Shown: piece by piece, positions 1-64,000 of the stretch
Numbering within the stretch: the first letter of the stretch is position 1
How the letters are laid out: each line of letters starts with the position of its first letter
Origin: Candidatus Heimdallarchaeota archaeon
Lineage (GTDB): Archaea; Asgardarchaeota; Heimdallarchaeia; Heimdallarchaeales; Heimdallarchaeaceae
Reading direction: 5' to 3'
Length of the DNA: 64,000 bases
NCBI GenBank assembly: GCA_021399345.1
Contig: JAAFKI010000045.1
Location: 32,001 to 96,000 of the forward strand
Translations under genes and position numbers: made by a program
Notes under the pieces: model-generated
Databases searched by the model: none
Seen by the model: only the letters and a program-made list of their open reading frames with translations
Told to the model about the DNA's origin: nothing

Positions 1-505
1 AAGTTCCGTAAGGTTCTGGTGCGATAAATACTTGTTCAATCAAGATTTTCATCTGTTTTGATTCACCAGTAGCATCATTTCGAACCTTAATTTCGTGAGT
101 TCCTTTGAGACCTCTACTTAATTCCTTACTCTCATCAACACCAGTTGCGATGGGAACACCTGTAGCGACTACAAATTGTTCATAACTGGATTTCATAATA
201 AGACTCAAAATAGCTTTCAAAGCTAGAAGACTATTTTGAATTGATTTCATCTTCCCTTCTGAAGCTAAAGGCTTTCTGATCTCACTCTGCAATCTAGCTA
301 ATTCACCTATGTAAATTTCATGTCCCTTTGCATCTTCTATGATAAGATTGTTTAGCCAACTTTTATCAGAAGACATACCTTGCCAACCAGGATTAGGTGT
401 TCCTATAACAGAAGGAATCCTATACTTCAAATCTCCTGAAGTAAGTTTTATTGTGCTTGTTCCTAAATCAATTCCAACAGCATTTGTCATTGGTGCGATA
501 GGCAT
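1..505 (-). CDS. ParM/StbA-like actin-fold ATPase (N-terminal part; runs off the window start)
   Basis: Not in the ORF track. Manual translation from ATG at 505: MPIAPMTNAVGIDLGTSTIK...IPSVIG...IYIGELA...VVATGVP...VFIAPEPYGT, showing the phosphate-1 motif GIDLG, TGxP and the connect-1 PE motif of ParM/MreB-like proteins. Confidence 0.85.
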   Translation of the reverse strand, partial: MPIAPMTNAVGIDLGTSTIKLTSGDLKYRIPSVIGTPNPGWQGMSSDKSWLNNLIIEDAKGHEIYIGELARLQSEIRKPLASEGKMKSIQNSLLALKAILSLIMKSSYEQFVVATGVPIATGVDESKELSRGLKGTHEIKVRNDATGESKQMKILIEQVFIAPEPYGT

Positions 506-727
506 ATTTTTCACCACAGTTTTTATCTCATGATTTCATTATTTAAACCATTTGTAAGTTCACAAGCAAAGTTAATCACCAAGCTCTTTGCACTTACTGT
601 ATTTCATTCTAATATACTTAAATTACTATAAAAGCTCGAGGTTCAATTCCATAGTTTTTTATTCCAATTATTAAAATGTAAAAAGCATAAATTTAAAGGT
701 TTCAACGCTTTAAAGTTAATCATAAGA

Positions 728-754
728 TTATATACCACTGGAAAAAGTATATAA
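728..754. promoter_or_regulatory. Inverted repeat TTATATAC-N11-GTATATAA; back-to-back TATA-like boxes between the divergent actin-like gene and ORF 794
   Basis: Perfect 8-bp inverted repeat; the purine run GAAAAA before the + strand TATA resembles a BRE. Confidence 0.45.
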
Positions 755-793
755 ATGCATGTGCTATTTTACGGCTAGCACACGTAAACCCAG

Positions 794-1366
794 GTGATAA
801 TTATGGGCATATTTCAGCAAGATATGGACGAACTAGAGGTGAGGGCCCAGATTGATCGTGTCCTACGACAATCAGCTCAACTATTTACAACTGAGAATGG
901 TAAAAGAGTTCGTTTAAACGAAGCAATTCGTTTGCGAGAATTTAATGCAGTTATGGGGTTGATTATAGCTTATAGTGCAGGTGCTTTCTTAAGCGTCGAC
1001 CGATTTAGAATCGAAGATGCACATCCCATCCGCTATAAAAGAATCATAAACAGATTAAACTGTTATAGTGGTCAAGTAAACTCAGCTTTAATGCTTGAGT
1101 TATTACGTCTAAGGGATCAAACTAAGATAAGCAAATATGAACTAATTAGAGTAGTTCAGAGCAAATACTTTAATCACAAACCTGTTGGGACTAGAGATAT
1201 CACTGAATCTCTTAACAGAATGTTAAGAAAAACAATGGACGAATATTTCAGCTTTGAGAATAGATATTTCAGAAGAGGCCCATTCGAACTTCGTATAGTT
1301 GAAGTTCCACGCAACACCCCATACGAATTAGCAAAAATTAGCGTAGATAACGTAATTCAATTCTAA
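794..1366 (+). CDS. Hypothetical basic (Arg-rich) helical protein
   Basis: 190-aa ORF with an upstream TATA box; no recognised motif. Confidence 0.7.
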   Translation: MIIMGIFQQDMDELEVRAQIDRVLRQSAQLFTTENGKRVRLNEAIRLREFNAVMGLIIAYSAGAFLSVDRFRIEDAHPIRYKRIINRLNCYSGQVNSALMLELLRLRDQTKISKYELIRVVQSKYFNHKPVGTRDITESLNRMLRKTMDEYFSFENRYFRRGPFELRIVEVPRNTPYELAKISVDNVIQF

Positions 1367-1472
1367 ACACTCATCTCTTTTGTAAGGAAGTTGTCTTATC
1401 TTTTTTTGCTATTCAATGTTTAAAATCAATCTAATTATTATAATGGATTTAAAACTGGAAAAGAAAGGAGTT

Positions 1473-2231
1473 TCAGATGTTCTGGACGTATTCCAATCTT
1501 TGTTCTACAGCTAATTGAGTGAGTTTTTGAATAGGTTTAACAATCAACCAAACTGAATCTGGTCTCTTATCTATTCGTAATCTATTACTATCATCAAAAT
1601 GCTCATCTCTTTTTGGAGATGTTAGGATAGAAAGTAATTCATTCCTTGCATTTAAACAGCTTCCAGTTAATACTAAGTTTGCGGCTTTATCACTATGAAT
1701 AGCACCTTCATCAAGTAGATTTTGGATAATATCTCTTTTATCAAGTCTTTCCTCAGTGGGTAAATCAGATTTGTTGATATAAGCAACTACAGGAATCTCA
1801 GATCCAAATTTCTCACCTACTATTTCCTTAGCTTCCTTAATAATCGCTTCATTTTGCTCCTTTGCTGTTTTTTCGAAGTTCAAAAATAGAATTACTGCAT
1901 CGACACCTTTCATGACAATATCTCTCTGAACCTTGTGTCTTTCTTCTCCAGGAACTGTCCAGAGTTGGTATCGCAATCTATCAAAATTATTTCCTTTAAA
2001 TGGAGGTGTTTGAAAGACACCTTGATCAAAAAATACTGTACGACCTGAATCATCTTGTATTTTTGTTAATGACGAAACAATAGTTTTTGGATTCTCCATT
2101 CTTCTGAGTGCATTAAAAACTGTCAACATGCTTGTTTTACCACTCATCGGAGGTCCAAACAGAACTATCTTAATTGTTGGTTTTCCTTCCCTATCAACTG
2201 AAAAAAGGTTAGATAACTCTAGTTGACTCAT
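1473..2231 (-). CDS. MglA-like small GTPase (paralog 1)
   Basis: G1 GPPMSGKTS, G2 RTVFFD, G3 TVPGE, G4 NKSD, G5 SCL. Confidence 0.9.
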   Translation of the reverse strand: MSQLELSNLFSVDREGKPTIKIVLFGPPMSGKTSMLTVFNALRRMENPKTIVSSLTKIQDDSGRTVFFDQGVFQTPPFKGNNFDRLRYQLWTVPGEERHKVQRDIVMKGVDAVILFLNFEKTAKEQNEAIIKEAKEIVGEKFGSEIPVVAYINKSDLPTEERLDKRDIIQNLLDEGAIHSDKAANLVLTGSCLNARNELLSILTSPKRDEHFDDSNRLRIDKRPDSVWLIVKPIQKLTQLAVEQRLEYVQNI

Positions 2232-2319
2232 ATGTATTTGTTTAGAGAATTAGTATATAAAATTATACATAATTTTGTACATTTTTTTGGTGTTTAAATA
2301 TAGTGATGTAATTACTAAT

Positions 2320-2465
2320 CTGAAGGATTGTAGACATGCACCAACTTTATGGTGATCCTCGGGTTTACATCCAACAATCATCCAAAAGCGAACTGTAAGC
2401 ATCTTTGCGTAAAGATGTGGGCGGGGTAGGAGGGGATGTGGCGTCCCCATGATTTGCCTTAAGCA
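2320..2465 (+). ncRNA. Candidate structured small RNA
   Basis: GC-rich island with hairpins CACCA/TGGTG, CATCTTT/AAAGATG, GGGGA/TCCCC and GATTGT/ACAATC; TTTAAATA box at ~2293. Confidence 0.45.
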
Positions 2466-2547
2466 CTTCTAAAGAATTTGTACAAAATTCATGTCATAGT
2501 AAATGGTAGTTTAATAAATGAAAAAAACGAGATTAGAAGAGGAAGTT

Positions 2548-4800
2548 CTATCTTTTACTTCTTCTTTTAATTGTTACAATTGATATACCAATACTGATAA
2601 TGATTAATCCCATCCAGAATGAAAAATCTAATGAAGCTGTTGGAAGTGGATTACCTTCAATAGCAAATGTAGCCGAATCTACAGATTTTACAGTTCGACC
2701 CGCATATCTGAAGCTTACTTTAATATGATAGTCTCCGAAATACATACTGAGATCGATTAATCCACTTTCCCAGTCATTTGTAGATGGATTATAAAGCATT
2801 GAAAATGCATCTACAGTTACTCCTTGTGAATTATATAAGAGAATCATTACAAGAACATTTTCTGAGAATGAACTCCACGCATCAAGTTGAGTGTAGCTTG
2901 CATTTCCCCTTACATAAATTCCCGTTGATTCACCGTTCAAAGTAAAAGAAGGTTCTTCAACAGCTAGAATGTGATCAATATTAATCAGATCTACAGCTGA
3001 TTCACCATATTGTGATGATCCAGATGCGATAATTGATACATCATATATTTCTTCATCAAAGGATTGCAAGGATAGTGTAATGTACCAATCAAGAGATACC
3101 GAATAATTCATAGCAAGAATTGTATAAATTGTTGAGGACCCATCAATCTGAAATTGAACATACACATCTACTCCACTTGAATCAGTAATAGGTGTTGAAT
3201 TTTCATCTAGAATAACTACATTATACAACGAAAAATTCCAATTTCCACTTACATAATTATAGCTAAGAGAATCTACTGTAAGAGGGCTACCTGGTAATAA
3301 CGTAAAATCAATATAATCTGTAGTTCCCAAACCAAATTGACTTCCAACTGAGATTATAGGTGTTGATGATGACATCAAACTAGTTATTATATATACCTCA
3401 TCTACAAGCGTTCCATTCAAGAATTCAACGATATTCACATCTTGAATGCTTTTAGTTACCGTCCATCCATTTATATCATGAACAGCGAAAGACATTCCCA
3501 AATAAGTTGAAGCTGGATCAGTTGGTTCAAACATAAGGTAATCAGGAGGTGAATTCAGTTTTGCAACATAAAGCCCATAAAAACGATTTAATTTATTAAA
3601 TTCAGATGTTGGAACTGTTGAAATTAATTCATAGTCCATCGGAATATCGAGATTATTAAAACCATATAGTCCTCCTCCGAAAGATGTATCATCTACATAT
3701 AATGCCGTAGCCCAATTTAAGAATAGATCATTAAACTCAATAGAATATCCGACACTAGCAAGAGCATTTTCAATACCAGGTGCTCCACCAGCTGTTTCAT
3801 TGACTAAGAAGGTAACAGCATCAACCCCATATTTCTCAGCTAAATAGAAAATAAAGAGATACGCGCTTCCATAATCAATACGTACATCCTTTCCACCAGA
3901 ACTCTCGTAATTCCAATATAATAATGAGTCATCAATATTATGGGCAAAATAATCTCGAGCAAAAACTGTCAAATTATTAATGACATCGTATCCATTGAGA
4001 TATTTGGCAAGTTCAGCACAACCTTCATCAACCCACCAAAATTCATCAGTATCATAATTAAAATGAATTAAATGTTGAAACTCATGAGCTAAAACTCCAT
4101 AAGTTGTAAAATAATCAACATAAACCATTTCTCTACTGTTTGATGTCAGTCCAGGTGATTCATTATTTGGATCAAAATATCCTGCAACTCCACCATCTAG
4201 ATCAGATATTAAAATTGTTACATGAAAATCACCATCGATATCTCCAAGATATCCATCAGGATCACCAAAGTAGAGAATATCATTAGGGTATATCTTTGTT
4301 TCAAATTCATCTCTCCAAGATTCTGCTTTTGTTCTTGCATTAGATAGTCCTTCTGAAGAAACTAAGCTGCTCAAAATATACACATAACTGTTTGCACCTA
4401 TAGCTAGTAATTGAGCTTCTTTCAGCACATATGTATAAGGAGCTGAGAGAAAGGAATCAATTATCCAGAAATCTCGTTTTTCATCTATAACATCTGCTTT
4501 GATTGGAACACTGATTTTTGGCAAATCATAAACAGGTTGAGGATTTTCTGACAAATATTTGTATTTCAGAACTTGTGTGGGATTTGTAGGATCACTTTTG
4601 AATAAATCGTAAGCAATCTTTGCATATTCATTTTGCTCTGAATCAAATTCAGTGTCAATTCCTAAAGTGGTATAAGAGTTCCCTAAGAGAACTATAAATG
4701 CCAAACTAATACTAAAATAAGTTATCTTTCTCGTTCTCTTATTCATTAAAAGTGACCTCTTTAGACTATATGTGACAAATATCATTAAAAATGTTGACAA
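2548..4800 (-). CDS. Secreted, membrane-anchored zinc metallopeptidase (M30/M6-like); likely start 4746
   Basis: Signal peptide, AGYF, LAHEFQHLIH (HExxH), downstream WVDEG, C-terminal TM helix plus KRRSKR. Confidence 0.85.
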   Translation of the reverse strand: MSTFLMIFVTYSLKRSLLMNKRTRKITYFSISLAFIVLLGNSYTTLGIDTEFDSEQNEYAKIAYDLFKSDPTNPTQVLKYKYLSENPQPVYDLPKISVPIKADVIDEKRDFWIIDSFLSAPYTYVLKEAQLLAIGANSYVYILSSLVSSEGLSNARTKAESWRDEFETKIYPNDILYFGDPDGYLGDIDGDFHVTILISDLDGGVAGYFDPNNESPGLTSNSREMVYVDYFTTYGVLAHEFQHLIHFNYDTDEFWWVDEGCAELAKYLNGYDVINNLTVFARDYFAHNIDDSLLYWNYESSGGKDVRIDYGSAYLFIFYLAEKYGVDAVTFLVNETAGGAPGIENALASVGYSIEFNDLFLNWATALYVDDTSFGGGLYGFNNLDIPMDYELISTVPTSEFNKLNRFYGLYVAKLNSPPDYLMFEPTDPASTYLGMSFAVHDINGWTVTKSIQDVNIVEFLNGTLVDEVYIITSLMSSSTPIISVGSQFGLGTTDYIDFTLLPGSPLTVDSLSYNYVSGNWNFSLYNVVILDENSTPITDSSGVDVYVQFQIDGSSTIYTILAMNYSVSLDWYITLSLQSFDEEIYDVSIIASGSSQYGESAVDLINIDHILAVEEPSFTLNGESTGIYVRGNASYTQLDAWSSFSENVLVMILLYNSQGVTVDAFSMLYNPSTNDWESGLIDLSMYFGDYHIKVSFRYAGRTVKSVDSATFAIEGNPLPTASLDFSFWMGLIIISIGISIVTIKRRSKR

Positions 4801-4817
4801 TCAAGCAATAATTCTAT

Positions 4818-5648
4818 CTATAATTTCAGTGAGATTGCTCTAACTATAATGCTTAACAGATAATTAGCTCCAATCAATACAACAGCTAAAATTACCAGTT
4901 TTACTGCTGTTAGATTTCTTTTGGCATGTTTGTTTGCAGCTGTCATCTCTTTTCCCCAGAAGGTTTCATCTTCTCTCTTGAATTCCCAATAATCAAGATA
5001 ATCCTCTCTATCTGATTCAGGATCACAAATCACTCGGATTTTGTCTTTAATTTCTTTTCCTTTTGCATCATGAGTTATAGCACTGATAAATAAAGATACA
5101 GCTTTTTTTGGAGGAGTTTTGAAGACTTTGGGAATATAGATTATTTTTTTTTCTTTGTTAATTTTACTTGGAATAGCTTTATCATTGACATATACAGAAA
5201 TGGTTTCAGGATCTATTCTGATCTCATCATATCTAATTCTGATTTGAAACTCAGATGGCGTAACTGCCTGATCATCTGGTTCAATAATTCTCATTTTTGG
5301 AGGCACATTATATCTACTCAAACCCCCCATACACCCTCCAAGTATCAGAGATGCAGCAGGGAGATAAAGAAGGGTTGTTTCGAAGATTGCTCCACCATTA
5401 AATGCAATAAGTTCACCTGAATAGAAGTATCCTCCCATAACTACGAAAACAGAGGTTTCGAAAAAGAAACCACCAACAGTTACTTCTAGAAGTACCCAGA
5501 CAAGGATTTCTATTACAATAACTATGCCACCCCATTTCAAACAAAAAAGAGCTATTAGTTTTATTTTTTCTTTCAGAGTAAGACTCAAGAAATCTATTTC
5601 TACCTTTTCTGTTTTATCTTTTCTAAATGGAAACCGCATTTCAATCAC
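4818..5648 (-). CDS. Hypothetical membrane protein with a central beta-rich (Ig-like) soluble domain
   Basis: Several hydrophobic segments; overlaps the upstream gene. Confidence 0.7.
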   Translation of the reverse strand: MIEMRFPFRKDKTEKVEIDFLSLTLKEKIKLIALFCLKWGGIVIVIEILVWVLLEVTVGGFFFETSVFVVMGGYFYSGELIAFNGGAIFETTLLYLPAASLILGGCMGGLSRYNVPPKMRIIEPDDQAVTPSEFQIRIRYDEIRIDPETISVYVNDKAIPSKINKEKKIIYIPKVFKTPPKKAVSLFISAITHDAKGKEIKDKIRVICDPESDREDYLDYWEFKREDETFWGKEMTAANKHAKRNLTAVKLVILAVVLIGANYLLSIIVRAISLKL

Positions 5649-5940
5649 TTACAATGTACTTAAACAGAGCAAAAGCATAAAAGAACATCAGTAAAGCTAT
5701 GTGAACTCCGAAAATTGTCCCAACTGAACTATCATATGAACCAACAGCAATGTTTCCTGCAACAGCATAAATAAAGACAGTTCCCCCGCCAAATAATAAC
5801 GCTACACTCATTGCAAGAGCAGCCATCATTTTTATAACAACTAGATCAAATAATCTGTCTGGTTTTAGTTTATCTGGTGATGGCTTTCTTTCGGCCTTTC
5901 TTATCCTTGAGAGTGACTTCTTTTTATTCATTCTTATCAC
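5641..5940 (-). CDS. Small two-TM membrane protein
   Basis: Basic N-terminus, two hydrophobic helices, operon position. Confidence 0.65.
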   Translation of the reverse strand: MIRMNKKKSLSRIRKAERKPSPDKLKPDRLFDLVVIKMMAALAMSVALLFGGGTVFIYAVAGNIAVGSYDSSVGTIFGVHIALLMFFYAFALFKYIVSD

Positions 5941-6035
5941 TAATTTGGGTACATCTGCTTTGTTTGGTATATTTTATTTTCAGTTATGAAAATTTGAATT
6001 TCACTTACCACAAGATATAACTGTACTCTCTTTTT

Positions 6036-6911
6036 TTATTTCTTTGCTTTTTTCACATCATTAGAATTGTTTTGATGTAAAACGACTTTACCATCTTCTT
6101 CATCAATAAAAATCTCTTGTTGAACTTTTAATTTATCAATTACATGTCTTGGTAGCTGAATCCCGCCATAACGGTCAAGATACACATGATGCATATCACG
6201 GATTGTTTTTAGTTTTTCAGTAGGTGAATAACCAGAGATTCTACCATCTACAATTTGAATCAATCTATCTGTTGATTTAGCAACATCGAAATCATGAGTA
6301 ACCATAATCGCGGTAATTCCATGGGTTTCATTTAGGTGTTTAAAGTATTTTAAAAGCTCTCCTGCAGTTTTAGAATCAAGTTCTCCAGTTGGTTCATCTG
6401 CAAGCAAAAGTATTGGATTATGGGCGAGAGCACAAGCCAAACCTGCTCTTTGTACTTCTCCACCAGATAACTGGCTAGGTTTATGTTTTAGCCTTTTCGC
6501 TAAACCAACTTCACCTAGTAGTTCTTTTGCATCTTTTATTCGCTGTTCTCGCGGAATACCAAGTAATCGCATAGGAATTTCCACGTTTTCTAGGATATTG
6601 ATCTCCCAAATTAAGTTTCTATTAGGAATTTGCCACAAAGTTCCTACTTTAAATCGTCTATAAAGGCTTCTTGAATCCTCAGTTAGTTGGTCCAAACGAA
6701 CACCCCCCACACTAATTTGACCAGCAGAAGGATCAGTCATCCCTGCTAGAACAAGCAGAAGAGTGGTTTTTCCGCTTCCTGAAGGACCAATGATTGAAAT
6801 GAATTCTCCTTGATTAATTTCAAGTTCTATCCCTCTTAAAGCAGGAACTCTTACATTGAATTCTTTAGTGTAGTAGATTTTTATCAAGTCTCGTACTTCT
6901 ATAAATGCCAT
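6036..6911 (-). CDS. ABC transporter ATP-binding protein (LolD/MacB type) with a C-terminal AbrB-like domain
   Basis: GPSGSGKTT, LSGGE, LLADEPTG, MVTHD; C-terminal LDRYGGIQLP. Confidence 0.95.
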   Translation of the reverse strand: MAFIEVRDLIKIYYTKEFNVRVPALRGIELEINQGEFISIIGPSGSGKTTLLLVLAGMTDPSAGQISVGGVRLDQLTEDSRSLYRRFKVGTLWQIPNRNLIWEINILENVEIPMRLLGIPREQRIKDAKELLGEVGLAKRLKHKPSQLSGGEVQRAGLACALAHNPILLLADEPTGELDSKTAGELLKYFKHLNETHGITAIMVTHDFDVAKSTDRLIQIVDGRISGYSPTEKLKTIRDMHHVYLDRYGGIQLPRHVIDKLKVQQEIFIDEEDGKVVLHQNNSNDVKKAKK

Positions 6912-6919
6912 TTTATCAC

Positions 6920-9900
6920 CTAAGCAGATTGTCTTAATTCAGTTCCAATTTCTTGTTTTGAAGAACTTATAGTGGGTATTGCTGCTCCAACCAAAGCAGT
7001 TACAAACAGGATTGATAATACTAATGCTATTTGCCCAACTGGAAATGCCATTGAATACGGTGGAATTGTTCTATTAATTGCTAATACTGCCATAAGCATT
7101 GTTGAAGAAATATACCCAACAATTAGACCTATAATTGTTGTGAAAGCGAGTAAGGAGACATACACTGAGATATAATACTTCATCAGTTGTCTGGAAGAAA
7201 TACCTATGGCTTTCATTGTAGCTATTTCTTTTGATTTATCGATTAATTGAATGGAAGCGAACAATGCTAGAATTATTGCATTAATAGTGAAAGACATTAG
7301 GAGTGTTGAGTTAATAGCTGAGTAAAGAATTGATGATCTGGGGCTATCGGGGCTCACGAATACTTCGCCTTCAACATCAAATATGAAACCAGTACTAAAG
7401 GAGGCGATCTCAACAGCAACATCAGATATAATTGCTCCATCAGCGACTTTAACAAGAAGATAACTTATCACATCGAAAGGAGCTACTTGAATGTAGTTCA
7501 AGAAATTGATTGGTGCTACAAAGTGAAAAACCTGTGATCGGACATTAGTAGTTAATATGTCATTAACAAGAATTGGCCAGTACTTGAAAGTATCCATGAT
7601 TCTAAGAGTTATATTCTCATCCCAATAAGGAGTACCGAGTATAGGACGCATGCTTTCATTATAAGCTCTATATGTTATTGGTTTATCTTCCCATTGTTCG
7701 ATATTGTAAGCAGCTATTTCGTCCTCTTGAGCAAGTACAGATTTTGGTTCTAGATCATTAGAAGTACTAAGCTCATTCATAAGTTCAGTAAACTCAAATT
7801 TACTAAAATCATCTCTAAAATATGCCGTTTTATTATAACTAATTGGATCAACAATTAAGACCGAATATGTTAAGGCAAGATCGCCTTGAACATTATCTAA
7901 GTTAATCAAACGAACAATTGAAGTAGATTCAACAGAAGTAAGATTATCTATTGTTGCTTTTAGCGTGTGATCATCTATAGGAAAATCTCGTATCATTATA
8001 TCTGACCCAACATCATAATAAGCACTATTCAGGTTGTAATTTTGATAAGTGAAAGGAACAACAATTGATGCAACAACGAGAGAAAATGATAAACTGAGAA
8101 TTATTGAAGACCTAGCAAAACTTTTCTGATATCTACTTATCTCTCTTACACTGAGAGAAGAAATGTCCATTTTCAATTTAGTAGTTAATTTAATCAATAA
8201 GCGAGAAAATAATGGTAAAAATCTTTGGAATAAGAGTATTAAACCAAATATCATTAAAATTGTTGCAGGAATGCCTATATATCGTGCAGTAGATTCCTTA
8301 TGGGATGTTAATATTGGTAATTGATAAACTATCCATACTGTACCTGCTAAGAGTAATAGAACAATATCTACAAAGTACTTATAGAAGCGAGGTAGTGACT
8401 TCTCTACTTTACCATAATCATCAATATTCCTCTTTCTCAGTAGCGTCATCGTATTGAAAAGTTGAATAAACAATATTGCTCCAATACTGCCTAAGACGGC
8501 TACGAATACCGAAGAGAGCTCTATTTTCAAAGGAGAAGAAGTGTTTGAAAATTTCAAGAAACCTGAGCTTCTAGTTAATAAGGATGCAATAGGCGTTCCT
8601 AGAAAAATACCCACAAACAAAGAAACTCCTCCTACAATTAGCGATTCTAAGGCCAAATAAGAACCGATTTCTCCTCTATTACTTCCTCTTTCAGTTAAGA
8701 TTGTTAATTGTCTATCTCTTTTCTTTCTTACCAGATTGGCAGCATACACTGTCAGTATAATAGTTAAAGCCATAATGGGAGCAAGAAAAGCAAACATGAA
8801 AGTTTGATATAATCCATATTCATCTTTGAAACTTTCCATTAAATCGACGAGATAAGAATTAATCCGAGCATTATTAATTCCACTTAAAGTTTGATACCAT
8901 TCTTTTAGTTGGATTCCTATTGTTTTGAGAATAGTTATTTCTGTATCAATTTGAAAAGCATCAATTAAGGATACATCATAAAATAAATTTTCATAAACAG
9001 TTCCTTGACTATATGTTAGTGCAATATCATTGTTGATATTTGCAGCTGGTATCCATCGGGTAAACAAAGCTAAATTATCTTCTAATTCCAGCACATATTC
9101 AATTGGGATACCAATTGAAGATTCAATCACATTATACACAGGAAGATCGTCCAAAAAGACAATACCTGTAATATTGACAGTTGTTTGAGCTGAAGGAACT
9201 GTAAGAGAAGCACTTTTGTCTAAAGCAACAGGGATAAAGAGTGGAATTATAGAACCATTTCTAAAAGTTGTATGGTTATAAAAATCTCTAGTCATTAGAG
9301 CCAAAGCCTCATTATCACTCTCAGGTGCATGACCGTATGCAATATTACTCTCAATGAAATACCTCAATTTGAGATCGGATCCATACAATTGCATATTCGG
9401 TAAACTCGTGATATTAGTTGTAGGGTCAGTTGATTGCGTGAACGATGCTAATTTAAAAAACAAATCTCTTTGTGGAACCCGGTGAGTCATATCAATGAAT
9501 TCCATAGCATATTTAGCAACATTATCAATACTGTTGTATTGATGATATGATGCTTCAATTGGTATACCTGCTATTTCAACTTGGATGAATCTTCGAGGTT
9601 CATCAGCCAAATAAAGATCAAAAGCTTGGAATTGATAAGAATAAATAAAGAAAACATATTGTGTTATCACAGATACTGCAAGAGTTACACCTATTGCCGA
9701 AATAAGTGCATATTTCCACCCAGCTTTAAAGAGTGGTTTGAAGAGATGAAGACCAGGAGAGAACAGGAGAAGAAAAACATCTACTATAAGGAGAACTATG
9801 ACTAAAACGGGTAATAGAAGCCATAAAATAACATCCATGACAATCTGAAAATCAGGTTTTCCACTTAATTTTGCCTCGGATAAGTTTCGAAAATAAGTCT

Positions 9901-10042
9901 TAGTTAAAATGAAGAAGTTTTGTAAAATGTAACGTCGTGAATTTCTAGGTATGTCATTCGCTCGCTTCATTATCCTCAAACAATTATAAACACCTATAAG
10001 CCTTTTTCTTTCACCAGTTACGCACTTATAATTCTTACTCAC
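6920..10042 (-). CDS. FtsX/MacB-like ABC permease with two permease domains; true start probably downstream
   Basis: Two FtsX-type motifs (RDRQLTILTERG; KEIATMKAIGIS), large extracytoplasmic loops, adjacent ATPase. Confidence 0.88.
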   Translation of the reverse strand: MSKNYKCVTGERKRLIGVYNCLRIMKRANDIPRNSRRYILQNFFILTKTYFRNLSEAKLSGKPDFQIVMDVILWLLLPVLVIVLLIVDVFLLLFSPGLHLFKPLFKAGWKYALISAIGVTLAVSVITQYVFFIYSYQFQAFDLYLADEPRRFIQVEIAGIPIEASYHQYNSIDNVAKYAMEFIDMTHRVPQRDLFFKLASFTQSTDPTTNITSLPNMQLYGSDLKLRYFIESNIAYGHAPESDNEALALMTRDFYNHTTFRNGSIIPLFIPVALDKSASLTVPSAQTTVNITGIVFLDDLPVYNVIESSIGIPIEYVLELEDNLALFTRWIPAANINNDIALTYSQGTVYENLFYDVSLIDAFQIDTEITILKTIGIQLKEWYQTLSGINNARINSYLVDLMESFKDEYGLYQTFMFAFLAPIMALTIILTVYAANLVRKKRDRQLTILTERGSNRGEIGSYLALESLIVGGVSLFVGIFLGTPIASLLTRSSGFLKFSNTSSPLKIELSSVFVAVLGSIGAILFIQLFNTMTLLRKRNIDDYGKVEKSLPRFYKYFVDIVLLLLAGTVWIVYQLPILTSHKESTARYIGIPATILMIFGLILLFQRFLPLFSRLLIKLTTKLKMDISSLSVREISRYQKSFARSSIILSLSFSLVVASIVVPFTYQNYNLNSAYYDVGSDIMIRDFPIDDHTLKATIDNLTSVESTSIVRLINLDNVQGDLALTYSVLIVDPISYNKTAYFRDDFSKFEFTELMNELSTSNDLEPKSVLAQEDEIAAYNIEQWEDKPITYRAYNESMRPILGTPYWDENITLRIMDTFKYWPILVNDILTTNVRSQVFHFVAPINFLNYIQVAPFDVISYLLVKVADGAIISDVAVEIASFSTGFIFDVEGEVFVSPDSPRSSILYSAINSTLLMSFTINAIILALFASIQLIDKSKEIATMKAIGISSRQLMKYYISVYVSLLAFTTIIGLIVGYISSTMLMAVLAINRTIPPYSMAFPVGQIALVLSILFVTALVGAAIPTISSSKQEIGTELRQSA

Positions 10043-10072
10043 ATCTTGCTAGAAAGTTTATTGTCGGAATCA

Positions 10073-10131
10073 TTTGAAAATTCGAATAATTCGAATGTTA
10101 CGAAAGGTTCAAATATTCGAATAATTCAGAT
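10073..10131. repeat. Array of about seven TTCGAA-like hexamers with 8-9 bp period
   Basis: TTTGAA 10073, TTCGAA 10081, TTCGAA 10090, TACGAA 10099, TTCAAA 10108, TTCGAA 10116, TTCAGA 10125; 13-bp exact repeat ATTCGAATAATTC at 10080 and 10115. Confidence 0.7.
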
Positions 10132-10150
10132 GTTGTCTAGATAATATTTT

Positions 10151-11383
10151 GTGATCATCATGGATAAATTTGAGAAGCTGGCTTTGGAGGCAATAGAAGA
10201 GAGTAAAAGCAGTTCTTATACTCCTCAAGACCCTTTTGTCTCTTTTGGCTTTGATGCCAACCCGTTTCTTGAAACATCTATAGAAGATCTGCAGAATGAA
10301 GAATGTATTGAATCTCGTTTTAGAATGGTCATTAAATACATCAACAAGGTTCACAATAGCTTTCTTGAAAATCATAATAAAAAGAAAAAAGATTCTGATA
10401 CCGTGATAATGGATGGTGTTTTGTATGGCTCAAGTCAGTCAGGTGTTAGTACATTAATTTCCTTAGTTCATCAATACTTGATAAAAGTTCACAAAGAATT
10501 AGCGAACACTGTTTTCTCAGATGCTAAAGAATTAGTTGAATTTGAAGACAACCAATATTCTATCGCAAAAACAATCCAGAATTTTAGAAATTTCATAGGA
10601 AGTCAGAATACAGGAGGAGATACTATTTCACTACTCATCATAGATCATGCTGATTTCTTAATTGATTTCTTTGAAGACTTCAGATACGCACTAGATAGAG
10701 ATTTTCAGAATACACCCATAGTATTTATTTTCTCTCAAGGTGGTTGGACCCGATTAAAGAATCAGCTTGCGTTTTCTGATTATGATTTAATCAATAGTAT
10801 GGTACCAAGTCAACAAATTAATTCCCTAAATAAAGACGAGATATTCGAGATATTAAGTTTAAAATTAAGCAAGAATAAGCAAATTCAAAATCCTTTCACT
10901 AAAGAAATACTTCAAACAATTTCAAAGAAAGCTAGTGGAAGTCTGTTAAATGCCATAAAAATTTGCACTAAAGTTTGTGAAGAATGTTTCTACAATGGTC
11001 TGGATATCTCTTCTTTGTCCCTAATTAATGACGTCACATCATTTCTAGCCATTGACGTGAACAAGGAGTTCTTTGATCTTGTGACACTTAATGATAATAC
11101 TCAAACATTTATTCTTGCTCTAATTACGATGAAGTCTACAGCTTATGATTTTGGTGTAACGTATGATGACATTGTTAATAATTTAGGGATACAAAAAACT
11201 TCAGCAGCCCACCATTTAAAGCAACTTCAAGAAAGACGGTATGTCATAAAAAGGACAGTGAACAGAAAAGCTTTCTACAGATTGAGAGAGGAACTTAAAA
11301 CCATATCTGATACATACTTAATGAAAAGTTTCGAACAGAAAGAAACTCATGTAAGGCTCGAAAGTATTTCTAATTTGGTTTAA
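10151..11383 (+). CDS. Degenerate AAA+ ATPase-fold protein with C-terminal winged helix (Cdc6/Orc- or ExeA-like architecture)
   Basis: FGFDANPF, Walker A-like GSSQSGVST, Walker B-like LLIIDHAD, lid ASGSL, HTH region VTYDDIVNNLGIQKTSAAHHLKQL. Confidence 0.75.
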   Translation: MIIMDKFEKLALEAIEESKSSSYTPQDPFVSFGFDANPFLETSIEDLQNEECIESRFRMVIKYINKVHNSFLENHNKKKKDSDTVIMDGVLYGSSQSGVSTLISLVHQYLIKVHKELANTVFSDAKELVEFEDNQYSIAKTIQNFRNFIGSQNTGGDTISLLIIDHADFLIDFFEDFRYALDRDFQNTPIVFIFSQGGWTRLKNQLAFSDYDLINSMVPSQQINSLNKDEIFEILSLKLSKNKQIQNPFTKEILQTISKKASGSLLNAIKICTKVCEECFYNGLDISSLSLINDVTSFLAIDVNKEFFDLVTLNDNTQTFILALITMKSTAYDFGVTYDDIVNNLGIQKTSAAHHLKQLQERRYVIKRTVNRKAFYRLREELKTISDTYLMKSFEQKETHVRLESISNLV

Positions 11384-11458
11384 CTGGTTATTCTAAAGTA
11401 TAAGCAATATTAGACTCACTTGTATCACAATTAAAAAATAAGAAAATGGAAGGAGATT

Positions 11459-13093
11459 TTACTCGGATTCTTTTTCCGCTTCTTCTTCATCATACGAAAG
11501 AGGAGGTGTTAGAAGTGCTGTTGATTCAATGAATGTTTTTCCTGCATCGATATTCTGTCGAATGTAACCAAAGTAATCCAATTCAAAGATATACTTGGAT
11601 GCAACTTCCTCAGGTACATTAAGCATTTTAGAAAGTTCTTCTTTAGCTAAAGGTCTCTGGAAATCATTGAGTAAATATAGAACTCTGTATTTAGGATCTG
11701 TATTTAGGAATGCTTCAACTGACTTTAGGGTTTTGTTTAGATTGTCAATTTTCTTTCTTAATTTTTGTATATTGAGTTCATACTGATACTTCTCTTCAGA
11801 AGAAATTGTTCCTTGTTTCTCCATTGTGAGTAAAGTGTTTTTTGTTTCTGTTAATTCTTTAATTGATTCTTCAAGTCTTGCTTTCAAATCTTCTATAGAA
11901 TCTTGTTTTTCCAAAATTTGCTCCTCAACCTTTTCTCTTTCGGTTGCAGTTTTATCAGCGATATCTCTAAGTTCCTTTATCTCAGCTTCTTTTTCAGCAA
12001 ATTGTAACATCATTTCATCAGTGGTTGTCTGTAAGTTATGTGCTTCTTGTTCCTTTGAACTGATATCTTGTTGAAGCTCAACCATAGTTTCAGCAAGTCT
12101 TTCCATATCCTCATCTCTTTGATGAATTTGTTTTCTAAGCTCTTCTACTTGACTTGAATCTTCAGCTTGATCAGCAGCTTGATCTTGAATATCTTCCATC
12201 TGTTTCTTTAATGAATCAATTTGAGATGATTTCTGTTGAATGTCGATTTTTTGATTTCTTACAGTATCTTCATGTTCAGCAATTTGATTTCTAAGATTGA
12301 AAACTGTCTGTCTTGTGCTATCAAGTTGTTTTTGTAGTTCATCGAATAATTGATCCTCTTTGGATAAAGCATCTGAAGACACAGATCTTAAACGTGTTTC
12401 CATCTCTTCAACATGTGTAGACATAGCATCTCTTTCGATTTTTAATCTATTAAATTCAGATTGGAGGTTATTCTTTTCTAGAGATAACTGATGAACGGTT
12501 CTGTCTTTGTCCATTATCACTTGGTCTCTAGCTTCAATTATAGTTTGATCCACGCCCATTGTAGTTGCTTTTTCAGATAGTTCTCCAATGGCTTGGTCTT
12601 TGCTTTTGAGAACTGACTGAATATCTGTCAATTCATTTTGTATAGAGATTGTCTCAGCTTTGAGATTTCCAATTTGATCATTTAATTCATCGATTTTCAA
12701 AGCATCGTCTTGAATTTTCGTTTCATACCCAGGAATTTTTGCAGCTTCAACCCTTAATTTCTCAAGCTCACCAAGCATTTCTTTAGTAATCATTTTCGCA
12801 TCAACATATCCCTGTTCTATACCTTGACGAATCTTACTAGTGCTTTCTGTAACAACCATTAGGTGGATATCCCGTAAAAGACCCACATAACTATCTTTGA
12901 AATTTCGAATAATTTTATCAACTTCGGATACAGAATATTGGGCTTTTCCAGGTGCTAAAGAATTACTTTTAATTTCTTCAGCCCTAGCTTTTACTTGTTC
13001 TTCTGAAGTTGTACGAATAACTCTCATTTCACCTAGAAATTTCTTTACTAGAGAGCGCACAACACCGAAAGGACTTTGCGTTTCTACAGCCAT
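11459..13093 (-). CDS. Long coiled-coil protein with C-terminal winged helix
   Basis: ~350 aa of heptad-like E/Q/K-rich sequence; C-terminal YRVLYLL..LAKEELSKMLNV..ASKYIFELDYFGYI. Confidence 0.8.
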   Translation of the reverse strand: MAVETQSPFGVVRSLVKKFLGEMRVIRTTSEEQVKARAEEIKSNSLAPGKAQYSVSEVDKIIRNFKDSYVGLLRDIHLMVVTESTSKIRQGIEQGYVDAKMITKEMLGELEKLRVEAAKIPGYETKIQDDALKIDELNDQIGNLKAETISIQNELTDIQSVLKSKDQAIGELSEKATTMGVDQTIIEARDQVIMDKDRTVHQLSLEKNNLQSEFNRLKIERDAMSTHVEEMETRLRSVSSDALSKEDQLFDELQKQLDSTRQTVFNLRNQIAEHEDTVRNQKIDIQQKSSQIDSLKKQMEDIQDQAADQAEDSSQVEELRKQIHQRDEDMERLAETMVELQQDISSKEQEAHNLQTTTDEMMLQFAEKEAEIKELRDIADKTATEREKVEEQILEKQDSIEDLKARLEESIKELTETKNTLLTMEKQGTISSEEKYQYELNIQKLRKKIDNLNKTLKSVEAFLNTDPKYRVLYLLNDFQRPLAKEELSKMLNVPEEVASKYIFELDYFGYIRQNIDAGKTFIESTALLTPPLSYDEEEAEKESE

Positions 13094-13191
13094 TTATTTC
13101 AGCTCATAGCTTACCTATACAAATTATTAAGTTAATGATATATATGAGTTTTTCAGTTGTTTTCACTCAAAACATGTCATTAAGTTGATTT

Positions 13192-13869
13192 TCAGTTCAG
13201 ATATAATGGAATGTAAAATAAACCATCTCTTAACTCATCAATTTCTTGAAGAAAGCCTGATAGTTGACTAAAGGGAATTATTGGAATTTCTGAAGAGAAC
13301 TGAATATTATGATCTCGCCAAGAGAGTATTAATGGATAAAGCTTCACTTCCCTCTTTAAAGGTAAAGCAAGTTTTGAAATAAGTTCTTCTGAAACGACAG
13401 GAAATATTTCATAAAGTACTTCTGTTCTTTCCTTTTGCTTAATAGCTGCGTCTTTCATGATAGAGGGCGAAGGATGCCTATAATGTTTGCAATCTATCAA
13501 AAATAAGTAAGGATATTTGAATGCTAGAACATCAATTTCATACTTTGTAAACTCATCCTTAAATCGAAAATTAGACAGAACTGAATAACCTAACTCATCA
13601 AAAAGAGCAGAAATAACATTCTCAAATCCTTTCCAATCAATTAACTCGAGTATGTTTTTCACACTAATACCTTGCATAAGAAGAGAAAGTAGAATTTGAC
13701 CCTTTTCTTCATCTGTGAAATCAATCTTATTGAAGAATTCTTCTAATGAATAATTCAAAGAAGTAAGAAGGGATATACACCCATCTTTTTCCACCGCTTT
13801 AAGATTAGCTACATCTACTTTATTGCGATTGAATATGTGATTCAATATAGTAACGATTGAGCTATCCAT
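13192..13869 (-). CDS. PD-(D/E)xK restriction-endonuclease-fold protein (Mrr/NERD-like)
   Basis: WKGFE..I..LF...GY, EIDVLA, LIDCKH. Confidence 0.8.
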   Translation of the reverse strand: MDSSIVTILNHIFNRNKVDVANLKAVEKDGCISLLTSLNYSLEEFFNKIDFTDEEKGQILLSLLMQGISVKNILELIDWKGFENVISALFDELGYSVLSNFRFKDEFTKYEIDVLAFKYPYLFLIDCKHYRHPSPSIMKDAAIKQKERTEVLYEIFPVVSEELISKLALPLKREVKLYPLILSWRDHNIQFSSEIPIIPFSQLSGFLQEIDELRDGLFYIPLYLN

Positions 13870-13901
13870 TCTCTATTCAACAGAAAATAAAAATGAGATT
13901 A

Positions 13902-14687
13902 TTAAGATTCGCTTTTAGCAGATTTAACTCGATGAATAATTATTTCTCGTGTTAATTGCTCAATTGGCTGAGCAGTTTTTTGAACACTTAAAGGTCTAGC
14001 TCCTTTCTTAAGACGTCCATATTCATCAAGCATTGATTTTATGTCAGGACTTCTCAAAAGAGTCATCAATTCGTTTCTAGCTTGAAGACAAGATGTTTCA
14101 ATTACTCGCATGTAGGCTTCTCCCTTATTAGCTGCAAGTTTCTTTTCAATTAATAAATCAAGAAACTTATCGGTAGGAGTACGCTCTTCAGGAGGAAGAT
14201 CTATCTTATTCAGAACGATTAAGAATGGCAAGGATTTCCCTAAGATATCTCCCTTAAGGGCAATGAGCTCAACAAGGCTTTCTACATTGTCATCCCACAT
14301 ATTTTTGCTAGGATCGAACATAAATATCAATCCGTCAGCACCCTCAAGAACAACTTTTCTTTGAATATAATGTCTTTTCTGACCAGCTACTGTCCAAACT
14401 TGGTATCTTAGCTTTGGAACACTTACACCTTGTCCTTTTGGTAATTCAAAGGTACTTTGATCATAAAAGATTGTTCTACCACTAGGGTCATCTATCTTCT
14501 TTAAGGAAGAATAGATTGTTTCAGGATCTTCAACTTTCCTTAAAACATTATAGACTGTTAACATACTTGTTTTACCTGATAATGAAGGGCCATATATAAC
14601 CAATTTTAGATACGGTACTCCAGAACCATCTACTTTGAAAATATCTTTGATTTTTAAACTGCTTGACATCGTATATCTAGCCGCCAA
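13902..14687 (-). CDS. MglA-like small GTPase (paralog 2); likely start 14669
   Basis: GPSLSGKTS, RTIFYD, TVAGQ, NKID, SCL. Confidence 0.9.
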   Translation of the reverse strand: MAARYTMSSSLKIKDIFKVDGSGVPYLKLVIYGPSLSGKTSMLTVYNVLRKVEDPETIYSSLKKIDDPSGRTIFYDQSTFELPKGQGVSVPKLRYQVWTVAGQKRHYIQRKVVLEGADGLIFMFDPSKNMWDDNVESLVELIALKGDILGKSLPFLIVLNKIDLPPEERTPTDKFLDLLIEKKLAANKGEAYMRVIETSCLQARNELMTLLRSPDIKSMLDEYGRLKKGARPLSVQKTAQPIEQLTREIIIHRVKSAKSES

Positions 14688-14840
14688 GATTTTTACTTAT
14701 TTAGGTTTTTAGGTGCGAATTCTAAAACCTTTTCTTGATTTATATATGTCCTCATTATAATGAAATTCTATTAAACTTTGCTATAATTTCACTATAAACG
14801 ATTATTCTCTAAATTCTGAACCTCAGAGGTATAAAATGGA

Positions 14841-15533
14841 TTATAGACCTTGATTATGTAGATCTAAAAGGCTTTTTTCATCTCTATGAAGGGAAACAGC
14901 TAATTCGGCAACAATTCCATCCAAAAAAGCTAAAGCAGCTTGTTCAAAAGCTGTTCCTTCAGGTGCCAATGTACTATCCAACCCCTGGTCTCTTCTTTCT
15001 AAATCAGATTTAGTTCTACCTTTGAGTTTCACGGTAACATCCCCTAATCGCCCAATAACACTCAAAGGATAACTTGTAATGACTATCACAAACGGATTAT
15101 ATATCAAATAAGTTTCTAACATAGCTTTAACTATAGGAGTTGTTCCAGATCCACTAATTACTATAATGGTATCATCTTCCCTTAAACGAGGGACAGATCT
15201 AGTGTTTGTGATAAAACGGCTTTCAACACCAAAATGCTCTAATCTTGTTTGAAACATCTGACCTACATATGCACTTCTTCCACTTGCTAGAATATAGATT
15301 CTTTTTTTGTTTTGTATATCAACCATTAACCTATCCCTAACTTGTTGAACATACTCATAATGATCAGCCATATGTTTGATATTCTCTTGTAAATTTGATA
15401 CCATCAATTCCATTGCTCTAAAAATAGCTGGTTGCTCGGTGTAACTAGCAAGATTTTTAATTTGCTCATCTGGCATGATAGGCTTCTTATTTTTTGCATT
15501 ATTTTTTTTAACCATTTTCTCACAACTTGCCAC
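14841..15533 (-). CDS. SIS-domain sugar isomerase, 6-phospho-3-hexuloisomerase-like
   Basis: SGRS, ISGSGTT, APEGTAFEQ. Confidence 0.85.
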   Translation of the reverse strand: MASCEKMVKKNNAKNKKPIMPDEQIKNLASYTEQPAIFRAMELMVSNLQENIKHMADHYEYVQQVRDRLMVDIQNKKRIYILASGRSAYVGQMFQTRLEHFGVESRFITNTRSVPRLREDDTIIVISGSGTTPIVKAMLETYLIYNPFVIVITSYPLSVIGRLGDVTVKLKGRTKSDLERRDQGLDSTLAPEGTAFEQAALAFLDGIVAELAVSLHRDEKSLLDLHNQGL

Positions 15534-15763
15534 AGGTTAACTCTCAAATGATAACTCAGAAATTATCACTTACTTCTCTTTTAAGAACACTATTGGATAG
15601 TGTTTTTAAATTACTCGGTTTTCTGAAAGAACCTCATTTGTTAATATTGTTTCACTTAAGTAAATAACAGACCCATTATTACTTAATACGATTTTTTTAT
15701 ATAAATCCCAAGAATATAAGAAATAGAGATATAAGGAGGAAAATACGATATTCATCTGATGAT

Positions 15764-18685
15764 ATGAAATTATGGGACAAGTTATGGAAAAGACCAAAAA
15801 TAGTTGCAGCTGCAATATTGTTATTTTGGATTTTACTTGTCTCAATTAATATCAACAAAATATTGAATATTTCCGATTACATAAGTGATGAAGGTAATAA
15901 TCTTTCTACAACTAGTCAATCTGAATCTTCGATTGGTACAGACATTTTATCCACATTTAGTGAAGTAAATAGTTCATTTCAAATTATAGTGAGGAATCCT
16001 AATGGTAGTATAGTTTCGGAATCCATGCATCAGAAGGTAGAAAGTTTAGTATATAATATAACGCATAATCCAAAAATTGGTCCATATTTATCTCCAAGTA
16101 AACCTTATTCTTCGATATATGCTGATGCAGATAATCTTCTCAGAACAATATTAAGTCTTCAATGGTACGCTACTCAATTATCTTTTGCTTCAATTCATTA
16201 TGTTTGGGGGGGTATAGAGTATTTTAGCTTAACTTGGATTGATCAATATAATAGCACAAATAGCACTTCTTTAGCAACAACTGTCACTAAACAATTAACG
16301 ACTAACTATCTTGAAACACTTCTGGATTCGTTTAATGAATCGAGATATTATAGTTTTGTAGATGTTTTTTATGATGAATTGTCAAAGAGTTTTAACTATT
16401 TTGCGAATTTATCCACACCAACTAGTGAAGAAGACGTTTTCAATTTGTTAAGTAACATAATAAAGGCAAATTCTACTTTTATCTCTGAGGTTTCAGCAGA
16501 TACGAGACAAACACAACTTCTTGGGTTACTTTCTGATAATTTCAATTCTAGCGAATGGCAAAATGCAACATATTCCTACGAAAAAATTGCTGAATTTTTA
16601 TTTGACTCAAATAATTCTTTTGAAGTTGATTTTATAAGAGAAGTTTATGATGACGGTAATATTCAAGGATTCATTGATGCTAAAAACAAATATCTTTTAC
16701 CAGTCTTAACAATGGAATCCACAATTCCCCCAATTACTGATGATATAATTCTTACATTTCTAAGGCAATACACAAATTATAAAGAAAATATAGATGATGC
16801 AGATACCACGATTGTAACGTTTAATATGGCACTTAATCATTTGAATGAAGAAGGAAAAGCAGCTTATCTAGAAATACTAGACATTTTACCAACAATAAAA
16901 GAAGAAAATGAACCCTTAGAAATTTATGCAACAGGGATTGATTTATTCATAATTGAGATTTCGCTGGACTATCAAAATCAAGCAAAAAAAACAGATTTGA
17001 TTGTTCTTATTACAATAGTAGTAATTCTTCTGTTAGTTTATAGATCTCCTATCATGCCACTAATTCAACTCTTTGTTCTAGCAATTTCCTTTGGGGTTTC
17101 TCGTCTTCTCTTCATTGGAATAGGATCTTTAACAGGAGGTTTAGATTCAACGAGTCTTATTATCTTGAGTGTAACGCTTCTAGGAGCAACAACTGATTAC
17201 TGTGTATTTCTAATGGGTGATTATCTACTTAATTTAAAGAAAACAAATTCCAAGTATAGCGCTCTTAGAACCACTCTTAGACGCACTTCTAAAAGTATAA
17301 TCATTGCATCAATTTCCTTATCCTTTGGTTTTGGTGGATTAGTTTTGAGCAGCTTTGCTTTAGCAACTGGAATGGGTATAGCAGGCATAATTGGTTTTCT
17401 AACAAGCATGGTTGTTTCCTTAACTTTGGTTCCAGCAATACTTACTCTACTGAATCAAAATATTCTTACCAAGTGGAAAGTTAATTTAAAAATATTTCAG
17501 AAAAGAAAGGGCTCAATTATTAAATATGTAAAAAAAGCAGTTCAAAAACCTAAAAAAGTCTTAATTGTTTTTGTAATCATTAGTTTGGTTGGACTAGGCA
17601 TTTTCATTGCAGTACCAACAGATTATGCTCAAATCTCATCAGCCCCACAATCATATCAATCAAGACAAGGATTGGATGCAATTACTCAACATATGGGAAC
17701 AGAATATATTTCTCAAATTTCTCTTCTTTTCAAGACTACAGACGTGGATCCATTTATTTTCAGTAATAACAGTTTGAATTATAAATCTATAAATGAAGTT
17801 TTAATTATAATTGAAGCAATTAGGATTGAAACGAATATAACGGTTCTTGCAGGGCTAAGTCATCCTTTTGGTAGACCATATTATGAGCATTTACAGAACA
17901 CTTCTTTGTTTGTAGCAGAAGAAATACAGATTCTAATGAAGAATTTTGTTTTTTCCGATGAAACTTATGCTATTGTTTATTGTGGTTCCCAATATATGGA
18001 AGGGGACAAAAGATTAGATGAACAGATTAAAACTATCAGAAAGACAATTTCAGAAATTATTGAACAGAGAGAGCTTACAGAATGGCAAACATATGCAACG
18101 GGCTTTGCACCAGTTCTGTATGATTCCAAAACAGGAATTTCATTTGATTTTAACTTAATTTTCCTATTTGTTTCAGTTACGATTACGTTATTATTATTCT
18201 TATTTTTAAGAAATTTCTTTATGTCTGTAAGGGTTCTAGTAACCATACTCTTGTCTCTAGGAATAAGCTTGGGCTTGTTTAGTTTGTGCGCTTTAATTTT
18301 CTTAGGTGGTTCAATATATTGGATTGTGCCTTTACTAGCATATGCTGTTTTAACTGCATTGGGATTGGATTTTGATGTATTGTTTCTAGGCATTTTCCAA
18401 GATATTTACAAAGATGTTAAAGATTCAAAAGAAGCAATTGTAGAAGCAGTAGATCAAACAATGAACAATATTTCAGTTGCAGGAATAATTATGGCAGCAA
18501 CTTATTTCAGTCTATTATTCACTTCATCTATTCACATGCAACAATTAGGATTAGGCCTGGGAATCGGAATACTGATCGATGTTTTTGTCTCGCGGTTATT
18601 TATTGTTCCTCCAGCTATAGTACTAACTTTCAAAGGGGAGAAAACAAAAAAGAAAAGTAGAAGAGGTACTAAGGATGAAAAATAA
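15764..18685 (+). CDS. MMPL/RND-family transporter
   Basis: Two TM bundles with GATTDY and LGLDFD motifs and large extracytoplasmic loops. Confidence 0.9.
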   Translation: MKLWDKLWKRPKIVAAAILLFWILLVSININKILNISDYISDEGNNLSTTSQSESSIGTDILSTFSEVNSSFQIIVRNPNGSIVSESMHQKVESLVYNITHNPKIGPYLSPSKPYSSIYADADNLLRTILSLQWYATQLSFASIHYVWGGIEYFSLTWIDQYNSTNSTSLATTVTKQLTTNYLETLLDSFNESRYYSFVDVFYDELSKSFNYFANLSTPTSEEDVFNLLSNIIKANSTFISEVSADTRQTQLLGLLSDNFNSSEWQNATYSYEKIAEFLFDSNNSFEVDFIREVYDDGNIQGFIDAKNKYLLPVLTMESTIPPITDDIILTFLRQYTNYKENIDDADTTIVTFNMALNHLNEEGKAAYLEILDILPTIKEENEPLEIYATGIDLFIIEISLDYQNQAKKTDLIVLITIVVILLLVYRSPIMPLIQLFVLAISFGVSRLLFIGIGSLTGGLDSTSLIILSVTLLGATTDYCVFLMGDYLLNLKKTNSKYSALRTTLRRTSKSIIIASISLSFGFGGLVLSSFALATGMGIAGIIGFLTSMVVSLTLVPAILTLLNQNILTKWKVNLKIFQKRKGSIIKYVKKAVQKPKKVLIVFVIISLVGLGIFIAVPTDYAQISSAPQSYQSRQGLDAITQHMGTEYISQISLLFKTTDVDPFIFSNNSLNYKSINEVLIIIEAIRIETNITVLAGLSHPFGRPYYEHLQNTSLFVAEEIQILMKNFVFSDETYAIVYCGSQYMEGDKRLDEQIKTIRKTISEIIEQRELTEWQTYATGFAPVLYDSKTGISFDFNLIFLFVSVTITLLLFLFLRNFFMSVRVLVTILLSLGISLGLFSLCALIFLGGSIYWIVPLLAYAVLTALGLDFDVLFLGIFQDIYKDVKDSKEAIVEAVDQTMNNISVAGIIMAATYFSLLFTSSIHMQQLGLGLGIGILIDVFVSRLFIVPPAIVLTFKGEKTKKKSRRGTKDEK

Positions 18686-20288
18686 CAAATTGGTATCAGT
18701 TTTCTTTGTATTCATACTACTTAGTCTTTCTGTCTCAAGAATAGAAGCTGAACATTCTGAAAATTTTCGAGAAATTAGTTTTGAAGATAAGGGATATCTT
18801 ATTAGTTATAGGATTGCTCAAGGTGAAAATCTAGATAACATGTTTGAAGAATTAGGATTTGATTTACATGGATCATTCTCTAATGGAGTAATGAATGTTT
18901 TACTAAGGGAAAGGTACACAGAATTTAGAGACATATATTATATTGAATCTGATAAATTCATACTAACTCAGGAAACAGTATATTCAATCGAAAGTTACTT
19001 AGTTCTAGAAGAACCTTTAACTGCTGAAATTAACACAGGAAGTGACTTTATAGCAGAGTTCATTGGTTTTAATTTTGAACCAGTAGAATCAGAGATTATA
19101 CATGCTGAACTACCCAAAGAAACAGCTATAATTATACCAAAAATCTTCACTAACATAACTAGACCAAATTTTGGAGCAATGATTAAAGATGCTAATTATT
19201 TTGATTTCTTACCTCTAATTATTGGGGAAGATTTTGATAGATATGAAGCTGAATTTACATCTTTGCTTCTAGATGAATCTTTTTCAGTCAATATTTACAA
19301 TAGAGGAGATGAAGAATTTACAATTTCATTAGATATTAAACTAGAAACTTCCATATCGATGCGTGCAACTTGGAATAAGTATAGTGGTCTGTTAACTGCT
19401 CTCTCTGTTCATCTCATATATGGTGACAAGAGTAGCGTTCTGGTCATCTCACTAGAAAGTTATGAAGAGATTCTCTCCCCATTAGATTCACATTTTATGC
19501 AATTCTTTATTACGAATAGTTCTTCTAGACATGAAATCTACCAACTAAGGAATTCTACTAAAGAACAACTAGAGCTGTGGGATCATTGGATTAACCAATT
19601 GAATCAAACATATGGTCTAAGATATTTATTTTCCAAATCTGGCCTAAATTTCCAAAAAACACTTTATGTATATGACAAACTTCTCGATTCTTATTTCTCA
19701 TCAACGCCAGTTCACGGATCATGGATTGCACAAATCCCTCCTGTCCTCATACCAACATGGGATAAATATTCAGGAATGGCAATACTGGCAGAAAAATTAT
19801 GGGAACAACTACATCAAGTGTTTCACGGGTTTCAATTTACACTTACAGGCGTTACAAGCTCTTTATTTACCATTAGAGAAATAGATTTTCACATTGAGTA
19901 TCAAAAAAGGGATAATCTTCACCACATCCTGTGGGAATTTTCATTTGATTACCAATCAAATAATACCCAAACTGTTGTTCCAAGATTATTTATTCAAGAT
20001 ACAGAAGTCTACATGAATGGATGGTTGGCATATACCGAAGGTGGTCAACTTCAATCATTTTCTCTTGAGTTTCAAGAATTATATCACTCATATTACGACC
20101 CACCTGAATTAGATTTTGGGAATAATTACTACTTTGAATACTATATTGAATCCGTATCAGAAAATATTACTAAACCTGAGTTTGTGAGTATAACTGAAAC
20201 ACCTCACCCATTCCATTTTGAGCAGATAATTTTTTATTGTATTCTTGCTTATTCAATTATTAAGAAAAAACGCAGAAGAAGGAATTGA
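18675..20288 (+). CDS. Secreted surface protein with C-terminal TM anchor
   Basis: Signal peptide; C-terminal hydrophobic stretch plus KKKRRRR. Confidence 0.75.
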   Translation: MKNNKLVSVFFVFILLSLSVSRIEAEHSENFREISFEDKGYLISYRIAQGENLDNMFEELGFDLHGSFSNGVMNVLLRERYTEFRDIYYIESDKFILTQETVYSIESYLVLEEPLTAEINTGSDFIAEFIGFNFEPVESEIIHAELPKETAIIIPKIFTNITRPNFGAMIKDANYFDFLPLIIGEDFDRYEAEFTSLLLDESFSVNIYNRGDEEFTISLDIKLETSISMRATWNKYSGLLTALSVHLIYGDKSSVLVISLESYEEILSPLDSHFMQFFITNSSSRHEIYQLRNSTKEQLELWDHWINQLNQTYGLRYLFSKSGLNFQKTLYVYDKLLDSYFSSTPVHGSWIAQIPPVLIPTWDKYSGMAILAEKLWEQLHQVFHGFQFTLTGVTSSLFTIREIDFHIEYQKRDNLHHILWEFSFDYQSNNTQTVVPRLFIQDTEVYMNGWLAYTEGGQLQSFSLEFQELYHSYYDPPELDFGNNYYFEYYIESVSENITKPEFVSITETPHPFHFEQIIFYCILAYSIIKKKRRRRN

Positions 20289-20289
20289 T

Positions 20290-22080
20290 ATGAAATCCAC
20301 AAATAAAGTACAAAATAATAAATTTGTATTAGATACTAATTTCTTTATCAGTGGATTTGAAACAAATCCTTCAGAATTTGCGTTATTCCTAGAAATAATA
20401 ACAGAAATGGGGATTGAACTTTTTGTTACAAATAATATACTGCAGGAAATTCGCTGGTATCTCCGCAGAAGAATCAAGCCCCCAATTCAAATCATAAAAA
20501 TCCCAATCAAAGAGATTAGAGATTACAGAGAGAATTTAGACAAAGAAGAGCTTTCATCACCTCAAATTAATGATTTATCAAATATAGTAGCAGCAAAACA
20601 AGTCAATGCAGTTGTGGTATCAAGTGATTTAAAGCTTGTAAAAACTTGTGAAACATTAAATGTTCCTGTTTTGATTAGCTCTTCGTTTGTATTCTTACTA
20701 AGAAACACTTGTTCTCATGAAGCTCATAATGAGGTTTTAGAAAAACTCCATGATATTGTTCTATCAGATGAGATAAGACATTCTGTTGAAAAAAGGCAAA
20801 TGTTTGATCCTGTAACCAGAATTAAAAAAATCCAAGAGCATGCAATCAATGTGCTACAGAATATTATTACTGCAAATCAAATATCTCCAGAAAGGGAGAC
20901 TTCGAAATATCATACCTTAGTAGAAGAGAATAATCTTATCGAACTAATGAATGAATTGGAATTTGAGTTTCCAAATTACATAGAAGAAATGGAGAAGGGG
21001 AATCTTGAAGTTTTAAGGTTAGAACTTGAAGAGGCTTATATTGAACTATCTGATCAATCTTTAGAACTTCGAATTGCACTTCTAGAAAAGGAAAGTTACA
21101 TTGAGGAGTTATCTATTCGGTTAAAAGCTAGAATACTTTACCTGCTTAGTGTAGTTGAGTTTACACTTCTGGATTTTGAAAAATTAGATGGTCATCTGAA
21201 TATTATTACTGAAGTTTCTATAATTTTCCCTAATCTTGTTTCAGACATTTTCATGGACCTGCATTTCCTAAGAATGGTTTATTTTCTAGTCACAGATAAT
21301 CACGAAAGATTGAAAGGATATTATACTGAAAAATTCCTATTTCTATGTGAAAAACAAAATCGCTTAGACTTACTAGGTCTAACTAGAGCTGTTATTTTAG
21401 CATCAACCATAATGGAAAGTGGTTTAATAGATAAAAGGGCAGTAATTGAAGAAAAAGATGAAATTTCCTTACTCATTCAAATTGGTTATATTTTACTGCA
21501 AAAGGAGCAATTTGAACATGCCTTATTGATACTTCTCCAATCACATTACCTTGCTTTAAATCTTGAAGATCAAGTTCTTTCAAAAGATACTTTGGAATTA
21601 CTTGTAGTTCTTCATTATGCGATAAAGGAGCGATGTACAGAAGAAATTTATCAAGGAATTGAAGATTTACAAGAATTAGGAATTTATGAACTTCCAGTAA
21701 TTAGTATAGCAAATATTAATGAATTACAAAGATTAATCTCTCATGAATATGTCCTTAAAGAGGAGTTAGATATCTTTTTGCAAGATTGGTTTTATATCTA
21801 CCAAAGTGGTACTCTCATTAGAGAAGGTGAAGTTTACTCCTTTATACTTCTTAAAAATCCATATTATTCTCCAAGAATAGGTTTAATCCGAAAAACACCA
21901 TTTTCTACTTATGATACGAGTCCTGGAAGACAAGTCAAACTATATGAGGGAAAGGTCAAAGTTGTAATTCCTAAAGAATCTACAATTGGTGGCTTTCCAA
22001 TAGATCTCATTATGCAAGTTGAAGAGAAAGAAGCAAAATTTATTTTCAGAGGACCATTTGGAATGAAAATAATCCTATGA
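20290..22080 (+). CDS. PIN-domain ribonuclease fused to a long helical region
   Basis: FVLDTNF, ILQEI, INDL, VSSDLKL acidic residues; ATG at 20290 follows the upstream stop. Confidence 0.8.
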   Translation: MKSTNKVQNNKFVLDTNFFISGFETNPSEFALFLEIITEMGIELFVTNNILQEIRWYLRRRIKPPIQIIKIPIKEIRDYRENLDKEELSSPQINDLSNIVAAKQVNAVVVSSDLKLVKTCETLNVPVLISSSFVFLLRNTCSHEAHNEVLEKLHDIVLSDEIRHSVEKRQMFDPVTRIKKIQEHAINVLQNIITANQISPERETSKYHTLVEENNLIELMNELEFEFPNYIEEMEKGNLEVLRLELEEAYIELSDQSLELRIALLEKESYIEELSIRLKARILYLLSVVEFTLLDFEKLDGHLNIITEVSIIFPNLVSDIFMDLHFLRMVYFLVTDNHERLKGYYTEKFLFLCEKQNRLDLLGLTRAVILASTIMESGLIDKRAVIEEKDEISLLIQIGYILLQKEQFEHALLILLQSHYLALNLEDQVLSKDTLELLVVLHYAIKERCTEEIYQGIEDLQELGIYELPVISIANINELQRLISHEYVLKEELDIFLQDWFYIYQSGTLIREGEVYSFILLKNPYYSPRIGLIRKTPFSTYDTSPGRQVKLYEGKVKVVIPKESTIGGFPIDLIMQVEEKEAKFIFRGPFGMKIIL

Positions 22081-23052
22081 TTCTAACCATGATTTGATTG
22101 TTTCAGTTAGTTCTTTATTTGTAAAAGGATGTCGTTTGATTTTTTCAATTATTTGACTTATATCATGTCTTCTTTGAGTTGCAAGGACACCCATTTCCAT
22201 TAATGCATCTCTGGCTTTTGTAAAAGCTTGTATTAGCTCATCTTTATCAGACTCAACATAGACAACTGACATCAAATTTTCATATACTTGCTCTGGGGTA
22301 AGACTCCCCCAGTTCTTTGATATATCTGTCATTTCAGCAAACTCTGATGAGATAACAGCAAAACCCCTTCCAACCTTCTTAATGAAATTCTTTTGCATTA
22401 ACCTAAAAATTGCTCTTGAAATATCTTGAGGTTCAATTTTTAATTTTTGGTTTATTTCATCTTCAGTCAAAGGCATTTCTGCTTTGAGAAGAAGTCCTAG
22501 AATTTGCTGATCTGGTGTTCCACTTTCACTACAATGAATAGCTAAATCTCTTAGTGAAGAAACAAAGACATCATCTGTTGGTTTTTTGTAATAGGCCATT
22601 AAAGTATCAACAAAATTGTTAACTGGGCCTAAATCTAACTCAGGAATATTTGAAACACTTGATTCGCTAGGAGGTTCATGAAGTGGGGTTGGAGGACTAG
22701 AAGTTGTTTGTGATGAGCTTTCTTGAAGAGTATTAATTTCCATTTCTTTCTGCTGAACAGTTTTTTGTAGTTCATGTTCTCGATCGCTTCTTGCTTTCTT
22801 GTCTTGCTCAAAGAACATTCTTTCTTCTTCTACTCTCTTAGAATATTCTTGTAATTCCAAATCTTTGTTTTGTATAACTTGATTAAATTTTGAAATTTCT
22901 ACTTGCAGTTCTTCAATTCTATTGGACTGAGTAGCAATTCTTTGTTGCAATTGCTGTATAAACTGCTGTTGAGCTTGAGTTCTTAACTTTGCTTTCTTTG
23001 GATCGTCTTTAGAATTTTCGTCATCAAATGGATTATGAACCATCCCATTCAC
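22075..23052 (-). CDS. Coiled-coil, Ser/Pro linker and winged-helix protein
   Basis: Q/E-rich coiled coil; LTEDEINQKL...ISRAIFRLMQKNFIKKVG winged helix. Confidence 0.75.
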   Translation of the reverse strand: MNGMVHNPFDDENSKDDPKKAKLRTQAQQQFIQQLQQRIATQSNRIEELQVEISKFNQVIQNKDLELQEYSKRVEEERMFFEQDKKARSDREHELQKTVQQKEMEINTLQESSSQTTSSPPTPLHEPPSESSVSNIPELDLGPVNNFVDTLMAYYKKPTDDVFVSSLRDLAIHCSESGTPDQQILGLLLKAEMPLTEDEINQKLKIEPQDISRAIFRLMQKNFIKKVGRGFAVISSEFAEMTDISKNWGSLTPEQVYENLMSVVYVESDKDELIQAFTKARDALMEMGVLATQRRHDISQIIEKIKRHPFTNKELTETIKSWLES

Positions 23053-23145
23053 CTAACTTTTCTTAAGAACCGTATCAAATAAAGTTATTCATTTAGTGCT
23101 TAGGAGTTAACAAAAGAAGCAATAAAAATTGCCACTCTGGATTGT

Positions 23146-23766
23146 TTACTCAAGGTTCAATATCTCTTTGATAATCGTTTCAAAGCTTGTCTGATTTTCA
23201 TCCAAAGTAACATAGGGCCAGATTCTATTTTCAGTACTCATCACATATTCAGCTAGAGCTATTACGTCTCCAACACCATAACCAAGTTCTTTCTTGTTTC
23301 TAGCCAAGAAATTGTCGAAGTTTCTTAGTAACTCATCTTCTTTTGCCTTGGCACCTTTTGTTTCTTCAAGACGATCTGGATTGTCAAGCCTTTTGAACCT
23401 AGTTTTCATAGAAGTATGAAAAGCAATTACAAATACATTATCATTACCATAATGTTTTCTTAATATTTCAACCTCTGAAACAGCTCTTATTCCTGAGATA
23501 AAAACACCAGGGATTTCACTTGAAAGTTTATCTATTTTTTTCATTAACCTTTCTGTAAAAAAGCTATCTGAAATCTGCTTACATTCATCAGTAACCTTCT
23601 TAATATTTTCAGGTGTGAATTCAAAACCTCTACTTGTCACTTCTTCTAGAACTTCAGTACCGGTTTCATACAAGGGCATACTATATTTAGGCCCAATTAC
23701 TTTAGCATTTGTTGTTTTACCACTTAAAGGCAACCCAGAGAGAACTACTATTTTCACCAATTTCAC
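23146..23766 (-). CDS. P-loop kinase, UPF0200/dephospho-CoA kinase-like
   Basis: GLPLSGKTT, SGIR..EV, RF.RL, ELGYGVGDVIALA. Confidence 0.8.
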   Translation of the reverse strand: MKLVKIVVLSGLPLSGKTTNAKVIGPKYSMPLYETGTEVLEEVTSRGFEFTPENIKKVTDECKQISDSFFTERLMKKIDKLSSEIPGVFISGIRAVSEVEILRKHYGNDNVFVIAFHTSMKTRFKRLDNPDRLEETKGAKAKEDELLRNFDNFLARNKKELGYGVGDVIALAEYVMSTENRIWPYVTLDENQTSFETIIKEILNLE

Positions 23767-23778
23767 CTACAGATATTT

Positions 23779-23850
23779 TGGCCAGAGAGCTCACTCTCGT
23801 CACCGCTAGCCATAACATTGCTCAGAGAGGTCTATGATAAGCTCTGGCCA
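23779..23850 (-). ncRNA. K-turn hairpin RNA (H/ACA-like guide or 5' leader)
   Basis: 9-bp terminal stem TGGCCAGAG/CTCTGGCCA; internal CTCT-CTGA...GGTGACG-AGAG K-turn; TTTAAA box ~25 nt upstream on the - strand. Confidence 0.6.
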
Positions 23851-23911
23851 TATATACTAAAAAAAGGACATTTAAAAAATCAGTGGTTGAACGTTAAAAG
23901 AGAAAAAGTGA

Positions 23912-25135
23912 TTAAAGGAGTCTCTTTTCACCTTCAATTTTCCTTATATCAGTTATATCTTGTGTAACTTCTAGAACGCCCAAGTATTCTCCAGTTTTGT
24001 TTCTAACAGGAAAATATCGAATGAGAATAAATCTATCTCCTAACTCTAACCAGAATTCAGCTTTGTCAAGAGTTTTGTTTTTAAATTTATCAATGATTTC
24101 CATCACTTTGTCTACACTTCTGGAAGGATGACAGTTTTCAACTAATCTACCTATTACACTTGGTGTTCGAATAAATACTCTATCTGGACCTTCACTGTAA
24201 AATTTCACAACATCATCTTTATCAACAAATGTTGTATCTATTGGGAGTGTTTTGAAAATCTGTTGGACAATTTCCAAATCCAAGATTCCATTACCTAAAT
24301 CAACCTGTTTTTCATCAACCATAACAGGTTTAGATACCTCTTCTACTTCATCCTTTACAGGTGTAACTTCAGGAGAAAGGAAGAAATATCCAATATCATC
24401 AAATTGCTTTCTTACATCAACCCAATCTGATTCTTTTAGGAGTTTCATAGCTGTTGGGAACAACACTTTGTTCTCTTTTGGGAAATGACTTGCTAGCATT
24501 TCAGCTAAACCATGAGCATAAAGATGGAATTTTTCAAGAAAAATTGGAAATTCAAGTTCATTTTTGTTCTTAACTAAACTGATCAGATTTTTCTCCAAAT
24601 CTCGTATTCGATCATGGTCAATCCACATGATTTTGGGGGGTTGTGTTACACCATATTTTTCTAAGTATGGAAATAGAACATTTTCTTCTCTGAGATAATG
24701 ATCTTCAGATTTTTGAATCATATCAACTATACTCTCAATCTCAATTAATTCATTGATAATTTCGGGAAACCTATTTTTCTTGCTGATTTCTTTGTAAATA
24801 TCTCTCAATCTATTGACTTTTTCTAAGAGTATTGTGTGTTCTTGCATAAGAATATTAATTGGATGCCCTTCAGGGGCCAAATCTTGTTCTTCTTCAAGTG
24901 TTTCTTGGAGAATTGCTAAATGAACATCACACATATGATGTATTTCTTCAATAGGCATACCTTCCTTTATGAGTTGTTCCTCAGCTTGAGCAATTTCATA
25001 AGAAGAGAGATTTTTAATAACATCTTTAAACTCTTCTTTTACCTTTTTAGGATCTACTCCCTCGTGTAATTTCTTGATGAGTTTTTTAATAGCTTCTTTA
25101 TTCTTTATAGATTTTTCACTTACTTTCTCGTGCAT
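23912..25135 (-). CDS. DUF438, hemerythrin-like and PAS domain protein
   Basis: EIAQAEEQLI, MCDVH, GHPI..L..EH, HYLREENVLFP, ENCHP. Confidence 0.9.
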   Translation of the reverse strand: MHEKVSEKSIKNKEAIKKLIKKLHEGVDPKKVKEEFKDVIKNLSSYEIAQAEEQLIKEGMPIEEIHHMCDVHLAILQETLEEEQDLAPEGHPINILMQEHTILLEKVNRLRDIYKEISKKNRFPEIINELIEIESIVDMIQKSEDHYLREENVLFPYLEKYGVTQPPKIMWIDHDRIRDLEKNLISLVKNKNELEFPIFLEKFHLYAHGLAEMLASHFPKENKVLFPTAMKLLKESDWVDVRKQFDDIGYFFLSPEVTPVKDEVEEVSKPVMVDEKQVDLGNGILDLEIVQQIFKTLPIDTTFVDKDDVVKFYSEGPDRVFIRTPSVIGRLVENCHPSRSVDKVMEIIDKFKNKTLDKAEFWLELGDRFILIRYFPVRNKTGEYLGVLEVTQDITDIRKIEGEKRLL

Positions 25136-25160
25136 TTCTAGTCAATCCAATGTTTTTTAC

Positions 25161-25208
25161 AGTTTGAGAGAGCTTTATAGCCCCTATACGAGCTCTCTTT
25201 AGCAAACT
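25161..25208. promoter_or_regulatory. Intergenic hairpin/inverted repeat
   Basis: Nested arms AGTTTG/CAAACT, AGAGAGCT/AGCTCTCT and TATAG/CTATA. Confidence 0.5.
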
Positions 25209-25295
25209 CTAAATAAATATTTAGTTGGACCCAAACTTATGTTTATCGAAATAAAACAAAGAGAGATTTTTTATTGGTCGAATAGAAGATTTTAA

Positions 25296-26030
25296 ATGTC
25301 AGTAATTGGGCTGAAAAACGAGATTCAAAGGTGGGTTTTTCCTATGTTTGAAAAAGCTGATAATCCCGATAAAGAAAAAGAATTCATTGAAGTAGATGTA
25401 GATAGTGAGCCTGAGGAACAAGTTTCTCAAGAGGAAATAAAGCTCATTCCAGAAGAGGTTGAAAAAAATCATCTATCTGTTGAAATACTAAATCTTGTAA
25501 ATAACAATCAAGTTGATGAATTAACTGAAATAATCTGGACTTTAAAACAAGAATTAAGGGAAGCGAAAATCAAGCAAGACGAGTTTCTTTATACAGCTCA
25601 AAGGGTTCAAGCAGATTTTGAAAATTTCAAAAAGAGAATACAAAAAGATCAAGAATTCTCCAATTATCGCGTTAAAAGTAGCATTTTGCTAAAACTTACA
25701 ACCCTATATGATGATTTAGAGAGAACTCTCACAGTTTTGAATGAGAATGATGATTTGAAATCTTCTAAAGAAGCAATTAAGATGATTTTTAACAATACAA
25801 AATCCACTTTCGAAACTTTAGGAATTGAACCCATAAATCCAATTGATGAGATATTTGATTCAAAATATCATGAAGCTCTTTACACAGTTGAAGATGCTAA
25901 AAAAACTAAAAACCGAATAATAGAAGTTGTGTCAAAGGGATTTATGTTAGAGGGGATTTTACTAAAACCTGCAAAAGTTGTTATTGCTAAACCTCCTCAA
26001 GAGAAGAAAGAGGACGAGGATAGTAGTTAA
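25296..26030 (+). CDS. grpE: Nucleotide exchange factor GrpE; likely start 25344
   Basis: RVQADFENFKKR, DDLER, FD.KYHEA, KGF.L....LKPAKVVIA. Confidence 0.93.
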   Translation: MSVIGLKNEIQRWVFPMFEKADNPDKEKEFIEVDVDSEPEEQVSQEEIKLIPEEVEKNHLSVEILNLVNNNQVDELTEIIWTLKQELREAKIKQDEFLYTAQRVQADFENFKKRIQKDQEFSNYRVKSSILLKLTTLYDDLERTLTVLNENDDLKSSKEAIKMIFNNTKSTFETLGIEPINPIDEIFDSKYHEALYTVEDAKKTKNRIIEVVSKGFMLEGILLKPAKVVIAKPPQEKKEDEDSS

Positions 26031-26155
26031 GTTTTATTTCATATCTTTGTAGGAAATTTTAATTAATGGATTGATTATCAATATGATAATAAGATTAGAA
26101 TTAACTTATAGTTTCTATTACAACTATAATAAATAAACTCTTTCAAGGTATTATC

Positions 26156-27196
26156 ATGAGTAAATTAGGTATTGTATCCTATGGTTCGTATATCCCCAAA
26201 TATCGTATATCTATTGAAGAAATAGCTAAGGTTTGGGATGACGATCCTAATGAAATTATCTCACAGTTACAGGTTTTTAGTAAATCAGTTCCTGGACCAG
26301 ATGAAGATGTAGCTACGATGTCTGTTGAAGCAGCAAGAAATACAATAAGTCGATGGAAGGGGAATCCTCAAGACGTAGGTGCAATCTATGTTGGGAGCGA
26401 ATCTCACCCTTATGCAGTTAAACCTACAGCTACAATTGTCGCAGCAGCTATTGATGCTGAAAAGGAATTAACTGCTGCAGATTTGGAATTTGCATGTAAA
26501 GCTGGAACTGCTGGGATGCAAATGTGTTTCGGATTAGTTAAGTCTGAAATGATAAAATTTGGTTTAGCTATAGGTTCAGATGACAGCCAAGCTAAACCAA
26601 GAGATCCTCTAGAATATACAGCTGGAGCTGGAAGTGCAGCTTTTCTAATTGGTAAGGAGAGAGTTGTAGCAGAGCTAGAAGGGACGTATTCAATTACTAC
26701 AGATACACCAGATTTTTGGAGAAGAGAAGGAGCAGTATTTCCTTCTCATGGAAATAGATTTACAGGACAACCAGCATACTTTCAACATACTGTTGATGCT
26801 TCCAAAGGATTAATGGAAAAACTTGGAACCAAACCTTCAGATTATAATCATGTCACGTTTCATCAACCTAATACTAAGTTTCCTCTTACAGTTGCAAAAA
26901 TGCTAGGCTTTACAACTGACCAAATTGATATTAGTTTAATATGCAAAAACATTGGAAATGCATATTCCGCTTCATCAATGCTAGGATTAGCACATATCCT
27001 TAACAATTCTAATCCAGGAGATAGAATATTTATGACTTCATATGGCAGTGGAGCTGGAAGTGATGCGTTTTCATTTTCAATTACTGATGAGATTGAAGAA
27101 CTCAAATCATATCCACTAACAGTTGAACATTATTTGAACAACAAGGAACAAATTAACTATGGTAAGTATTCTAGATACAAGGGGATATTGAGGTGA
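26156..27196 (+). CDS. Hydroxymethylglutaryl-CoA synthase (archaeal type)
   Basis: GSESHPYAVKP, EFACKAGT, DTPDFWRR, HQPN, SYGSGAGSDAF. Confidence 0.95.
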   Translation: MSKLGIVSYGSYIPKYRISIEEIAKVWDDDPNEIISQLQVFSKSVPGPDEDVATMSVEAARNTISRWKGNPQDVGAIYVGSESHPYAVKPTATIVAAAIDAEKELTAADLEFACKAGTAGMQMCFGLVKSEMIKFGLAIGSDDSQAKPRDPLEYTAGAGSAAFLIGKERVVAELEGTYSITTDTPDFWRREGAVFPSHGNRFTGQPAYFQHTVDASKGLMEKLGTKPSDYNHVTFHQPNTKFPLTVAKMLGFTTDQIDISLICKNIGNAYSASSMLGLAHILNNSNPGDRIFMTSYGSGAGSDAFSFSITDEIEELKSYPLTVEHYLNNKEQINYGKYSRYKGILR

Positions 27197-27200
27197 TGAT

Positions 27201-28382
27201 ATGAGTAAAAGAGAAGTCTATATTATAGGATATGGTATAACTAAATTTGGTGAGCACTATGAACTGAATCCAAGTTCTAGCGCATCACAAGCTCTATCTA
27301 AAGCTATTCAAGATGCAAAGATTAGTAAGGATCTGATTCAAAGTTTATATTTTGGTTCAATGGTTTCAAATAGGAACAATCAGTCTTACATAGGAGGAAA
27401 AGCTTGTAGAGAGTGTAATTTGAACATACCAATAACTAAAGTTGATGTAGGAAATGCAAGTGGAGCTGGAGCTTTTCATCAAGCTTTCATAGCTATAAAA
27501 AGTGGTCTTCTAGAATGTATTGCAATACTAGGTACAGAGAAATTAAGTGATTTTGTCAATAGTAGTACACTGGAAAAAATTCTTGGAGGTACAATTGATT
27601 ATCAATGGGAATTTGAGCAAGGGGCCACTTTAACAAGTCTGTATGCTTGGATGTCTCAAGCTCATATGAAGGAGTTCAATACAACCATGGAACAATTAGC
27701 GTCAGTTCCAGTCAAAAACCACAAGAATGGAGTGAATAATCCAATCGCTCAATTCAGACGTGAAATCTCATTAAAACGATTTCTCAGTGCAAAGAGAATT
27801 TCACCCCCTATAGGAAGATTTGATCCTGCAACCCACTGTGATGGTAGCGCTGCAGTAATAATAGCTTCCAAGGAATTCGTGGAAAACCACTCAGAAATTG
27901 AAAGAAAGGTTAAAGTTGTGGGTTCAGCTCAAAGCTCGGATAAAATATCATTACACCATAGGGAAACCTTATCATCACTTCTAGCAACCCAAATTACCTC
28001 AAAAAAAGCTTATGAAATGGCTCAGATTTCGTCGAAGGATATTAGTATTGCCGAAGTACATGATTCATATCCGATAGGAGAGATTCTAGCCATAGAAGAT
28101 TTGGGATTCTTCCAAAAAGGAGAGGGCGGCAAAGCTACAGTTGAAGGAAAAACTCAACTTAACTCAGATATTAGTATAAATACCAGTGGAGGTCTCAAAG
28201 CAAGAGGGGATCCTTTCGGTGCAACAGGAATCGCTCAAATTATTGAAATTGTCCAGCAAATGAGAAGAGAAGCTGATAAGAGACAAGTTGATGATATAAA
28301 GTATGGTCTAACACAGAATGTAATGGGGACTGGAGCAAGTGTTTTAGTGCATATACTTTCAAATATGGAGGATGATAAATAA
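27201..28382 (+). CDS. Thiolase-family protein with substituted catalytic residues
   Basis: GITKFGE, DGSAAVI, EVHDSY, NTSGGLKARGDPFGATG; Cys motif reads VGNASG. Confidence 0.9.
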   Translation: MSKREVYIIGYGITKFGEHYELNPSSSASQALSKAIQDAKISKDLIQSLYFGSMVSNRNNQSYIGGKACRECNLNIPITKVDVGNASGAGAFHQAFIAIKSGLLECIAILGTEKLSDFVNSSTLEKILGGTIDYQWEFEQGATLTSLYAWMSQAHMKEFNTTMEQLASVPVKNHKNGVNNPIAQFRREISLKRFLSAKRISPPIGRFDPATHCDGSAAVIIASKEFVENHSEIERKVKVVGSAQSSDKISLHHRETLSSLLATQITSKKAYEMAQISSKDISIAEVHDSYPIGEILAIEDLGFFQKGEGGKATVEGKTQLNSDISINTSGGLKARGDPFGATGIAQIIEIVQQMRREADKRQVDDIKYGLTQNVMGTGASVLVHILSNMEDDK

Positions 28383-28771
28383 TGGAACCACCCAAAATAT
28401 GGAGAGAGAGAAGAGAGAAATATCTAGCTTTGGGAATCTTATGTCAGGAATGTAAAAGGAAGAGTTTTCCAATCACTCTATATTGTCCTCACTGCTCTAG
28501 TGAAAATATTTCAGAACTGAAACTTGCACAAACAGGGAAAATTCTTCATTTTACAAGAGTAACTCAGACCGCAGAAGAATTGATGTTGTATGCGCCTTAC
28601 ATAATTGGTCTTGTTGAATTAGACGATGGCATCAAAGTAACTGGACAAATTACTGATACCAAACTTGAGGATCTTACAGAAGGAATGAAAGTTCGAATGG
28701 TTTTCAGAATTTTATCAAAAAATGGTGAAGAAGGATTAATCGGATATGGATTTAAGTTTGTACTTATCTAA
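28382..28771 (+). CDS. DUF35/ChsH2 zinc-ribbon OB-fold protein
   Basis: CQEC..FP...CPHC, PY.IGLVELDDG, GYGFKF; translationally coupled to the thiolase. Confidence 0.93.
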   Translation: MEPPKIWRERREKYLALGILCQECKRKSFPITLYCPHCSSENISELKLAQTGKILHFTRVTQTAEELMLYAPYIIGLVELDDGIKVTGQITDTKLEDLTEGMKVRMVFRILSKNGEEGLIGYGFKFVLI

Positions 28772-30181
28772 TCACTGCTTAATATGTACAAAAGATTGTG
28801 CCTTCAATCCTATTGACTGAATTTGCAGTCTAGCATTATCAACTTCATGTGCATATTGTTGGTCTCCTCCAACAAAAAATCCATGAACACCACCTTGAAA
28901 CTTATCCTTTACTACAATGAATCCTAAGCCACACCCATTTCTCTTATCATCACAATAAACTACATATGAATTTTCTTTTGTTAGTTTGAGATCAAGATTA
29001 AGATGTGATACAGCGTAATTTGGGACTTGATGTACAATACTAGTATTAGAACAATAGGGGCATTTTGGTGAATAGAAACCTTTTAACCTTTTCTTAGCTT
29101 CATTGAAAACTTTAGTAAACCAGTATCCAGATGATGTCTTCAATAAACCGCTCATTTCAAGATTTGAAATAGAACTTAATTGTGGAAGTGCAGATAATTC
29201 TTCAATTGTGGCAACTTCTAGAAGCAACCTAAAACCCTTGGTTGTTGTCTTTATGACTATTGGATGTTCAAAATGATCCTCTACAAATTTGTTATCTTTA
29301 GGAACATAAGGATTCATGTAACTTTTATCCTTATCAATTATTGAAATATTGAAGAATATAGCTTTAACTGTAGTTGGGAACTTATCTATTTTTGTCCCAA
29401 AATGATAAACTGCAAAGTCCATAAGTTTGGGATGAACACTGTCATCTGGTTCATCTACAACAAAAACCATCATTTGATCATTTTGAGTAAGAGTGAGAGC
29501 TAATGGTGGAAGAGTAGGTTTATCTAAATGGACAGATTTCATTATTCCAATTCTTCTAGATGCCAATACTTCTTCTATTTCAGTTATTGCTTGTTTGATA
29601 TGGATCTCTGGTTCATGATCAATTGGTTCTGAAACCTCATATCCTTGATCCATTAACGATAGTTTAAAATCCTCATTCCAGAATTCCTGTAGCCAATCCC
29701 AAGGAAGATAAACTACGTTCTTCTTCTTATACCATGTTTTAGATTCTCTAGCATCCCCATCAAAATAATAGTAAAGCGGATGATTTCTAGAAGATTTTTC
29801 CATTATAATAACAGGAACAGCTTTCATTCCTTTGAATTTGTCACAATAAATTGGATCCATTCCTGAATTTAAAGATAAAACACAGCTTAATAGCTTTAGA
29901 GCTGGTTCTTGAAGTTTAGCTTCAATTTGATCATCTGTTCCTTTAAATGGATCAGATGCTTCTCCACTTCTAGCGCGAATAGTTAAGAGTAAATCATCTT
30001 TGTACGCACACATGATTACTCTCTTGTAGCTTTCATAAAAATCAACGTTTCTTGTATAAATATTACACATCTCAACAGTAAAGCCTTTGTCTTGAAGATA
30101 TGCTTCAACGAGCTTCATAAAATTTGTTTTAAACAAGCTCATGGAGGTATATCTGTAATTGTTACAGATAAAGTTTATCAT
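28772..30181 (-). CDS. Hypothetical protein with C-terminal zinc ribbon
   Basis: CPYC...C......GCG; otherwise unrecognised. Confidence 0.65.
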   Translation of the reverse strand: MINFICNNYRYTSMSLFKTNFMKLVEAYLQDKGFTVEMCNIYTRNVDFYESYKRVIMCAYKDDLLLTIRARSGEASDPFKGTDDQIEAKLQEPALKLLSCVLSLNSGMDPIYCDKFKGMKAVPVIIMEKSSRNHPLYYYFDGDARESKTWYKKKNVVYLPWDWLQEFWNEDFKLSLMDQGYEVSEPIDHEPEIHIKQAITEIEEVLASRRIGIMKSVHLDKPTLPPLALTLTQNDQMMVFVVDEPDDSVHPKLMDFAVYHFGTKIDKFPTTVKAIFFNISIIDKDKSYMNPYVPKDNKFVEDHFEHPIVIKTTTKGFRLLLEVATIEELSALPQLSSISNLEMSGLLKTSSGYWFTKVFNEAKKRLKGFYSPKCPYCSNTSIVHQVPNYAVSHLNLDLKLTKENSYVVYCDDKRNGCGLGFIVVKDKFQGGVHGFFVGGDQQYAHEVDNARLQIQSIGLKAQSFVHIKQ

Positions 30182-30183
30182 TA

Positions 30184-30738
30184 CTATGTTTGTTTCTTAC
30201 CAAAGAGAGCTGTTAATAGTTCCTCTGTTATCTCAATAGTATTTGATCTTGATTCTTCAACATCCAGTTCGATAAATTCGCAGATATTTTTTGGATGAAC
30301 TATAACACAAAGCTTGTTTTCATCTTTCTTGACTGAAAAAGGATAAAGCTGACATGTCAGTGGTTTGAATTTATGTACTTTACACAAACCTTTCTCATCA
30401 ACAAAAACACACTCATTCACAAATGGTTTTTTTCTTAAGATGTAAGCTTTAATAAAACCATTTTTTTCAAGGTTTTTGTTTGCGATAAGAACAGGACTTA
30501 ATTCTTCTAACATCTGATCAATTTCAATGCCATGATCTTGCATAAGTCTAATATCTGGTTCAGTTACTGGAATGTTATTCAACCTACAACATTCAGTACA
30601 GCTTGTACATTCAAAATAGATATGTCTAACTACATCAATTTCACCATGTTCATTCACAGTAGCAATTATAGTTCCACTAATATCCATTTTTTTCCTGAAT
30701 TGACCAAAAAGCTGAACATAAAAAGCTTGTCTATTCAT
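30184..30738 (-). CDS. YkgJ-family CxxCxxCC metal/Fe-S cluster protein
   Basis: FECTSCTECC, CVFVD..GLCKVH..KPLTCQLYPF. Confidence 0.9.
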   Translation of the reverse strand: MNRQAFYVQLFGQFRKKMDISGTIIATVNEHGEIDVVRHIYFECTSCTECCRLNNIPVTEPDIRLMQDHGIEIDQMLEELSPVLIANKNLEKNGFIKAYILRKKPFVNECVFVDEKGLCKVHKFKPLTCQLYPFSVKKDENKLCVIVHPKNICEFIELDVEESRSNTIEITEELLTALFGKKQT

Positions 30739-30907
30739 GGTCTAGTATATTTCAAATTCTAAAAACACATAACATACACTGAATCAAGTAAAATGTGAGT
30801 ATGGTTACCCGTGAATGGATAAGGCGTTATTTATGCAATCTTTTGTAACTTCAGAGATTTTAAATACTTTCACGCACATAGTAATAGATGGAAATTAATT
30901 TTTCAAA

Positions 30908-31330
30908 GTGATTTTAATGAGTGAAATGAATGAAATGATTAAAATGTTGGCTGATGCTTCTGAGGAGCAAAGACAACAAATGTTAACTCAAAGGTTGAAA
31001 ATGATTGCAGGGCAACCAGAAGAACAAAGAGTTAAATCTCTAGCGGGCCTGATAACAGCTGTTACAGAACTGAAAGAGAAGAAAATGAAACCTTTTATTG
31101 CAACACGAACAAAAATACTTATGGGATTAAGCCCAGAAGAGAAGGAAGCTCTTCTTCTAGGACGTATGAAAGCTGGTAAAATGGTTGGAGACAAAATTCA
31201 TATGACAGACATGAAAGTAACACTAGAAGTTGCTAAACAAATGGGTGAAGAAAAACTCAAAATGCTAACTGGTCTTATGAAGCAAATTGCAGAGAAGCAT
31301 GGGTTACCTACTCCTGAGTTCGGTTATTGA
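30908..31330 (+). CDS. Small Met-rich helical-repeat protein
   Basis: Recurring L..(S/P)EEQ/K helices; own TATA box. Confidence 0.7.
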   Translation: MILMSEMNEMIKMLADASEEQRQQMLTQRLKMIAGQPEEQRVKSLAGLITAVTELKEKKMKPFIATRTKILMGLSPEEKEALLLGRMKAGKMVGDKIHMTDMKVTLEVAKQMGEEKLKMLTGLMKQIAEKHGLPTPEFGY

Positions 31331-31409
31331 TCTGAAGAAGTAGATAATTAATATCTATTCTTTCTCTCTATCTTTTTCTCAAAGATTCGGAGTTAGAAAA
31401 AATTGTTTT

Positions 31410-32948
31410 ATGTTTAAATTAAGGATGATTAAAATGATGGAAAATATATTCAAAAGGTACAAAGAAATTCTCTTTTTTGGTTTTTCTCTTGTGCTTATTT
31501 CATTGGGATTGGGGATTTGGAGAACTATAAATGAAGCTACAATACAAGGTACAGTAGTAGAAATAGTATTGAAAAGATTCTTAGAAATAATCCCACTATT
31601 AGGTTTAGGGTTTCTGAAGCTAGGAATTGGTTTTGCCATTGTAACTATTGTAAAAAGTATTAAATCTACAGGAGAAAATGCAACTGGAAGTTTCAAGAAA
31701 GCAGGCTTAAAATTAGAAAACTATAAAGCACCATTCTTTGCTAAGAGTTTCCCAATTATGCTAATTGCAGGAATACTCTCTGAATTAGTTGCAGCAGTTT
31801 TAATGATATTTTGGATAATAGCTGGTGTTAATGGTAATGAATTTGCTAATCATATATATGAAATAATTACTGTTCCAATTGAAGGATTGGGTGTTGCTTT
31901 ACTGATAGGAGGTATAGCTTTTGGTTTAACCACTATAGTGCTCAATTTGGGTGTTCAAGTTAATGAATTACCTAAAAGACTGAAAGCACTGGTTAAAGGA
32001 GAAAAAGATCTAGAAGGATTACAACCTAGAAGTCTCATTCCAAGATGGACAAAGATTGTAACAATCACAGGTATGATTGTCACAGGATCTGCACTAATAC
32101 CAGTCGCTATAATTAGAGCAGTTCACTATGCAGTTAACTATTCACCAACATATGAAACACCAGTTGGTTTGAATGCATTACTTTGGGATACATGGATTTT
32201 TCTAGGGATAGCAATATTACTATTTGCAATAAGTTATTGGCTATTAAGAATTATAAAGTGGTTGAGAAGACAAAGAACTCAATTAGGAAAAACTGTTGAG
32301 GAAATAGCCGAAATGGAAGTTCCTACAATAGAAAATCCTTTGAAAATCACAACTGCTGTGCACTCATTTGCTACTGCAGGATTAATGTGGATGTTTATCT
32401 TCTTCTTTGTAATTTCAATCTATCAAGCTTTTCAAGAAACTTTGCTAGGGGTTGTTCCTCTAAAAATGCTCATTAAACCTGGTAGAGCGATTAGTCTAGC
32501 TTTGCTTTTCATTGGAATAGGACTAGCATTGTTAACCATAGTAGTTAATCTGAATCTCACAGCTTTTATGTTACCGAGCTCCTTTTCGAATATCGTAAAT
32601 GCAATTAAGAAAGATGATACAAGAGTTGAGCTCCCTCAAGCTTCTAACAAACCCTTAAAGCTATCACCTATGAAACTATTCATCGGTTTACTAATTGGTG
32701 CATTTATAGTTCTCATAGGAACATTACCACTTGCCATTCTAAGAATAAGTTACCAGTTTCAAGGACTTACACAGAGTCAGTTAACAGTTGAACATCTTAT
32801 TGGTCCAATTGTATCTACTGGAGTTGGTTTAATTTTTCTAATGATTGGTTTATTCTTCAGCACCATTGTGGGTTTTGTTAAAGCAAGAAAAGCAATAATT
32901 AGTGAGGGTGTTGAAAGCTGTGTCTATTACTCAATTGAGAAGAAGTAA
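31410..32948 (+). CDS. Polytopic membrane protein with five internal repeats
   Basis: Five copies of G..L...IG..L.TIV-like helices. Confidence 0.75.
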   Translation: MFKLRMIKMMENIFKRYKEILFFGFSLVLISLGLGIWRTINEATIQGTVVEIVLKRFLEIIPLLGLGFLKLGIGFAIVTIVKSIKSTGENATGSFKKAGLKLENYKAPFFAKSFPIMLIAGILSELVAAVLMIFWIIAGVNGNEFANHIYEIITVPIEGLGVALLIGGIAFGLTTIVLNLGVQVNELPKRLKALVKGEKDLEGLQPRSLIPRWTKIVTITGMIVTGSALIPVAIIRAVHYAVNYSPTYETPVGLNALLWDTWIFLGIAILLFAISYWLLRIIKWLRRQRTQLGKTVEEIAEMEVPTIENPLKITTAVHSFATAGLMWMFIFFFVISIYQAFQETLLGVVPLKMLIKPGRAISLALLFIGIGLALLTIVVNLNLTAFMLPSSFSNIVNAIKKDDTRVELPQASNKPLKLSPMKLFIGLLIGAFIVLIGTLPLAILRISYQFQGLTQSQLTVEHLIGPIVSTGVGLIFLMIGLFFSTIVGFVKARKAIISEGVESCVYYSIEKK

Positions 32949-33010
32949 ATTCTTCTTTTTATTTTCTTTTTAACAGCAACAGTTTTAATACTTTTTTTAT
33001 CTCATAAATT

Positions 33011-33652
33011 GTGAGTGAAGATAAAGAAAGTTTTTCCATGGGTTCTTTCTGGAAAACAAATTTACCAACAAGGAATATTTTAGTGATAATCCTCATTGTA
33101 CATATTGTTTTATGGATAATTACATTGTCTTTGGGGAACATTGCTACTTTCAGAGATGCTATATCTATAGCAGATGAGATATTAGTTGCAGTTGGTCAAT
33201 ATAATTACTTGGTTTTTCATGGGCATATCTATCAATTAGTTACTTCGATTTTTGTTCATGTAGATCTTCTTCACTTGCTCTCTAACTGTTTATTTTTACT
33301 TGTTTTTGGCTTCAAGGTAGAAGAACGATTATTATCCTGGCAATATTATTTTGTATTCATTATTTCAGGAATAATGGGTGGTTTGCTCTCTTTTGTATAT
33401 GGACCTTATTCTATCTCAGCGGGAGCCAGTGGAGGTGTTTTCGGATTACTTGGGGCAGCTCTAGCGCTTATGTATCAGCATGAAAAAACTAAATCGTTTT
33501 GGGGATATCTGGCATCAGGAGGAATTTTCTTCTTAATAATGTCTTTTGGTAGTCCAAATGTCAATTTCTTTGCACATGCTATAGGATTAGTAACTGGTGG
33601 AATAATCCCATTTATCATTAAAAAAAGAAGACAAACAGTTATTGTAACTTAA
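33011..33652 (+). CDS. Rhomboid intramembrane serine protease
   Basis: HVDLLHLLSN, GASGG, AHAIG. Confidence 0.93.
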   Translation: MSEDKESFSMGSFWKTNLPTRNILVIILIVHIVLWIITLSLGNIATFRDAISIADEILVAVGQYNYLVFHGHIYQLVTSIFVHVDLLHLLSNCLFLLVFGFKVEERLLSWQYYFVFIISGIMGGLLSFVYGPYSISAGASGGVFGLLGAALALMYQHEKTKSFWGYLASGGIFFLIMSFGSPNVNFFAHAIGLVTGGIIPFIIKKRRQTVIVT

Positions 33653-33658
33653 TCTTAG

Positions 33659-34345
33659 TTAGAAATATTCAGAAAGCTTTTTTTTCTCACTAAATTCTTT
33701 CTTTATTTTATTAACAGTATCCCATGATTCTCTCACATATGCAGGGAATTTCTTATTTTTTGCATAATATCTTCTCAAAAATTCTCTTGTAATAGGATCA
33801 GCTGGATATCCAGAACCAATTTCCTCGCCTATTTTATTGGAGATTTTTTCTATTGCATCATCTCTTTCCTTTTTTGCAATAATCGAGGCAGCTGAGACAA
33901 CAGGAAAAAGCATATCTGCTTTGTGTTTTGAGATTATTTCTGCATTAGAAAATTCAGTTTCAAATACTGCCCCAAATCTCTTCTCATTTACATCAGCTGC
34001 ATCAATATAAATTTCTGAGGGGGTTGTTTTAAGATCCTTTGCTAACTTTAGCATTATCTTCTGTTCAATAATATTCAAAGTATAGTTCTTTCTTAATTCG
34101 TCAATTTCAGCTGCAGAAAGATGTTTGACTTTGTAATCAACGGCTATAGGAATCAATTGAGAATATAATTCATCTCTTCTTTTCTTTGAAAGTAGCTTTG
34201 AATCTTTAACTTTGAGTTTAGTCAATTTGTCTATATCTTTCCTTGAAATGGCATATGCGCATATCACTAATGGCCCTATAACTGGACCTCTTCCAGCTTC
34301 ATCAATTCCTACAATAATTTCCTCATGATTTGTAATATTCTTCAC
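33659..34345 (-). CDS. rnhB: Ribonuclease HII
   Basis: GIDEAGRGPVIGP, DSK, HKAD, AASIIAK, GSGYP. Confidence 0.96.
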   Translation of the reverse strand: MKNITNHEEIIVGIDEAGRGPVIGPLVICAYAISRKDIDKLTKLKVKDSKLLSKKRRDELYSQLIPIAVDYKVKHLSAAEIDELRKNYTLNIIEQKIMLKLAKDLKTTPSEIYIDAADVNEKRFGAVFETEFSNAEIISKHKADMLFPVVSAASIIAKKERDDAIEKISNKIGEEIGSGYPADPITREFLRRYYAKNKKFPAYVRESWDTVNKIKKEFSEKKKLSEYF

Positions 34346-34350
34346 CTACT

Positions 34351-35544
34351 TTAGAGATCGTTTATTATCTTTATCAACTCTTCATATTTTGCATCAGTTT
34401 TCAATCCCTCTGGATCAAATGGTGTTCTAGATGCTTTAAATCCAGCTTCAGTAAGAGCATCAATAATATTTTGCATTTTTATTCCTCTATTCACAGAATG
34501 ACGTGTAACTAGAGGAAAATTATAGAAAAATGGAATTTCATCTATTTCTTCCAAAGCTAGTTTTAGCAATCTTGATATCCTCTTTTCACTAGGTAGTTCC
34601 ATTGCCTTATTTATGTCGCTCATCAAGAGAAGATATTGCTCATCATACAATTCACCCAACCATAGTGGTCCAGCTCTCTCCAAAGAGTTGTCACAGATTG
34701 GACAATGTGTTAAAGAAAAGGTTTCTTGCAATGTAAAAGTTCTATAGTAAGAACATTGAGAACAAAAAGACAGCAAACCGATTTTTTGATGCTGACTATT
34801 AGCAGCTTCTTTGCTTTTCTCTATTTTTACTTTGATTCTCAAGAAATGCTCATGATGGTAACTTAATATTGGCTTTATTTCAAGACCAAGTCTTCCAGCA
34901 CTAATGATTATATTGTATAGTAGAATTCTTAACGCAACTTCATGACATAAATAATGACGCGTTGGGTAAGAATTATAGATTCTTAAACACGCTTCTGAAT
35001 ACTTTCCACATAGAACTTGTAGATCAGTTGCCGTTGCGAATAGATACCCGGAATTTCTTTTGAGAGCATATAACGATGTTTCAAAAAATTTTATTGGAGA
35101 ACCAAATGGATCTATATCTATTACATCTATTGATTGTCTCTGTTGTATAATTTTATAAAGTAAATCTGAAGCATCTGAGTGAATTATTTCAAATTTCTCT
35201 TTATTATCTAGTAGTAATGCATTTTTAGAAATTATTTCAATAGCTTTAGGATTTTTATCGTTAATAATCACTTTATTGATTGTTGAAGAGCTTAATTCTT
35301 TTAATATCCTGAAACTACGAATCCCAGTTCCAGCTAAAGCATCTACAAAAGTTAATGGTTCTCCTCGTTTTTTGGAAATTGTTTCTAGCATAAGAAGGGT
35401 AAAATCTCTATTTAATGTCATTTTAGGATTATAGAATACTGAAGCATCGTATATTCTTTCGGCGTCTTTAATTATTTCTAATTCTGTATTTCCTTCTTTG
35501 ACTTTCTTCCAACTACCTGTTGTCATTGAATCACCCCAATACAC
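34351..35544 (-). CDS. trm1: tRNA (guanine26-N2)-dimethyltransferase
   Basis: VFYNP.M..NRD, GTGIR, DIDPFGSP, TATD, zinc finger, GPLWLG. Confidence 0.94.
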   Translation of the reverse strand: MYWGDSMTTGSWKKVKEGNTELEIIKDAERIYDASVFYNPKMTLNRDFTLLMLETISKKRGEPLTFVDALAGTGIRSFRILKELSSSTINKVIINDKNPKAIEIISKNALLLDNKEKFEIIHSDASDLLYKIIQQRQSIDVIDIDPFGSPIKFFETSLYALKRNSGYLFATATDLQVLCGKYSEACLRIYNSYPTRHYLCHEVALRILLYNIIISAGRLGLEIKPILSYHHEHFLRIKVKIEKSKEAANSQHQKIGLLSFCSQCSYYRTFTLQETFSLTHCPICDNSLERAGPLWLGELYDEQYLLLMSDINKAMELPSEKRISRLLKLALEEIDEIPFFYNFPLVTRHSVNRGIKMQNIIDALTEAGFKASRTPFDPEGLKTDAKYEELIKIINDL

Positions 35545-35547
35545 AAC

Positions 35548-36144
35548 TTATGATTCTGATTTGAAGTCTTTAGCTACCAAGTATATTTCCGAACTCTGTT
35601 TCCTTGAGGATTTTGGCTTGAATAATTTTACTACGTTGAAGAGTTCTTTAACCCTCTTTACAAATTCCTGTGTTTCACTCCCCTGGAATATCTTGCAGAC
35701 AAAAGATCCGCCCATGTATAATATATTGGATGCAAGTTCTAGAGCTCTATATGCAAGTATAGATTGTATAGAATGATCCACATCATAATTACCTGAAATA
35801 TTTGGAGCACAATCGGAGATTAGAACATCTGATTTTCCAAAGTTCTCTAGGAGAAATGTGGCTAGGTCTTTTCTAAAAATATCCTGAAAAAGAATGGTAA
35901 TGTTATTCTCTTTAAATTCCTGAATATATGCTTTATCTATTGCAATTACCAAACCATTGCTTCCAACTTTTCTAGAAGCTACTTGTGACCACCCACCAGG
36001 AGAAGCACCTAAATCGACAATTTGCTGACCCTTTTTGAAAATACTAAATTTGTCATTTATTTCAAAAAGCTTGTAAGAAGCTCGTGATCTAAAACCACTT
36101 ACTCTTGCTTTTCTTGCATAAGGGTCATCACTCAAAGTAATCAC
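35548..36144 (-). CDS. rlmE: 23S rRNA 2'-O-methyltransferase RlmE/FtsJ
   Basis: RSRASYKL, DLGASPGGWSQ, SDCAP, CKIF, SSEIY (K-D-K-E tetrad). Confidence 0.95.
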   Translation of the reverse strand: MITLSDDPYARKARVSGFRSRASYKLFEINDKFSIFKKGQQIVDLGASPGGWSQVASRKVGSNGLVIAIDKAYIQEFKENNITILFQDIFRKDLATFLLENFGKSDVLISDCAPNISGNYDVDHSIQSILAYRALELASNILYMGGSFVCKIFQGSETQEFVKRVKELFNVVKLFKPKSSRKQSSEIYLVAKDFKSES

Positions 36145-36204
36145 ATAGATTTATTTGAGTTATTTTAAAAATCATTATTGATAAGAATTGTGTCCTTTTA
36201 TTTA

Positions 36205-36669
36205 TTACTTCAAGGGTATACGCACTCTATCATCATCATCCAGAATATCATATTCAATGAATCTGAAAGATTGTATATCCTTTGATTCATCTTCTTCAAT
36301 TAACCATTCATTGTAAAGTCTGCAAGATACAGGATTTACTGGATTATTGATTGCACATTCGGTTATCCTATCACAAATGAAGCAAGGACATACCATAGTC
36401 ATCCAGCCAGTTTCTTTTTTCTTTGGAATTGTTAGAACATAGTCTTTAACATTACCTTCTGCAATAGGGATTTTTAAAATTCTATTTGAATAAAGAAGTT
36501 CATCCAATTTGTGAATGACAGTTTCATGACCACCGAGAATATCTAACACTTCTCTGTAGAGCAAATTTTTATTCTTAGTTCTGTCTATCAACTCAATTAT
36601 TTCATCCCCAAGGGCAATACTATAATTTTTCTCTATCTTAATTCTTTGAACAGGCATCATTCTCTTCAC
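36205..36669 (-). CDS. TFE-beta/RPC34-like protein (winged helix plus Fe-S domain)
   Basis: CPCFIC.....C......NPVSC.....WL motif. Confidence 0.8.
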   Translation of the reverse strand: MKRMMPVQRIKIEKNYSIALGDEIIELIDRTKNKNLLYREVLDILGGHETVIHKLDELLYSNRILKIPIAEGNVKDYVLTIPKKKETGWMTMVCPCFICDRITECAINNPVNPVSCRLYNEWLIEEDESKDIQSFRFIEYDILDDDDRVRIPLK

Positions 36670-36870
36670 ACCAGCTGAAAGTTATCGAATCCCTTCACTA
36701 TCCATTTTGATATCGAAGTACCCAAACAACAATCTTATCGTCTGGTTATACATTCCCCATCAGCATATTTAAGTATTAACACAGTTCAAGTTATTTTAAT
36801 AATTTCTGAAAAAATTAGAAATTCTTGTATATTGAATTATAGCGACAATAATAGGGAAAGTGAAGTATTT

Positions 36871-37191
36871 TCAACTTCTTTTTTTTACTGCCTTGTTATA
36901 CTTTGATGAATATGATTTTTTTCTCTGCCTTACATTAGAAGGTTTTCGCTCAATCACATAAAGCAAAGTATTAACATCAAATGATTCCTTATATTGGGGC
37001 TTGATTTTAATACTTACATAAGGGTATTTAACTGGTCCAAAAATGTCCACAATTTTCCCAATATGTTCCATTTTTTCAGTGACAACATTAGATCCAATTT
37101 TGGGGAGTTTTGGGGGATTTTGTAGTATTGCATTTCCCAGATCACTAAAAAACATTATAGTACCAAGCTTCTTTATTCTATCTCGCTCCAA
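36871..37191 (-). CDS. gar1: H/ACA RNP subunit Gar1/Naf1 family (start uncertain)
   Basis: IGKIVDIFGPVKYPYVSIK; located after S8e and SRP19. Confidence 0.88.
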   Translation of the reverse strand: MERDRIKKLGTIMFFSDLGNAILQNPPKLPKIGSNVVTEKMEHIGKIVDIFGPVKYPYVSIKIKPQYKESFDVNTLLYVIERKPSNVRQRKKSYSSKYNKAVKKRS

Positions 37192-37210
37192 TTTAATCAA
37201 ACTCTTTAAT

Positions 37211-37549
37211 TTATTTGGATCTGGATTTTGGCTTTTTTGAATCTCCAGATTTTTCAACTTTTTTGAGTTTTCTAGAAACATTTGCTACTCGTCTAATCAA
37301 CTCGGTTTTACTTGTTATTCCTTCGGGATTAACAATGACTCTACCTTCGCTCTCCCACTGTTTTTTAGAATATTTTTTGTCTTTTTCAACTTCATATTCC
37401 AGCTCTAGATACTTACATGCATAAACTATTTTTGATAAATTGCATTGATCTACTGCTTTATTTTTAGAAACTTTTCTTCCTTGTTTACGTGTAAGTTGTT
37501 TATTAAAATATTCTGGGTAGAGAACAAAATAACGCTTTTTGCGTAACAT
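37211..37549 (-). CDS. srp19: Signal recognition particle 19 kDa protein
   Basis: LYPEYFN...TRKQGRKV, K.Y....WE.EGRV. Confidence 0.92.
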   Translation of the reverse strand: MLRKKRYFVLYPEYFNKQLTRKQGRKVSKNKAVDQCNLSKIVYACKYLELEYEVEKDKKYSKKQWESEGRVIVNPEGITSKTELIRRVANVSRKLKKVEKSGDSKKPKSRSK

Positions 37550-37594
37550 GATATAGCCTTATTTGAATTGTTATTAAAATATTTGGAAGATTTA

Positions 37595-37990
37595 CTATTC
37601 TTCCTTAGGCTCTAGCAATACGCAGTTTATATTCCCATGTTGGCCAGGTCTGCTTGTAACTATTGCTTTACCTATTTCTGTATCTATAACACAACCTTTG
37701 GTAATAATCCTTCTTCTTGCGTATTCACGGTTTGCCTTATTTTCAAGAACATTAAGTATTTTGACTTTCTGTGAGATACCTGTTGATTGATCTAAAACAT
37801 TAGCATGTTGATCTACTAGAGTTCGATATTTGAGATTTCCACCACGTGTTCTAATCGGTTTGAGTACTCTTGGACCAATTTGAGTTTCAGCTGGATATCT
37901 ACCCATATCTCTTTTCTTCTTAGAAGCTGCTCTTCGGATAAGACCGCCTGATAGTTTTCTTCGTGAGCGTTTTAACCACTGATATGGCAT
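37595..37990 (-). CDS. rps8e: 30S ribosomal protein S8e
   Basis: [27 protein letters not shown]. Confidence 0.96.
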
Positions 37991-38156
37991 GTGTTATTTC
38001 ACCTTGGAACTCATCCAAATTGTTCAAATATAAGACTTTCCATTTTATAGTTATTAGAAGATATCTAGTTCTTGACAATTTGATATTCCAAAAAAATGAA
38101 AAGTTTTTCATTAATACTAGGGAAAAATCTAAAAGTCACAATGCCATTCTATACCT

Positions 38157-41096
38157 ATGAGAAATAAGCCATTCATCGTTTTTCTAGTTTCATTTCTTAT
38201 TCTTCCCTTACCCATGCTATATCAAACAAATGCATCTTTAACTGGTTATCAGATGAATGCTTCAACATTATTCAATTCAAGCACTAGTTCAGATGAGACT
38301 ATTTCCTCTATAACAAAAGCTAGTAATATCCTCGAGAATCAACGATGGAAATTTCCTATGGATCATAATCAAATTTACAAAGATTTGATGAAGTTTAACG
38401 GAAGAGCAATGATATCATTTTTCTCATTTGAAGAAAGGGATATGTTCATAGAAAATACCATGAAAAGCGGTACATTAATTGAGAGAATTTTCAAGTCAAT
38501 TCCCGCTGTATCAATTGCATATACAAAAGAAGCCTTACAACAATTGGGAATAAATAACCTAAGAGTGAAATATGTGTATCCAATAGGAACATATGATTTT
38601 CATATTCCTCAGAATGTGGATATGGATATCTCAGGATTGATGGATCTTAGTGTTCTTCGTCAAGCTCTTGAAATAGATGCTGTTCATGAGCAAGGTTATA
38701 CAGGATATGGTGTAATTGTTGCAATATTAGACAGTGGATTAAATACATCTGTAACACCAGCTTTGAGCAGTTTAAGAAACTATAATGAAACTAAAGTCAT
38801 AATTGATCTGAACTTAATTCAAGATTTTGAAGACTCAGATGATTTGAGTGGTCATGGGACCCATATTGCTACTGTTTTAGCGGGAAATGGAAAATATAGA
38901 AACGAAGATGGCATTATAGAACTAACAGATGATTATGGGATTGCACCTGATGCTCAATTAATCAACATTAAAGTTCTTGATAGAACAGGATATGGAAAAG
39001 ACGAATGGCTTTTTACTGGATTTGATGAGGCAGTGGGAGGTATCTTTATTCCAGGATTAGGACTTGTTATACCTGATGTCATTTCAGCTAGTTTAACTTC
39101 TGTAACATTTGCAGAAATTGGTGATCCTATAGAAGAACTGGTGTATGAAGCAGCACGGCAGAATATACCTGTAATTGCATCTGCTGGAAATTATGGTCCT
39201 TCAGGAGCGTCAATAGGTGCTCCAGCAATCTGGGATCATGTTATAGCAGTTGGTGCGTCTGAATATATGGATAATCTCGCAATATTTACATCAAAAGGTT
39301 TGAATCGCAACTTTTCCGTTGGAATAGACATATTAGCTCCAGGTGTTGCAATTCAAGGAAGTGATGCTGCAACTGGTGGTTCAAGATGGGTTTCAGGAAC
39401 TTCTGTTGCTGCACCTATTGTTAGTGGTGTTTTTGCTCTATTAATAGGCGCCTTCCCAGGCCATGGAGTTCATAAATATGAAGCAGCCATTTTAGAAACA
39501 GCAGATGATATGAATTTCCCAATTATTTACCAAGGAAATGGGATGGTTAATCCCTTAGCAGCTTATTATTACTTAAATTCATATGAAGATCTTGGACTTT
39601 TTACAATATTACCAAAGCGAATTTCTCCGGTGAATGAGTATTTTTACTCGTGTGTAGAGGGGGAAACCTCTGAATTTATCATTAAGCTTATCTCATCTTT
39701 TGATGGACAAATAGTTACAACTCTCACAGGAGATTCACAATTCATTGAAATATCAAATCAAATAGATGTCTTTACAGGTTGGAATCACTTTGCATTCAAC
39801 ATCTCAATTCCTCTAAACACACCTATAAGAGCTATTACTGCAGGAATTTTGTTTGAGAATACTGATGGAATTATTATAACTATGAGTGTTTCAATTCAAA
39901 CAAGATATTTAGGTGGGACGGTTCTATTCGATAACTCTCATGAAAATGATACAGAAAACAGATGGTTTGATGCATCTTCATCAGTGGGGACACACACGTA
40001 TCTTACTCGAATCTTGAAAGACAGAGGTTTTCGTATACGCAATCATTATCAAGGAAACTACTCTTTTACAAATATTGATATTTTAGTCATCTCAGATCCT
40101 GAATTTAATTTTACTTCAGAGGAGTTAGCTGATATTCAAGATTTTGTTACTAGTGGTGGTTCCCTACTATTTTTGATTGACAGTATTAGATTTATTGATG
40201 CCAAATCTATAGATAATGAACCATTAATTTCAAGTAATTATTATGCGTGTGATGAATTACTAGAACACTTCAATATGAGTGTAGGACAATCAGTACCTAT
40301 TACTTATGTTCCCTATGAAGCACAGATTATTGAAACGGAAAATTTTGATGTAGATTCTTTTATGTTTTGGGGAAGACCTGTCTTTTTCTCGGATAATCCA
40401 AATGAAAACAACACTGTTATAGCGACATATGAGACCTTTATAGATAGTGAAAAATATACTTTTAATGCTGCAATAGCAAAGGAATATCACAACGGAAGAG
40501 TAATGGTTTTTGGCTCAGGATACCCATTTACAGATCATGGTTTGTTACCAGATTCCTATGAGAGTAACCCTTCAAGGGCTGGATTAGATTATTCATTCAA
40601 AGATATTTTTGGTCTGGATGATAAAAACTCTCAATTGGTGAATGAAACATTCAATTGGCTTATTGATACACATAGACCAGAGTATATAATAGAAAGTACT
40701 CCAGAGGAAACATTCATCCGAAAACCAGTATCTATTGGTGTTCAAATCAGATTCAAGAATGGAAGTTTCTATGTAAGTGAAAATAATAAGCTGAATGCAA
40801 CTCTAATGTATCCAAATTTAGTATTTGAAAATCTTGAACTAATCTATAATTCAACATCAAGTCAATATGAAATTACTTTTACGCTAGAGGAGTATGGATT
40901 GCATATTTTATATATTCCGCTAAAATTCACAGATTATACTCCTTCAGATGGAAGAATTGAAATCTTAAATAATGTTCACTTTTGGGATCAATTGAGCACA
41001 ATAAGATCTATTTCAAACTGGGTAATAGCTTTTGTGTTTATCTCTCTAGCTATGGTTCCGGTTATCAGATTCAGATTTCGAAAAATAACGACATAA
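38157..41096 (+). CDS. Membrane-anchored S8 subtilase with GATase-like C-terminal domain (Site-1-protease-like architecture)
   Basis: AILDSG, GHGTHIA, SAGN, SGTSVAAP; VLFDNSH...DILVISDPE...GGSLL; C-terminal TM helix. Confidence 0.92.
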   Translation: MRNKPFIVFLVSFLILPLPMLYQTNASLTGYQMNASTLFNSSTSSDETISSITKASNILENQRWKFPMDHNQIYKDLMKFNGRAMISFFSFEERDMFIENTMKSGTLIERIFKSIPAVSIAYTKEALQQLGINNLRVKYVYPIGTYDFHIPQNVDMDISGLMDLSVLRQALEIDAVHEQGYTGYGVIVAILDSGLNTSVTPALSSLRNYNETKVIIDLNLIQDFEDSDDLSGHGTHIATVLAGNGKYRNEDGIIELTDDYGIAPDAQLINIKVLDRTGYGKDEWLFTGFDEAVGGIFIPGLGLVIPDVISASLTSVTFAEIGDPIEELVYEAARQNIPVIASAGNYGPSGASIGAPAIWDHVIAVGASEYMDNLAIFTSKGLNRNFSVGIDILAPGVAIQGSDAATGGSRWVSGTSVAAPIVSGVFALLIGAFPGHGVHKYEAAILETADDMNFPIIYQGNGMVNPLAAYYYLNSYEDLGLFTILPKRISPVNEYFYSCVEGETSEFIIKLISSFDGQIVTTLTGDSQFIEISNQIDVFTGWNHFAFNISIPLNTPIRAITAGILFENTDGIIITMSVSIQTRYLGGTVLFDNSHENDTENRWFDASSSVGTHTYLTRILKDRGFRIRNHYQGNYSFTNIDILVISDPEFNFTSEELADIQDFVTSGGSLLFLIDSIRFIDAKSIDNEPLISSNYYACDELLEHFNMSVGQSVPITYVPYEAQIIETENFDVDSFMFWGRPVFFSDNPNENNTVIATYETFIDSEKYTFNAAIAKEYHNGRVMVFGSGYPFTDHGLLPDSYESNPSRAGLDYSFKDIFGLDDKNSQLVNETFNWLIDTHRPEYIIESTPEETFIRKPVSIGVQIRFKNGSFYVSENNKLNATLMYPNLVFENLELIYNSTSSQYEITFTLEEYGLHILYIPLKFTDYTPSDGRIEILNNVHFWDQLSTIRSISNWVIAFVFISLAMVPVIRFRFRKITT

Positions 41097-41225
41097 ATCC
41101 TTATTGCCCTTTTTCTCATTTCGTGTGTGCAAGCCTTTGCACAGCGTTTTACGAAAGGTTTATATACTGTGCAAAATATATACACATGTGGAAAAAATTT
41201 ACACACCGCTTCAAAAGTGATAACA

Positions 41226-41504
41226 ATGAAAAGGGAAAAACTACCAAAAGGATCAATCGAAGTTATTGATTTATTAGGGGATAAGGGAGCATTAACACAA
41301 AAAGAGATAATTGACAGTTTGAAGGAAACCAAACCACGAGCAATTAGATATACTGTTAGACAGTTACTAGAAAGAACAGTTCTTGTAAACCGTGCTAATT
41401 TCGAGGATATGAGATCTTCATTAATAGGACTCAACCCTGAAATGGACAACAATTTGAAGGATTTAATAACTCTAAGTAAGGAAAGAGTTATTGCTTTAGC
41501 TTAG
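41226..41504 (+). CDS. Small winged-helix transcriptional regulator
   Basis: LTQKEII...PRAIRYTVRQL..; ATG at 41226. Confidence 0.8.
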   Translation: MKREKLPKGSIEVIDLLGDKGALTQKEIIDSLKETKPRAIRYTVRQLLERTVLVNRANFEDMRSSLIGLNPEMDNNLKDLITLSKERVIALA

Positions 41505-41572
41505 TACATGAGAAATAAGATTATTATCAAAATCTTTTTTATCTCTTAATTTTCAGTTTTTATGGAAAAGAG

Positions 41573-42874
41573 ATGACAATAAAAATCATAGCTAATATTT
41601 CGGGATTCTTTGTATTCGATAATCAAGATAAATTGATCGAGTTTACAGCTTATGAAAAGAACCCTGAAAAAATTGCTGAAAAGATCCACAACTTATCGAA
41701 ATATACTATTTCCGAAGAATTAGAGAATATTTTTTCTGACTTAAAGGAAAAAACTATTGAAACTAATTCAGCTGACGTTCAGAATTTCTCTAGAAGTAAG
41801 GGAATAAAGAGTGAACTCATTATTAAATCTGAAAATTATCAAGCTGTAATCTCAAAGATTCCAGAAATCCTTATTCAAAAGAATTATATCAAAGACGATG
41901 CAGAATATACTGTACTATTGAAAGATGTTAGCATAAATCTTTCAAAGAAAAGCGTTGCTTATAGTTCTCAAAGAATTGATAAGAACGTAGTCCACGCAAT
42001 TTTATCAATGGATGATATAGATAAAACCACCAATCTTTTTTCATCTCGAATAAGAGAATGGTATGGGGTTCATTTCCCAGAAATTTTGAAAGAAGTACAA
42101 AATCATGTAACTCTTTGCAAAATCGTCACTGAAATTGGAACAAGACAAAAATTTACAGAAAATGGTCTCAAAGATTATGGGTTCTCTATAGAGAGAAGTA
42201 AAAAACTTGTTCAATTAGCATCAAAATCCATGGGAGCATCTTATGAGGATAAAGATTTGCGTCCTCTACAAGATATGGCACAAAAAACTCTTGATTTATA
42301 TGAAGAACGAGAGAATTTGGAAAGTTGGATAGAAAGAGAGATGGGAAGAATAGCTCCAAATATGAAAGCAGTAGTAGGGTCTTCTATTGCTGCTAGGTTA
42401 ATTGCTTTAGCTGGAGGATTGAGAGAAATAGCTATGAAACCAGCAAGTACAGTTCAGTTATTAGGTGCAGAAAAAGCGCTTTTTAGAGCATTAAAAACTG
42501 GAGCTAAACCACCAAAACATGGTATTATCTATCAGATGCCAGAAATACACAGCTGTCCATGGTGGCAAAGAGGGAATATATCTAGAGCTATTGCTGGAAG
42601 ACTCACAATTGCAGCTAGAATAGATTTCTTCCAAGGAGAATTCTATGGAGACCAACTGCGAATTGAGGTTGAACAAAAAATCGATGAAATTAAAGAGAAA
42701 TATAAGAATCCCCCTGAAGGCAAACAACCACCAGTTGATAGAAGTTTTCAACCCGATCAACAAAGACCAAAACGTGGAAGCTACAAAAATGGTCAAAAGG
42801 GAGGCCAAAGAAGTAGTCAAAGGGGAGGTCAAAGAAAACCTCCATATAAGAAACCCTACCAAAAGAGGAGATAA
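41573..42874 (+). CDS. nop5: Box C/D RNP subunit Nop5 (Nop56/58)
   Basis: REWYGVHFPE, PASTVQLLGAEKALFR, PPKHGII. Confidence 0.97.
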   Translation: MTIKIIANISGFFVFDNQDKLIEFTAYEKNPEKIAEKIHNLSKYTISEELENIFSDLKEKTIETNSADVQNFSRSKGIKSELIIKSENYQAVISKIPEILIQKNYIKDDAEYTVLLKDVSINLSKKSVAYSSQRIDKNVVHAILSMDDIDKTTNLFSSRIREWYGVHFPEILKEVQNHVTLCKIVTEIGTRQKFTENGLKDYGFSIERSKKLVQLASKSMGASYEDKDLRPLQDMAQKTLDLYEERENLESWIEREMGRIAPNMKAVVGSSIAARLIALAGGLREIAMKPASTVQLLGAEKALFRALKTGAKPPKHGIIYQMPEIHSCPWWQRGNISRAIAGRLTIAARIDFFQGEFYGDQLRIEVEQKIDEIKEKYKNPPEGKQPPVDRSFQPDQQRPKRGSYKNGQKGGQRSSQRGGQRKPPYKKPYQKRR

Positions 42875-42876
42875 AA

Positions 42877-43560
42877 ATGTCAAACCTAGAAAATCATAAA
42901 TTTGGAAATTTGTTTTGGGTAACTACTAGAGATGGAAACAAGAGATTAGCAACAATTAATGCTGACCCTGGTAAAAAAGTATATACAGAGAGATTATTAA
43001 CTGAAGAAGGAACTGAATATCGAACTTTTGACCCCTATAAAAGCAAACTAGGTGCAGCTATTTTCAAGAAACTTAAAACATTCCCTTTAACTAAAGGCAG
43101 TAAAATTTTGTATTTAGGTGCTGCTTCTGGAACAACCGTATCTCACATTTCCGATATTTTAGGCGATGAAGGTTCAATCTTTGCAGTAGAATTTTCCGCT
43201 CGATCAATGGGAGATCTCATAGTTGTTGCTGAAAGAAGGAAAAATATTATACCACTTCATGCAGACGCAAGATTTCCTGAAGAGTATAGTAACATAGTTC
43301 CCCAAGTAGATATTGTCTATGAGGATGTTGCTCAACCATCTCAAGCAGAGATTCTTGATACTAATGTTAAAACCTATCTTAAAGATGGTGGATATTTCTT
43401 TTTAGCTGTAAAATCTAGAAGTATTGATGTAACCAAAGATCCAAAAATAGTGTTCAAAGAGGTAATTGATAAGATCGAATCTTTTGGTCTGAAGATTATT
43501 GAAACAGTAAATTTAGAACCTTACGAAAAAGATCACATTATGATTGTTGGGCAAAAGTAA
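42877..43560 (+). CDS. flpA: Fibrillarin rRNA/tRNA 2'-O-methyltransferase
   Basis: SKLGAAI, YLGAASGTTVSH, DVAQP.Q, KSRSID. Confidence 0.97.
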   Translation: MSNLENHKFGNLFWVTTRDGNKRLATINADPGKKVYTERLLTEEGTEYRTFDPYKSKLGAAIFKKLKTFPLTKGSKILYLGAASGTTVSHISDILGDEGSIFAVEFSARSMGDLIVVAERRKNIIPLHADARFPEEYSNIVPQVDIVYEDVAQPSQAEILDTNVKTYLKDGGYFFLAVKSRSIDVTKDPKIVFKEVIDKIESFGLKIIETVNLEPYEKDHIMIVGQK

Positions 43561-43569
43561 CTGCTCAAC

Positions 43570-44562
43570 TTAACTTTCTTTTATATTGGAGTATTTTTTA
43601 ACCCAATTTTTAACTAAATCAAAAGCTTTCTTCATCTGATTAAGTTCATCTACAGTAAAAGTTGGTATGTTTTGAGTTAGAGGATTATCAGAGTCTTCAA
43701 CAATCATTACAGCTCTTCTTTTAGTCAAAGTAGCTATATCTTGGGTAAGAATTGCGCGTTCAGCCATATTCTTTTGTTGAAAATCATCTACACAAACTAG
43801 AATGTTCATCCCACTGTGAATATCTAGGTTTTTCTGCTCTCCAAAAGCATCAAAAGGAGATTGACGAGTCCAAAATTGAGTAAAAAAGCCTAATTCTTCA
43901 AGAATTCCGGATATTTCCTCCTTGAAATTTGAAAGATTTTCAGTTGAATATTGTGGTCTTGATTCTTTCTCAATGTCTATATTGAAGATTTTGATTCCTT
44001 GCGCTACTGGGGAATCTAATATTTCTTCCAGTTTTGCTGCAGTTGAAGGAGTTGGGTTTATGGAATGCTCATATTCGTAAATTGTTCTTCTAGAAACTCC
44101 CACAAGATGTGCTAAATCTGCATAACTTAGATTTTTTTCCAGTCTTGCTTGACGGAGTATTTTTCTGTTAATTTGAACAAAATATCCACCTTTGCTGCAA
44201 TATACAATTGGAGGTACTCCATGAGAAATTAGATTAGTAAAAGTTTCACTACTAACAACAGGAATACCATACCTTAGTAAAACCAAGCCATCATCAATTT
44301 CTGAAAAACGTCTTCCTCGCTCACCTATAATTAAAGGAGATGCATTAAGAAAGGTTGCAATATTCTTTAGTTCAAAAGAATTGTCACGGTTAAAATTATC
44401 AATATAGGGTTCAACTTTGATAATTATAAGCTGGTCTCTTCTTTTAGCGATAATATCAAAACAGGCTTTACTTCCTTGAGATAATTTAGCAATACTATAT
44501 CCATTAGTATTGAGAATCTTTTCTACATCAGATAGAATTGCTAAACGACTGCTTTGAGACAT
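43570..44562 (-). CDS. Archaeal HTH transcriptional regulator (COG1395-like; nuclease-fold plus XRE HTH)
   Basis: CFDIIAKR, LRYGIP, GGYFV.I, LAHLVGVSRRTIYEYE. Confidence 0.88.
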   Translation of the reverse strand: MSQSSRLAILSDVEKILNTNGYSIAKLSQGSKACFDIIAKRRDQLIIIKVEPYIDNFNRDNSFELKNIATFLNASPLIIGERGRRFSEIDDGLVLLRYGIPVVSSETFTNLISHGVPPIVYCSKGGYFVQINRKILRQARLEKNLSYADLAHLVGVSRRTIYEYEHSINPTPSTAAKLEEILDSPVAQGIKIFNIDIEKESRPQYSTENLSNFKEEISGILEELGFFTQFWTRQSPFDAFGEQKNLDIHSGMNILVCVDDFQQKNMAERAILTQDIATLTKRRAVMIVEDSDNPLTQNIPTFTVDELNQMKKAFDLVKNWVKKYSNIKES

Positions 44563-44644
44563 ATTCCAACCTGTAACTTATTTCTAAAATCCATCAAGAA
44601 GAAACAAATATAAGTTTAGCTTTGTAAACAAACAACTTGTTAGT

Positions 44645-46234
44645 TTACAATTTTTTTGACATATAAGGACCGTCCTTTGTATATCCTCGTTTTTGATAAT
44701 ATTCTCTTACTCCAACACCAGAAATTACTGAAATCTTAGAATAATCTTTTTCTTTCCCAATTTCTTCTGCTCTTGAAAGTAACTCTTTTCCATACCCTCT
44801 ATGTTGCCATTGAAGGGCCCCACTCTTCGAAGCCTGCAAACCTCGAAGTTCTCCATATATATGTAGTTCTCTTACAATAATCGTAGATTTGTCAAACTCT
44901 GGACGAATAATGTTATCACTTAGCTCTCTTAATCTTAAAAATCCGATAAGGGCATCGTTTTCTGTTTCTTCAAAGGATAGAAAATGTTCGATTCCTTCGC
45001 TGGCTTCATATGATCGCTCAATTAAATCAATCTTTGACTGATTTATTTTTATGCCTTTTTTATAAATGATATGGCCTACTTCTCTGCAGCGAATACACTG
45101 GCATTTCTTTCCTTGTTTTTCGAGAAGAGCTTGAACATCTAATCTCAAATCACTCTTATTTGGACCTGCAGCTATTTGATGTGCAGGTATGTCCCTAAGC
45201 ACTCTCTTGATTCGTACATATGGAGGAATTAGTTCTTTTATTTTAGCAATTAAGTTTGTAGTAGATTCATTAGTTAAGGGTTCATATTCTCCATTTTGAA
45301 AATCTTGGAAAAGTTGAGTTCCAGGAATAACCATAGTTGGATAGATTTTAAGCTCATCAGGTCGGAATCTAGAATCATTAAACAGAATTTCAAAAGATTC
45401 AATATCTCTCTCAAATGTTGAACCTGGGAGGCCAGGCATCATATGTGCAGTAATTTTAAGTCCAGTATCCTTGATGAATTGAAAAGCTGCAACTGTTTCT
45501 TTAACTCCGTGACCTCTTTGCATTTTTTCTAGAATATCATCAAACACAGACTGAACTCCAACTTCTAATCTTGTAACGCCGTATTCTATAAGATGATTAA
45601 TTTTCTCGTGATTTATCTGATCAGGTCTTGTTTCAGCTGTTAAACCTATACATCGATGAACAGCTGTTTCGTTGATTTTATGTGCTTCTTGAATGTCCTT
45701 GGAATCATTTTCATTAAAAGCATCAAACATTCGTTGAATAAACCATAATTGATATTCAACAGGTTGGTTGGTAAAGGTTCCTCCCATGATGATAGCGTCT
45801 ATTTTCTCAGTTGAGTGACCTATAGATTCAAGTTGTTTAATTCGTTCAGTTACTTGAAGATAAGGGTCGAAATTGTTACGAATCCCCCTCATAGCTGTAG
45901 GTTCATATCCAGTATAACTTTGAGGTTTATCAATTTCTGGACCTCCAGGGCACATAATACATTTTCCATGAGGACACTCCCATGGGCGCGTCATTGCAGC
46001 TACAATTGCGACTCCCGATAAAGTTCGGACAATACGTTTTATAAGAATAGGAAGTAGTAACTCTCTTTCTTCAGTATCACAAATTGCTAAAATTTCACTG
46101 TTCTTTGGAAAATCTTTCAGTTTATATTTTTTAGCAATATCACGTTTGACTTGACCTAGAATTTTTCTATTAGGCTCTTCTAAAATTAATAGCCTTTCTT
46201 TAATTTCGACTAGAGCTTTATCTCGATCATTCAT
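44645..46234 (-). CDS. elp3: Elp3 tRNA U34 acetyltransferase (radical SAM plus GNAT)
   Basis: CPHGKCIMCPGG, QSYTGYEP, ETRPD, RCREVG, VRELHIYG, QHRGYG; start moved to ATG 46234 to avoid overlap with rps30e. Confidence 0.96.
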   Translation of the reverse strand: MNDRDKALVEIKERLLILEEPNRKILGQVKRDIAKKYKLKDFPKNSEILAICDTEERELLLPILIKRIVRTLSGVAIVAAMTRPWECPHGKCIMCPGGPEIDKPQSYTGYEPTAMRGIRNNFDPYLQVTERIKQLESIGHSTEKIDAIIMGGTFTNQPVEYQLWFIQRMFDAFNENDSKDIQEAHKINETAVHRCIGLTAETRPDQINHEKINHLIEYGVTRLEVGVQSVFDDILEKMQRGHGVKETVAAFQFIKDTGLKITAHMMPGLPGSTFERDIESFEILFNDSRFRPDELKIYPTMVIPGTQLFQDFQNGEYEPLTNESTTNLIAKIKELIPPYVRIKRVLRDIPAHQIAAGPNKSDLRLDVQALLEKQGKKCQCIRCREVGHIIYKKGIKINQSKIDLIERSYEASEGIEHFLSFEETENDALIGFLRLRELSDNIIRPEFDKSTIIVRELHIYGELRGLQASKSGALQWQHRGYGKELLSRAEEIGKEKDYSKISVISGVGVREYYQKRGYTKDGPYMSKKL

Positions 46235-46265
46235 TTGAAAACAGTTTTTCAATAAATAGAAGATA

Positions 46266-46448
46266 TTATCTGGAACGACGTTTAGCTCCCATGCTTTGAG
46301 CTTGACCAGCGTAACGACCAAGAATAACACGTTTAACATATTTGTTTCTTAGACCCCTTCGGGGAATAGGACTGTGTCTTTCTTTTCCTTCAACTTTGGG
46401 AGTTTGCTTTCTAACTTTTCCTGCTTTTTGGAGCGATCCGTGACCCAT
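46266..46448 (-). CDS. rps30e: 30S ribosomal protein S30e
   Basis: HGSLQKAGKVRKQTPKV. Confidence 0.96.
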   Translation of the reverse strand: MGHGSLQKAGKVRKQTPKVEGKERHSPIPRRGLRNKYVKRVILGRYAGQAQSMGAKRRSR

Positions 46449-46632
46449 TTAAACACCTTTTTTGTCTACTTTAGTGGTCGAAGGTACGTTTAAAAACTTA
46501 TAGTTTTTGGTTCAGAAGAAAACTCTACAATAGGAGATTCAGTATAGATTCATATTTAAGCACGAGAAAGTAATTCATCGGTTTATATACCAAATGTAGT
46601 ATTAGTAGTTGAAAACAACTAAGGTGTAAAAC

Positions 46633-46950
46633 TTGACATGGAAAATGGTATTCAAAATCTACGCTGAAGAAAAGGAGAAAAAACTGGAATTAACCAGATT
46701 TAAACTGAGCAACATAACCAATGTTAAAGAATTTCTGAAAAACTTCTTTGAAGATCAAAGAGAGTGGTTAAGAGAGCAAAGCAACCTAGGGAAAGGTTTA
46801 GGTTATGAAATTGTTCTTGTTGATGATAATGGACAAGATTTACCAATGAAAAACCTGTATGAAATTCTGTATACACGAGAGGATCTTGTCTCATTTTTTA
46901 GTATGACTACTGATACAATAGGTGAACTACTAGCTGAAGGGATAACTTAG
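46633..46950 (+). CDS. Hypothetical protein
   Basis: 105-aa ORF with an upstream TATA box (TTTATATA ~46582). Confidence 0.65.
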   Translation: MTWKMVFKIYAEEKEKKLELTRFKLSNITNVKEFLKNFFEDQREWLREQSNLGKGLGYEIVLVDDNGQDLPMKNLYEILYTREDLVSFFSMTTDTIGELLAEGIT

Positions 46951-47050
46951 AGGAATCATCTATGATTTATTTTGAAACTTGTGTAAAAAATAATAAAACA
47001 ATTAAAAAAGGAATAGGAAGTAAGACTTCCACATATAAATTTCCTTAATC

Positions 47051-47944
47051 TTATTTCTTTGTGGAAAAATATTTTTCCTCAATTTCATCAGTATTTATTT
47101 CATTTAATTTGCAATATCTTTCAGTTAATATAGGTTCATGATTGCCTACCACAAGTGCTCCTCCAAAGTAAATCTTACCGAAGTATATGGGATTTATGAG
47201 TATTTTTTCAATCTCATCGGTGCTAAGTTTGGTAGCTCCAGAAATCTCTTCTACGCTCTTACTTTGTTTGTAAAACCAAGCTAACACGATTTTAACTTTC
47301 ATTGCTTCATCTTCTTTGATAACCAGTTTGTCTTTCAGTAATTGATACCCAAATGGTATCAAATCACCATCAACATCTTTCAAAATAATCTGAATATTAC
47401 CACCTGATTTCTTGATTTCCTCTGGAATCCCTTCTGGCACAGGTTCAGATTTATATTCTGGTTCAGAAACAATTTGTTCTTCCTCAACTTCATCTTCATC
47501 TTCTTCGACAACATCTTCTACGACATCTTCAAGAACTTCTTCTGCAACTTCTTCATCCATTTCTTCAAGAATTTCTTCAACTACATCCTCAACAGCTTCT
47601 TCGATAACTTCTTCAGTTGCTTCTTCCTCGATCTCTTCTATTTCTTCTTCGTCTTCTGCAACTTCTTTAAGTTCCTCTACAAGCTCTTCTATTTCTTCTT
47701 CAGGTTGTTCTCCGAGTTCTTCTTCTACTTCATCAATAAGCTCTTCAAGCTCTTCCTTGACATCTTCACTGAACTCTTCTACTTTCTCCTCAAGCTCTTC
47801 TTCGAGTTCTTCTTTTTCTTCTTCGCTGAACTCTTCTACTTCCTCCTCAAGCTCTTCTTCAAGTTCTTCCTTTACTTCTTCACTAAGCTCCTCTTCAGCT
47901 TCTTCTGATAGCTCATCATTAAATTCTTCTTCCATCATAAACAC
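47051..47944 (-). CDS. Glu-rich disordered protein with a C-terminal serine-recombinase DNA-binding (Recombinase) domain
   Basis: PFGY...EDEA...S...I......IL.NPIYFG....GNHEPIL. Confidence 0.75.
   Translation of the reverse strand: MFMMEEEFNDELSEEAEEELSEEVKEELEEELEEEVEEFSEEEKEELEEELEEKVEEFSEDVKEELEELIDEVEEELGEQPEEEIEELVEELKEVAEDEEEIEEIEEEATEEVIEEAVEDVVEEILEEMDEEVAEEVLEDVVEDVVEEDEDEVEEEQIVSEPEYKSEPVPEGIPEEIKKSGGNIQIILKDVDGDLIPFGYQLLKDKLVIKEDEAMKVKIVLAWFYKQSKSVEEISGATKLSTDEIEKILINPIYFGKIYFGGALVVGNHEPILTERYCKLNEINTDEIEEKYFSTKK
47720..47887 (-). repeat. About three 57-bp (19-aa) coding tandem repeats
   Basis: LSEEVKEELEEELEEEVEE / FSEEEKEELEEELEEKVEE / FSEDVKEELEELIDEVEE. Confidence 0.8.
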
Positions 47945-48125
47945 TCCTTAAACATAAACGACTAGTTTTAACTATAAATATTTATATAAAAGGGCCATAA
48001 ACCTAATTTCTTCTAACAAGAATAATATTTTCTAGATTTTGGTGTTTTTTCAGAGAACTATGGAACAGGTAAAATGGGGCTTTACACTAATTTTAAATAT
48101 TTTTGAGTTTTAGTACATTTTACAA

Positions 48126-48866
48126 ATGGAAGAAGCTATACTTAGTAAAACAAAGAGATTTTTTAGAAAAAATGATTTAATGTTTCGTATTGTTATACTA
48201 TTATTCCTAGCAACAGGTACTGTCTATGCTTTTATATTTGGAAATACTTTGCTCCAAATTTTTACTACATTATCTGTAGGAGTTATGGTTTCTTCGTTTC
48301 TATCTAATTATATATTTAATTTTTTTTATGGAGAAGGATACAAACTAACTCATGTAATAAATGAGGTTCTATATCTATTACTAGGAATCCCAATAATGTT
48401 GATTGCTGCAGGCTATATCCCTCTTAGCATCTATATGCTCTTTTTTGCTCCTGACAATAATGATTGGTTATTACCTCTTCTAATTGTAATTATGATTTCT
48501 ATGCAAATTGCTTCGTTTGCTTATATATTTAAAAAGAGAAGTAAGGATAATGAAAGGACTATTTTCCAATTCATAAGATATCTATTTGATTTCAAAGCTA
48601 GAGCAGAAGAACAGAAAAAACATAGAGAACAAACAGAAAAAATTGATAGTTTCTATGATGGGATGAGCAAAGTTAAGGAAAAAGTTGATACAAAGATGGA
48701 AGAAAGTGTTGTGCATTATGAGGAGTATGATTGGAAAAAAAGAAAAGAGATAAAAACTCAAAAGAGAACTGAGCTAATTTGTTGGAATTGTAAAACAACT
48801 TACAAAGCAGAAACAAGAATGTGCAAAAACTGCAATGTACCTCTGAAAGAAGACAGAGAAAAGTAA
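48126..48866 (+). CDS. Four-TM membrane protein with C-terminal zinc ribbon
   Basis: Hydrophobic helices; CWNC...CKNC. Confidence 0.75.
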   Translation: MEEAILSKTKRFFRKNDLMFRIVILLFLATGTVYAFIFGNTLLQIFTTLSVGVMVSSFLSNYIFNFFYGEGYKLTHVINEVLYLLLGIPIMLIAAGYIPLSIYMLFFAPDNNDWLLPLLIVIMISMQIASFAYIFKKRSKDNERTIFQFIRYLFDFKARAEEQKKHREQTEKIDSFYDGMSKVKEKVDTKMEESVVHYEEYDWKKRKEIKTQKRTELICWNCKTTYKAETRMCKNCNVPLKEDREK

Positions 48867-48927
48867 TAAAAATGAACAAAAGAAAAGTTAAACCCAGGAT
48901 TTTCTGATATTTATATTAAATTAGGAG

Positions 48928-49692
48928 TTATTTCTGCTTGAAATCTTCTTTTGTAAGAGTTCTACTTATTTTTTTCTGATAGTTCTTACCAAGTTGATCA
49001 AAACCTTCATAGAATTCATCAATCTCCTTGCTAGCTTCTGAGTATTGTTCTTTTCTGATTCTTCTACCTTCTCTATCAAAAAATCGTTTGAAAAATTGTC
49101 TGATTGTTAAGCTTTCACTTTTCAAGTATCTTAGAAAAATACTAAGTACATAAGAAATTGGAAAAACAATCAAGGCTGTGATAAAAGCATATTGAAGCCA
49201 TTCACTAGTTCGCTCGTTTATGAATAATGCTAGGAGGATAGGTAAATATGTCAATCCAAAGACTCCTACGATAAGTCCAATTATGTAAAAGAATTCTGTG
49301 AAGATCATATTGAGACTATATTTGTCACCAGAGAGGTATTTGAGCAAAAAACCTGCAATTAAAGTTGAACAGAGTACATATAATAAACCAAAAGTTATCA
49401 GATAGACAAAACCATTTGAGGGATATGCTCTTGCTGCATAAATATAGAAAACTGAGAAGATAACTACAGCAGACAGTATTTGGATTAATGGCTTATACTT
49501 GTGAAATTTGTATGGTTTCCTTAAATGTTCCTTACTTACACTAACTTTAGCTTCAGTATCAAGCAAGTGATCTGTAGGAGAAGGAAAGAGTTTCTTATGT
49601 TTCTGTGTTAATCTTTTATGGTGATCATCCTTGTCCCGTTTCCTATGTACCATACTAGTTGGAGAAGTAAGAAAACCTATAAATCTTTTCAC
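48928..49692 (-). CDS. Four-TM membrane protein, paralog of 48126..48866
   Basis: Shared Y.L.....E..Y and T..QF....FD...R...ID.FY.G motifs. Confidence 0.75.
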   Translation of the reverse strand: MKRFIGFLTSPTSMVHRKRDKDDHHKRLTQKHKKLFPSPTDHLLDTEAKVSVSKEHLRKPYKFHKYKPLIQILSAVVIFSVFYIYAARAYPSNGFVYLITFGLLYVLCSTLIAGFLLKYLSGDKYSLNMIFTEFFYIIGLIVGVFGLTYLPILLALFINERTSEWLQYAFITALIVFPISYVLSIFLRYLKSESLTIRQFFKRFFDREGRRIRKEQYSEASKEIDEFYEGFDQLGKNYQKKISRTLTKEDFKQK

Positions 49693-49740
49693 AAAAAAAT
49701 CTAAGGAATTTATATGGAGTTAAAAGAAAGGTTAAACCCT

Positions 49741-50010
49741 AAAGGGTTTTCTGCCTGAACAGGAAGGGTATTCTAACTCGATGCTTCGGGGTTGCGGTTG
49801 AGGGGGGTTCTGGCAGACAGAAGATGTCTGGTCCTTTTCTTTCAGACAAGATAATTGTCTGTTTCCAGACCGAAGTCTGGTTCTGGGGGATTTCAGGCTT
49901 AGGAGGTCTTAACTAAGCCCAAATGGGGGTTCAAACCATCTAAAAAAGGGGTTCAACCTTGTCCCTGAGCATCGGATATCTCTTCCTGTTCAGTTTGCAG
50001 TCCCTTTTTT
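49741..50010. ncRNA. Candidate large structured non-coding RNA (~270 nt), family unknown
   Basis: Long closing stem (CTGAACAGGAAG/CTTCCTGTTCAG, CGATGCT/AGCATCG) enclosing at least 6 hairpins; GC-rich; TATA-like boxes and T-runs on both sides. Confidence 0.7.
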
Positions 50011-50188
50011 GACCTAACCATTTGGCTCCTAAATAGCCTGCCATTAACCAAATAAAGTTGCCCTTGAACATATTTAAACTTTTTTGTAATCTTTGTTGAG
50101 AGGTTAAAACACGACAAAAAACCTCATTCTTTTCAGATTCAAAGTTTTAGAGAAAAAGCAGCTTAACTCACCTAATGGAAAACTTTAC

Positions 50189-50908
50189 TTAGAGGTGACT
50201 TTCTCTAGTTTTGTCCATTGCTTCATCTCTTAAGAATCTTGTGCTTTCTTCTATCCTGGTTCTGATGATATTTGAAACATTTTCAAATTCTTCTTCATCA
50301 AATTCAAAATCAAATATTTTAGCTAGATTTTGAACCAGTTTTTTTGTTGAATCGTAACTTGCAACACTGGGGTCACATTCAACCAATAGTGCAAAACTCG
50401 AATCAAACTCTTTTGTATTACATAGTTCTAAAGTTTCAACTACTGTCCCGTATACTATTCCTTCTTCTAGAAGTTGTACTCCATTTTCCTCTAGAAATGT
50501 GAGTGTTTCTTGTCTGTTTGCTATTCCATAGCATTCAATTTCTTCAAATTGGTTTTGTAAAACAGGTAATCCCCCCACTGGTACGATGTGCGAAACTCCA
50601 CTTTTAATATAAAAATCAACTAGCATTTCTATGAAATCAGAAACAGTATTGTAAGGAATGTTCACTTCACAAGACATTAAAGCTATTTTGTCATTTTGGA
50701 ATATCCTTATTGGTTGTTCTATCAATCCTCCTTTGATTATTGCTACAGGTGGTAGCTCATCTGCATGAACTACTGCTACTTGCTCCATTTTCAATGCTTT
50801 CACTAGAAATGTAGAGAGTATTGTTCCAATTGCACCACTACCACTAAATGATTGTATCAAAGGTTTTCCTTTGAGATCCAAATTATTTATTCCATTTATT
50901 CTGTTCAC
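50189..50908 (-). CDS. PAC2-family proteasome assembly chaperone
   Basis: SFSGSGAIG, LPPVAII..G....PIRIF, PVGG. Confidence 0.85.
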   Translation of the reverse strand: MNRINGINNLDLKGKPLIQSFSGSGAIGTILSTFLVKALKMEQVAVVHADELPPVAIIKGGLIEQPIRIFQNDKIALMSCEVNIPYNTVSDFIEMLVDFYIKSGVSHIVPVGGLPVLQNQFEEIECYGIANRQETLTFLEENGVQLLEEGIVYGTVVETLELCNTKEFDSSFALLVECDPSVASYDSTKKLVQNLAKIFDFEFDEEEFENVSNIIRTRIEESTRFLRDEAMDKTRESHL

Positions 50909-50913
50909 TTATT

Positions 50914-52779
50914 TCACCTTTGTTTTCTTTTTCTTAATGTAATCGTAATTGCTGTGAAGATTCCAAGAGCTACAACAGAGCTTATTACTCCATAACCTGA
51001 TTCTTCTACTGATCCATTTGTTTCTGTTGATATGTTGAATCCAGCTAATTTCAGGAATTCAATGGCTTCAGAAATACTGTATGGATACGTTGTTACACCT
51101 GGATTATAATAATCTGTATAATAACGAGAAACTGGTGAATCAGTTATATTATACTTTCCCTCATGAAAAGCATTATTTAGAAATGTTTTATGGACTAATG
51201 ATGAGAGAGCTTTACGAATTGCTAAGGCTTTTGACACACCTGTCTCATTGGTTGGTACATAGTTATTAGTTCCTCCAAAGACATCATTCTCTAAATTAAA
51301 TGCTATGAAAATTAATGAGTTTTCTACTTTATACTCAACCTTGAAGTTATCATTAGGTATAGCTATTTCCATTCCGGGATCCTTCCCAAAATCAGCTATG
51401 TCTATTTCGTCCCCTTCTTGTAATTCTAAGTTCATTGAATAACTATCAGGAACAGTTTGGGTTTCAATGGTTTCAAAAACTAGGTTTGTAGTCTTACCAG
51501 GATCTACACCAACTCCATGCCAACCGTCAAATCTTTCTAAGAAAGCAGTAAGATCCATATGACTCTCCGTTGCATTAAATTTGTATTTTCCTGTTCCAAA
51601 CGGATTTTGTTTATACTTAATCCATCTTGTTGATTCAACTATTTCTTCAATTGTACTCTCAACATCCAAATAGTATCCAGGGTAAGTATAAACTGACAAA
51701 TCTTCGAGAGCAAAGGCATAAGGTTCGCTTTCTACTGTTTCTGGAACTGAATCAATATGAACTGCAACTGTTGTACCATTATACACTTCATAAGAATCTA
51801 TCCATTTATAGAGTTGATAGTTTACGTTTGCATGTATACTTTTGATTAGATCTAAAGTAAAAATAACATCATCAACTGAATGCTCTTCACTAGTAAAAAT
51901 TCCATCTACATCAGGTTGCCATTGAACATTGTCTCTTACATGAAGCAACAAAGTTGTTTGATTAAGATATTCCCAACTATCTATTAACCCATATTTTGTA
52001 GGAGTTCCTTTTTCATCCAAATGAATTAATTTATCCATGATAAGAGATACAATTAATTTCTCCCCAGCTTCCCTCATTGTTAGAGGACTTAAATCAAACC
52101 ACCCTCCAATACCCATTTTTAGTTCAGTAACTGATTCTTGATTGCTATGCAATCCATTAAAGGACATATATGGTAAGCTATCAGATATTCCCCACTTACT
52201 TGTAAATCCTTCTAAGTTATCCCAATAAGCAAATGTTCTTGCTGGAGTAAAAATGGGTACCATCGGAACCACATTATTCATTAGATGTTCTTGTAATGTA
52301 AAGAAAAGATTTTTTCTTGCATGGAAATCTATTTCTTGAGTTATATTGTTGATTAAATTAAGTGTAGTTCCATTATCCATTGCATTTTGAAAATTGAAAA
52401 CGTTTAAACTTGCACCCTCTTTAAATAGAAATTCCAAATGAAGGGCATTTTGACCCTCAAGTTCGATTATTGCCATTTCATAATCTTTCGATCCGATAAC
52501 CTGATCTAAGAATGTTGAATACTCCATCTGATAATCGGTAACTAGAATACCTACTTCTTTGATATCTTGAACAATAGATTGAGCATAATCTGTGTAAAAT
52601 AATTTTTCTGTCCCTTTTGTATAATACCTAAGTGTTGAATTAAACATATCGCTTTGAGGACCAGGACGAGGTCCAAACATCATTACAGCGAATATTGAAG
52701 TAATGACTAAAATACCAATTAATATGTAAACAATAGCTTTGTTGAAATGTTTCACAGGTTTACTCATTAGCTCTACCAA
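50914..52779 (-). CDS. ABC family-5 (peptide/nickel) solute-binding protein, circularly permuted, membrane anchored
   Basis: SWE...T..LHVRDNVQW..DG....DDVIFT, GTGKY, IRKAL; canonical C-terminal motifs lie at the N-terminus. Confidence 0.85.
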   Translation of the reverse strand: MVELMSKPVKHFNKAIVYILIGILVITSIFAVMMFGPRPGPQSDMFNSTLRYYTKGTEKLFYTDYAQSIVQDIKEVGILVTDYQMEYSTFLDQVIGSKDYEMAIIELEGQNALHLEFLFKEGASLNVFNFQNAMDNGTTLNLINNITQEIDFHARKNLFFTLQEHLMNNVVPMVPIFTPARTFAYWDNLEGFTSKWGISDSLPYMSFNGLHSNQESVTELKMGIGGWFDLSPLTMREAGEKLIVSLIMDKLIHLDEKGTPTKYGLIDSWEYLNQTTLLLHVRDNVQWQPDVDGIFTSEEHSVDDVIFTLDLIKSIHANVNYQLYKWIDSYEVYNGTTVAVHIDSVPETVESEPYAFALEDLSVYTYPGYYLDVESTIEEIVESTRWIKYKQNPFGTGKYKFNATESHMDLTAFLERFDGWHGVGVDPGKTTNLVFETIETQTVPDSYSMNLELQEGDEIDIADFGKDPGMEIAIPNDNFKVEYKVENSLIFIAFNLENDVFGGTNNYVPTNETGVSKALAIRKALSSLVHKTFLNNAFHEGKYNITDSPVSRYYTDYYNPGVTTYPYSISEAIEFLKLAGFNISTETNGSVEESGYGVISSVVALGIFTAITITLRKRKQR

Positions 52780-52807
52780 TATTTCTTTTGTAAAAATGTT
52801 TATTAAA

Positions 52808-54973
52808 TTATTTCTTTGGCAACATCTTTCCAGAATAAAACTTCTTCCTACCGACTCTCATTGCATTTAGTATAACCAATAATGAAGCTCCCATATCTCC
52901 AATTAGCACAGCTAGCCAAAGCAAATTCGCTCCAAGAAATGCCCCAAGAGCAATTTGTGCTGCATTAATTACAACAAGTACAAAAAATGAGAATTTGATA
53001 AACAAGGATAAGTAAATATTAATTTGAATAGTTCTTTTAGTTTCTTTGCTTAGTTTGAATAGATAAGGTAGACTGAATAAATTATCTGAAGAAAGCACAA
53101 TATCAGCTGTTTCTATGGCAATTGCGGTTCCTGCTGCCCCCATTGCAATTCCAACATCTGAAAGAGCTAAAGCGGGTGCATCATTTATTCCATCACCAAC
53201 CATAACCACTGTTTGATCTTTTTCTTTGAGATTTTTGATATACTGCATTTTATGTTCTGGTAACAGTTCTGCTTCGTAATTAATATCTAATTCTTCAGCA
53301 ATTTTTGATGCTACTTCTTCATTATCACCAGTGAGCATTACAATGTTTTTTACTCCAAGTTTTTTTAATGAATTGACAGTTTCTTTGGTTTCACTTCGCA
53401 ATTCATCAGACATGTGGATGTGAGCTAAGATTTTTTTATCGTCTAAAACATAACTAACAATACTTTCAGTTTCTTCACAATCTAGATCACAAGATTCTAA
53501 CCCTATGATGCTATCAACAAGCGATTCATTTCCTAGATAGTAAGTTACTTTCTTTCTTGTTCCTTTGATTCCCATCCCAGGCATTATTTCAACATCTTTG
53601 TATCCAAACAATCTTGAATTGTTTTCTCTTCCCAGATCTATTATTGCTTCTGCAATTTTATGTTCTGAATGATATTCTAAACCATATGCTATTTCTATAA
53701 TTTCCTTCTCAGTATAACCTTCTAAAGCTTCAACTTTGTAAGCTTTTAGTTTTCCAGTCGATAAGGTTCCAGTTTTATCCAATGCTAGTGTGTTTAATTC
53801 AGATATAGCTTCGAGATATTTACCGCCTTTTATTAAAACACCCCTTTTTGAAGCCCTAGTTATTGCGGTCACTACAGTTATTGGTGTCGATAGCACTAAA
53901 GCACAAGGACATGAGATTACCAGAATTACTAAGCTCTGATAAAGCCCTTCTCTAAGAACAGAGGGATCAATTGGGATATTCAAAAAAATCCCAGAAATTA
54001 GAAATACTGATAGTGCAATTCCCACCATAATTGGTGTATAATATTTTGCAAACCTTTGGATAAATTGTTCTCTTTTTGATTTCTGTTGTTCTGCTTCTTC
54101 TATCAGCTGTCTGATTCTAGCTACTGTACTTTCTTCAGGCATCCGTGTTACTCGAATAATAATATAACCATCAATATTTATAGACCCTGAAAATACTTTG
54201 TCTCCAACATCTTTATTGACTGGGATAGATTCTCCAGTTATTGGACTCTGGTCAACATTTGTTTTTCCCCAGTCTATTTTTCCATCAATTGGAATTCTTG
54301 CCCCTGGTTTAACACTTACTCTATCGCCAACAACTAAATCACCTAGAGGAACTTCTTCGTGTTTTTTCCCTTTAATTAATCTAGTTGCTGTTGGTGGTGT
54401 TAAATCCATTAATTCTCTTATTGATTGTCTAGCTTTATCCATTGAAAATGCTTCTAACAATTCCGCTATTGAAAAGAGAACAACAATTTCTGCTGCTTCT
54501 TCCCACTCACCTATTATCATGGCTCCAATTATTGCAAGAACCATCAAAATATCTATGTCAATTGTTTTGGTTCTAATGGAGCTAAAAGCTTTAAGATAAA
54601 CAGGAATACCACCAATTACTATAGCAGGAACAAAAAAAATCAAGTCATAATTTTCAGGTAAAAATCCACTTGTGCTTAAAGCAACAATAAGAAAAATTAA
54701 TCCAAAAATAGCGAAAAGAAGGTTTTTGTTGTGTCTAATATCAAAAAACGATTTATGTTCGTAGGTACTATCAAACTTATATCCTGATTGTTTGATATTT
54801 TTTATGAGTTCTTTTTCACTAATTTGTTCCTTATCATATTCTACGATAAGTTTAGTGGATACGAGGTTTAGTTGTACATTGTCTACACCAACTGCGTTCT
54901 TCAAGTTATTAGTAACTTTAGCAACACAATTAGCACAATCTAAACCTGTAACAATACCTCGTAACTCGTCCAT
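52808..54973 (-). CDS. Heavy-metal P1B-type ATPase (ZntA/CadA-like)
   Basis: HMA GLDCANC, TGES, SCPCAL, DKTGT, MVGDGINDAP. Confidence 0.95.
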   Translation of the reverse strand: MDELRGIVTGLDCANCVAKVTNNLKNAVGVDNVQLNLVSTKLIVEYDKEQISEKELIKNIKQSGYKFDSTYEHKSFFDIRHNKNLLFAIFGLIFLIVALSTSGFLPENYDLIFFVPAIVIGGIPVYLKAFSSIRTKTIDIDILMVLAIIGAMIIGEWEEAAEIVVLFSIAELLEAFSMDKARQSIRELMDLTPPTATRLIKGKKHEEVPLGDLVVGDRVSVKPGARIPIDGKIDWGKTNVDQSPITGESIPVNKDVGDKVFSGSINIDGYIIIRVTRMPEESTVARIRQLIEEAEQQKSKREQFIQRFAKYYTPIMVGIALSVFLISGIFLNIPIDPSVLREGLYQSLVILVISCPCALVLSTPITVVTAITRASKRGVLIKGGKYLEAISELNTLALDKTGTLSTGKLKAYKVEALEGYTEKEIIEIAYGLEYHSEHKIAEAIIDLGRENNSRLFGYKDVEIMPGMGIKGTRKKVTYYLGNESLVDSIIGLESCDLDCEETESIVSYVLDDKKILAHIHMSDELRSETKETVNSLKKLGVKNIVMLTGDNEEVASKIAEELDINYEAELLPEHKMQYIKNLKEKDQTVVMVGDGINDAPALALSDVGIAMGAAGTAIAIETADIVLSSDNLFSLPYLFKLSKETKRTIQINIYLSLFIKFSFFVLVVINAAQIALGAFLGANLLWLAVLIGDMGASLLVILNAMRVGRKKFYSGKMLPKK

Positions 54974-55069
54974 TTTTTTCAATTTGATTTTCCTATTAGA
55001 ATTATTAAGACTTATTATTAACCTAAAAACCAACCCAAATATAATAAAAGAGATAAAAAAAAAGAATAA

Positions 55070-55420
55070 CTAAAGCTTATCTAATTTCTGAAGTTTCATA
55101 ATTTCGGGCATAGTAGCCTTAATTTTGAGTAATTTTCGCTGATAAGCTTTAAATCCAGAAAGTTGTCCAGTATTCATAGCAATAAAAGTATCAGTGCTCA
55201 TCGAATACATAATATCAGGATTTTCTAGTTTCTCTTTCACTATTGGTTGAGGTTCTCCTTTCACCAACTCAATTACATAATGCTCATCAATATCTGTAAA
55301 GTGATATTGGAGTTTCTTAGACCATGTTTTGAAAAATTTAGCTACTTTTTCATTAGTATATTTAGCTTTTTGTGCTTCAAGAATTCTCATTACTTCATCT
55401 ATGTCAGCCATTTTACTCAC
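55070..55420 (-). CDS. SCP2 sterol-carrier-like lipid-binding protein
   Basis: PDI...M..DTFIAM..GQLSGFKAY....LKIK. Confidence 0.8.
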   Translation of the reverse strand: MSKMADIDEVMRILEAQKAKYTNEKVAKFFKTWSKKLQYHFTDIDEHYVIELVKGEPQPIVKEKLENPDIMYSMSTDTFIAMNTGQLSGFKAYQRKLLKIKATMPEIMKLQKLDKL

Positions 55421-55677
55421 CCATAGCTAAAGCGAACTCCAGTCCCACCTTTAGGTTCGCTGAAGTCAACAGCTTCATACTCGCAGACATTCCAACATGC
55501 ACCACATTCTACACATTGTTTGAGATTTACTGGTCGGTAAATTGCACCATCTGGTTGCCAAACATCTCTTGTACAGAATTTTGCACACTCTCCACAGCCT
55601 ACACAATTGTCTTCAATTACTTTAATGAACTCTCCAGTTTCTCCTGGATAATATTCTACTTTCATTTCAACTTTCAT
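55417..55677 (-). CDS. 2[4Fe-4S] ferredoxin (FixX-like)
   Basis: CVGCGECAKFC, CVECGACWNVC, PKGGTGV.FSYG. Confidence 0.92.
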   Translation of the reverse strand: MKVEMKVEYYPGETGEFIKVIEDNCVGCGECAKFCTRDVWQPDGAIYRPVNLKQCVECGACWNVCEYEAVDFSEPKGGTGVRFSYG

Positions 55678-56975
55678 TTGCTCTTCCTCTCATTGTATAA
55701 ATTCTCAAAATCCGGATCAACTGCAGCATAAGGTTGAATTAATTCTAGGAAATCATATGCTTCTTGGATTAGTTCAAAATTCTCCTCTTCAACACCCTTT
55801 AACCATTTAGTGTGTATTGCATTAGAGATAAATCCTCCTCCAATAATTACTTGTTGCATCATTTGAGTAATTTCTTCATCTGTTTTGGTGAGAATGGATT
55901 CTTTGTTAACAGTTGCAATATGTCTGAATGCTTGCATAAAGAAATTCTCGCCTATCAGTTCTTCATATCGCTCAGAGAGTTTTGCTTCTGAATGGTCTCC
56001 AGCTTCTATTGCTTCAGCTGCTGCTTTAGCAGCATAAATCCCAGTAAAGAATGCTTCAGGCATTCCTTCTCCAAGGAATGGAATCACAAATCCTCCTGCT
56101 TCTCCAGTCAATATCAACCCATTCCTAACTCTTCTTTCAATTGCTTCATCGTACTCTAAGTGCAACCCCCATGAAGCTATCTCTCCTCCTTCAAGTTTCT
56201 TTTTGACTACTGGAAGATTCAAGAAATTCTCCATATATTGATTCACATTTGGGAATTCATCATTAATTAGATTTTCATCCATATATCCTCCAGTGCCTAC
56301 TGTAACTGTATCTTTCTTTGGAAAGATCCATGGCCATGTTTTATATTGAATTCCTGGAGATAGGTAGTATTCGATGCAATCACCAAATCGCTCATTAATC
56401 ACTTCTTCGCCCAATTTAACAGCTACAGTAACATACAAAATCATGTTCTGACCTTTTCGTTTAGGAATTAAACCTGCTTTACGACCAACAATTGAGTTGA
56501 CACCCGCTGCATCAATGATTACTTTACCATAGAATTTTTCTCCAGAGTCTGTTACAACTCCTTTGATGTAATCATCTTCTTCAATAATATCAACAACAGT
56601 TGTTGATAATTTAACTTCAGCTCCAGCTTTCCTAGCTTCTTCTGTATGCCAAGAATCTAGATGATCTCTTCTTACTGAAAGCAGAAGAATTCCTTTTGAT
56701 GGTATTTCATGAAAAACTGTTGTTCTATCACTATTGATGTGATAAGTTCGCATTTCTCTTATTGTTCTTTCTACTGGACATTCCACAATGTAGTTTAGAT
56801 CTGGTTCAAGAAGAGCAGCACCGTTTAAGCAGGTACCTGAAACATTTTTCTCACCTGGAACTTGTGATTTTTCTAGTATTAGAACCTTCAAACCAAGTTC
56901 TGCAGCTTTTTTTGCAGCTGCTGGTCCAGCACAGCCAGCTCCAACTACAATAACGTCATATTCATTATCGTTCAT
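55674..56975 (-). CDS. Geranylgeranyl reductase/FixC-family flavoprotein
   Basis: VVGAGCAG, WIFPK, GEAGG..PFLGEGM. Confidence 0.88.
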   Translation of the reverse strand: MNDNEYDVIVVGAGCAGPAAAKKAAELGLKVLILEKSQVPGEKNVSGTCLNGAALLEPDLNYIVECPVERTIREMRTYHINSDRTTVFHEIPSKGILLLSVRRDHLDSWHTEEARKAGAEVKLSTTVVDIIEEDDYIKGVVTDSGEKFYGKVIIDAAGVNSIVGRKAGLIPKRKGQNMILYVTVAVKLGEEVINERFGDCIEYYLSPGIQYKTWPWIFPKKDTVTVGTGGYMDENLINDEFPNVNQYMENFLNLPVVKKKLEGGEIASWGLHLEYDEAIERRVRNGLILTGEAGGFVIPFLGEGMPEAFFTGIYAAKAAAEAIEAGDHSEAKLSERYEELIGENFFMQAFRHIATVNKESILTKTDEEITQMMQQVIIGGGFISNAIHTKWLKGVEEENFELIQEAYDFLELIQPYAAVDPDFENLYNERKSK

Positions 56976-57169
56976 GCTATTTTTTTCCTCCTTAAAGATG
57001 AGCAACAAAATTCTTGCTCATTTAAGTGGTTTTACACAGCTTGGGCACTGAAAGTGTCTTTCTTAAATCTTTACCCACTCTATCTAACGCGTATTTGAAA
57101 ATACATTTACATTTTTTTAGAAATATAAAAAAACTATAGATAAACAGAAACATAGAAATAACAAAGAGT

Positions 57170-58369
57170 ATGAAAAATCTTATGGATATTAATGAATTCA
57201 AACAACTTCTCATTGATGAAGCTAAAGAAATAGAAGATTATGTAATTGAAAAACGAAGGCATTTTCACATGTATCCGGAAACAGGATATGAAGAAGAAAA
57301 AACTTCGGCTCTAGTTGAGCAGGAACTAGTGAAGATAGGGTATGATATTCAAAAAACTGCCAAAACTGGTATAATTGCTACATTTGATTCTGGAAAAGAG
57401 GGAAGGGTTATCGCTTTAAGAGCTGATATTGATGCACTCAATGTAACTGAAGATAGCGATAAACCTTATTGTAGTAAAATTCCAGGAAAGATGCATGCAT
57501 GTGGTCACGATGCTCACACAGCTATGTTACTTGGAGCAGCTCATATTATCTACAAATATAAAGATAAACTAACAGGTAAAATTAAGCTGGTCTTCCAACC
57601 CGCAGAGGAAGGTTTTGGTGGAGCAAAAAAAATAGTTGAAGAAGGCCATATTTCAGATGTCGATCAGATATTTGGTATTCATGTGTGGAGAGAAGAACAA
57701 AGTGGAACTATTGCAACCAGAAAAGGACCATTCCTCGCTTCTTCTGATCAATTCATAATTAAGATTAAGGGAAAAGGTGGTCATGCAGCAGCACCCCATC
57801 AAACCTTTGATCCAACAGCAGTACTTGTTGATATCTATAATGCAATACAAAAGATAGTGAGTCGAGAGATTGATCCTCTGGAAAAAGCTGTTATTTCAAT
57901 ACCAATGTTAGAGGGTAGTGATGCCCACAATATTATTCCCTCCACCGCAAGATTAGAAGGAACTTTCCGTACTTTCAGTAATGAAGTAAGAAACCACATT
58001 ATGAAAAGAATACAAGAGATAGTTGAAGGTTATAGCAATGCTTGGAGATGTGAAGGAGCAGTAGAATTTGAAATAGGTGGAATATATTATCCACCAACGA
58101 TCAACAATGATGACAGCGTTGACGATGTAATTGAGATTCTAAGACCACTTGATGAAGTTCAAGAAGTTGATTTAACTATGGGTGGAGAGGATTTTGCTTT
58201 CTATCTTAATGAAACTAAAGGTGCATTTATTGCTCTTGGAATATATAATGAAGAAAAAGGAATAATTCATCCCCATCATCATCCAAAATTTGATGTTGAT
58301 GAAGATATTTTATGGAAAGGAACAGCAATTTATTCAATATTAGCTTTTTACAATTTATTCAAAAATTAG
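57170..58369 (+). CDS. M20D amidohydrolase/carboxypeptidase
   Basis: RADIDAL, MHACGHDAH, FQPAEEG, GGEDF, HHHPKF. Confidence 0.95.
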   Translation: MKNLMDINEFKQLLIDEAKEIEDYVIEKRRHFHMYPETGYEEEKTSALVEQELVKIGYDIQKTAKTGIIATFDSGKEGRVIALRADIDALNVTEDSDKPYCSKIPGKMHACGHDAHTAMLLGAAHIIYKYKDKLTGKIKLVFQPAEEGFGGAKKIVEEGHISDVDQIFGIHVWREEQSGTIATRKGPFLASSDQFIIKIKGKGGHAAAPHQTFDPTAVLVDIYNAIQKIVSREIDPLEKAVISIPMLEGSDAHNIIPSTARLEGTFRTFSNEVRNHIMKRIQEIVEGYSNAWRCEGAVEFEIGGIYYPPTINNDDSVDDVIEILRPLDEVQEVDLTMGGEDFAFYLNETKGAFIALGIYNEEKGIIHPHHHPKFDVDEDILWKGTAIYSILAFYNLFKN

Positions 58370-58387
58370 GAAGCTCTTTCCTTTTTT

Positions 58388-59332
58388 TTGAAAAACCTTT
58401 TTAATCTTATAATCTTACATAAAGGCATGTTTCACATTTGGAACAGACGTCGATTAATTGCAATTCAAACTTTGTTCCTTTCGCTATTGTTAATTGTGCA
58501 GGCTAAAGCTGATTTCGGCTATGCTTATTCATCAAATATAGCTGTAGGAGACACAATGAGCTGGGAATTAGTGTATTTTTATAAAGATATGCCAGGTTAT
58601 CCAGATGGATTTTACGTTACTGATGGTTATTATATTCCAGAAGATACTATTATTTCAATAGAGGTTGTTGAACATCCGAATGATGTCTATTACAATTTAC
58701 CTTCTCTTTTGTGGAATACTACAACTAACTGGTATAACTTATACATAGATGATACTCTTGAAACCCTATATATCTCAGAAGATTCTCTAATGACTTTAGG
58801 TTTTCTAAAACTTCCATATCTTTCTCCCGTAATGCATCAAGGAAATAATGCTTTTCAAGAGATATATAATCAAGAATCGGAATTTAACCATACCAGTACT
58901 GGAACTCTCGATGAAACAAGTGAGTTCCCGATAAACTATATTCGATCAGAACTTTATGAAAGTTCTATAAACAGTTCCATGTTTTACGCACACTCAACAT
59001 TTATCTACGACAGAACCCAAGTGATTTCAGAAAATCTAACATATAGATGGTTATGGAAAGAAAAGTATGGTATAGCTTTTGATCAGAATACAGGAATTTT
59101 ATTAAGACAAGATCAAACAACACTGAATGCATCACAAATAATTGAGAAACACGAAATTAGTACTAGTATAACGACAAGTTATGATTGGTTTAATTCAATT
59201 CTTGAAAGCAATTATACAGTTATTCCTACAACCGATTCTTCAGGTTTCTTGGTCTCTGTTGAAATAATATCAATATATTTACTACTAGGTTTAAGAGAAA
59301 TATATATAAGAAGCAAAAGGAAAAAATTGTGA
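58388..59332 (+). CDS. Secreted surface protein with C-terminal TM anchor
   Basis: Signal peptide; SSGF followed by a hydrophobic helix and RSKRKK. Confidence 0.75.
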   Translation: MKNLFNLIILHKGMFHIWNRRRLIAIQTLFLSLLLIVQAKADFGYAYSSNIAVGDTMSWELVYFYKDMPGYPDGFYVTDGYYIPEDTIISIEVVEHPNDVYYNLPSLLWNTTTNWYNLYIDDTLETLYISEDSLMTLGFLKLPYLSPVMHQGNNAFQEIYNQESEFNHTSTGTLDETSEFPINYIRSELYESSINSSMFYAHSTFIYDRTQVISENLTYRWLWKEKYGIAFDQNTGILLRQDQTTLNASQIIEKHEISTSITTSYDWFNSILESNYTVIPTTDSSGFLVSVEIISIYLLLGLREIYIRSKRKKL

Positions 59333-59363
59333 TGCAATAAAGAGAAACCTCAGAGAGAGTAAG

Positions 59364-59391
59364 GTAAGACCTCTGTGTCTTACACTTTTTC
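59364..59391 (+). terminator. Hairpin plus T-tract after 58388..59332
   Basis: GTAAGAC-N6-GTCTTAC followed by ACTTTTT. Confidence 0.4.
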
Positions 59392-59650
59392 ATTATTTTC
59401 CCACTCTCTAAAATTTAGAATTTTTACAACCCACAAACCTATCTAGAACAATTTTTTGGAGATAAAAATTGCAAAACCTTGTTACAAGGTCGTCTTACTA
59501 TTTTTTTCACACCTTTTTCACAAAGTCATCTTTAACGTAAGGTGTATTATGAGAAGGTGGCAACTTCTGTTTTTCTCGAAACTAACAGTTACGGAACTTT
59601 AAAGAGCAAGATATATATATTCCCCAGTACTAGATTCTAATAAGTAAAAG

Positions 59651-60091
59651 ATGGGGATAAATATGAGTAAAGAGGTCACAACAGGCAAGGTAAGAGATTT
59701 AATTGAGAAGTATACTCAAAAACCAAGTCAAGATAATGCTATGAAACTTGGTAGGGCTATAGCAACTGATAATTCACCTATAGAAGTTAAGAAATGGCGT
59801 TTTAGAATGGCACTGGATGTTGTTACCCCAGATATGTCAGTTTATTCTACACTCAAGGCATGGTCATCTATTACAATGTTAGAAGATAACTTGCCTTCAA
59901 GTATGAAAATAACAACTGTCAAGGAAATGTTAAAAAATCCAGATCTTCAAACAGATGTTTTGGATGAAATCCTGCAAAACATATTTAGTAGAAAAGAAAT
60001 TCCCCGAGATTTGTTGAATTACTTAGCACCAGAGTTTAAAAAAGCTTCAAGAATTTCAGAAGAACTAAAATCCTATGTAAATAATAAATAA
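59651..60091 (+). CDS. Hypothetical helical protein
   Basis: 146-aa ORF with an upstream TATA-like box. Confidence 0.65.
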   Translation: MGINMSKEVTTGKVRDLIEKYTQKPSQDNAMKLGRAIATDNSPIEVKKWRFRMALDVVTPDMSVYSTLKAWSSITMLEDNLPSSMKITTVKEMLKNPDLQTDVLDEILQNIFSRKEIPRDLLNYLAPEFKKASRISEELKSYVNNK

Positions 60092-60109
60092 ATTGCTTGA
60101 ATTGATATT

Positions 60110-60907
60110 TCAAGTTTTTTTAATTGAATAGATTTCAGAGAATGTCCTTGCTATATTTTTAATCATCCCATGGCTGATGCCATATTGTAAGAATTGATAA
60201 TTCTGTATTTCTAACGCTAAAATATTTTCAAACTTCTTTAAATTCAGCTCTTCAGAAAATTTGACTGTTGCTTGTTCAAAACATATTTGAATTTCTTCAT
60301 CAGTTAAAGCTTCTAATCTCCAAAGAATTAAACATCTCGAGAGATAGAGACTAAGTTCATCAATATTTCTTAACTTCTGCTTTTCATTTTGAGAAAATAG
60401 ATAAAATAATATTGATCCTATTCTAAACATTTCGTTAATTTTTTGTGGAAATCTTGTTTGGTGATTTATAACTTCAAAAAGCTCTTTGAATGACTTAATT
60501 CTTTCAATATATTCATCTTGTAAGGTTACGTCCTGTTCCAAGCATTCTAATTTAAAATCACATAACATTTGATGAAATTCGGTGATTTCGCTAGTAACAT
60601 AGTCTGGAATTTCTTTACCTAAGGGATATTCACGAGCAAGGTAGAATAATTTATGGAGAACTCCACTGATATAATTTAGTAAATTTGGACTCGAGTTAGT
60701 ATTTTGTGACCATATCTCGGTAAGGAATTCTATCAATATACTATATTGTGTATGAATATTGACATTATCTACTAAGAGATCAGTAAGAAATTCTGCAGAT
60801 AGTTGACTAAGATTATCTCTTACTAATAGTAAGGATTTTGATGATAAACCGTTCTCATAAACTTGGTCGTATATTTCATCTTCTATATCTATCATATGTA
60901 CTAACAA
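60110..60907 (-). CDS. Hypothetical helical protein
   Basis: 265-aa ORF, no motif. Confidence 0.65.
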   Translation of the reverse strand: MLVHMIDIEDEIYDQVYENGLSSKSLLLVRDNLSQLSAEFLTDLLVDNVNIHTQYSILIEFLTEIWSQNTNSSPNLLNYISGVLHKLFYLAREYPLGKEIPDYVTSEITEFHQMLCDFKLECLEQDVTLQDEYIERIKSFKELFEVINHQTRFPQKINEMFRIGSILFYLFSQNEKQKLRNIDELSLYLSRCLILWRLEALTDEEIQICFEQATVKFSEELNLKKFENILALEIQNYQFLQYGISHGMIKNIARTFSEIYSIKKT

Positions 60908-61010
60908 GCCTAAGTCTTCTATTTATTATTGTGGTTAGACAAATATTGCCTTTTTTACAAAGAATAGAATTTCACCAAAATGCTTTTGTAGTTACTCCAG
61001 ATTTTTACAC

Positions 61011-62234
61011 ATGGATTTCTCTATCTTCATTCCTACGATAGAGATAGGACCTCCTTACGTTGGACCTATGGCGGGGCTTCGTAGGTATGCTTATTCATTA
61101 GTACAATCATTAGCGAACCAAGGGATAGACATCTATGTTGCAACCACAACAAAACTGTCTTCTGATGATGAATTATTGAAAAGAGAAAATATCCATTTTT
61201 ATTATCTTCCTGAGCAGATTTCTGCTAGAGGAGCCTATAGTACTTTAACACATTTCCATGCTAAAAACCATCGAAGTTTCTCAAAGCAAGCGTTTGATGT
61301 ATACACCGAACTGAGTTCAGAAGTTGACATAGCCTTGATTCATGCGACTGAAGTAGCAGCATCTTATTTTGCTAAAGCTAAAAAAAGGAATCAAATCAAA
61401 ATACCTCTAGTTGTTTCCGTACATGGAGCAGTAACAATTGGTAATTTAAAATCAAGAATGTGGGTAAAACGACCATATTCTAGACTTCTTAGACGAATTG
61501 TGAAACACTGTGATAATATAGTAACAACGTCAGTTTCTTTATTAGAAAAAATTAAGAGATTATCAAAAAGTATGAAAGAGAAAGTAATAATTGTACCCCA
61601 CTCACTAAATTGTAAAACTTTCTCACAAATTTCAAAACTTGAGGATTTAGAATCCTTTAGAGACAAATATGATGTTGATCAAGGAAAATCCATTGTTTTA
61701 ATGCAGGGTCCGTATATCAACAGAAAATCCCAACACAAAGTGGTTAAATTTTTCCCTGAGATACTTAAAAGAAATGCAAAAATTATATTTCTAGTTGTTG
61801 GGGATGGCCCCCTTCTGTCAAAAATAAAAGAAGATGTAGTAAATCTTGGGATTGAAGATTCAGTTATAATAACGGGATATATTGATGATAAAGAGCTCCT
61901 ATTGGCGTTTCATATAAGTGCCGTTCTTCTTTATCCCGCTGAAGAAGGTAGTTTTGGTACTCCACTTATTGAAGCTATGGCTTCTGGATTGCCTGTGATA
62001 GCAGTTGATAAACCTCCAATGAATGAGATGATACCCCCTAATTGTGATTGGTTATATCCTGCAAATGATGAAGTTGCTTTAGTTGACAAGGTATTGGGTA
62101 TAATTAAAAATAAAGAGAAAATCCAGGAAGTTGCTTTCAAATCACAAAAACACGCTCTTAAAAAATTTGATTATCCTGTAGTAGGAAAAAATTTACTAAA
62201 GGCATATACTAAAATCATTAAGGAATCAAAATGA
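61011..62234 (+). CDS. Glycosyltransferase family 4
   Basis: VVSVHG, VGDGP, EGSFGTPLIEAMASGLPVI. Confidence 0.93.
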   Translation: MDFSIFIPTIEIGPPYVGPMAGLRRYAYSLVQSLANQGIDIYVATTTKLSSDDELLKRENIHFYYLPEQISARGAYSTLTHFHAKNHRSFSKQAFDVYTELSSEVDIALIHATEVAASYFAKAKKRNQIKIPLVVSVHGAVTIGNLKSRMWVKRPYSRLLRRIVKHCDNIVTTSVSLLEKIKRLSKSMKEKVIIVPHSLNCKTFSQISKLEDLESFRDKYDVDQGKSIVLMQGPYINRKSQHKVVKFFPEILKRNAKIIFLVVGDGPLLSKIKEDVVNLGIEDSVIITGYIDDKELLLAFHISAVLLYPAEEGSFGTPLIEAMASGLPVIAVDKPPMNEMIPPNCDWLYPANDEVALVDKVLGIIKNKEKIQEVAFKSQKHALKKFDYPVVGKNLLKAYTKIIKESK

Positions 62235-62336
62235 TTTTGTACTAAAATTTGGTTGAGGAATTCTCTTCTCATCTTTGTTAAAATATACTTAAATACAGGT
62301 AAATGAATGATTAGTACATTAAATTGGTGTAAGTAA

Positions 62337-62894
62337 ATGTCCAAAAAATATTTTTGCCCAAATTGTGGAACTTCTGCGGGTCAAGAAGATAAATTTTGTT
62401 TAAATTGTGGAAAAAAAATAGGGCAGGATTCAGCTCCATCTCCGAAAGCTCAAAAACCTGAATATGAAGCACCCGCTCAACAACAAGCTCCATATGTTCC
62501 ACCTCAACCTTATGCACAACCACAACAACATGCTCCCGCTCAAATGTCAGTATCTACTGGTGGCATCCCTAAGCACGCATACCCTCAGCTAAGAGCTAGT
62601 TATGGTGATAGGTTCGTAGCTTATATTGTTGATTATTGTATGTCTGCTTTCTGTCCACCTCTAGGGTGTTTAAGAGACATTGTTCCTGAAACCGGTAAAG
62701 GTTTTGGAAAATCAATGATGAAACTCATGGTGGTTGATTATGATACAGGTTTACCAATTACAGCAGGGCAAGCATGTGTTCGAACATTATGTTTTATTAG
62801 CGTAATAGATGTTTTTATGCCTTTATGTAATGATGATGGTAGAAGAATTGGAGATTTCATAGCTAATACAATAGTACTAGAAGATAGAAACTAA
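62337..62894 (+). CDS. Zinc-ribbon, Pro/Gln linker and RDD-family protein
   Basis: CPNCG...FCLNCG; RFVAYIVD, GK.MMKL.VVD, RRIGDFIANTIV. Confidence 0.88.
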   Translation: MSKKYFCPNCGTSAGQEDKFCLNCGKKIGQDSAPSPKAQKPEYEAPAQQQAPYVPPQPYAQPQQHAPAQMSVSTGGIPKHAYPQLRASYGDRFVAYIVDYCMSAFCPPLGCLRDIVPETGKGFGKSMMKLMVVDYDTGLPITAGQACVRTLCFISVIDVFMPLCNDDGRRIGDFIANTIVLEDRN

Positions 62895-62928
62895 CTTGTT
62901 GCATATCTAATATATTGATGATGGAAAA

Positions 62929-64000
62929 ATGTTTAACTATTTAGCTGAAGAACTTCAAAAAATGTTTAAAGATCATGATTACACCAGCATTATCAAGTTA
63001 GCTCATAGAGAATTAAATCAAGAAATGAGTAACATAGATAAAAAAAACTATTATTTTGTTTTAGCGAAGGCACATTATTTTTTAGGTGAAAATAAGCAAG
63101 CTTTTGAGAATATTAAAGAAGCCATAGAAATCCTAGAAGTACATCAGTTTCCTCAGAAAGAGGTATTTGATGTAAAAATAGAATATGCCAAGATTCTAAG
63201 ACGCATAGGTGAAAAAAAACAATCTATGGAGGTTTATTCTGAATTACTTGAACTTCATGAATCTTCACTCAACGATGATACTAGAGCTATAATATATCAT
63301 AATTTAGCTAATCTCCACATGGAACAGGGAAATTTTGAGGAGAGTAAGAAACTCTTTCAGATGGCATTATCTATAGATCAAATTTATAAAAATGAAGAAG
63401 GTCAAGCACACACATATTCTAGTTTGGGGGGGGTGCATTTCTATCTTGGTGAGTATGATGAAGCTATAAACTATTATCTCAAAAGTCTAAATTTGAGAAA
63501 ACAAACTAAAAATATACTAGGAGAAGCTACAGTTTCTCTAAATCTTGGTTCTATATATGCAAATCAGCTTAACGAGGAACTTGCCAACGAATTTCTGATT
63601 AAAGCAGAAGAAATTTTCAAGGAAATTGATCATGAGAAAGGATTCCACAGCGTACTCAATACTAAAGCAAGATTGAATTATAGTCTTAGGAAGTATGATC
63701 AGGTAATAACTAATCTGGAATATTTAGAAACCAAGGAAAAAGAGGACATTGCTAGAGCTCATATTTCTCTTATTGGAATTTTTGCTGAAGCACTAATAAA
63801 AGAAAAACAAGTTATCAAAGCAAGAAACATGATAAATCTGGGAATTGATGGTATTCATCGTTTGACACAAGGAAAATTTGTTGAGATGTTAGTAGATTAT
63901 GGAAAATTAAAACAGATGCTTAGCCAGGTAGCTGTAGTTCAAAACAAGCTAGATGAAGCACTAGAGATTCTGAATGAGCTTGAGGAAATAGGAGAAGAAA
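62929..64000 (+). CDS. Tetratricopeptide-repeat protein (runs off the window end)
   Basis: Not in the ORF track. Manual translation gives YHNLANLHMEQGNFEES..., YSSLGGVHFYLGEYDEAINYYLKSL. Confidence 0.88.
   Translation, partial: MFNYLAEELQKMFKDHDYTSIIKLAHRELNQEMSNIDKKNYYFVLAKAHYFLGENKQAFENIKEAIEILEVHQFPQKEVFDVKIEYAKILRRIGEKKQSMEVYSELLELHESSLNDDTRAIIYHNLANLHMEQGNFEESKKLFQMALSIDQIYKNEEGQAHTYSSLGGVHFYLGEYDEAINYYLKSLNLRKQTKNILGEATVSLNLGSIYANQLNEELANEFLIKAEEIFKEIDHEKGFHSVLNTKARLNYSLRKYDQVITNLEYLETKEKEDIARAHISLIGIFAEALIKEKQVIKARNMINLGIDGIHRLTQGKFVEMLVDYGKLKQMLSQVAVVQNKLDEALEILNELEEIGEE

Follow-up and report, generated by a model that had tools for sequence, protein, structure and literature searches.

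The steering of actin at membranes by small GTPases is a hallmark of eukaryotes, whose closest known prokaryotic relatives are the Heimdall-group archaea. In bacteria, Myxococcus MglA works with the actin homologue MreB, and FtsEX of E. coli communicates with the actin-like FtsA. To our knowledge, no ParMRC partition system has a linked GTPase.

The locus described here occupies the first 15 kb of the window, which is the whole stretch of 64,000 nucleotides analysed, and belongs to a 3.27-Mb genome placed in Heimdallarchaeaceae (family f1; labels such as f2 to f7 denote other families). An earlier note had suggested that it could form a single undescribed module of GTPase-regulated filament, tether and DNA. 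The parts listed there, an actin, two GTPases, a nuclease fold, a coiled-coil/winged-helix protein (CCwH), an AAA+/winged-helix protein (AAA+-wH) and a repeat array, are all present, with small corrections. Literature searches found the gene rows of this locus nowhere described. On balance, the 15 kb appears to be a composite neighbourhood of Heimdallarchaeaceae in which at least three separately conserved units stand side by side, and there is no evidence for a single integrated filament, tether and DNA system. The features are as follows.

1..517, minus strand: ParM/ALP-type actin, 5' half; the full gene spans window positions -544..517 (353 aa) and runs off the window start
794..1366, plus strand: orf190, a basic 190-aa protein divergent from the actin gene, f1 only
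1473..2231, minus strand: GTP1, an MglA-like GTPase of the long form whose catalytic switch II Gln is replaced by Glu
2548..4800, minus strand: orf750, an HExxH metalloprotease, secreted and anchored in the membrane at its C-terminus (NCBIfam MXAN_6640 HExxH, 2.8e-7)
4818..5940, minus strand: orf276 and orf99, two small membrane proteins with hydrophobic segments, their order conserved throughout f1
6036..6911, minus strand: ABC transporter ATPase (Pfam ABC_tran, 7e-28)
6920..10042, minus strand: FtsX-type (MacB-like) permease of 1040 aa (Pfam FtsX, 5e-15, two stretches) with about ten hydrophobic segments
10067..10127, no strand: TTCGAA-like phased array of seven hexamers, period 9 (8-9 bp spacing), three of them exact TTCGAA
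10151..11383, plus strand: AAA+-wH, an Orc1/Cdc6-fold AAA+ protein that is degenerate and ends in an ArsR-like winged helix, assigned by fold search and motifs
11459..13093, minus strand: CCwH, 544 aa, with a 100-aa N-terminal head, a ~350-aa coiled coil, a C-terminal winged helix and an acidic tail
13192..13869, minus strand: NERD/Mrr_cat PD-(D/E)xK protein whose catalytic residues are intact
13902..14687, minus strand: GTP2, a long-form MglA-like GTPase that keeps the Arg finger and catalytic Gln

The long-form GTPases and their partner genes

GTP1 and GTP2, previously described as twin paralogous MglA-type GTPases, are indeed paralogues with 41% identity, and the closest solved relatives of both are MglA structures (PDB phmmer, E about 3e-13 versus 1e-4 for Rab). 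The G1 (GxxxxGKT) and G4 (NKxD) motifs of the Ras-like G domain are present, switch I reads SGRT in both, and G3 takes the form WTVAGQ or WTVPGE with Thr replacing Asp. In both, an insertion lies between the switches and the C-terminus is extended by ~70 conserved aa. The catalytic Gln of switch II is kept in GTP2 and is Glu in GTP1 and all its f1 and f2 orthologues (PGEERH). The roles of the G3 Thr and of the Arg finger in switch I are taken from the MglA literature, with Arg53 cited in PMC10933270. GTP1 belongs to a derived, fast-evolving clade and GTP2 to a slow-evolving one found in f1-f5 and f7, with identities of at least 88% within the genus. A long-form GTPase is encoded by 81 of the 83 genomes of the class. 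A Roadblock/LC7 (MglB) match was absent from every ORF between window positions -2000 and 18685. A short canonical MglA-like paralogue is encoded elsewhere in the genome, on contig C41.

The ABC and protease genes that separate the two halves of the region had been considered unrelated to the rest. They appear instead to be the conserved operon partners of GTP1. The GTP1 orthologue is paired with orf750 in f2, and a GTPase-ABC row (GTP2, ABC, Rce1-like permease) is found in f3. orf750 has a signal-like N-terminus, an HEFQH motif and a C-terminal TM segment. Gaps within this first unit are 9-95 bp. The 317-bp gap between GTP1 and orf750 could accommodate a promoter of its own, which leaves shared transcription of GTP1 and the envelope genes putative. 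Unit 1 would be an envelope operon of FtsX/MacB-type permease, ABC ATPase, two small membrane proteins and surface-anchored HExxH protease, ending in GTP1. In Ca. Heimdallarchaeum this operon leads directly into the ParM-like actin gene.

At the far end of the region, the compact block of GTPase, nuclease and coiled-coil genes proved to be a conserved GTP2-NERD-CCwH operon with gaps of 32 and 98 bp, and both the PD-(D/E)xK protein and the 544-aa coiled-coil/winged-helix protein were confirmed. Alignment of nine NERD orthologues suggests an intact catalytic set, with E111, D113, D126-C-K128 and Q145 invariant. The protein scores 24.7 bits against Pfam NERD (cut-off 22.1), and its sole match in a profile search of the PDB is AF1548, a protein of unknown function. 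NERD genes occur in 236 of 301 genomes of the phylum, mostly in single copy, and in 58 of 70 genera. The non-coiled N- and C-terminal domains of CCwH are both conserved, and both detect homologues beside NERD genes in seven Asgard families (f1, f3, f6, f8, f9, f20 and f23). The head profile matched nothing in the PDB. CCwH was also considered as an SMC/Rad50-type coiled-coil ATPase, and this was rejected on matches that were coiled-coil-level only and far below cut-offs, and on termini that consist of a 100-aa head and a winged helix. The NERD/coiled-coil pair is Asgard-wide and probably has a housekeeping function. Unit 2 would comprise GTP2, NERD nuclease and CCwH, with a NYN gene added in relatives and lost here. 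Genes for ABC or NERD proteins do not adjoin the GTP2-type GTPase in f5 and f7, hence the partner sets are lineage-specific.

The actin gene and the phased array

The actin-fold gene, earlier placed at 1-505, is real and reaches position 517. It matches Pfam ALP_N (5e-17) and MreB-like_C (8e-18) and NCBIfam ParM (4e-19, below the curated cut-off), and its nucleotide-binding motifs are invariant in 13 relatives. The PDB match is Dh-cParM1 (4e-5), one of the chromosome-encoded bacterial ParMs (PMC12270681). The gene is present in 42 of the 83 class genomes, restricted to f1, f2 and f6, and its co-occurrence with the long-form GTPase is uninformative because the latter is near-universal in the class. 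In this genome it is flanked by a CDP-OH transferase gene and orf190, which separates it from GTP1. In two other f1 genomes (G045 and G046) GTP1 leads codirectionally into actin across a gap of ~115 bp.

The suggested link between actin and GTPase gains support from a second Heimdall order. In f6 the only long-form GTPase sits ~2 kb downstream of an actin paralogue, in a row of actin, 230-aa protein, 372-aa protein, GTPase and helicase that was seen on eight public contigs and in five of five genomes. The actin and long-form GTPase of this row belong to the same families as those at the present locus. Homologues of the f6 adaptor and of the 372-aa protein were sought in this genome and not found, and the adaptor profile had no match in the PDB. 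The f6 adaptor gives the impression of containing a possible ribbon-helix-helix.

orf190 gave no match in family searches. Its orthologues are found only in f1, where their position within the region shifts, and its AF2 model is unusable (pLDDT 50). Residues 93-160 are modelled as a helix-helix-helix-hairpin pattern (pLDDT 57-74) that no more than hints at a winged helix.

The description of a degenerate AAA+/winged-helix gene with periodic DNA upstream was correct. The AlphaFold model of AAA+-wH (pLDDT 77) has its top fold matches among archaeal Cdc6/Orc1 and eukaryotic ORC/Cdc6 proteins, with 2qby_A (4e-10), 7jgr, 1w5s and 2v1u leading the Foldseek results over the full length of base, lid and winged helix. 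None of 12 orthologues has the Walker A Lys or the Walker B Glu, the two motifs reading G-[VMIT]-[ST]-T and IDHAD (D-H), and wHTH families match nine of the 12. The gene is found in 28 of 30 f1 genomes and in none from f2-f4.

The array, which overlaps the expected promoter, lies 29-87 bp ahead of the start of AAA+-wH, within a 109-bp intergenic region filled by 6-bp palindromes at 9-bp phase. It is the only set of six phased near-hexamers in the genome. In all five f1 genera it stands upstream of the AAA+-wH gene, moving with it and being kept at 36% protein identity. Being found once in the genome and always moving with this gene, the array is most likely the gene's operator. Its position points to autoregulation and away from a centromere-like role, which the earlier note's comparison with ParM-type segregation would imply. 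The actin promoter region (517-794) has no tandem repeats, and the sole array is 9.5 kb off. However, another winged-helix protein, such as CCwH or orf190, could bind the array in place of AAA+-wH. Unit 3 would be an f1-restricted Orc1/Cdc6-fold pseudo-ATPase with a winged helix and an autoregulatory promoter array.

Synteny and alternative readings

The earlier note had offered synteny and co-occurrence as a check on its single module. The whole set is syntenic only within f1, while three pairwise links recur beyond this family, namely actin-GTPase (two orders), GTPase-NERD-coiled coil and GTPase-ABC transporter. The genes for PSD, CDP-OH transferase, S8 protease, SIS and MMPL, which are unrelated flanks, are equally syntenic across f1. 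Taken together, synteny of the complete set in f1 alone and of unrelated flanks alongside it suggests a composite neighbourhood and not one system. The phyletic ranges of the parts also differ greatly, from the phylum (NERD and coiled coil) through the class (long-form GTPase) and three families (actin) to one family (AAA+-wH and array). Within f1, the genomes G044, G045 and G046 show three segments inverted or moved as whole blocks, namely FtsX to GTP1, GTP2 to CCwH, and array plus AAA+-wH. All units nonetheless stay within 20-30 kb through several rearrangements, which could mean a functional tie and not inheritance alone. An Rfam scan of window positions 1-16000 found nothing at E <= 0.1, and scans for sigma-70 promoters and terminators, models that do not apply to archaea, were at chance level.

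It is unlikely that the genes form an integrated DNA-positioning system, in which a GTPase-regulated ParM-like filament would be tethered via CCwH and AAA+-wH to a centromere-like TTCGAA array. Such a system would fit the clustering of every part in 15-30 kb across five genera even where local inversions have occurred, the recurrence in f6 of the actin-GTPase link, in a row that also encodes an adaptor-like protein and a large helicase, and the phasing of the array, which resembles iterons or parC sites. It is contradicted by the differing ranges of its components, with GTPases, NERD and CCwH persisting in f3, f4 and f5, families that have neither actin nor AAA+-wH. The array follows AAA+-wH and not the actin gene, no homologue of the two f6 proteins was found in this genome, and the flanking genes are just as syntenic. 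A more serious contender, though still improbable, is that synteny reflects descent only, with the genes outside the two tight operons being functionally unrelated and the proximity of actin and GTPase in f1 a coincidence of a conserved segment. The constant order of the flanks across f1, the variation in the actin's immediate neighbours by genus (orf190, FtsX or GTP1) and an f2 actin contig with no GTPase within 3-4 kb are what this would produce. Conversely, the sole long-form GTPase of f6, in another order, is always in the actin operon, and both f1 GTPase paralogues retain defined partners through rearrangements. The composite neighbourhood, with its recurring pairwise links, remains the favoured reading.

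Two further explanations concern individual units. It is very unlikely that AAA+-wH and its array constitute an initiator module, of a replication origin or of plasmid type, in which a degenerate Orc1/Cdc6 would bind iterons and which might be the relic of an integrated element. The fold, the tandem phased repeats adjoining the gene and the fast evolution of the protein (55-97% identity within the genus, versus at least 88% for GTP2) are in its favour, but the absence of both Walker residues in all orthologues is not, and the 109-bp intergenic region leaves no space for an unwinding element. The position is also stable across five genera with no integrase adjoining, and GC skew does not change at the array site. 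Least credible of all, to the point of near dismissal, is an anti-virus defence system made up of the GTPase, nuclease, coiled-coil and, where present, NYN genes. The combination of a nuclease, a coiled-coil protein and an NTPase would suit this role, and PADLOC reported weak similarities to the coiled-coil and PD-(D/E)xK parts of defence proteins. This reading was dropped because those similarities were generic ones of coiled-coil, winged-helix and PD-(D/E)xK folds alone. The mostly single-copy, near phylum-wide spread of NERD is the opposite of the patchy distribution of defence genes, and the chromosomal context is stable.

Proposed roles and comparison with known systems

Within the composite neighbourhood, the two long-form GTPases may serve as nucleotide switches that each recruit or gate their own partner set. 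GTP1, probably slow or locked given its Gln-to-Glu change, would work from the cytoplasmic side of the ABC/FtsX-protease complex, possibly jointly with filaments of the actin. The target of GTP2 would be the ancient nucleic-acid pair of NERD and coiled-coil proteins. The broader proposal, in which a dedicated long-form MglA-type GTPase of Heimdallarchaeia governs filaments of a ParM-like actin at the membrane complex of ABC/FtsX proteins and protease, is speculative and at present doubtful. If true, it would be a prokaryotic precursor of the way in which small GTPases control actin at the cell surface. The analysis also defines a class-wide GTPase subfamily that is MglA-like, has a conserved C-terminal extension and no adjoining MglB, and for which testable partners can be named. 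Its members are repeatedly encoded beside a ParM-type actin, ABC-type envelope complexes and the phylum-wide nuclease/coiled-coil pair. The picture of the locus is corrected in three respects: the array appears to be an operator-like part of a pseudo-Orc1/Cdc6 gene and not an actin centromere, the ABC/protease genes belong with the GTPase, and the NERD/coiled-coil pair is shared across Asgard archaea with a probable housekeeping role.

The nearest described switch is MglA/MglB of Myxococcus xanthus and Thermus thermophilus (PDB 3t12, 6hjh). Among solved structures, GTP1 and GTP2 resemble MglA most closely, and they share the G3 Thr and the switch I Arg finger (GRT), with GTP2 also having the catalytic Gln. 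They differ from it in the C-terminal extension, the inter-switch insertion, the Glu of GTP1 and the lack of a Roadblock/MglB gene between window positions -2000 and 18685. The partners are also different, being an ABC/FtsX complex, an actin of ParM and not MreB type, and a nuclease/coiled-coil pair. The actin itself is of the ALP/ParM type known from ParMRC type II partition, and is chromosomal like the bacterial cParMs. Unlike ParMRC, it is archaeal and GTPase-linked, with neither a ParR-like adaptor nor parC repeats beside the gene.

AAA+-wH shares the AAA+ base, lid and winged helix of archaeal Orc1/Cdc6 (PDB 2qby, 1w5s, 2v1u), and repeated DNA elements adjoin the gene in both. However, it is confined to one family and is devoid of the Walker A Lys and Walker B Glu, and its DNA elements are 6-bp palindromes at 9-bp phase inside a promoter in place of ORB elements around an unwinding region. 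The envelope operon is comparable to the FtsEX/MacB systems of type VII ABC mechanotransmission, combining an FtsX-domain permease with an ABC ATPase and encoding an extracytoplasmic hydrolase in the same operon. It departs from them in its 1040-aa double-FtsX permease, in an HExxH protease that brings a TM anchor of its own and in the small GTPase encoded at the operon end.

The region and its gene content

The window, C169:32001-96000, belongs to a 3.27 Mb genome with 88.6% completeness, and the host family, Heimdallarchaeaceae (f1), has two closed genomes: Ca. Heimdallarchaeum aukensis PM71 (CP084166.1) and Ca. H. endolithica PR6 (CP084167.1). The parts listed by an earlier note, which suggested that they could form one filament, tether and DNA module, are real: the gene inventory, the folds and the repeat array were all confirmed.

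Features of the region (window coordinates)
-544 to 517, (-): actin, with ALP_N and MreB-like_C domains
794-1366, (+): orf190, without family
1473-2231, (-): GTP1, MglA-like GTPase
between GTP1 and orf276, (-): orf750, HExxH protease, signal-like at the N-terminus and anchored at the C-terminus
between orf750 and the ABC ATPase, (-): orf276 and orf99, both membrane proteins
between orf99 and the FtsX permease, (-): ABC ATPase
ending at 10042, (-): FtsX permease, 1040 aa
10067-10127, between the FtsX permease and AAA+-wH: TTCGAA array
10151-11383, (+): AAA+-wH, degenerate Orc1/Cdc6-fold protein with a winged helix
11459-13093, (-): CCwH, coiled-coil/winged-helix protein
13192-13869, (-): NERD, PD-(D/E)xK protein
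13902-14687, (-): GTP2, MglA-like GTPase
beyond GTP2, (-): SIS and MMPL genes

Upstream of the actin gene, whose public relatives are all annotated Candidatus Heimdallarchaeota, lie genes for a CDP-alcohol phosphatidyltransferase (CDPOH), a phosphatidylserine decarboxylase (PSD) and an S8 protease. The relatives' labels and the closed family genomes bear out the note's assignment to Asgard. The 317-bp gap between GTP1 and orf750 (2231-2548) contains a GC-richer island that gave no Rfam match at E <= 0.1. The equivalent gap in one relative (G041) carries an IS605 OrfB/TnpB insertion (L166:6499-7719).

Conservation within and beyond the family

All five f1 genera keep all blocks within 20–30 kb; the parts separate beyond f1. 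The blocks (PSD-CDPOH-actin; orf190; GTP1 to FtsX; AAA+-wH; CCwH-NERD-GTP2; SIS-MMPL) shift as units when rearranged. In G044 the block from orf190 to FtsX is inverted, while G045 and G046 have an inverted GTP2 block plus a 4-kb insertion, and carry FtsX, ABC ATPase, orf99, orf276, orf750, GTP1 and actin in one codirectional series with ~115 bp between GTP1 and actin. Plainly unrelated flanking genes are equally syntenic in f1, therefore conservation within the family cannot by itself show function. G044 has, in addition, a second and divergent actin copy (60% identity; L148:9920-11035) that lies on a separate contig, where no GTPase gene is close by.

Outside f1, the phyletic ranges diverge. 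AAA+-wH is present in 28/30 f1 genomes and in 0/16 from f2–f4. Actin occurs in f1 (28/30), f2 (1/1) and the different order represented by f6 (12/12), with none found in f3, f4, f5 or f7. NERD, for the most part single copy, is found in 236 of 301 phylum genomes and 58 of 70 genera. Homologues of the CCwH head and winged-helix domains lie beside or near NERD in f1, f3, f6, f8, f9, f20 and f23, with rod lengths that differ greatly. A 177-aa NYN protein (Pfam 1.7e-11) follows this pair in most relatives in f1, f3, f6 and f9 (e.g. L058:714-1247, L064:1374-1922). It is absent from the window's genome, where the CCwH-side gap (11383-11459) is 76 bp and tblastn found no copy in the assembly of 88.6% completeness. 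GTP2 directly adjoins NERD in every f1 genome and in two f3 genera; the distance is 2.6 kb in f2, and elsewhere the two are farther apart or on different contigs.

The observation on the region holds; the single-system reading does not. The parts differ in evolutionary age, both the GTPases and the nuclease/coiled-coil pair are retained where actin is absent, the array is not tied to actin, and neither a ParR-like adaptor nor a parC-like repeat was found beside the actin gene.

AAA+-wH and the hexamer array

Along its full length, the AAA+-wH model (pLDDT 77) aligns with archaeal Cdc6/Orc1 and eukaryotic ORC/Cdc6, and the C-terminus of the protein matches ArsR-type wHTH families. The Walker A lysine is missing from every orthologue examined and Walker B is D-H. 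An invariant N-terminal DPFxxFGFxxNPF motif occupies residues 27–39 (10220-10270). ExeA-type ATPases begin with a similar FGL..PF stretch and, as a curiosity only, the motif also recalls eukaryotic DPF/NPF short linear motifs. A congeneric locus at a contig end (L122; G004:C97:215098-216733) carries the gene and, after it, a second fragment, a partial tandem duplication with 58% identity to its C-terminal 120 residues.

The array lies upstream of AAA+-wH in 5/5 f1 genera, as 3–6 hexamers with 9-bp spacing. It is kept even at 36% AAA+-wH protein identity and after a change of neighbouring gene. In the window it is the sole six-unit phased array of its kind genome-wide, ending ~30 bp ahead of the start codon. 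Read most simply, it is a putative operator for the winged helix of AAA+-wH itself.

Long-form GTPases and their recurrent partners

GTP1 and GTP2 share 41% identity, and MglA is the closest solved structure to both. Unlike short MglA-like paralogues, both have an insertion between the switches and a conserved extension at the C-terminus (GRLxxxxRPxSV..PIExLTR). GTP2 retains the switch I Arg and switch II Gln, the latter position being Glu in all f1 and f2 orthologues of GTP1. A long-form GTPase is encoded in 81 of 83 class genomes. In the tree, GTP2-type proteins are widespread and slow-evolving and GTP1 is a derived fast clade with members in f1, f2 and f4; the second paralogue in f3 looks like an independent duplicate. 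The neighbours of GTP2-type genes differ in f5 and f7, where they are a Ras-like GTPase and a gene of the Sua5 family. A short canonical MglA-like GTPase is encoded ~4 kb away from the GTP2 orthologue in f4 and in part of f3 (L024:13002-13989; L030:5021-5647), directly preceded in both f4 loci (L024, L025) by a 111-aa gene whose size would fit Roadblock/MglB.

The protease/ABC genes between the two halves, previously considered unrelated, belong to a FtsX/ABC/protease row that terminates in GTP1 in f1, and in f2 the GTP1 and orf750 orthologues are paired. In f3, the GTP2 orthologue stands at the start of a row whose other members are an ABC ATPase and a permease of ~750 aa bearing an Rce1-like (CAAX protease family) domain (L032:4302-8112; L029:8995-12769). 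The GTPases themselves lack a CAAX end.

In f6 the long-form GTPase is encoded once per genome, ~2 kb downstream from an actin paralogue. The row (L159:10004-18092, also L158 and L160–L165) opens with actin. Next come a ~230-aa protein, Lys/Ser-rich in its head and invariant in its tail (PSLDDAIGAI), and then a ~372-aa protein with a Cys-rich end (CxxC...CxxC in L159); the GTPase and, last, a ~1400-aa DEAD/SNF2 helicase complete the row. f6 genomes have three actin matches each, and the two clades sampled from these arose by duplication inside f6.

Three recurrent links remain: actin with GTPase, which is the most interesting, GTPase with ABC transporter, and GTPase with NERD and CCwH. No description of these gene rows was found in the literature, and the present analysis contributes the phyletic ranges and the GTPase-ABC link and assigns the array to AAA+-wH. 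At the centre of these pairwise links, the long-form GTPases form a new MglA-like subfamily.

Follow-up and report, generated by a model that had tools for sequence, protein, structure and literature searches.

The element described here occupies positions 49741-50010 of the window, by which we mean the whole 64,000-nucleotide stretch of DNA that was analysed (C169:32001-96000 of a 3.27-Mb Heimdallarchaeota assembly). It is single-copy in its own genome and forms a GC island within an AT-rich genome (GC of 0.48 versus 0.32 in the flanks). A first-pass annotation, made from the letters alone, had described a large structured element with a series of pairings. Inspection of the sequence located all of these, as well as the recurring runs of G followed by TTC:

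49742-49747 with 50002-50007, plus-strand letters: pairing AAAGGG/CCCTTT
49751-49754 with 49997-50000, plus-strand letters: pairing CTGC/GCAG
49755-49766 with 49982-49993: perfect 12-bp helix
49779-49785 with 49968-49974, plus-strand letters: pairing CGATGCT/AGCATCG
49814-49830, 49843-49861 and 49865-49880, plus-strand letters: three CAGAC..GTCTG hairpins
49892-49923, plus-strand letters: hairpin GGCTTAG/CTAAGCC
49923-49939 and 49942-49958, plus-strand letters: two GGTTCAA-type elements

The structure of the element exceeds chance: the MFE z-score was -3.7 for the plus strand and -5.3 for the minus strand, and none of 200 shuffles folded as well. The three CAGAC hairpins are present as described, but their number (one to three) and register differ between species.

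The RNA is encoded on the minus strand. The first-pass annotation had left the strand ambiguous; the G.U asymmetry, the promoter, the tetraloops and the T-runs all point to the minus strand. We used a strand-symmetric helix finder, which treats G.U and A.C alike, and counted both kinds of cells in helices P1, P2, and P7. Read on the minus strand, these contain 46 G.U cells and no A.C cells, arising from at least nine different substitutions. This helix-specific test replaced an earlier automated test on the intersection of the MFE structures of both strands, which was too strict (7 G.U versus 2 A.C). The UUCG tetraloop found here, and the GAAA tetraloops found in other genera, can be read as such on the minus strand only. 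In 13 genomes from five genera, the central helix is preceded at a distance of 51-78 nt by an A-rich BRE with TTTAAATA or TTTATATA, and each of the 13 genomes examined for T-runs has them 3-25 nt past the 3' cut. In tRNA introns, the 5' strand of the splicing motif runs from outer helix to 4-bp helix, bulge, and inner helix. The bulges of the element follow this order on the minus strand only, and the plus strand has the mirror order. The transcription unit and its terminal stem consist of the following features:

50071-50085, minus strand: promoter, with the TATA box TTTAAATA at 50071-50078 and the purine-rich BRE AAAAAAG at 50079-50085
49995-50049, minus strand: predicted 5' leader ("exon 1"), its start near 50049 inferred from the distance to the TATA box and its end from the ring junction
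49749-49994, minus strand: excised circular RNA of 246 nt, seen as a junction in RNA contigs
49720-49736, minus strand: T-rich trailer (UUU, UUU, UUUU on the RNA strand), likely an archaeal terminator
49741-49747, minus strand: 3' strand of the outer helix, ACCCUUU, pairing with AAAGGG(A) at 50001-50007
49994-49996, minus strand: 5' bulge AAA, with the cut placed after the second A, between 49995 and 49994
49748-49750, minus strand: 3' bulge AAA, with the cut placed after the second A, between 49749 and 49748
49751-49754, minus strand: 3' strand of the central 4-bp helix, GCAG, pairing with CUGC at 49997-50000
49982-49993, minus strand: 5' strand of the inner helix P1, CUGAACAGGAAG, pairing with 49755-49766
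49755-49766, minus strand: 3' strand of the inner helix P1, CUUCCUGUUCAG

The 3' part of the leader comprises an outer-helix strand (50001-50010), the CUGC of the central helix (49997-50000), and the first two A's of the bulge; beyond the helix, the leader sequence is not conserved outside the genus.

The terminal stem, recorded in the first-pass annotation as a long interrupted stem, is indeed paired, but its nature had been missed, as had the circularisation of the RNA. On the minus strand it is a canonical bulge-helix-bulge motif of the hBHBh' type, which reads GGGA-CUGC-AAA-CUGAACAGGAAG on the 5' side and CUUCCUGUUCAG-GCAG-AAA-ACCC on the 3' side. All characters of a splicing-endonuclease substrate are present: two 3-nt bulges 4 bp apart, flanking helices, and the polarity of a pre-tRNA. 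In each of the 23 tabulated genomes, and in G023 by eye, four paired positions (Watson-Crick or with one G.U) separate the 5' bulge (AAA) from the 3' bulge (AAA, UAA, or AAC). A genome-wide scan for bulge-helix-bulge motifs recovered the locus among about 1100 mostly chance matches; the top match, on C79, was a plain long inverted repeat with no true motif.

The motif was compared across 24 genomes from five genera. Overall, pairing is kept in 96% of the cells, and both partners change in 14 of the 24 pairs. None of 500 shuffles reached the observed value, and sliding the partner strand by one to three columns left at most three such pairs; the terminal stem thus covaries across the 24 genomes, a check that had been proposed for the element at the outset. 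The inner helix P1 comprises 12 bp, is invariant within the genus, and has 99% of its cells paired; across genera, six of its ten scored pairs change on both sides (for example, CCAGAUAGGAAG/CUUCCUAUCUGG). The central helix is paired in 100% of cells in the 24 genomes, with the variants CUAC/GUAG, AUGU/GCAU, GUGU/GCAC, and CUGU/GCAG. The outer helix is 2-8 bp long and 82.5% paired, with four of five scored pairs changing on both sides. It is spelled with other letters in relatives (UGAA/UUCA, AAAG/CUUU, GCAAGGAA/UUCCUUGC), and in most species a mismatch adjoins the motif. The 3' bulge in relatives is AAA, UAA, AAC, AAU, or UUA.

RNA contigs from four metatranscriptome runs, each from a different study (sediment), cover 49748-49996 only, and none extends into the flanks. 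In these contigs, 49996 joins back to about 49751, reading CTGCCTGAACAGG..., and CTGTTCAG stands in front of the other end. All four runs show the back-join: X16 and X20 contain the joint itself, and X15 and X19 have loose ends that match it. The junction reads GCAG-AAA-CUG on the RNA strand, which is what is expected from cutting each bulge after the second nucleotide and then ligating the ends of the body. Because the contigs are joined exactly at the bulges, the product is a circular RNA of about 246 nt. The position of the cut within the run of A's follows the canonical enzyme rule, as the junction alone cannot resolve it. This evidence consists of assembled contigs rather than raw reads and carries neither strand nor level information; the contigs come from relatives that are 95-99+% identical, not from the strain sequenced here. 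Predicted ring lengths in relatives range from 213 to 290 nt. In every membership test that was run, the RNA behaved as a member of the class of EndA/RtcB-made circular RNAs, and circularisation is its defining property.

A profile search of the genome returned two tRNA_int_endo (EndA) genes (C182, 99.5 bits; C89, 57.7 bits) and one RtcB gene (C55, 549 bits), and the ring is presumably made by these enzymes. The strong BRE/TATA promoter at 50071-50085 would drive a short precursor composed of a leader of about 54 nt, the 246-nt body, and the T-rich trailer. The ends of the body would pair as the bulge-helix-bulge, with the outer helix, CUGC/GCAG, the two AAA bulges on opposite strands, and the 12-bp inner helix. 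EndA would then cut both bulges, and RtcB would ligate the ends of the body into the ring 49749-49994. With the junction observed, and the enzymes, start site, promoter, and terminator inferred, we consider this biogenesis highly probable.

In blastn searches (E of 1e-5 or better), 22 of the 24 other species of the genus had a significant match. Seventeen of these matches were full length, with about 72-96% identity; the rest were truncated at contig ends or scattered over short contigs. In the alignment, invariant blocks are interrupted by hairpins that vary in presence; the compensatory changes in these hairpins are what a structured RNA would be expected to show. RNAalifold applied to the raw MAFFT alignment gave messy structures due to the inserted hairpins, and these were not used. 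Judged from this alignment, the gene is under strong purifying selection.

The motif pair GACCTCCTAA and CCCCAGAA, separated by 6-20 nt, matched once in each genome throughout the family's five genera and gave no match in 370 other Asgard genomes; the reversed control never matched. The sequence-only model R1, searched against 83 genomes of the class, recovered only the Heimdall family that carries the gene. Weak R1 matches in genus g17 were false, as they fall inside an RNA-polymerase-like coding region. A pattern search for P1 across the order, with three mismatches allowed, gave matches in other genera that fall in coding DNA. Scanning metagenomes resulted in 117 matches; of 80 loci fetched, eight were genuine, and all belonged to genus types already known. 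Viral contigs were scanned for the 3' strand motif in search of an attP site, and the two matches were chance occurrences in unrelated GC-rich contigs. As far as found, the gene appears to be limited to one Heimdall family, although diverged forms may exist elsewhere. Such a narrow distribution speaks against a universal housekeeping role.

Inside the closing stem, the ring contains the following features:

49968-49974, minus strand: 5' strand of P2, CGAUGCU, pairing with AGCAUCG at 49779-49785
49923-49958, minus strand: two GAACCCC motifs, GGUUGAACCCC(U)6 and the small hairpin AUGG-UUUGAACCC-CCAU
49892-49923, minus strand: hairpin P7, its loop and 3' shoulder carrying the invariant GACCUCCUAA (49899-49908)
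49879-49890, minus strand: single-stranded motif UCCCCCAGAACC (core CCCCAGAA), predicted to be mostly unpaired
49865-49880, minus strand: hairpin P8, with a C(UUCG)G tetraloop
49843-49861, minus strand: hairpin P9
49814-49830, minus strand: hairpin P10
49802-49814, minus strand: single-stranded motif GCCAGAACCCCCC (core UCUGYCAGAACC), which takes in the end of P10

P2 has the compensatory variants CGAAGUU/AACUUCG and CGAUGUU/AACAUCG, with wobble forms on the minus strand only. P9 is missing from most species; in P8 and P10, there are compensatory changes as well as shifts of register. Sequence invariance falls on five C-rich stretches rather than on the hairpin stems: GACCUCCUAA, CCCCAGAAC, YCAGAACCCC, and the two GAACCCC motifs. 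In circular partition-function folds of 24 rings, their predicted mean unpaired probabilities were 0.51-0.77. The 10-mer GACCUCCUAA is identical in all five genera despite differences in the stem that carries it (predicted unpaired probability 0.77 on average). The core CCCCAGAA is invariant in 12 aligned sequences from five genera (0.64 for the whole motif), and the core of GCCAGAACCCCCC is likewise invariant (0.72). Most single-sequence folds predict a long-range pairing between the GGUUG(A) of 49923-49958 and (U)CAACC at 49795-49800.

The RNA is non-coding; there is no endless reading frame on the ring. No Rfam family matched the element when the whole window was searched at gathering scores, there was no rRNA match in the window, and nothing was found within the element at E values up to 10 on both strands. 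A match to STnc410 at 50083-50226 (E of 0.015; 22.7 bits versus a cut-off of 50) lies outside the element and was taken as chance. The suggestion of the first-pass annotation that this is a novel RNA gene outside the described families is therefore borne out by the lack of an Rfam match, by conservation with covariation, and by the presence of the RNA in metatranscriptome libraries.

The best explanation overall, to which we assign a probability of roughly 60%, is a stand-alone minus-strand gene whose sole conserved product is a circular non-coding RNA, possibly a decoy or scaffold. The circular RNAs known to be made by the archaeal tRNA-splicing machinery are introns, rRNA intermediates, and one repaired SRP RNA. 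The mechanism itself is thus known; what is new is a dedicated, promoter-driven gene with a ring of an undescribed family as its only conserved product. A ring with its own promoter and under strong purifying selection, with no tRNA or rRNA context, differs from the known archaeal circular RNAs. Circular RNAs and rings from tRNA introns (tricRNAs) are widespread in eukaryotes, and Heimdallarchaeia are the archaea closest to them. The presence of the gene in this group therefore offers a tractable case in which to study the role of a dedicated circular RNA in a prokaryote. It also illustrates that annotation based on homology misses an RNA that metatranscriptomes readily assemble.

The nearest relatives in mechanism are the circles formed from archaeal tRNA introns and the metazoan tricRNAs (PMC6614914). 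These share with the ring the two 3-nt bulges 4 bp apart, the processing by splicing endonuclease and RtcB (predicted in our case), the stable circular product, and the place of the 5' cut, which corresponds to that of a canonical 37/38 intron. In contrast, the exons here yield no consistent tRNA and are not conserved, and the conserved, promoter-driven "intron" is the product. The Thermoproteus SRP RNA, which is circularised and permuted (Plagens et al. 2015, PMC4731332), is likewise neither tRNA nor rRNA, is cleaved at a bulge-helix-bulge and circularised, and belongs to a similar size class. It is a recognisable SRP RNA with a permuted gene, whereas our element matches no family and its genome has a collinear SRP RNA elsewhere. 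Archaeal circular pre-16S/23S rRNA intermediates and circular 23S rRNA, according to PMC12918454 and to preprints, also have a bulge-helix-bulge in a long terminal processing stem and a circular product, and have been seen in Asgard metatranscriptomes; here, however, there is no rRNA, and the unit is stand-alone and gives a ring of 246 nt.

As to function, the closing rod of P1 and P2 would hold out the conserved C-rich motifs (GACCUCCUAA, CCCCAGAAC, YCAGAACCCC, and the two GAACCCC), which would bind a sequence-specific RNA-binding protein or a G-rich RNA, such as Shine-Dalgarno leaders. That the ring acts as a stable decoy or scaffold in trans is the most economical reading of this architecture, and we propose it tentatively. 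The first-pass idea of a sponge or scaffold built of iterated protein-binding hairpins is likewise conjectural: what is conserved is mostly single-stranded and C-rich, and the three CAGAC hairpins on which it laid stress are variable. Known decoy or sponge RNAs include CsrB/RsmZ, the C-rich loops of RNAIII of S. aureus, and the mammalian Cdr1as, which is circular. The resemblance (see also PMC13125240) is one of architecture only: several copies of a short conserved motif are held unpaired on a stable structured RNA. Unlike those RNAs, the ring has only four to five motif copies, and no enrichment of targets was found. The GACCUCCUAA motif resembles an anti-Shine-Dalgarno sequence and shares ACCUCCUA with the 3' tail of the 16S rRNA of the genome. 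GGAGG-type motifs peak at positions -15 to -11 before start codons (162 versus about 13 per bin), so the organism uses Shine-Dalgarno pairing. However, the extended loop complements TTAGGAGGTC were not enriched genome-wide (five found versus 3.5 expected), and neither were the complements of the other conserved motifs. The simple base-pairing predictions for the ring failed.

The gene's surroundings bear on the strongest of the competing readings. The order SBP, PAC2, RNA is syntenic, whereas the side facing the 3' end of the RNA varies. In G043, PAC2 and Elp3 are the immediate neighbours of the RNA, and there is no island. In the window, a 3.3-kb block of lineage-specific genes (46449-49692) lies in between, and in G001 the intervening region is about 16 kb. 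In G001, G013, G004, G006, and G021, about 60 nt from the 3' end of the gene recur as copies that share sharp boundaries. Each copy comprises the 3' strands of P2, the internal loop, P1, the 4-bp helix, the bulge, and the outer helix, together with the T-run. In the arrays of G001, G013, and G004, a copy follows the stop of each co-directional cassette gene by 13-31 nt, or overlaps it, and precedes the next cassette gene by 60-140 nt; the cassettes measure 0.6-9 kb. Some copies have mismatches in P1, though P1 is invariant in the gene, which suggests that they are scars of site-specific insertion rather than selected elements. The 3' 60 nt or so of the gene in relatives thus appears to be a site of repeated cassette insertion, a hot spot that merits a study of its own.

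Mobile DNA inserts into the 3' ends of tRNA and tmRNA genes, and integrons carry cassette arrays. As in those systems, the arrays contain direct partial copies of the 3' end of an RNA gene with sharp boundaries, each closing one cassette, in one orientation; here, however, the target is the gene of a circular RNA, the cassettes have no integrase, and the repeats are direct copies rather than hairpins of the attC type. The locus could accordingly be mainly an insertion platform at the level of DNA, like an integron attI with its promoter. Cassettes would enter the 3' end of a strongly transcribed unit, excision of the ring would do no more than clear the leader in transcripts that read through, and the ring would have little function of its own. 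The copies beside cassette genes, the variability of the 3' side relative to the syntenic PAC2 side, and the lack of an island in G043 are in line with this. Nevertheless, we consider it unlikely. Motifs inside the gene, distant from the point of insertion, are invariant in five genera; the covariation of the helices is at the RNA level and shows G.U asymmetry; and the 3' cut is followed by T-runs. No Phage_integrase was found near the arrays or among the Pfam matches of the cassette proteins, and the acidic protein encoded at 47051-47944 has no recombinase domain (Pfam, E up to 0.01). There is no cassette-flanking copy in this window, and G043, G044, G045, and the genome analysed here have the RNA without repeats. 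A purely DNA element with ORB-like G-strings, which had been offered as an alternative by the first-pass annotation, does not fit an asymmetry confined to G.U, nor an RNA ring.

Base pairing between the dispersed 3' half-motifs and the lone 5' half might also occur, either in trans or within a read-through transcript, so that splicing endonuclease and ligase would produce larger rings enclosing cassette genes or join the leader to cassette mRNAs. We regard this as a long shot; if true, it would mean that the archaea most closely related to eukaryotes have an RNA-level cassette system based on circular mRNAs or trans-splicing.

Somewhat less probable than the insertion platform is a relic of a giant tRNA intron with decayed exons, the ring being a by-product kept because it is stable or selfish. 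The 5' half CUGCAA/A (the slash marks the cut) resembles the anticodon loop of tRNA-Cys with an intron at the canonical position 37/38, and all genera retain the U at the second position and the A that precedes the cut. Asgard tRNA genes are described as heavily interrupted in a preprint, and aragorn detected only 27 tRNAs in the genome, several of them with introns. However, when the spliced exons were searched with aragorn at a relaxed threshold, there was no tRNA in 11 of 13 genomes, and the calls in the other two differ in identity and strand. The would-be anticodon varies by genus (GCA, ACA, GUA); strong purifying selection is seen in the "intron", in contrast to flanks that lack conservation; and a conserved promoter belongs to the gene itself. 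The RNA could have arisen from a tRNA intron and still have a function today, and the tRNA-Cys-like frame may describe where the gene came from.

A guide RNA, in which the repeated GAACC(CC) pairs with GGUUC in tRNA T-arms or rRNA and directs a modification or processing enzyme, has a marginally poorer standing. There are three to four copies of (U/C)(A/U)GAACC in every genus, and UUUGAACCCCC is exactly complementary to the T-arm of tRNA-Thr(CGU). This tRNA is, however, the only one of the 24 detected with a G5 T-stem and the only one for which pairing with GAACCCCC was good. The 246-nt ring sequence contains no UGAUGA, as would mark a C/D box sRNA, and no H/ACA features were found in the RNA; the unenriched motif complements also count against this reading.

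The motif could also delimit an intron in the 5' UTR of the downstream gene (48928-49692, minus strand), acting in cis on the mRNA. This co-directional gene starts 55 nt past the 3' cut in the window, and the corresponding distances are 63 nt in G013 and 29 nt in G004. We consider this very improbable, since the downstream gene varies by species, T-runs separate it from the RNA, and the RNA contigs stop short of the flanks. The first downstream genes in G001 are on the opposite strand, and in G043 a gap of 410 nt precedes Elp3.

Finally, although a permuted SRP RNA circularised through the same motif is known from Thermoproteus (PMC4731332), a divergent or circularly permuted SRP RNA, or an RNase P RNA, is already largely refuted and has next to no probability, as the element matched neither Archaea_SRP nor RNaseP_arch in the searches on both strands at E values up to 10. 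The first-pass annotation had raised a divergent SRP RNA and recommended confirming that the SRP and RNase P RNAs exist elsewhere in the genome. Both were located: a full-length, collinear SRP RNA at C135:18987-19294 (94 bits, E of 8.5e-22) and the RNase P RNA at C169:209206-209525 (151.8 bits).

In relatives of the window's genome (G000), the 3' end of the RNA gene recurs as arrays of direct copies, each of about 60 nt and all in the same orientation. Each copy closes one small gene cassette of 0.6-9 kb. This layout resembles that of an integron; an integrase was looked for at the three arrays, and none was found. The copies are located as follows:

L040 (locus in relative G001, G001:C1:618001-638000): 5461-5499, 6253-6300, 8582-8629, 9379-9424, 10140-10183, and 18914-18958
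L041: 1172-1213, 2221-2259, 4088-4134, and 4943-4966
L042: 2520-2567 and 3061-3118

In the window, the RNA gene and Elp3 (44645-46339) are separated by a 3.3-kb block (46449-49692), which contains an acidic protein, an orphan gene, and two 4-TM paralogues. Because this block is missing in relative G043, where the RNA is directly followed by Elp3, we conclude that it is an insertion at a hot spot also used by the cassettes of relatives. No flanking repeats were detected at the block in the window. Orthologues of the two 4-TM paralogues, with 42% and 59% identity, are present in the G001 island adjoining the RNA gene, which also encodes five paralogous NosD/beta-helix proteins of about 510-545 aa:

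48126-48866 of the window, plus strand, 4-TM paralogue
48928-49692 of the window, minus strand, 4-TM paralogue
L040 7061-7840 and 7842-8591, orthologues of the 4-TM pair
L040 2929-4530 and 11137-17532, the five NosD/beta-helix paralogues

The 4-TM genes are convergent in the window, whereas their G001 orthologues share a strand and are arranged in tandem; the pair was therefore rearranged between species.

The 5' leader of the RNA gene contains a small hairpin, GGCU-AUUUAGG-AGCC (window 50019-50037), whose sequence is kept in part within the genus (G000, G001, and G006 clades).

A whole-genome aragorn search of G000 returned only 27 tRNAs, and several amino acids, Cys, Asp, Phe, Ile, Trp, and Tyr among them, were without one. 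Introns were predicted in six of the 27; that of a tRNA-Ser call measures 431 nt. The low count and the introns fit the heavily interrupted tRNA genes reported for Asgard archaea. G000 also encodes two separate splicing-endonuclease homologues, whose open frames span 188 and 190 aa and which may form a heteromeric, broad-specificity enzyme:

G000:C182:19132-19362, homologue 1
G000:C89:2636-2896, homologue 2

The SRP RNA of G000 (C135:18987-19294) scores 94 bits, slightly below the Rfam gathering cut-off of 96.5, and would therefore be overlooked by standard annotation.

Across the G000 genome, 1688 long reading frames were aligned on their first ATG, and GGAGG/GAGGT/AGGAG motifs are enriched about 12-fold at -15..-11 before it. 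We conclude that this Heimdall archaeon employs Shine-Dalgarno pairing in a sizeable gene set.

On a 2-kb contig of G000 (C79; L269), a near-perfect inverted repeat of about 40 bp encloses about 300 bp, with its arms at about 130-172 and 468-510. It has no Rfam match, and its arms may be the termini of a small element that is mobile or invertible.
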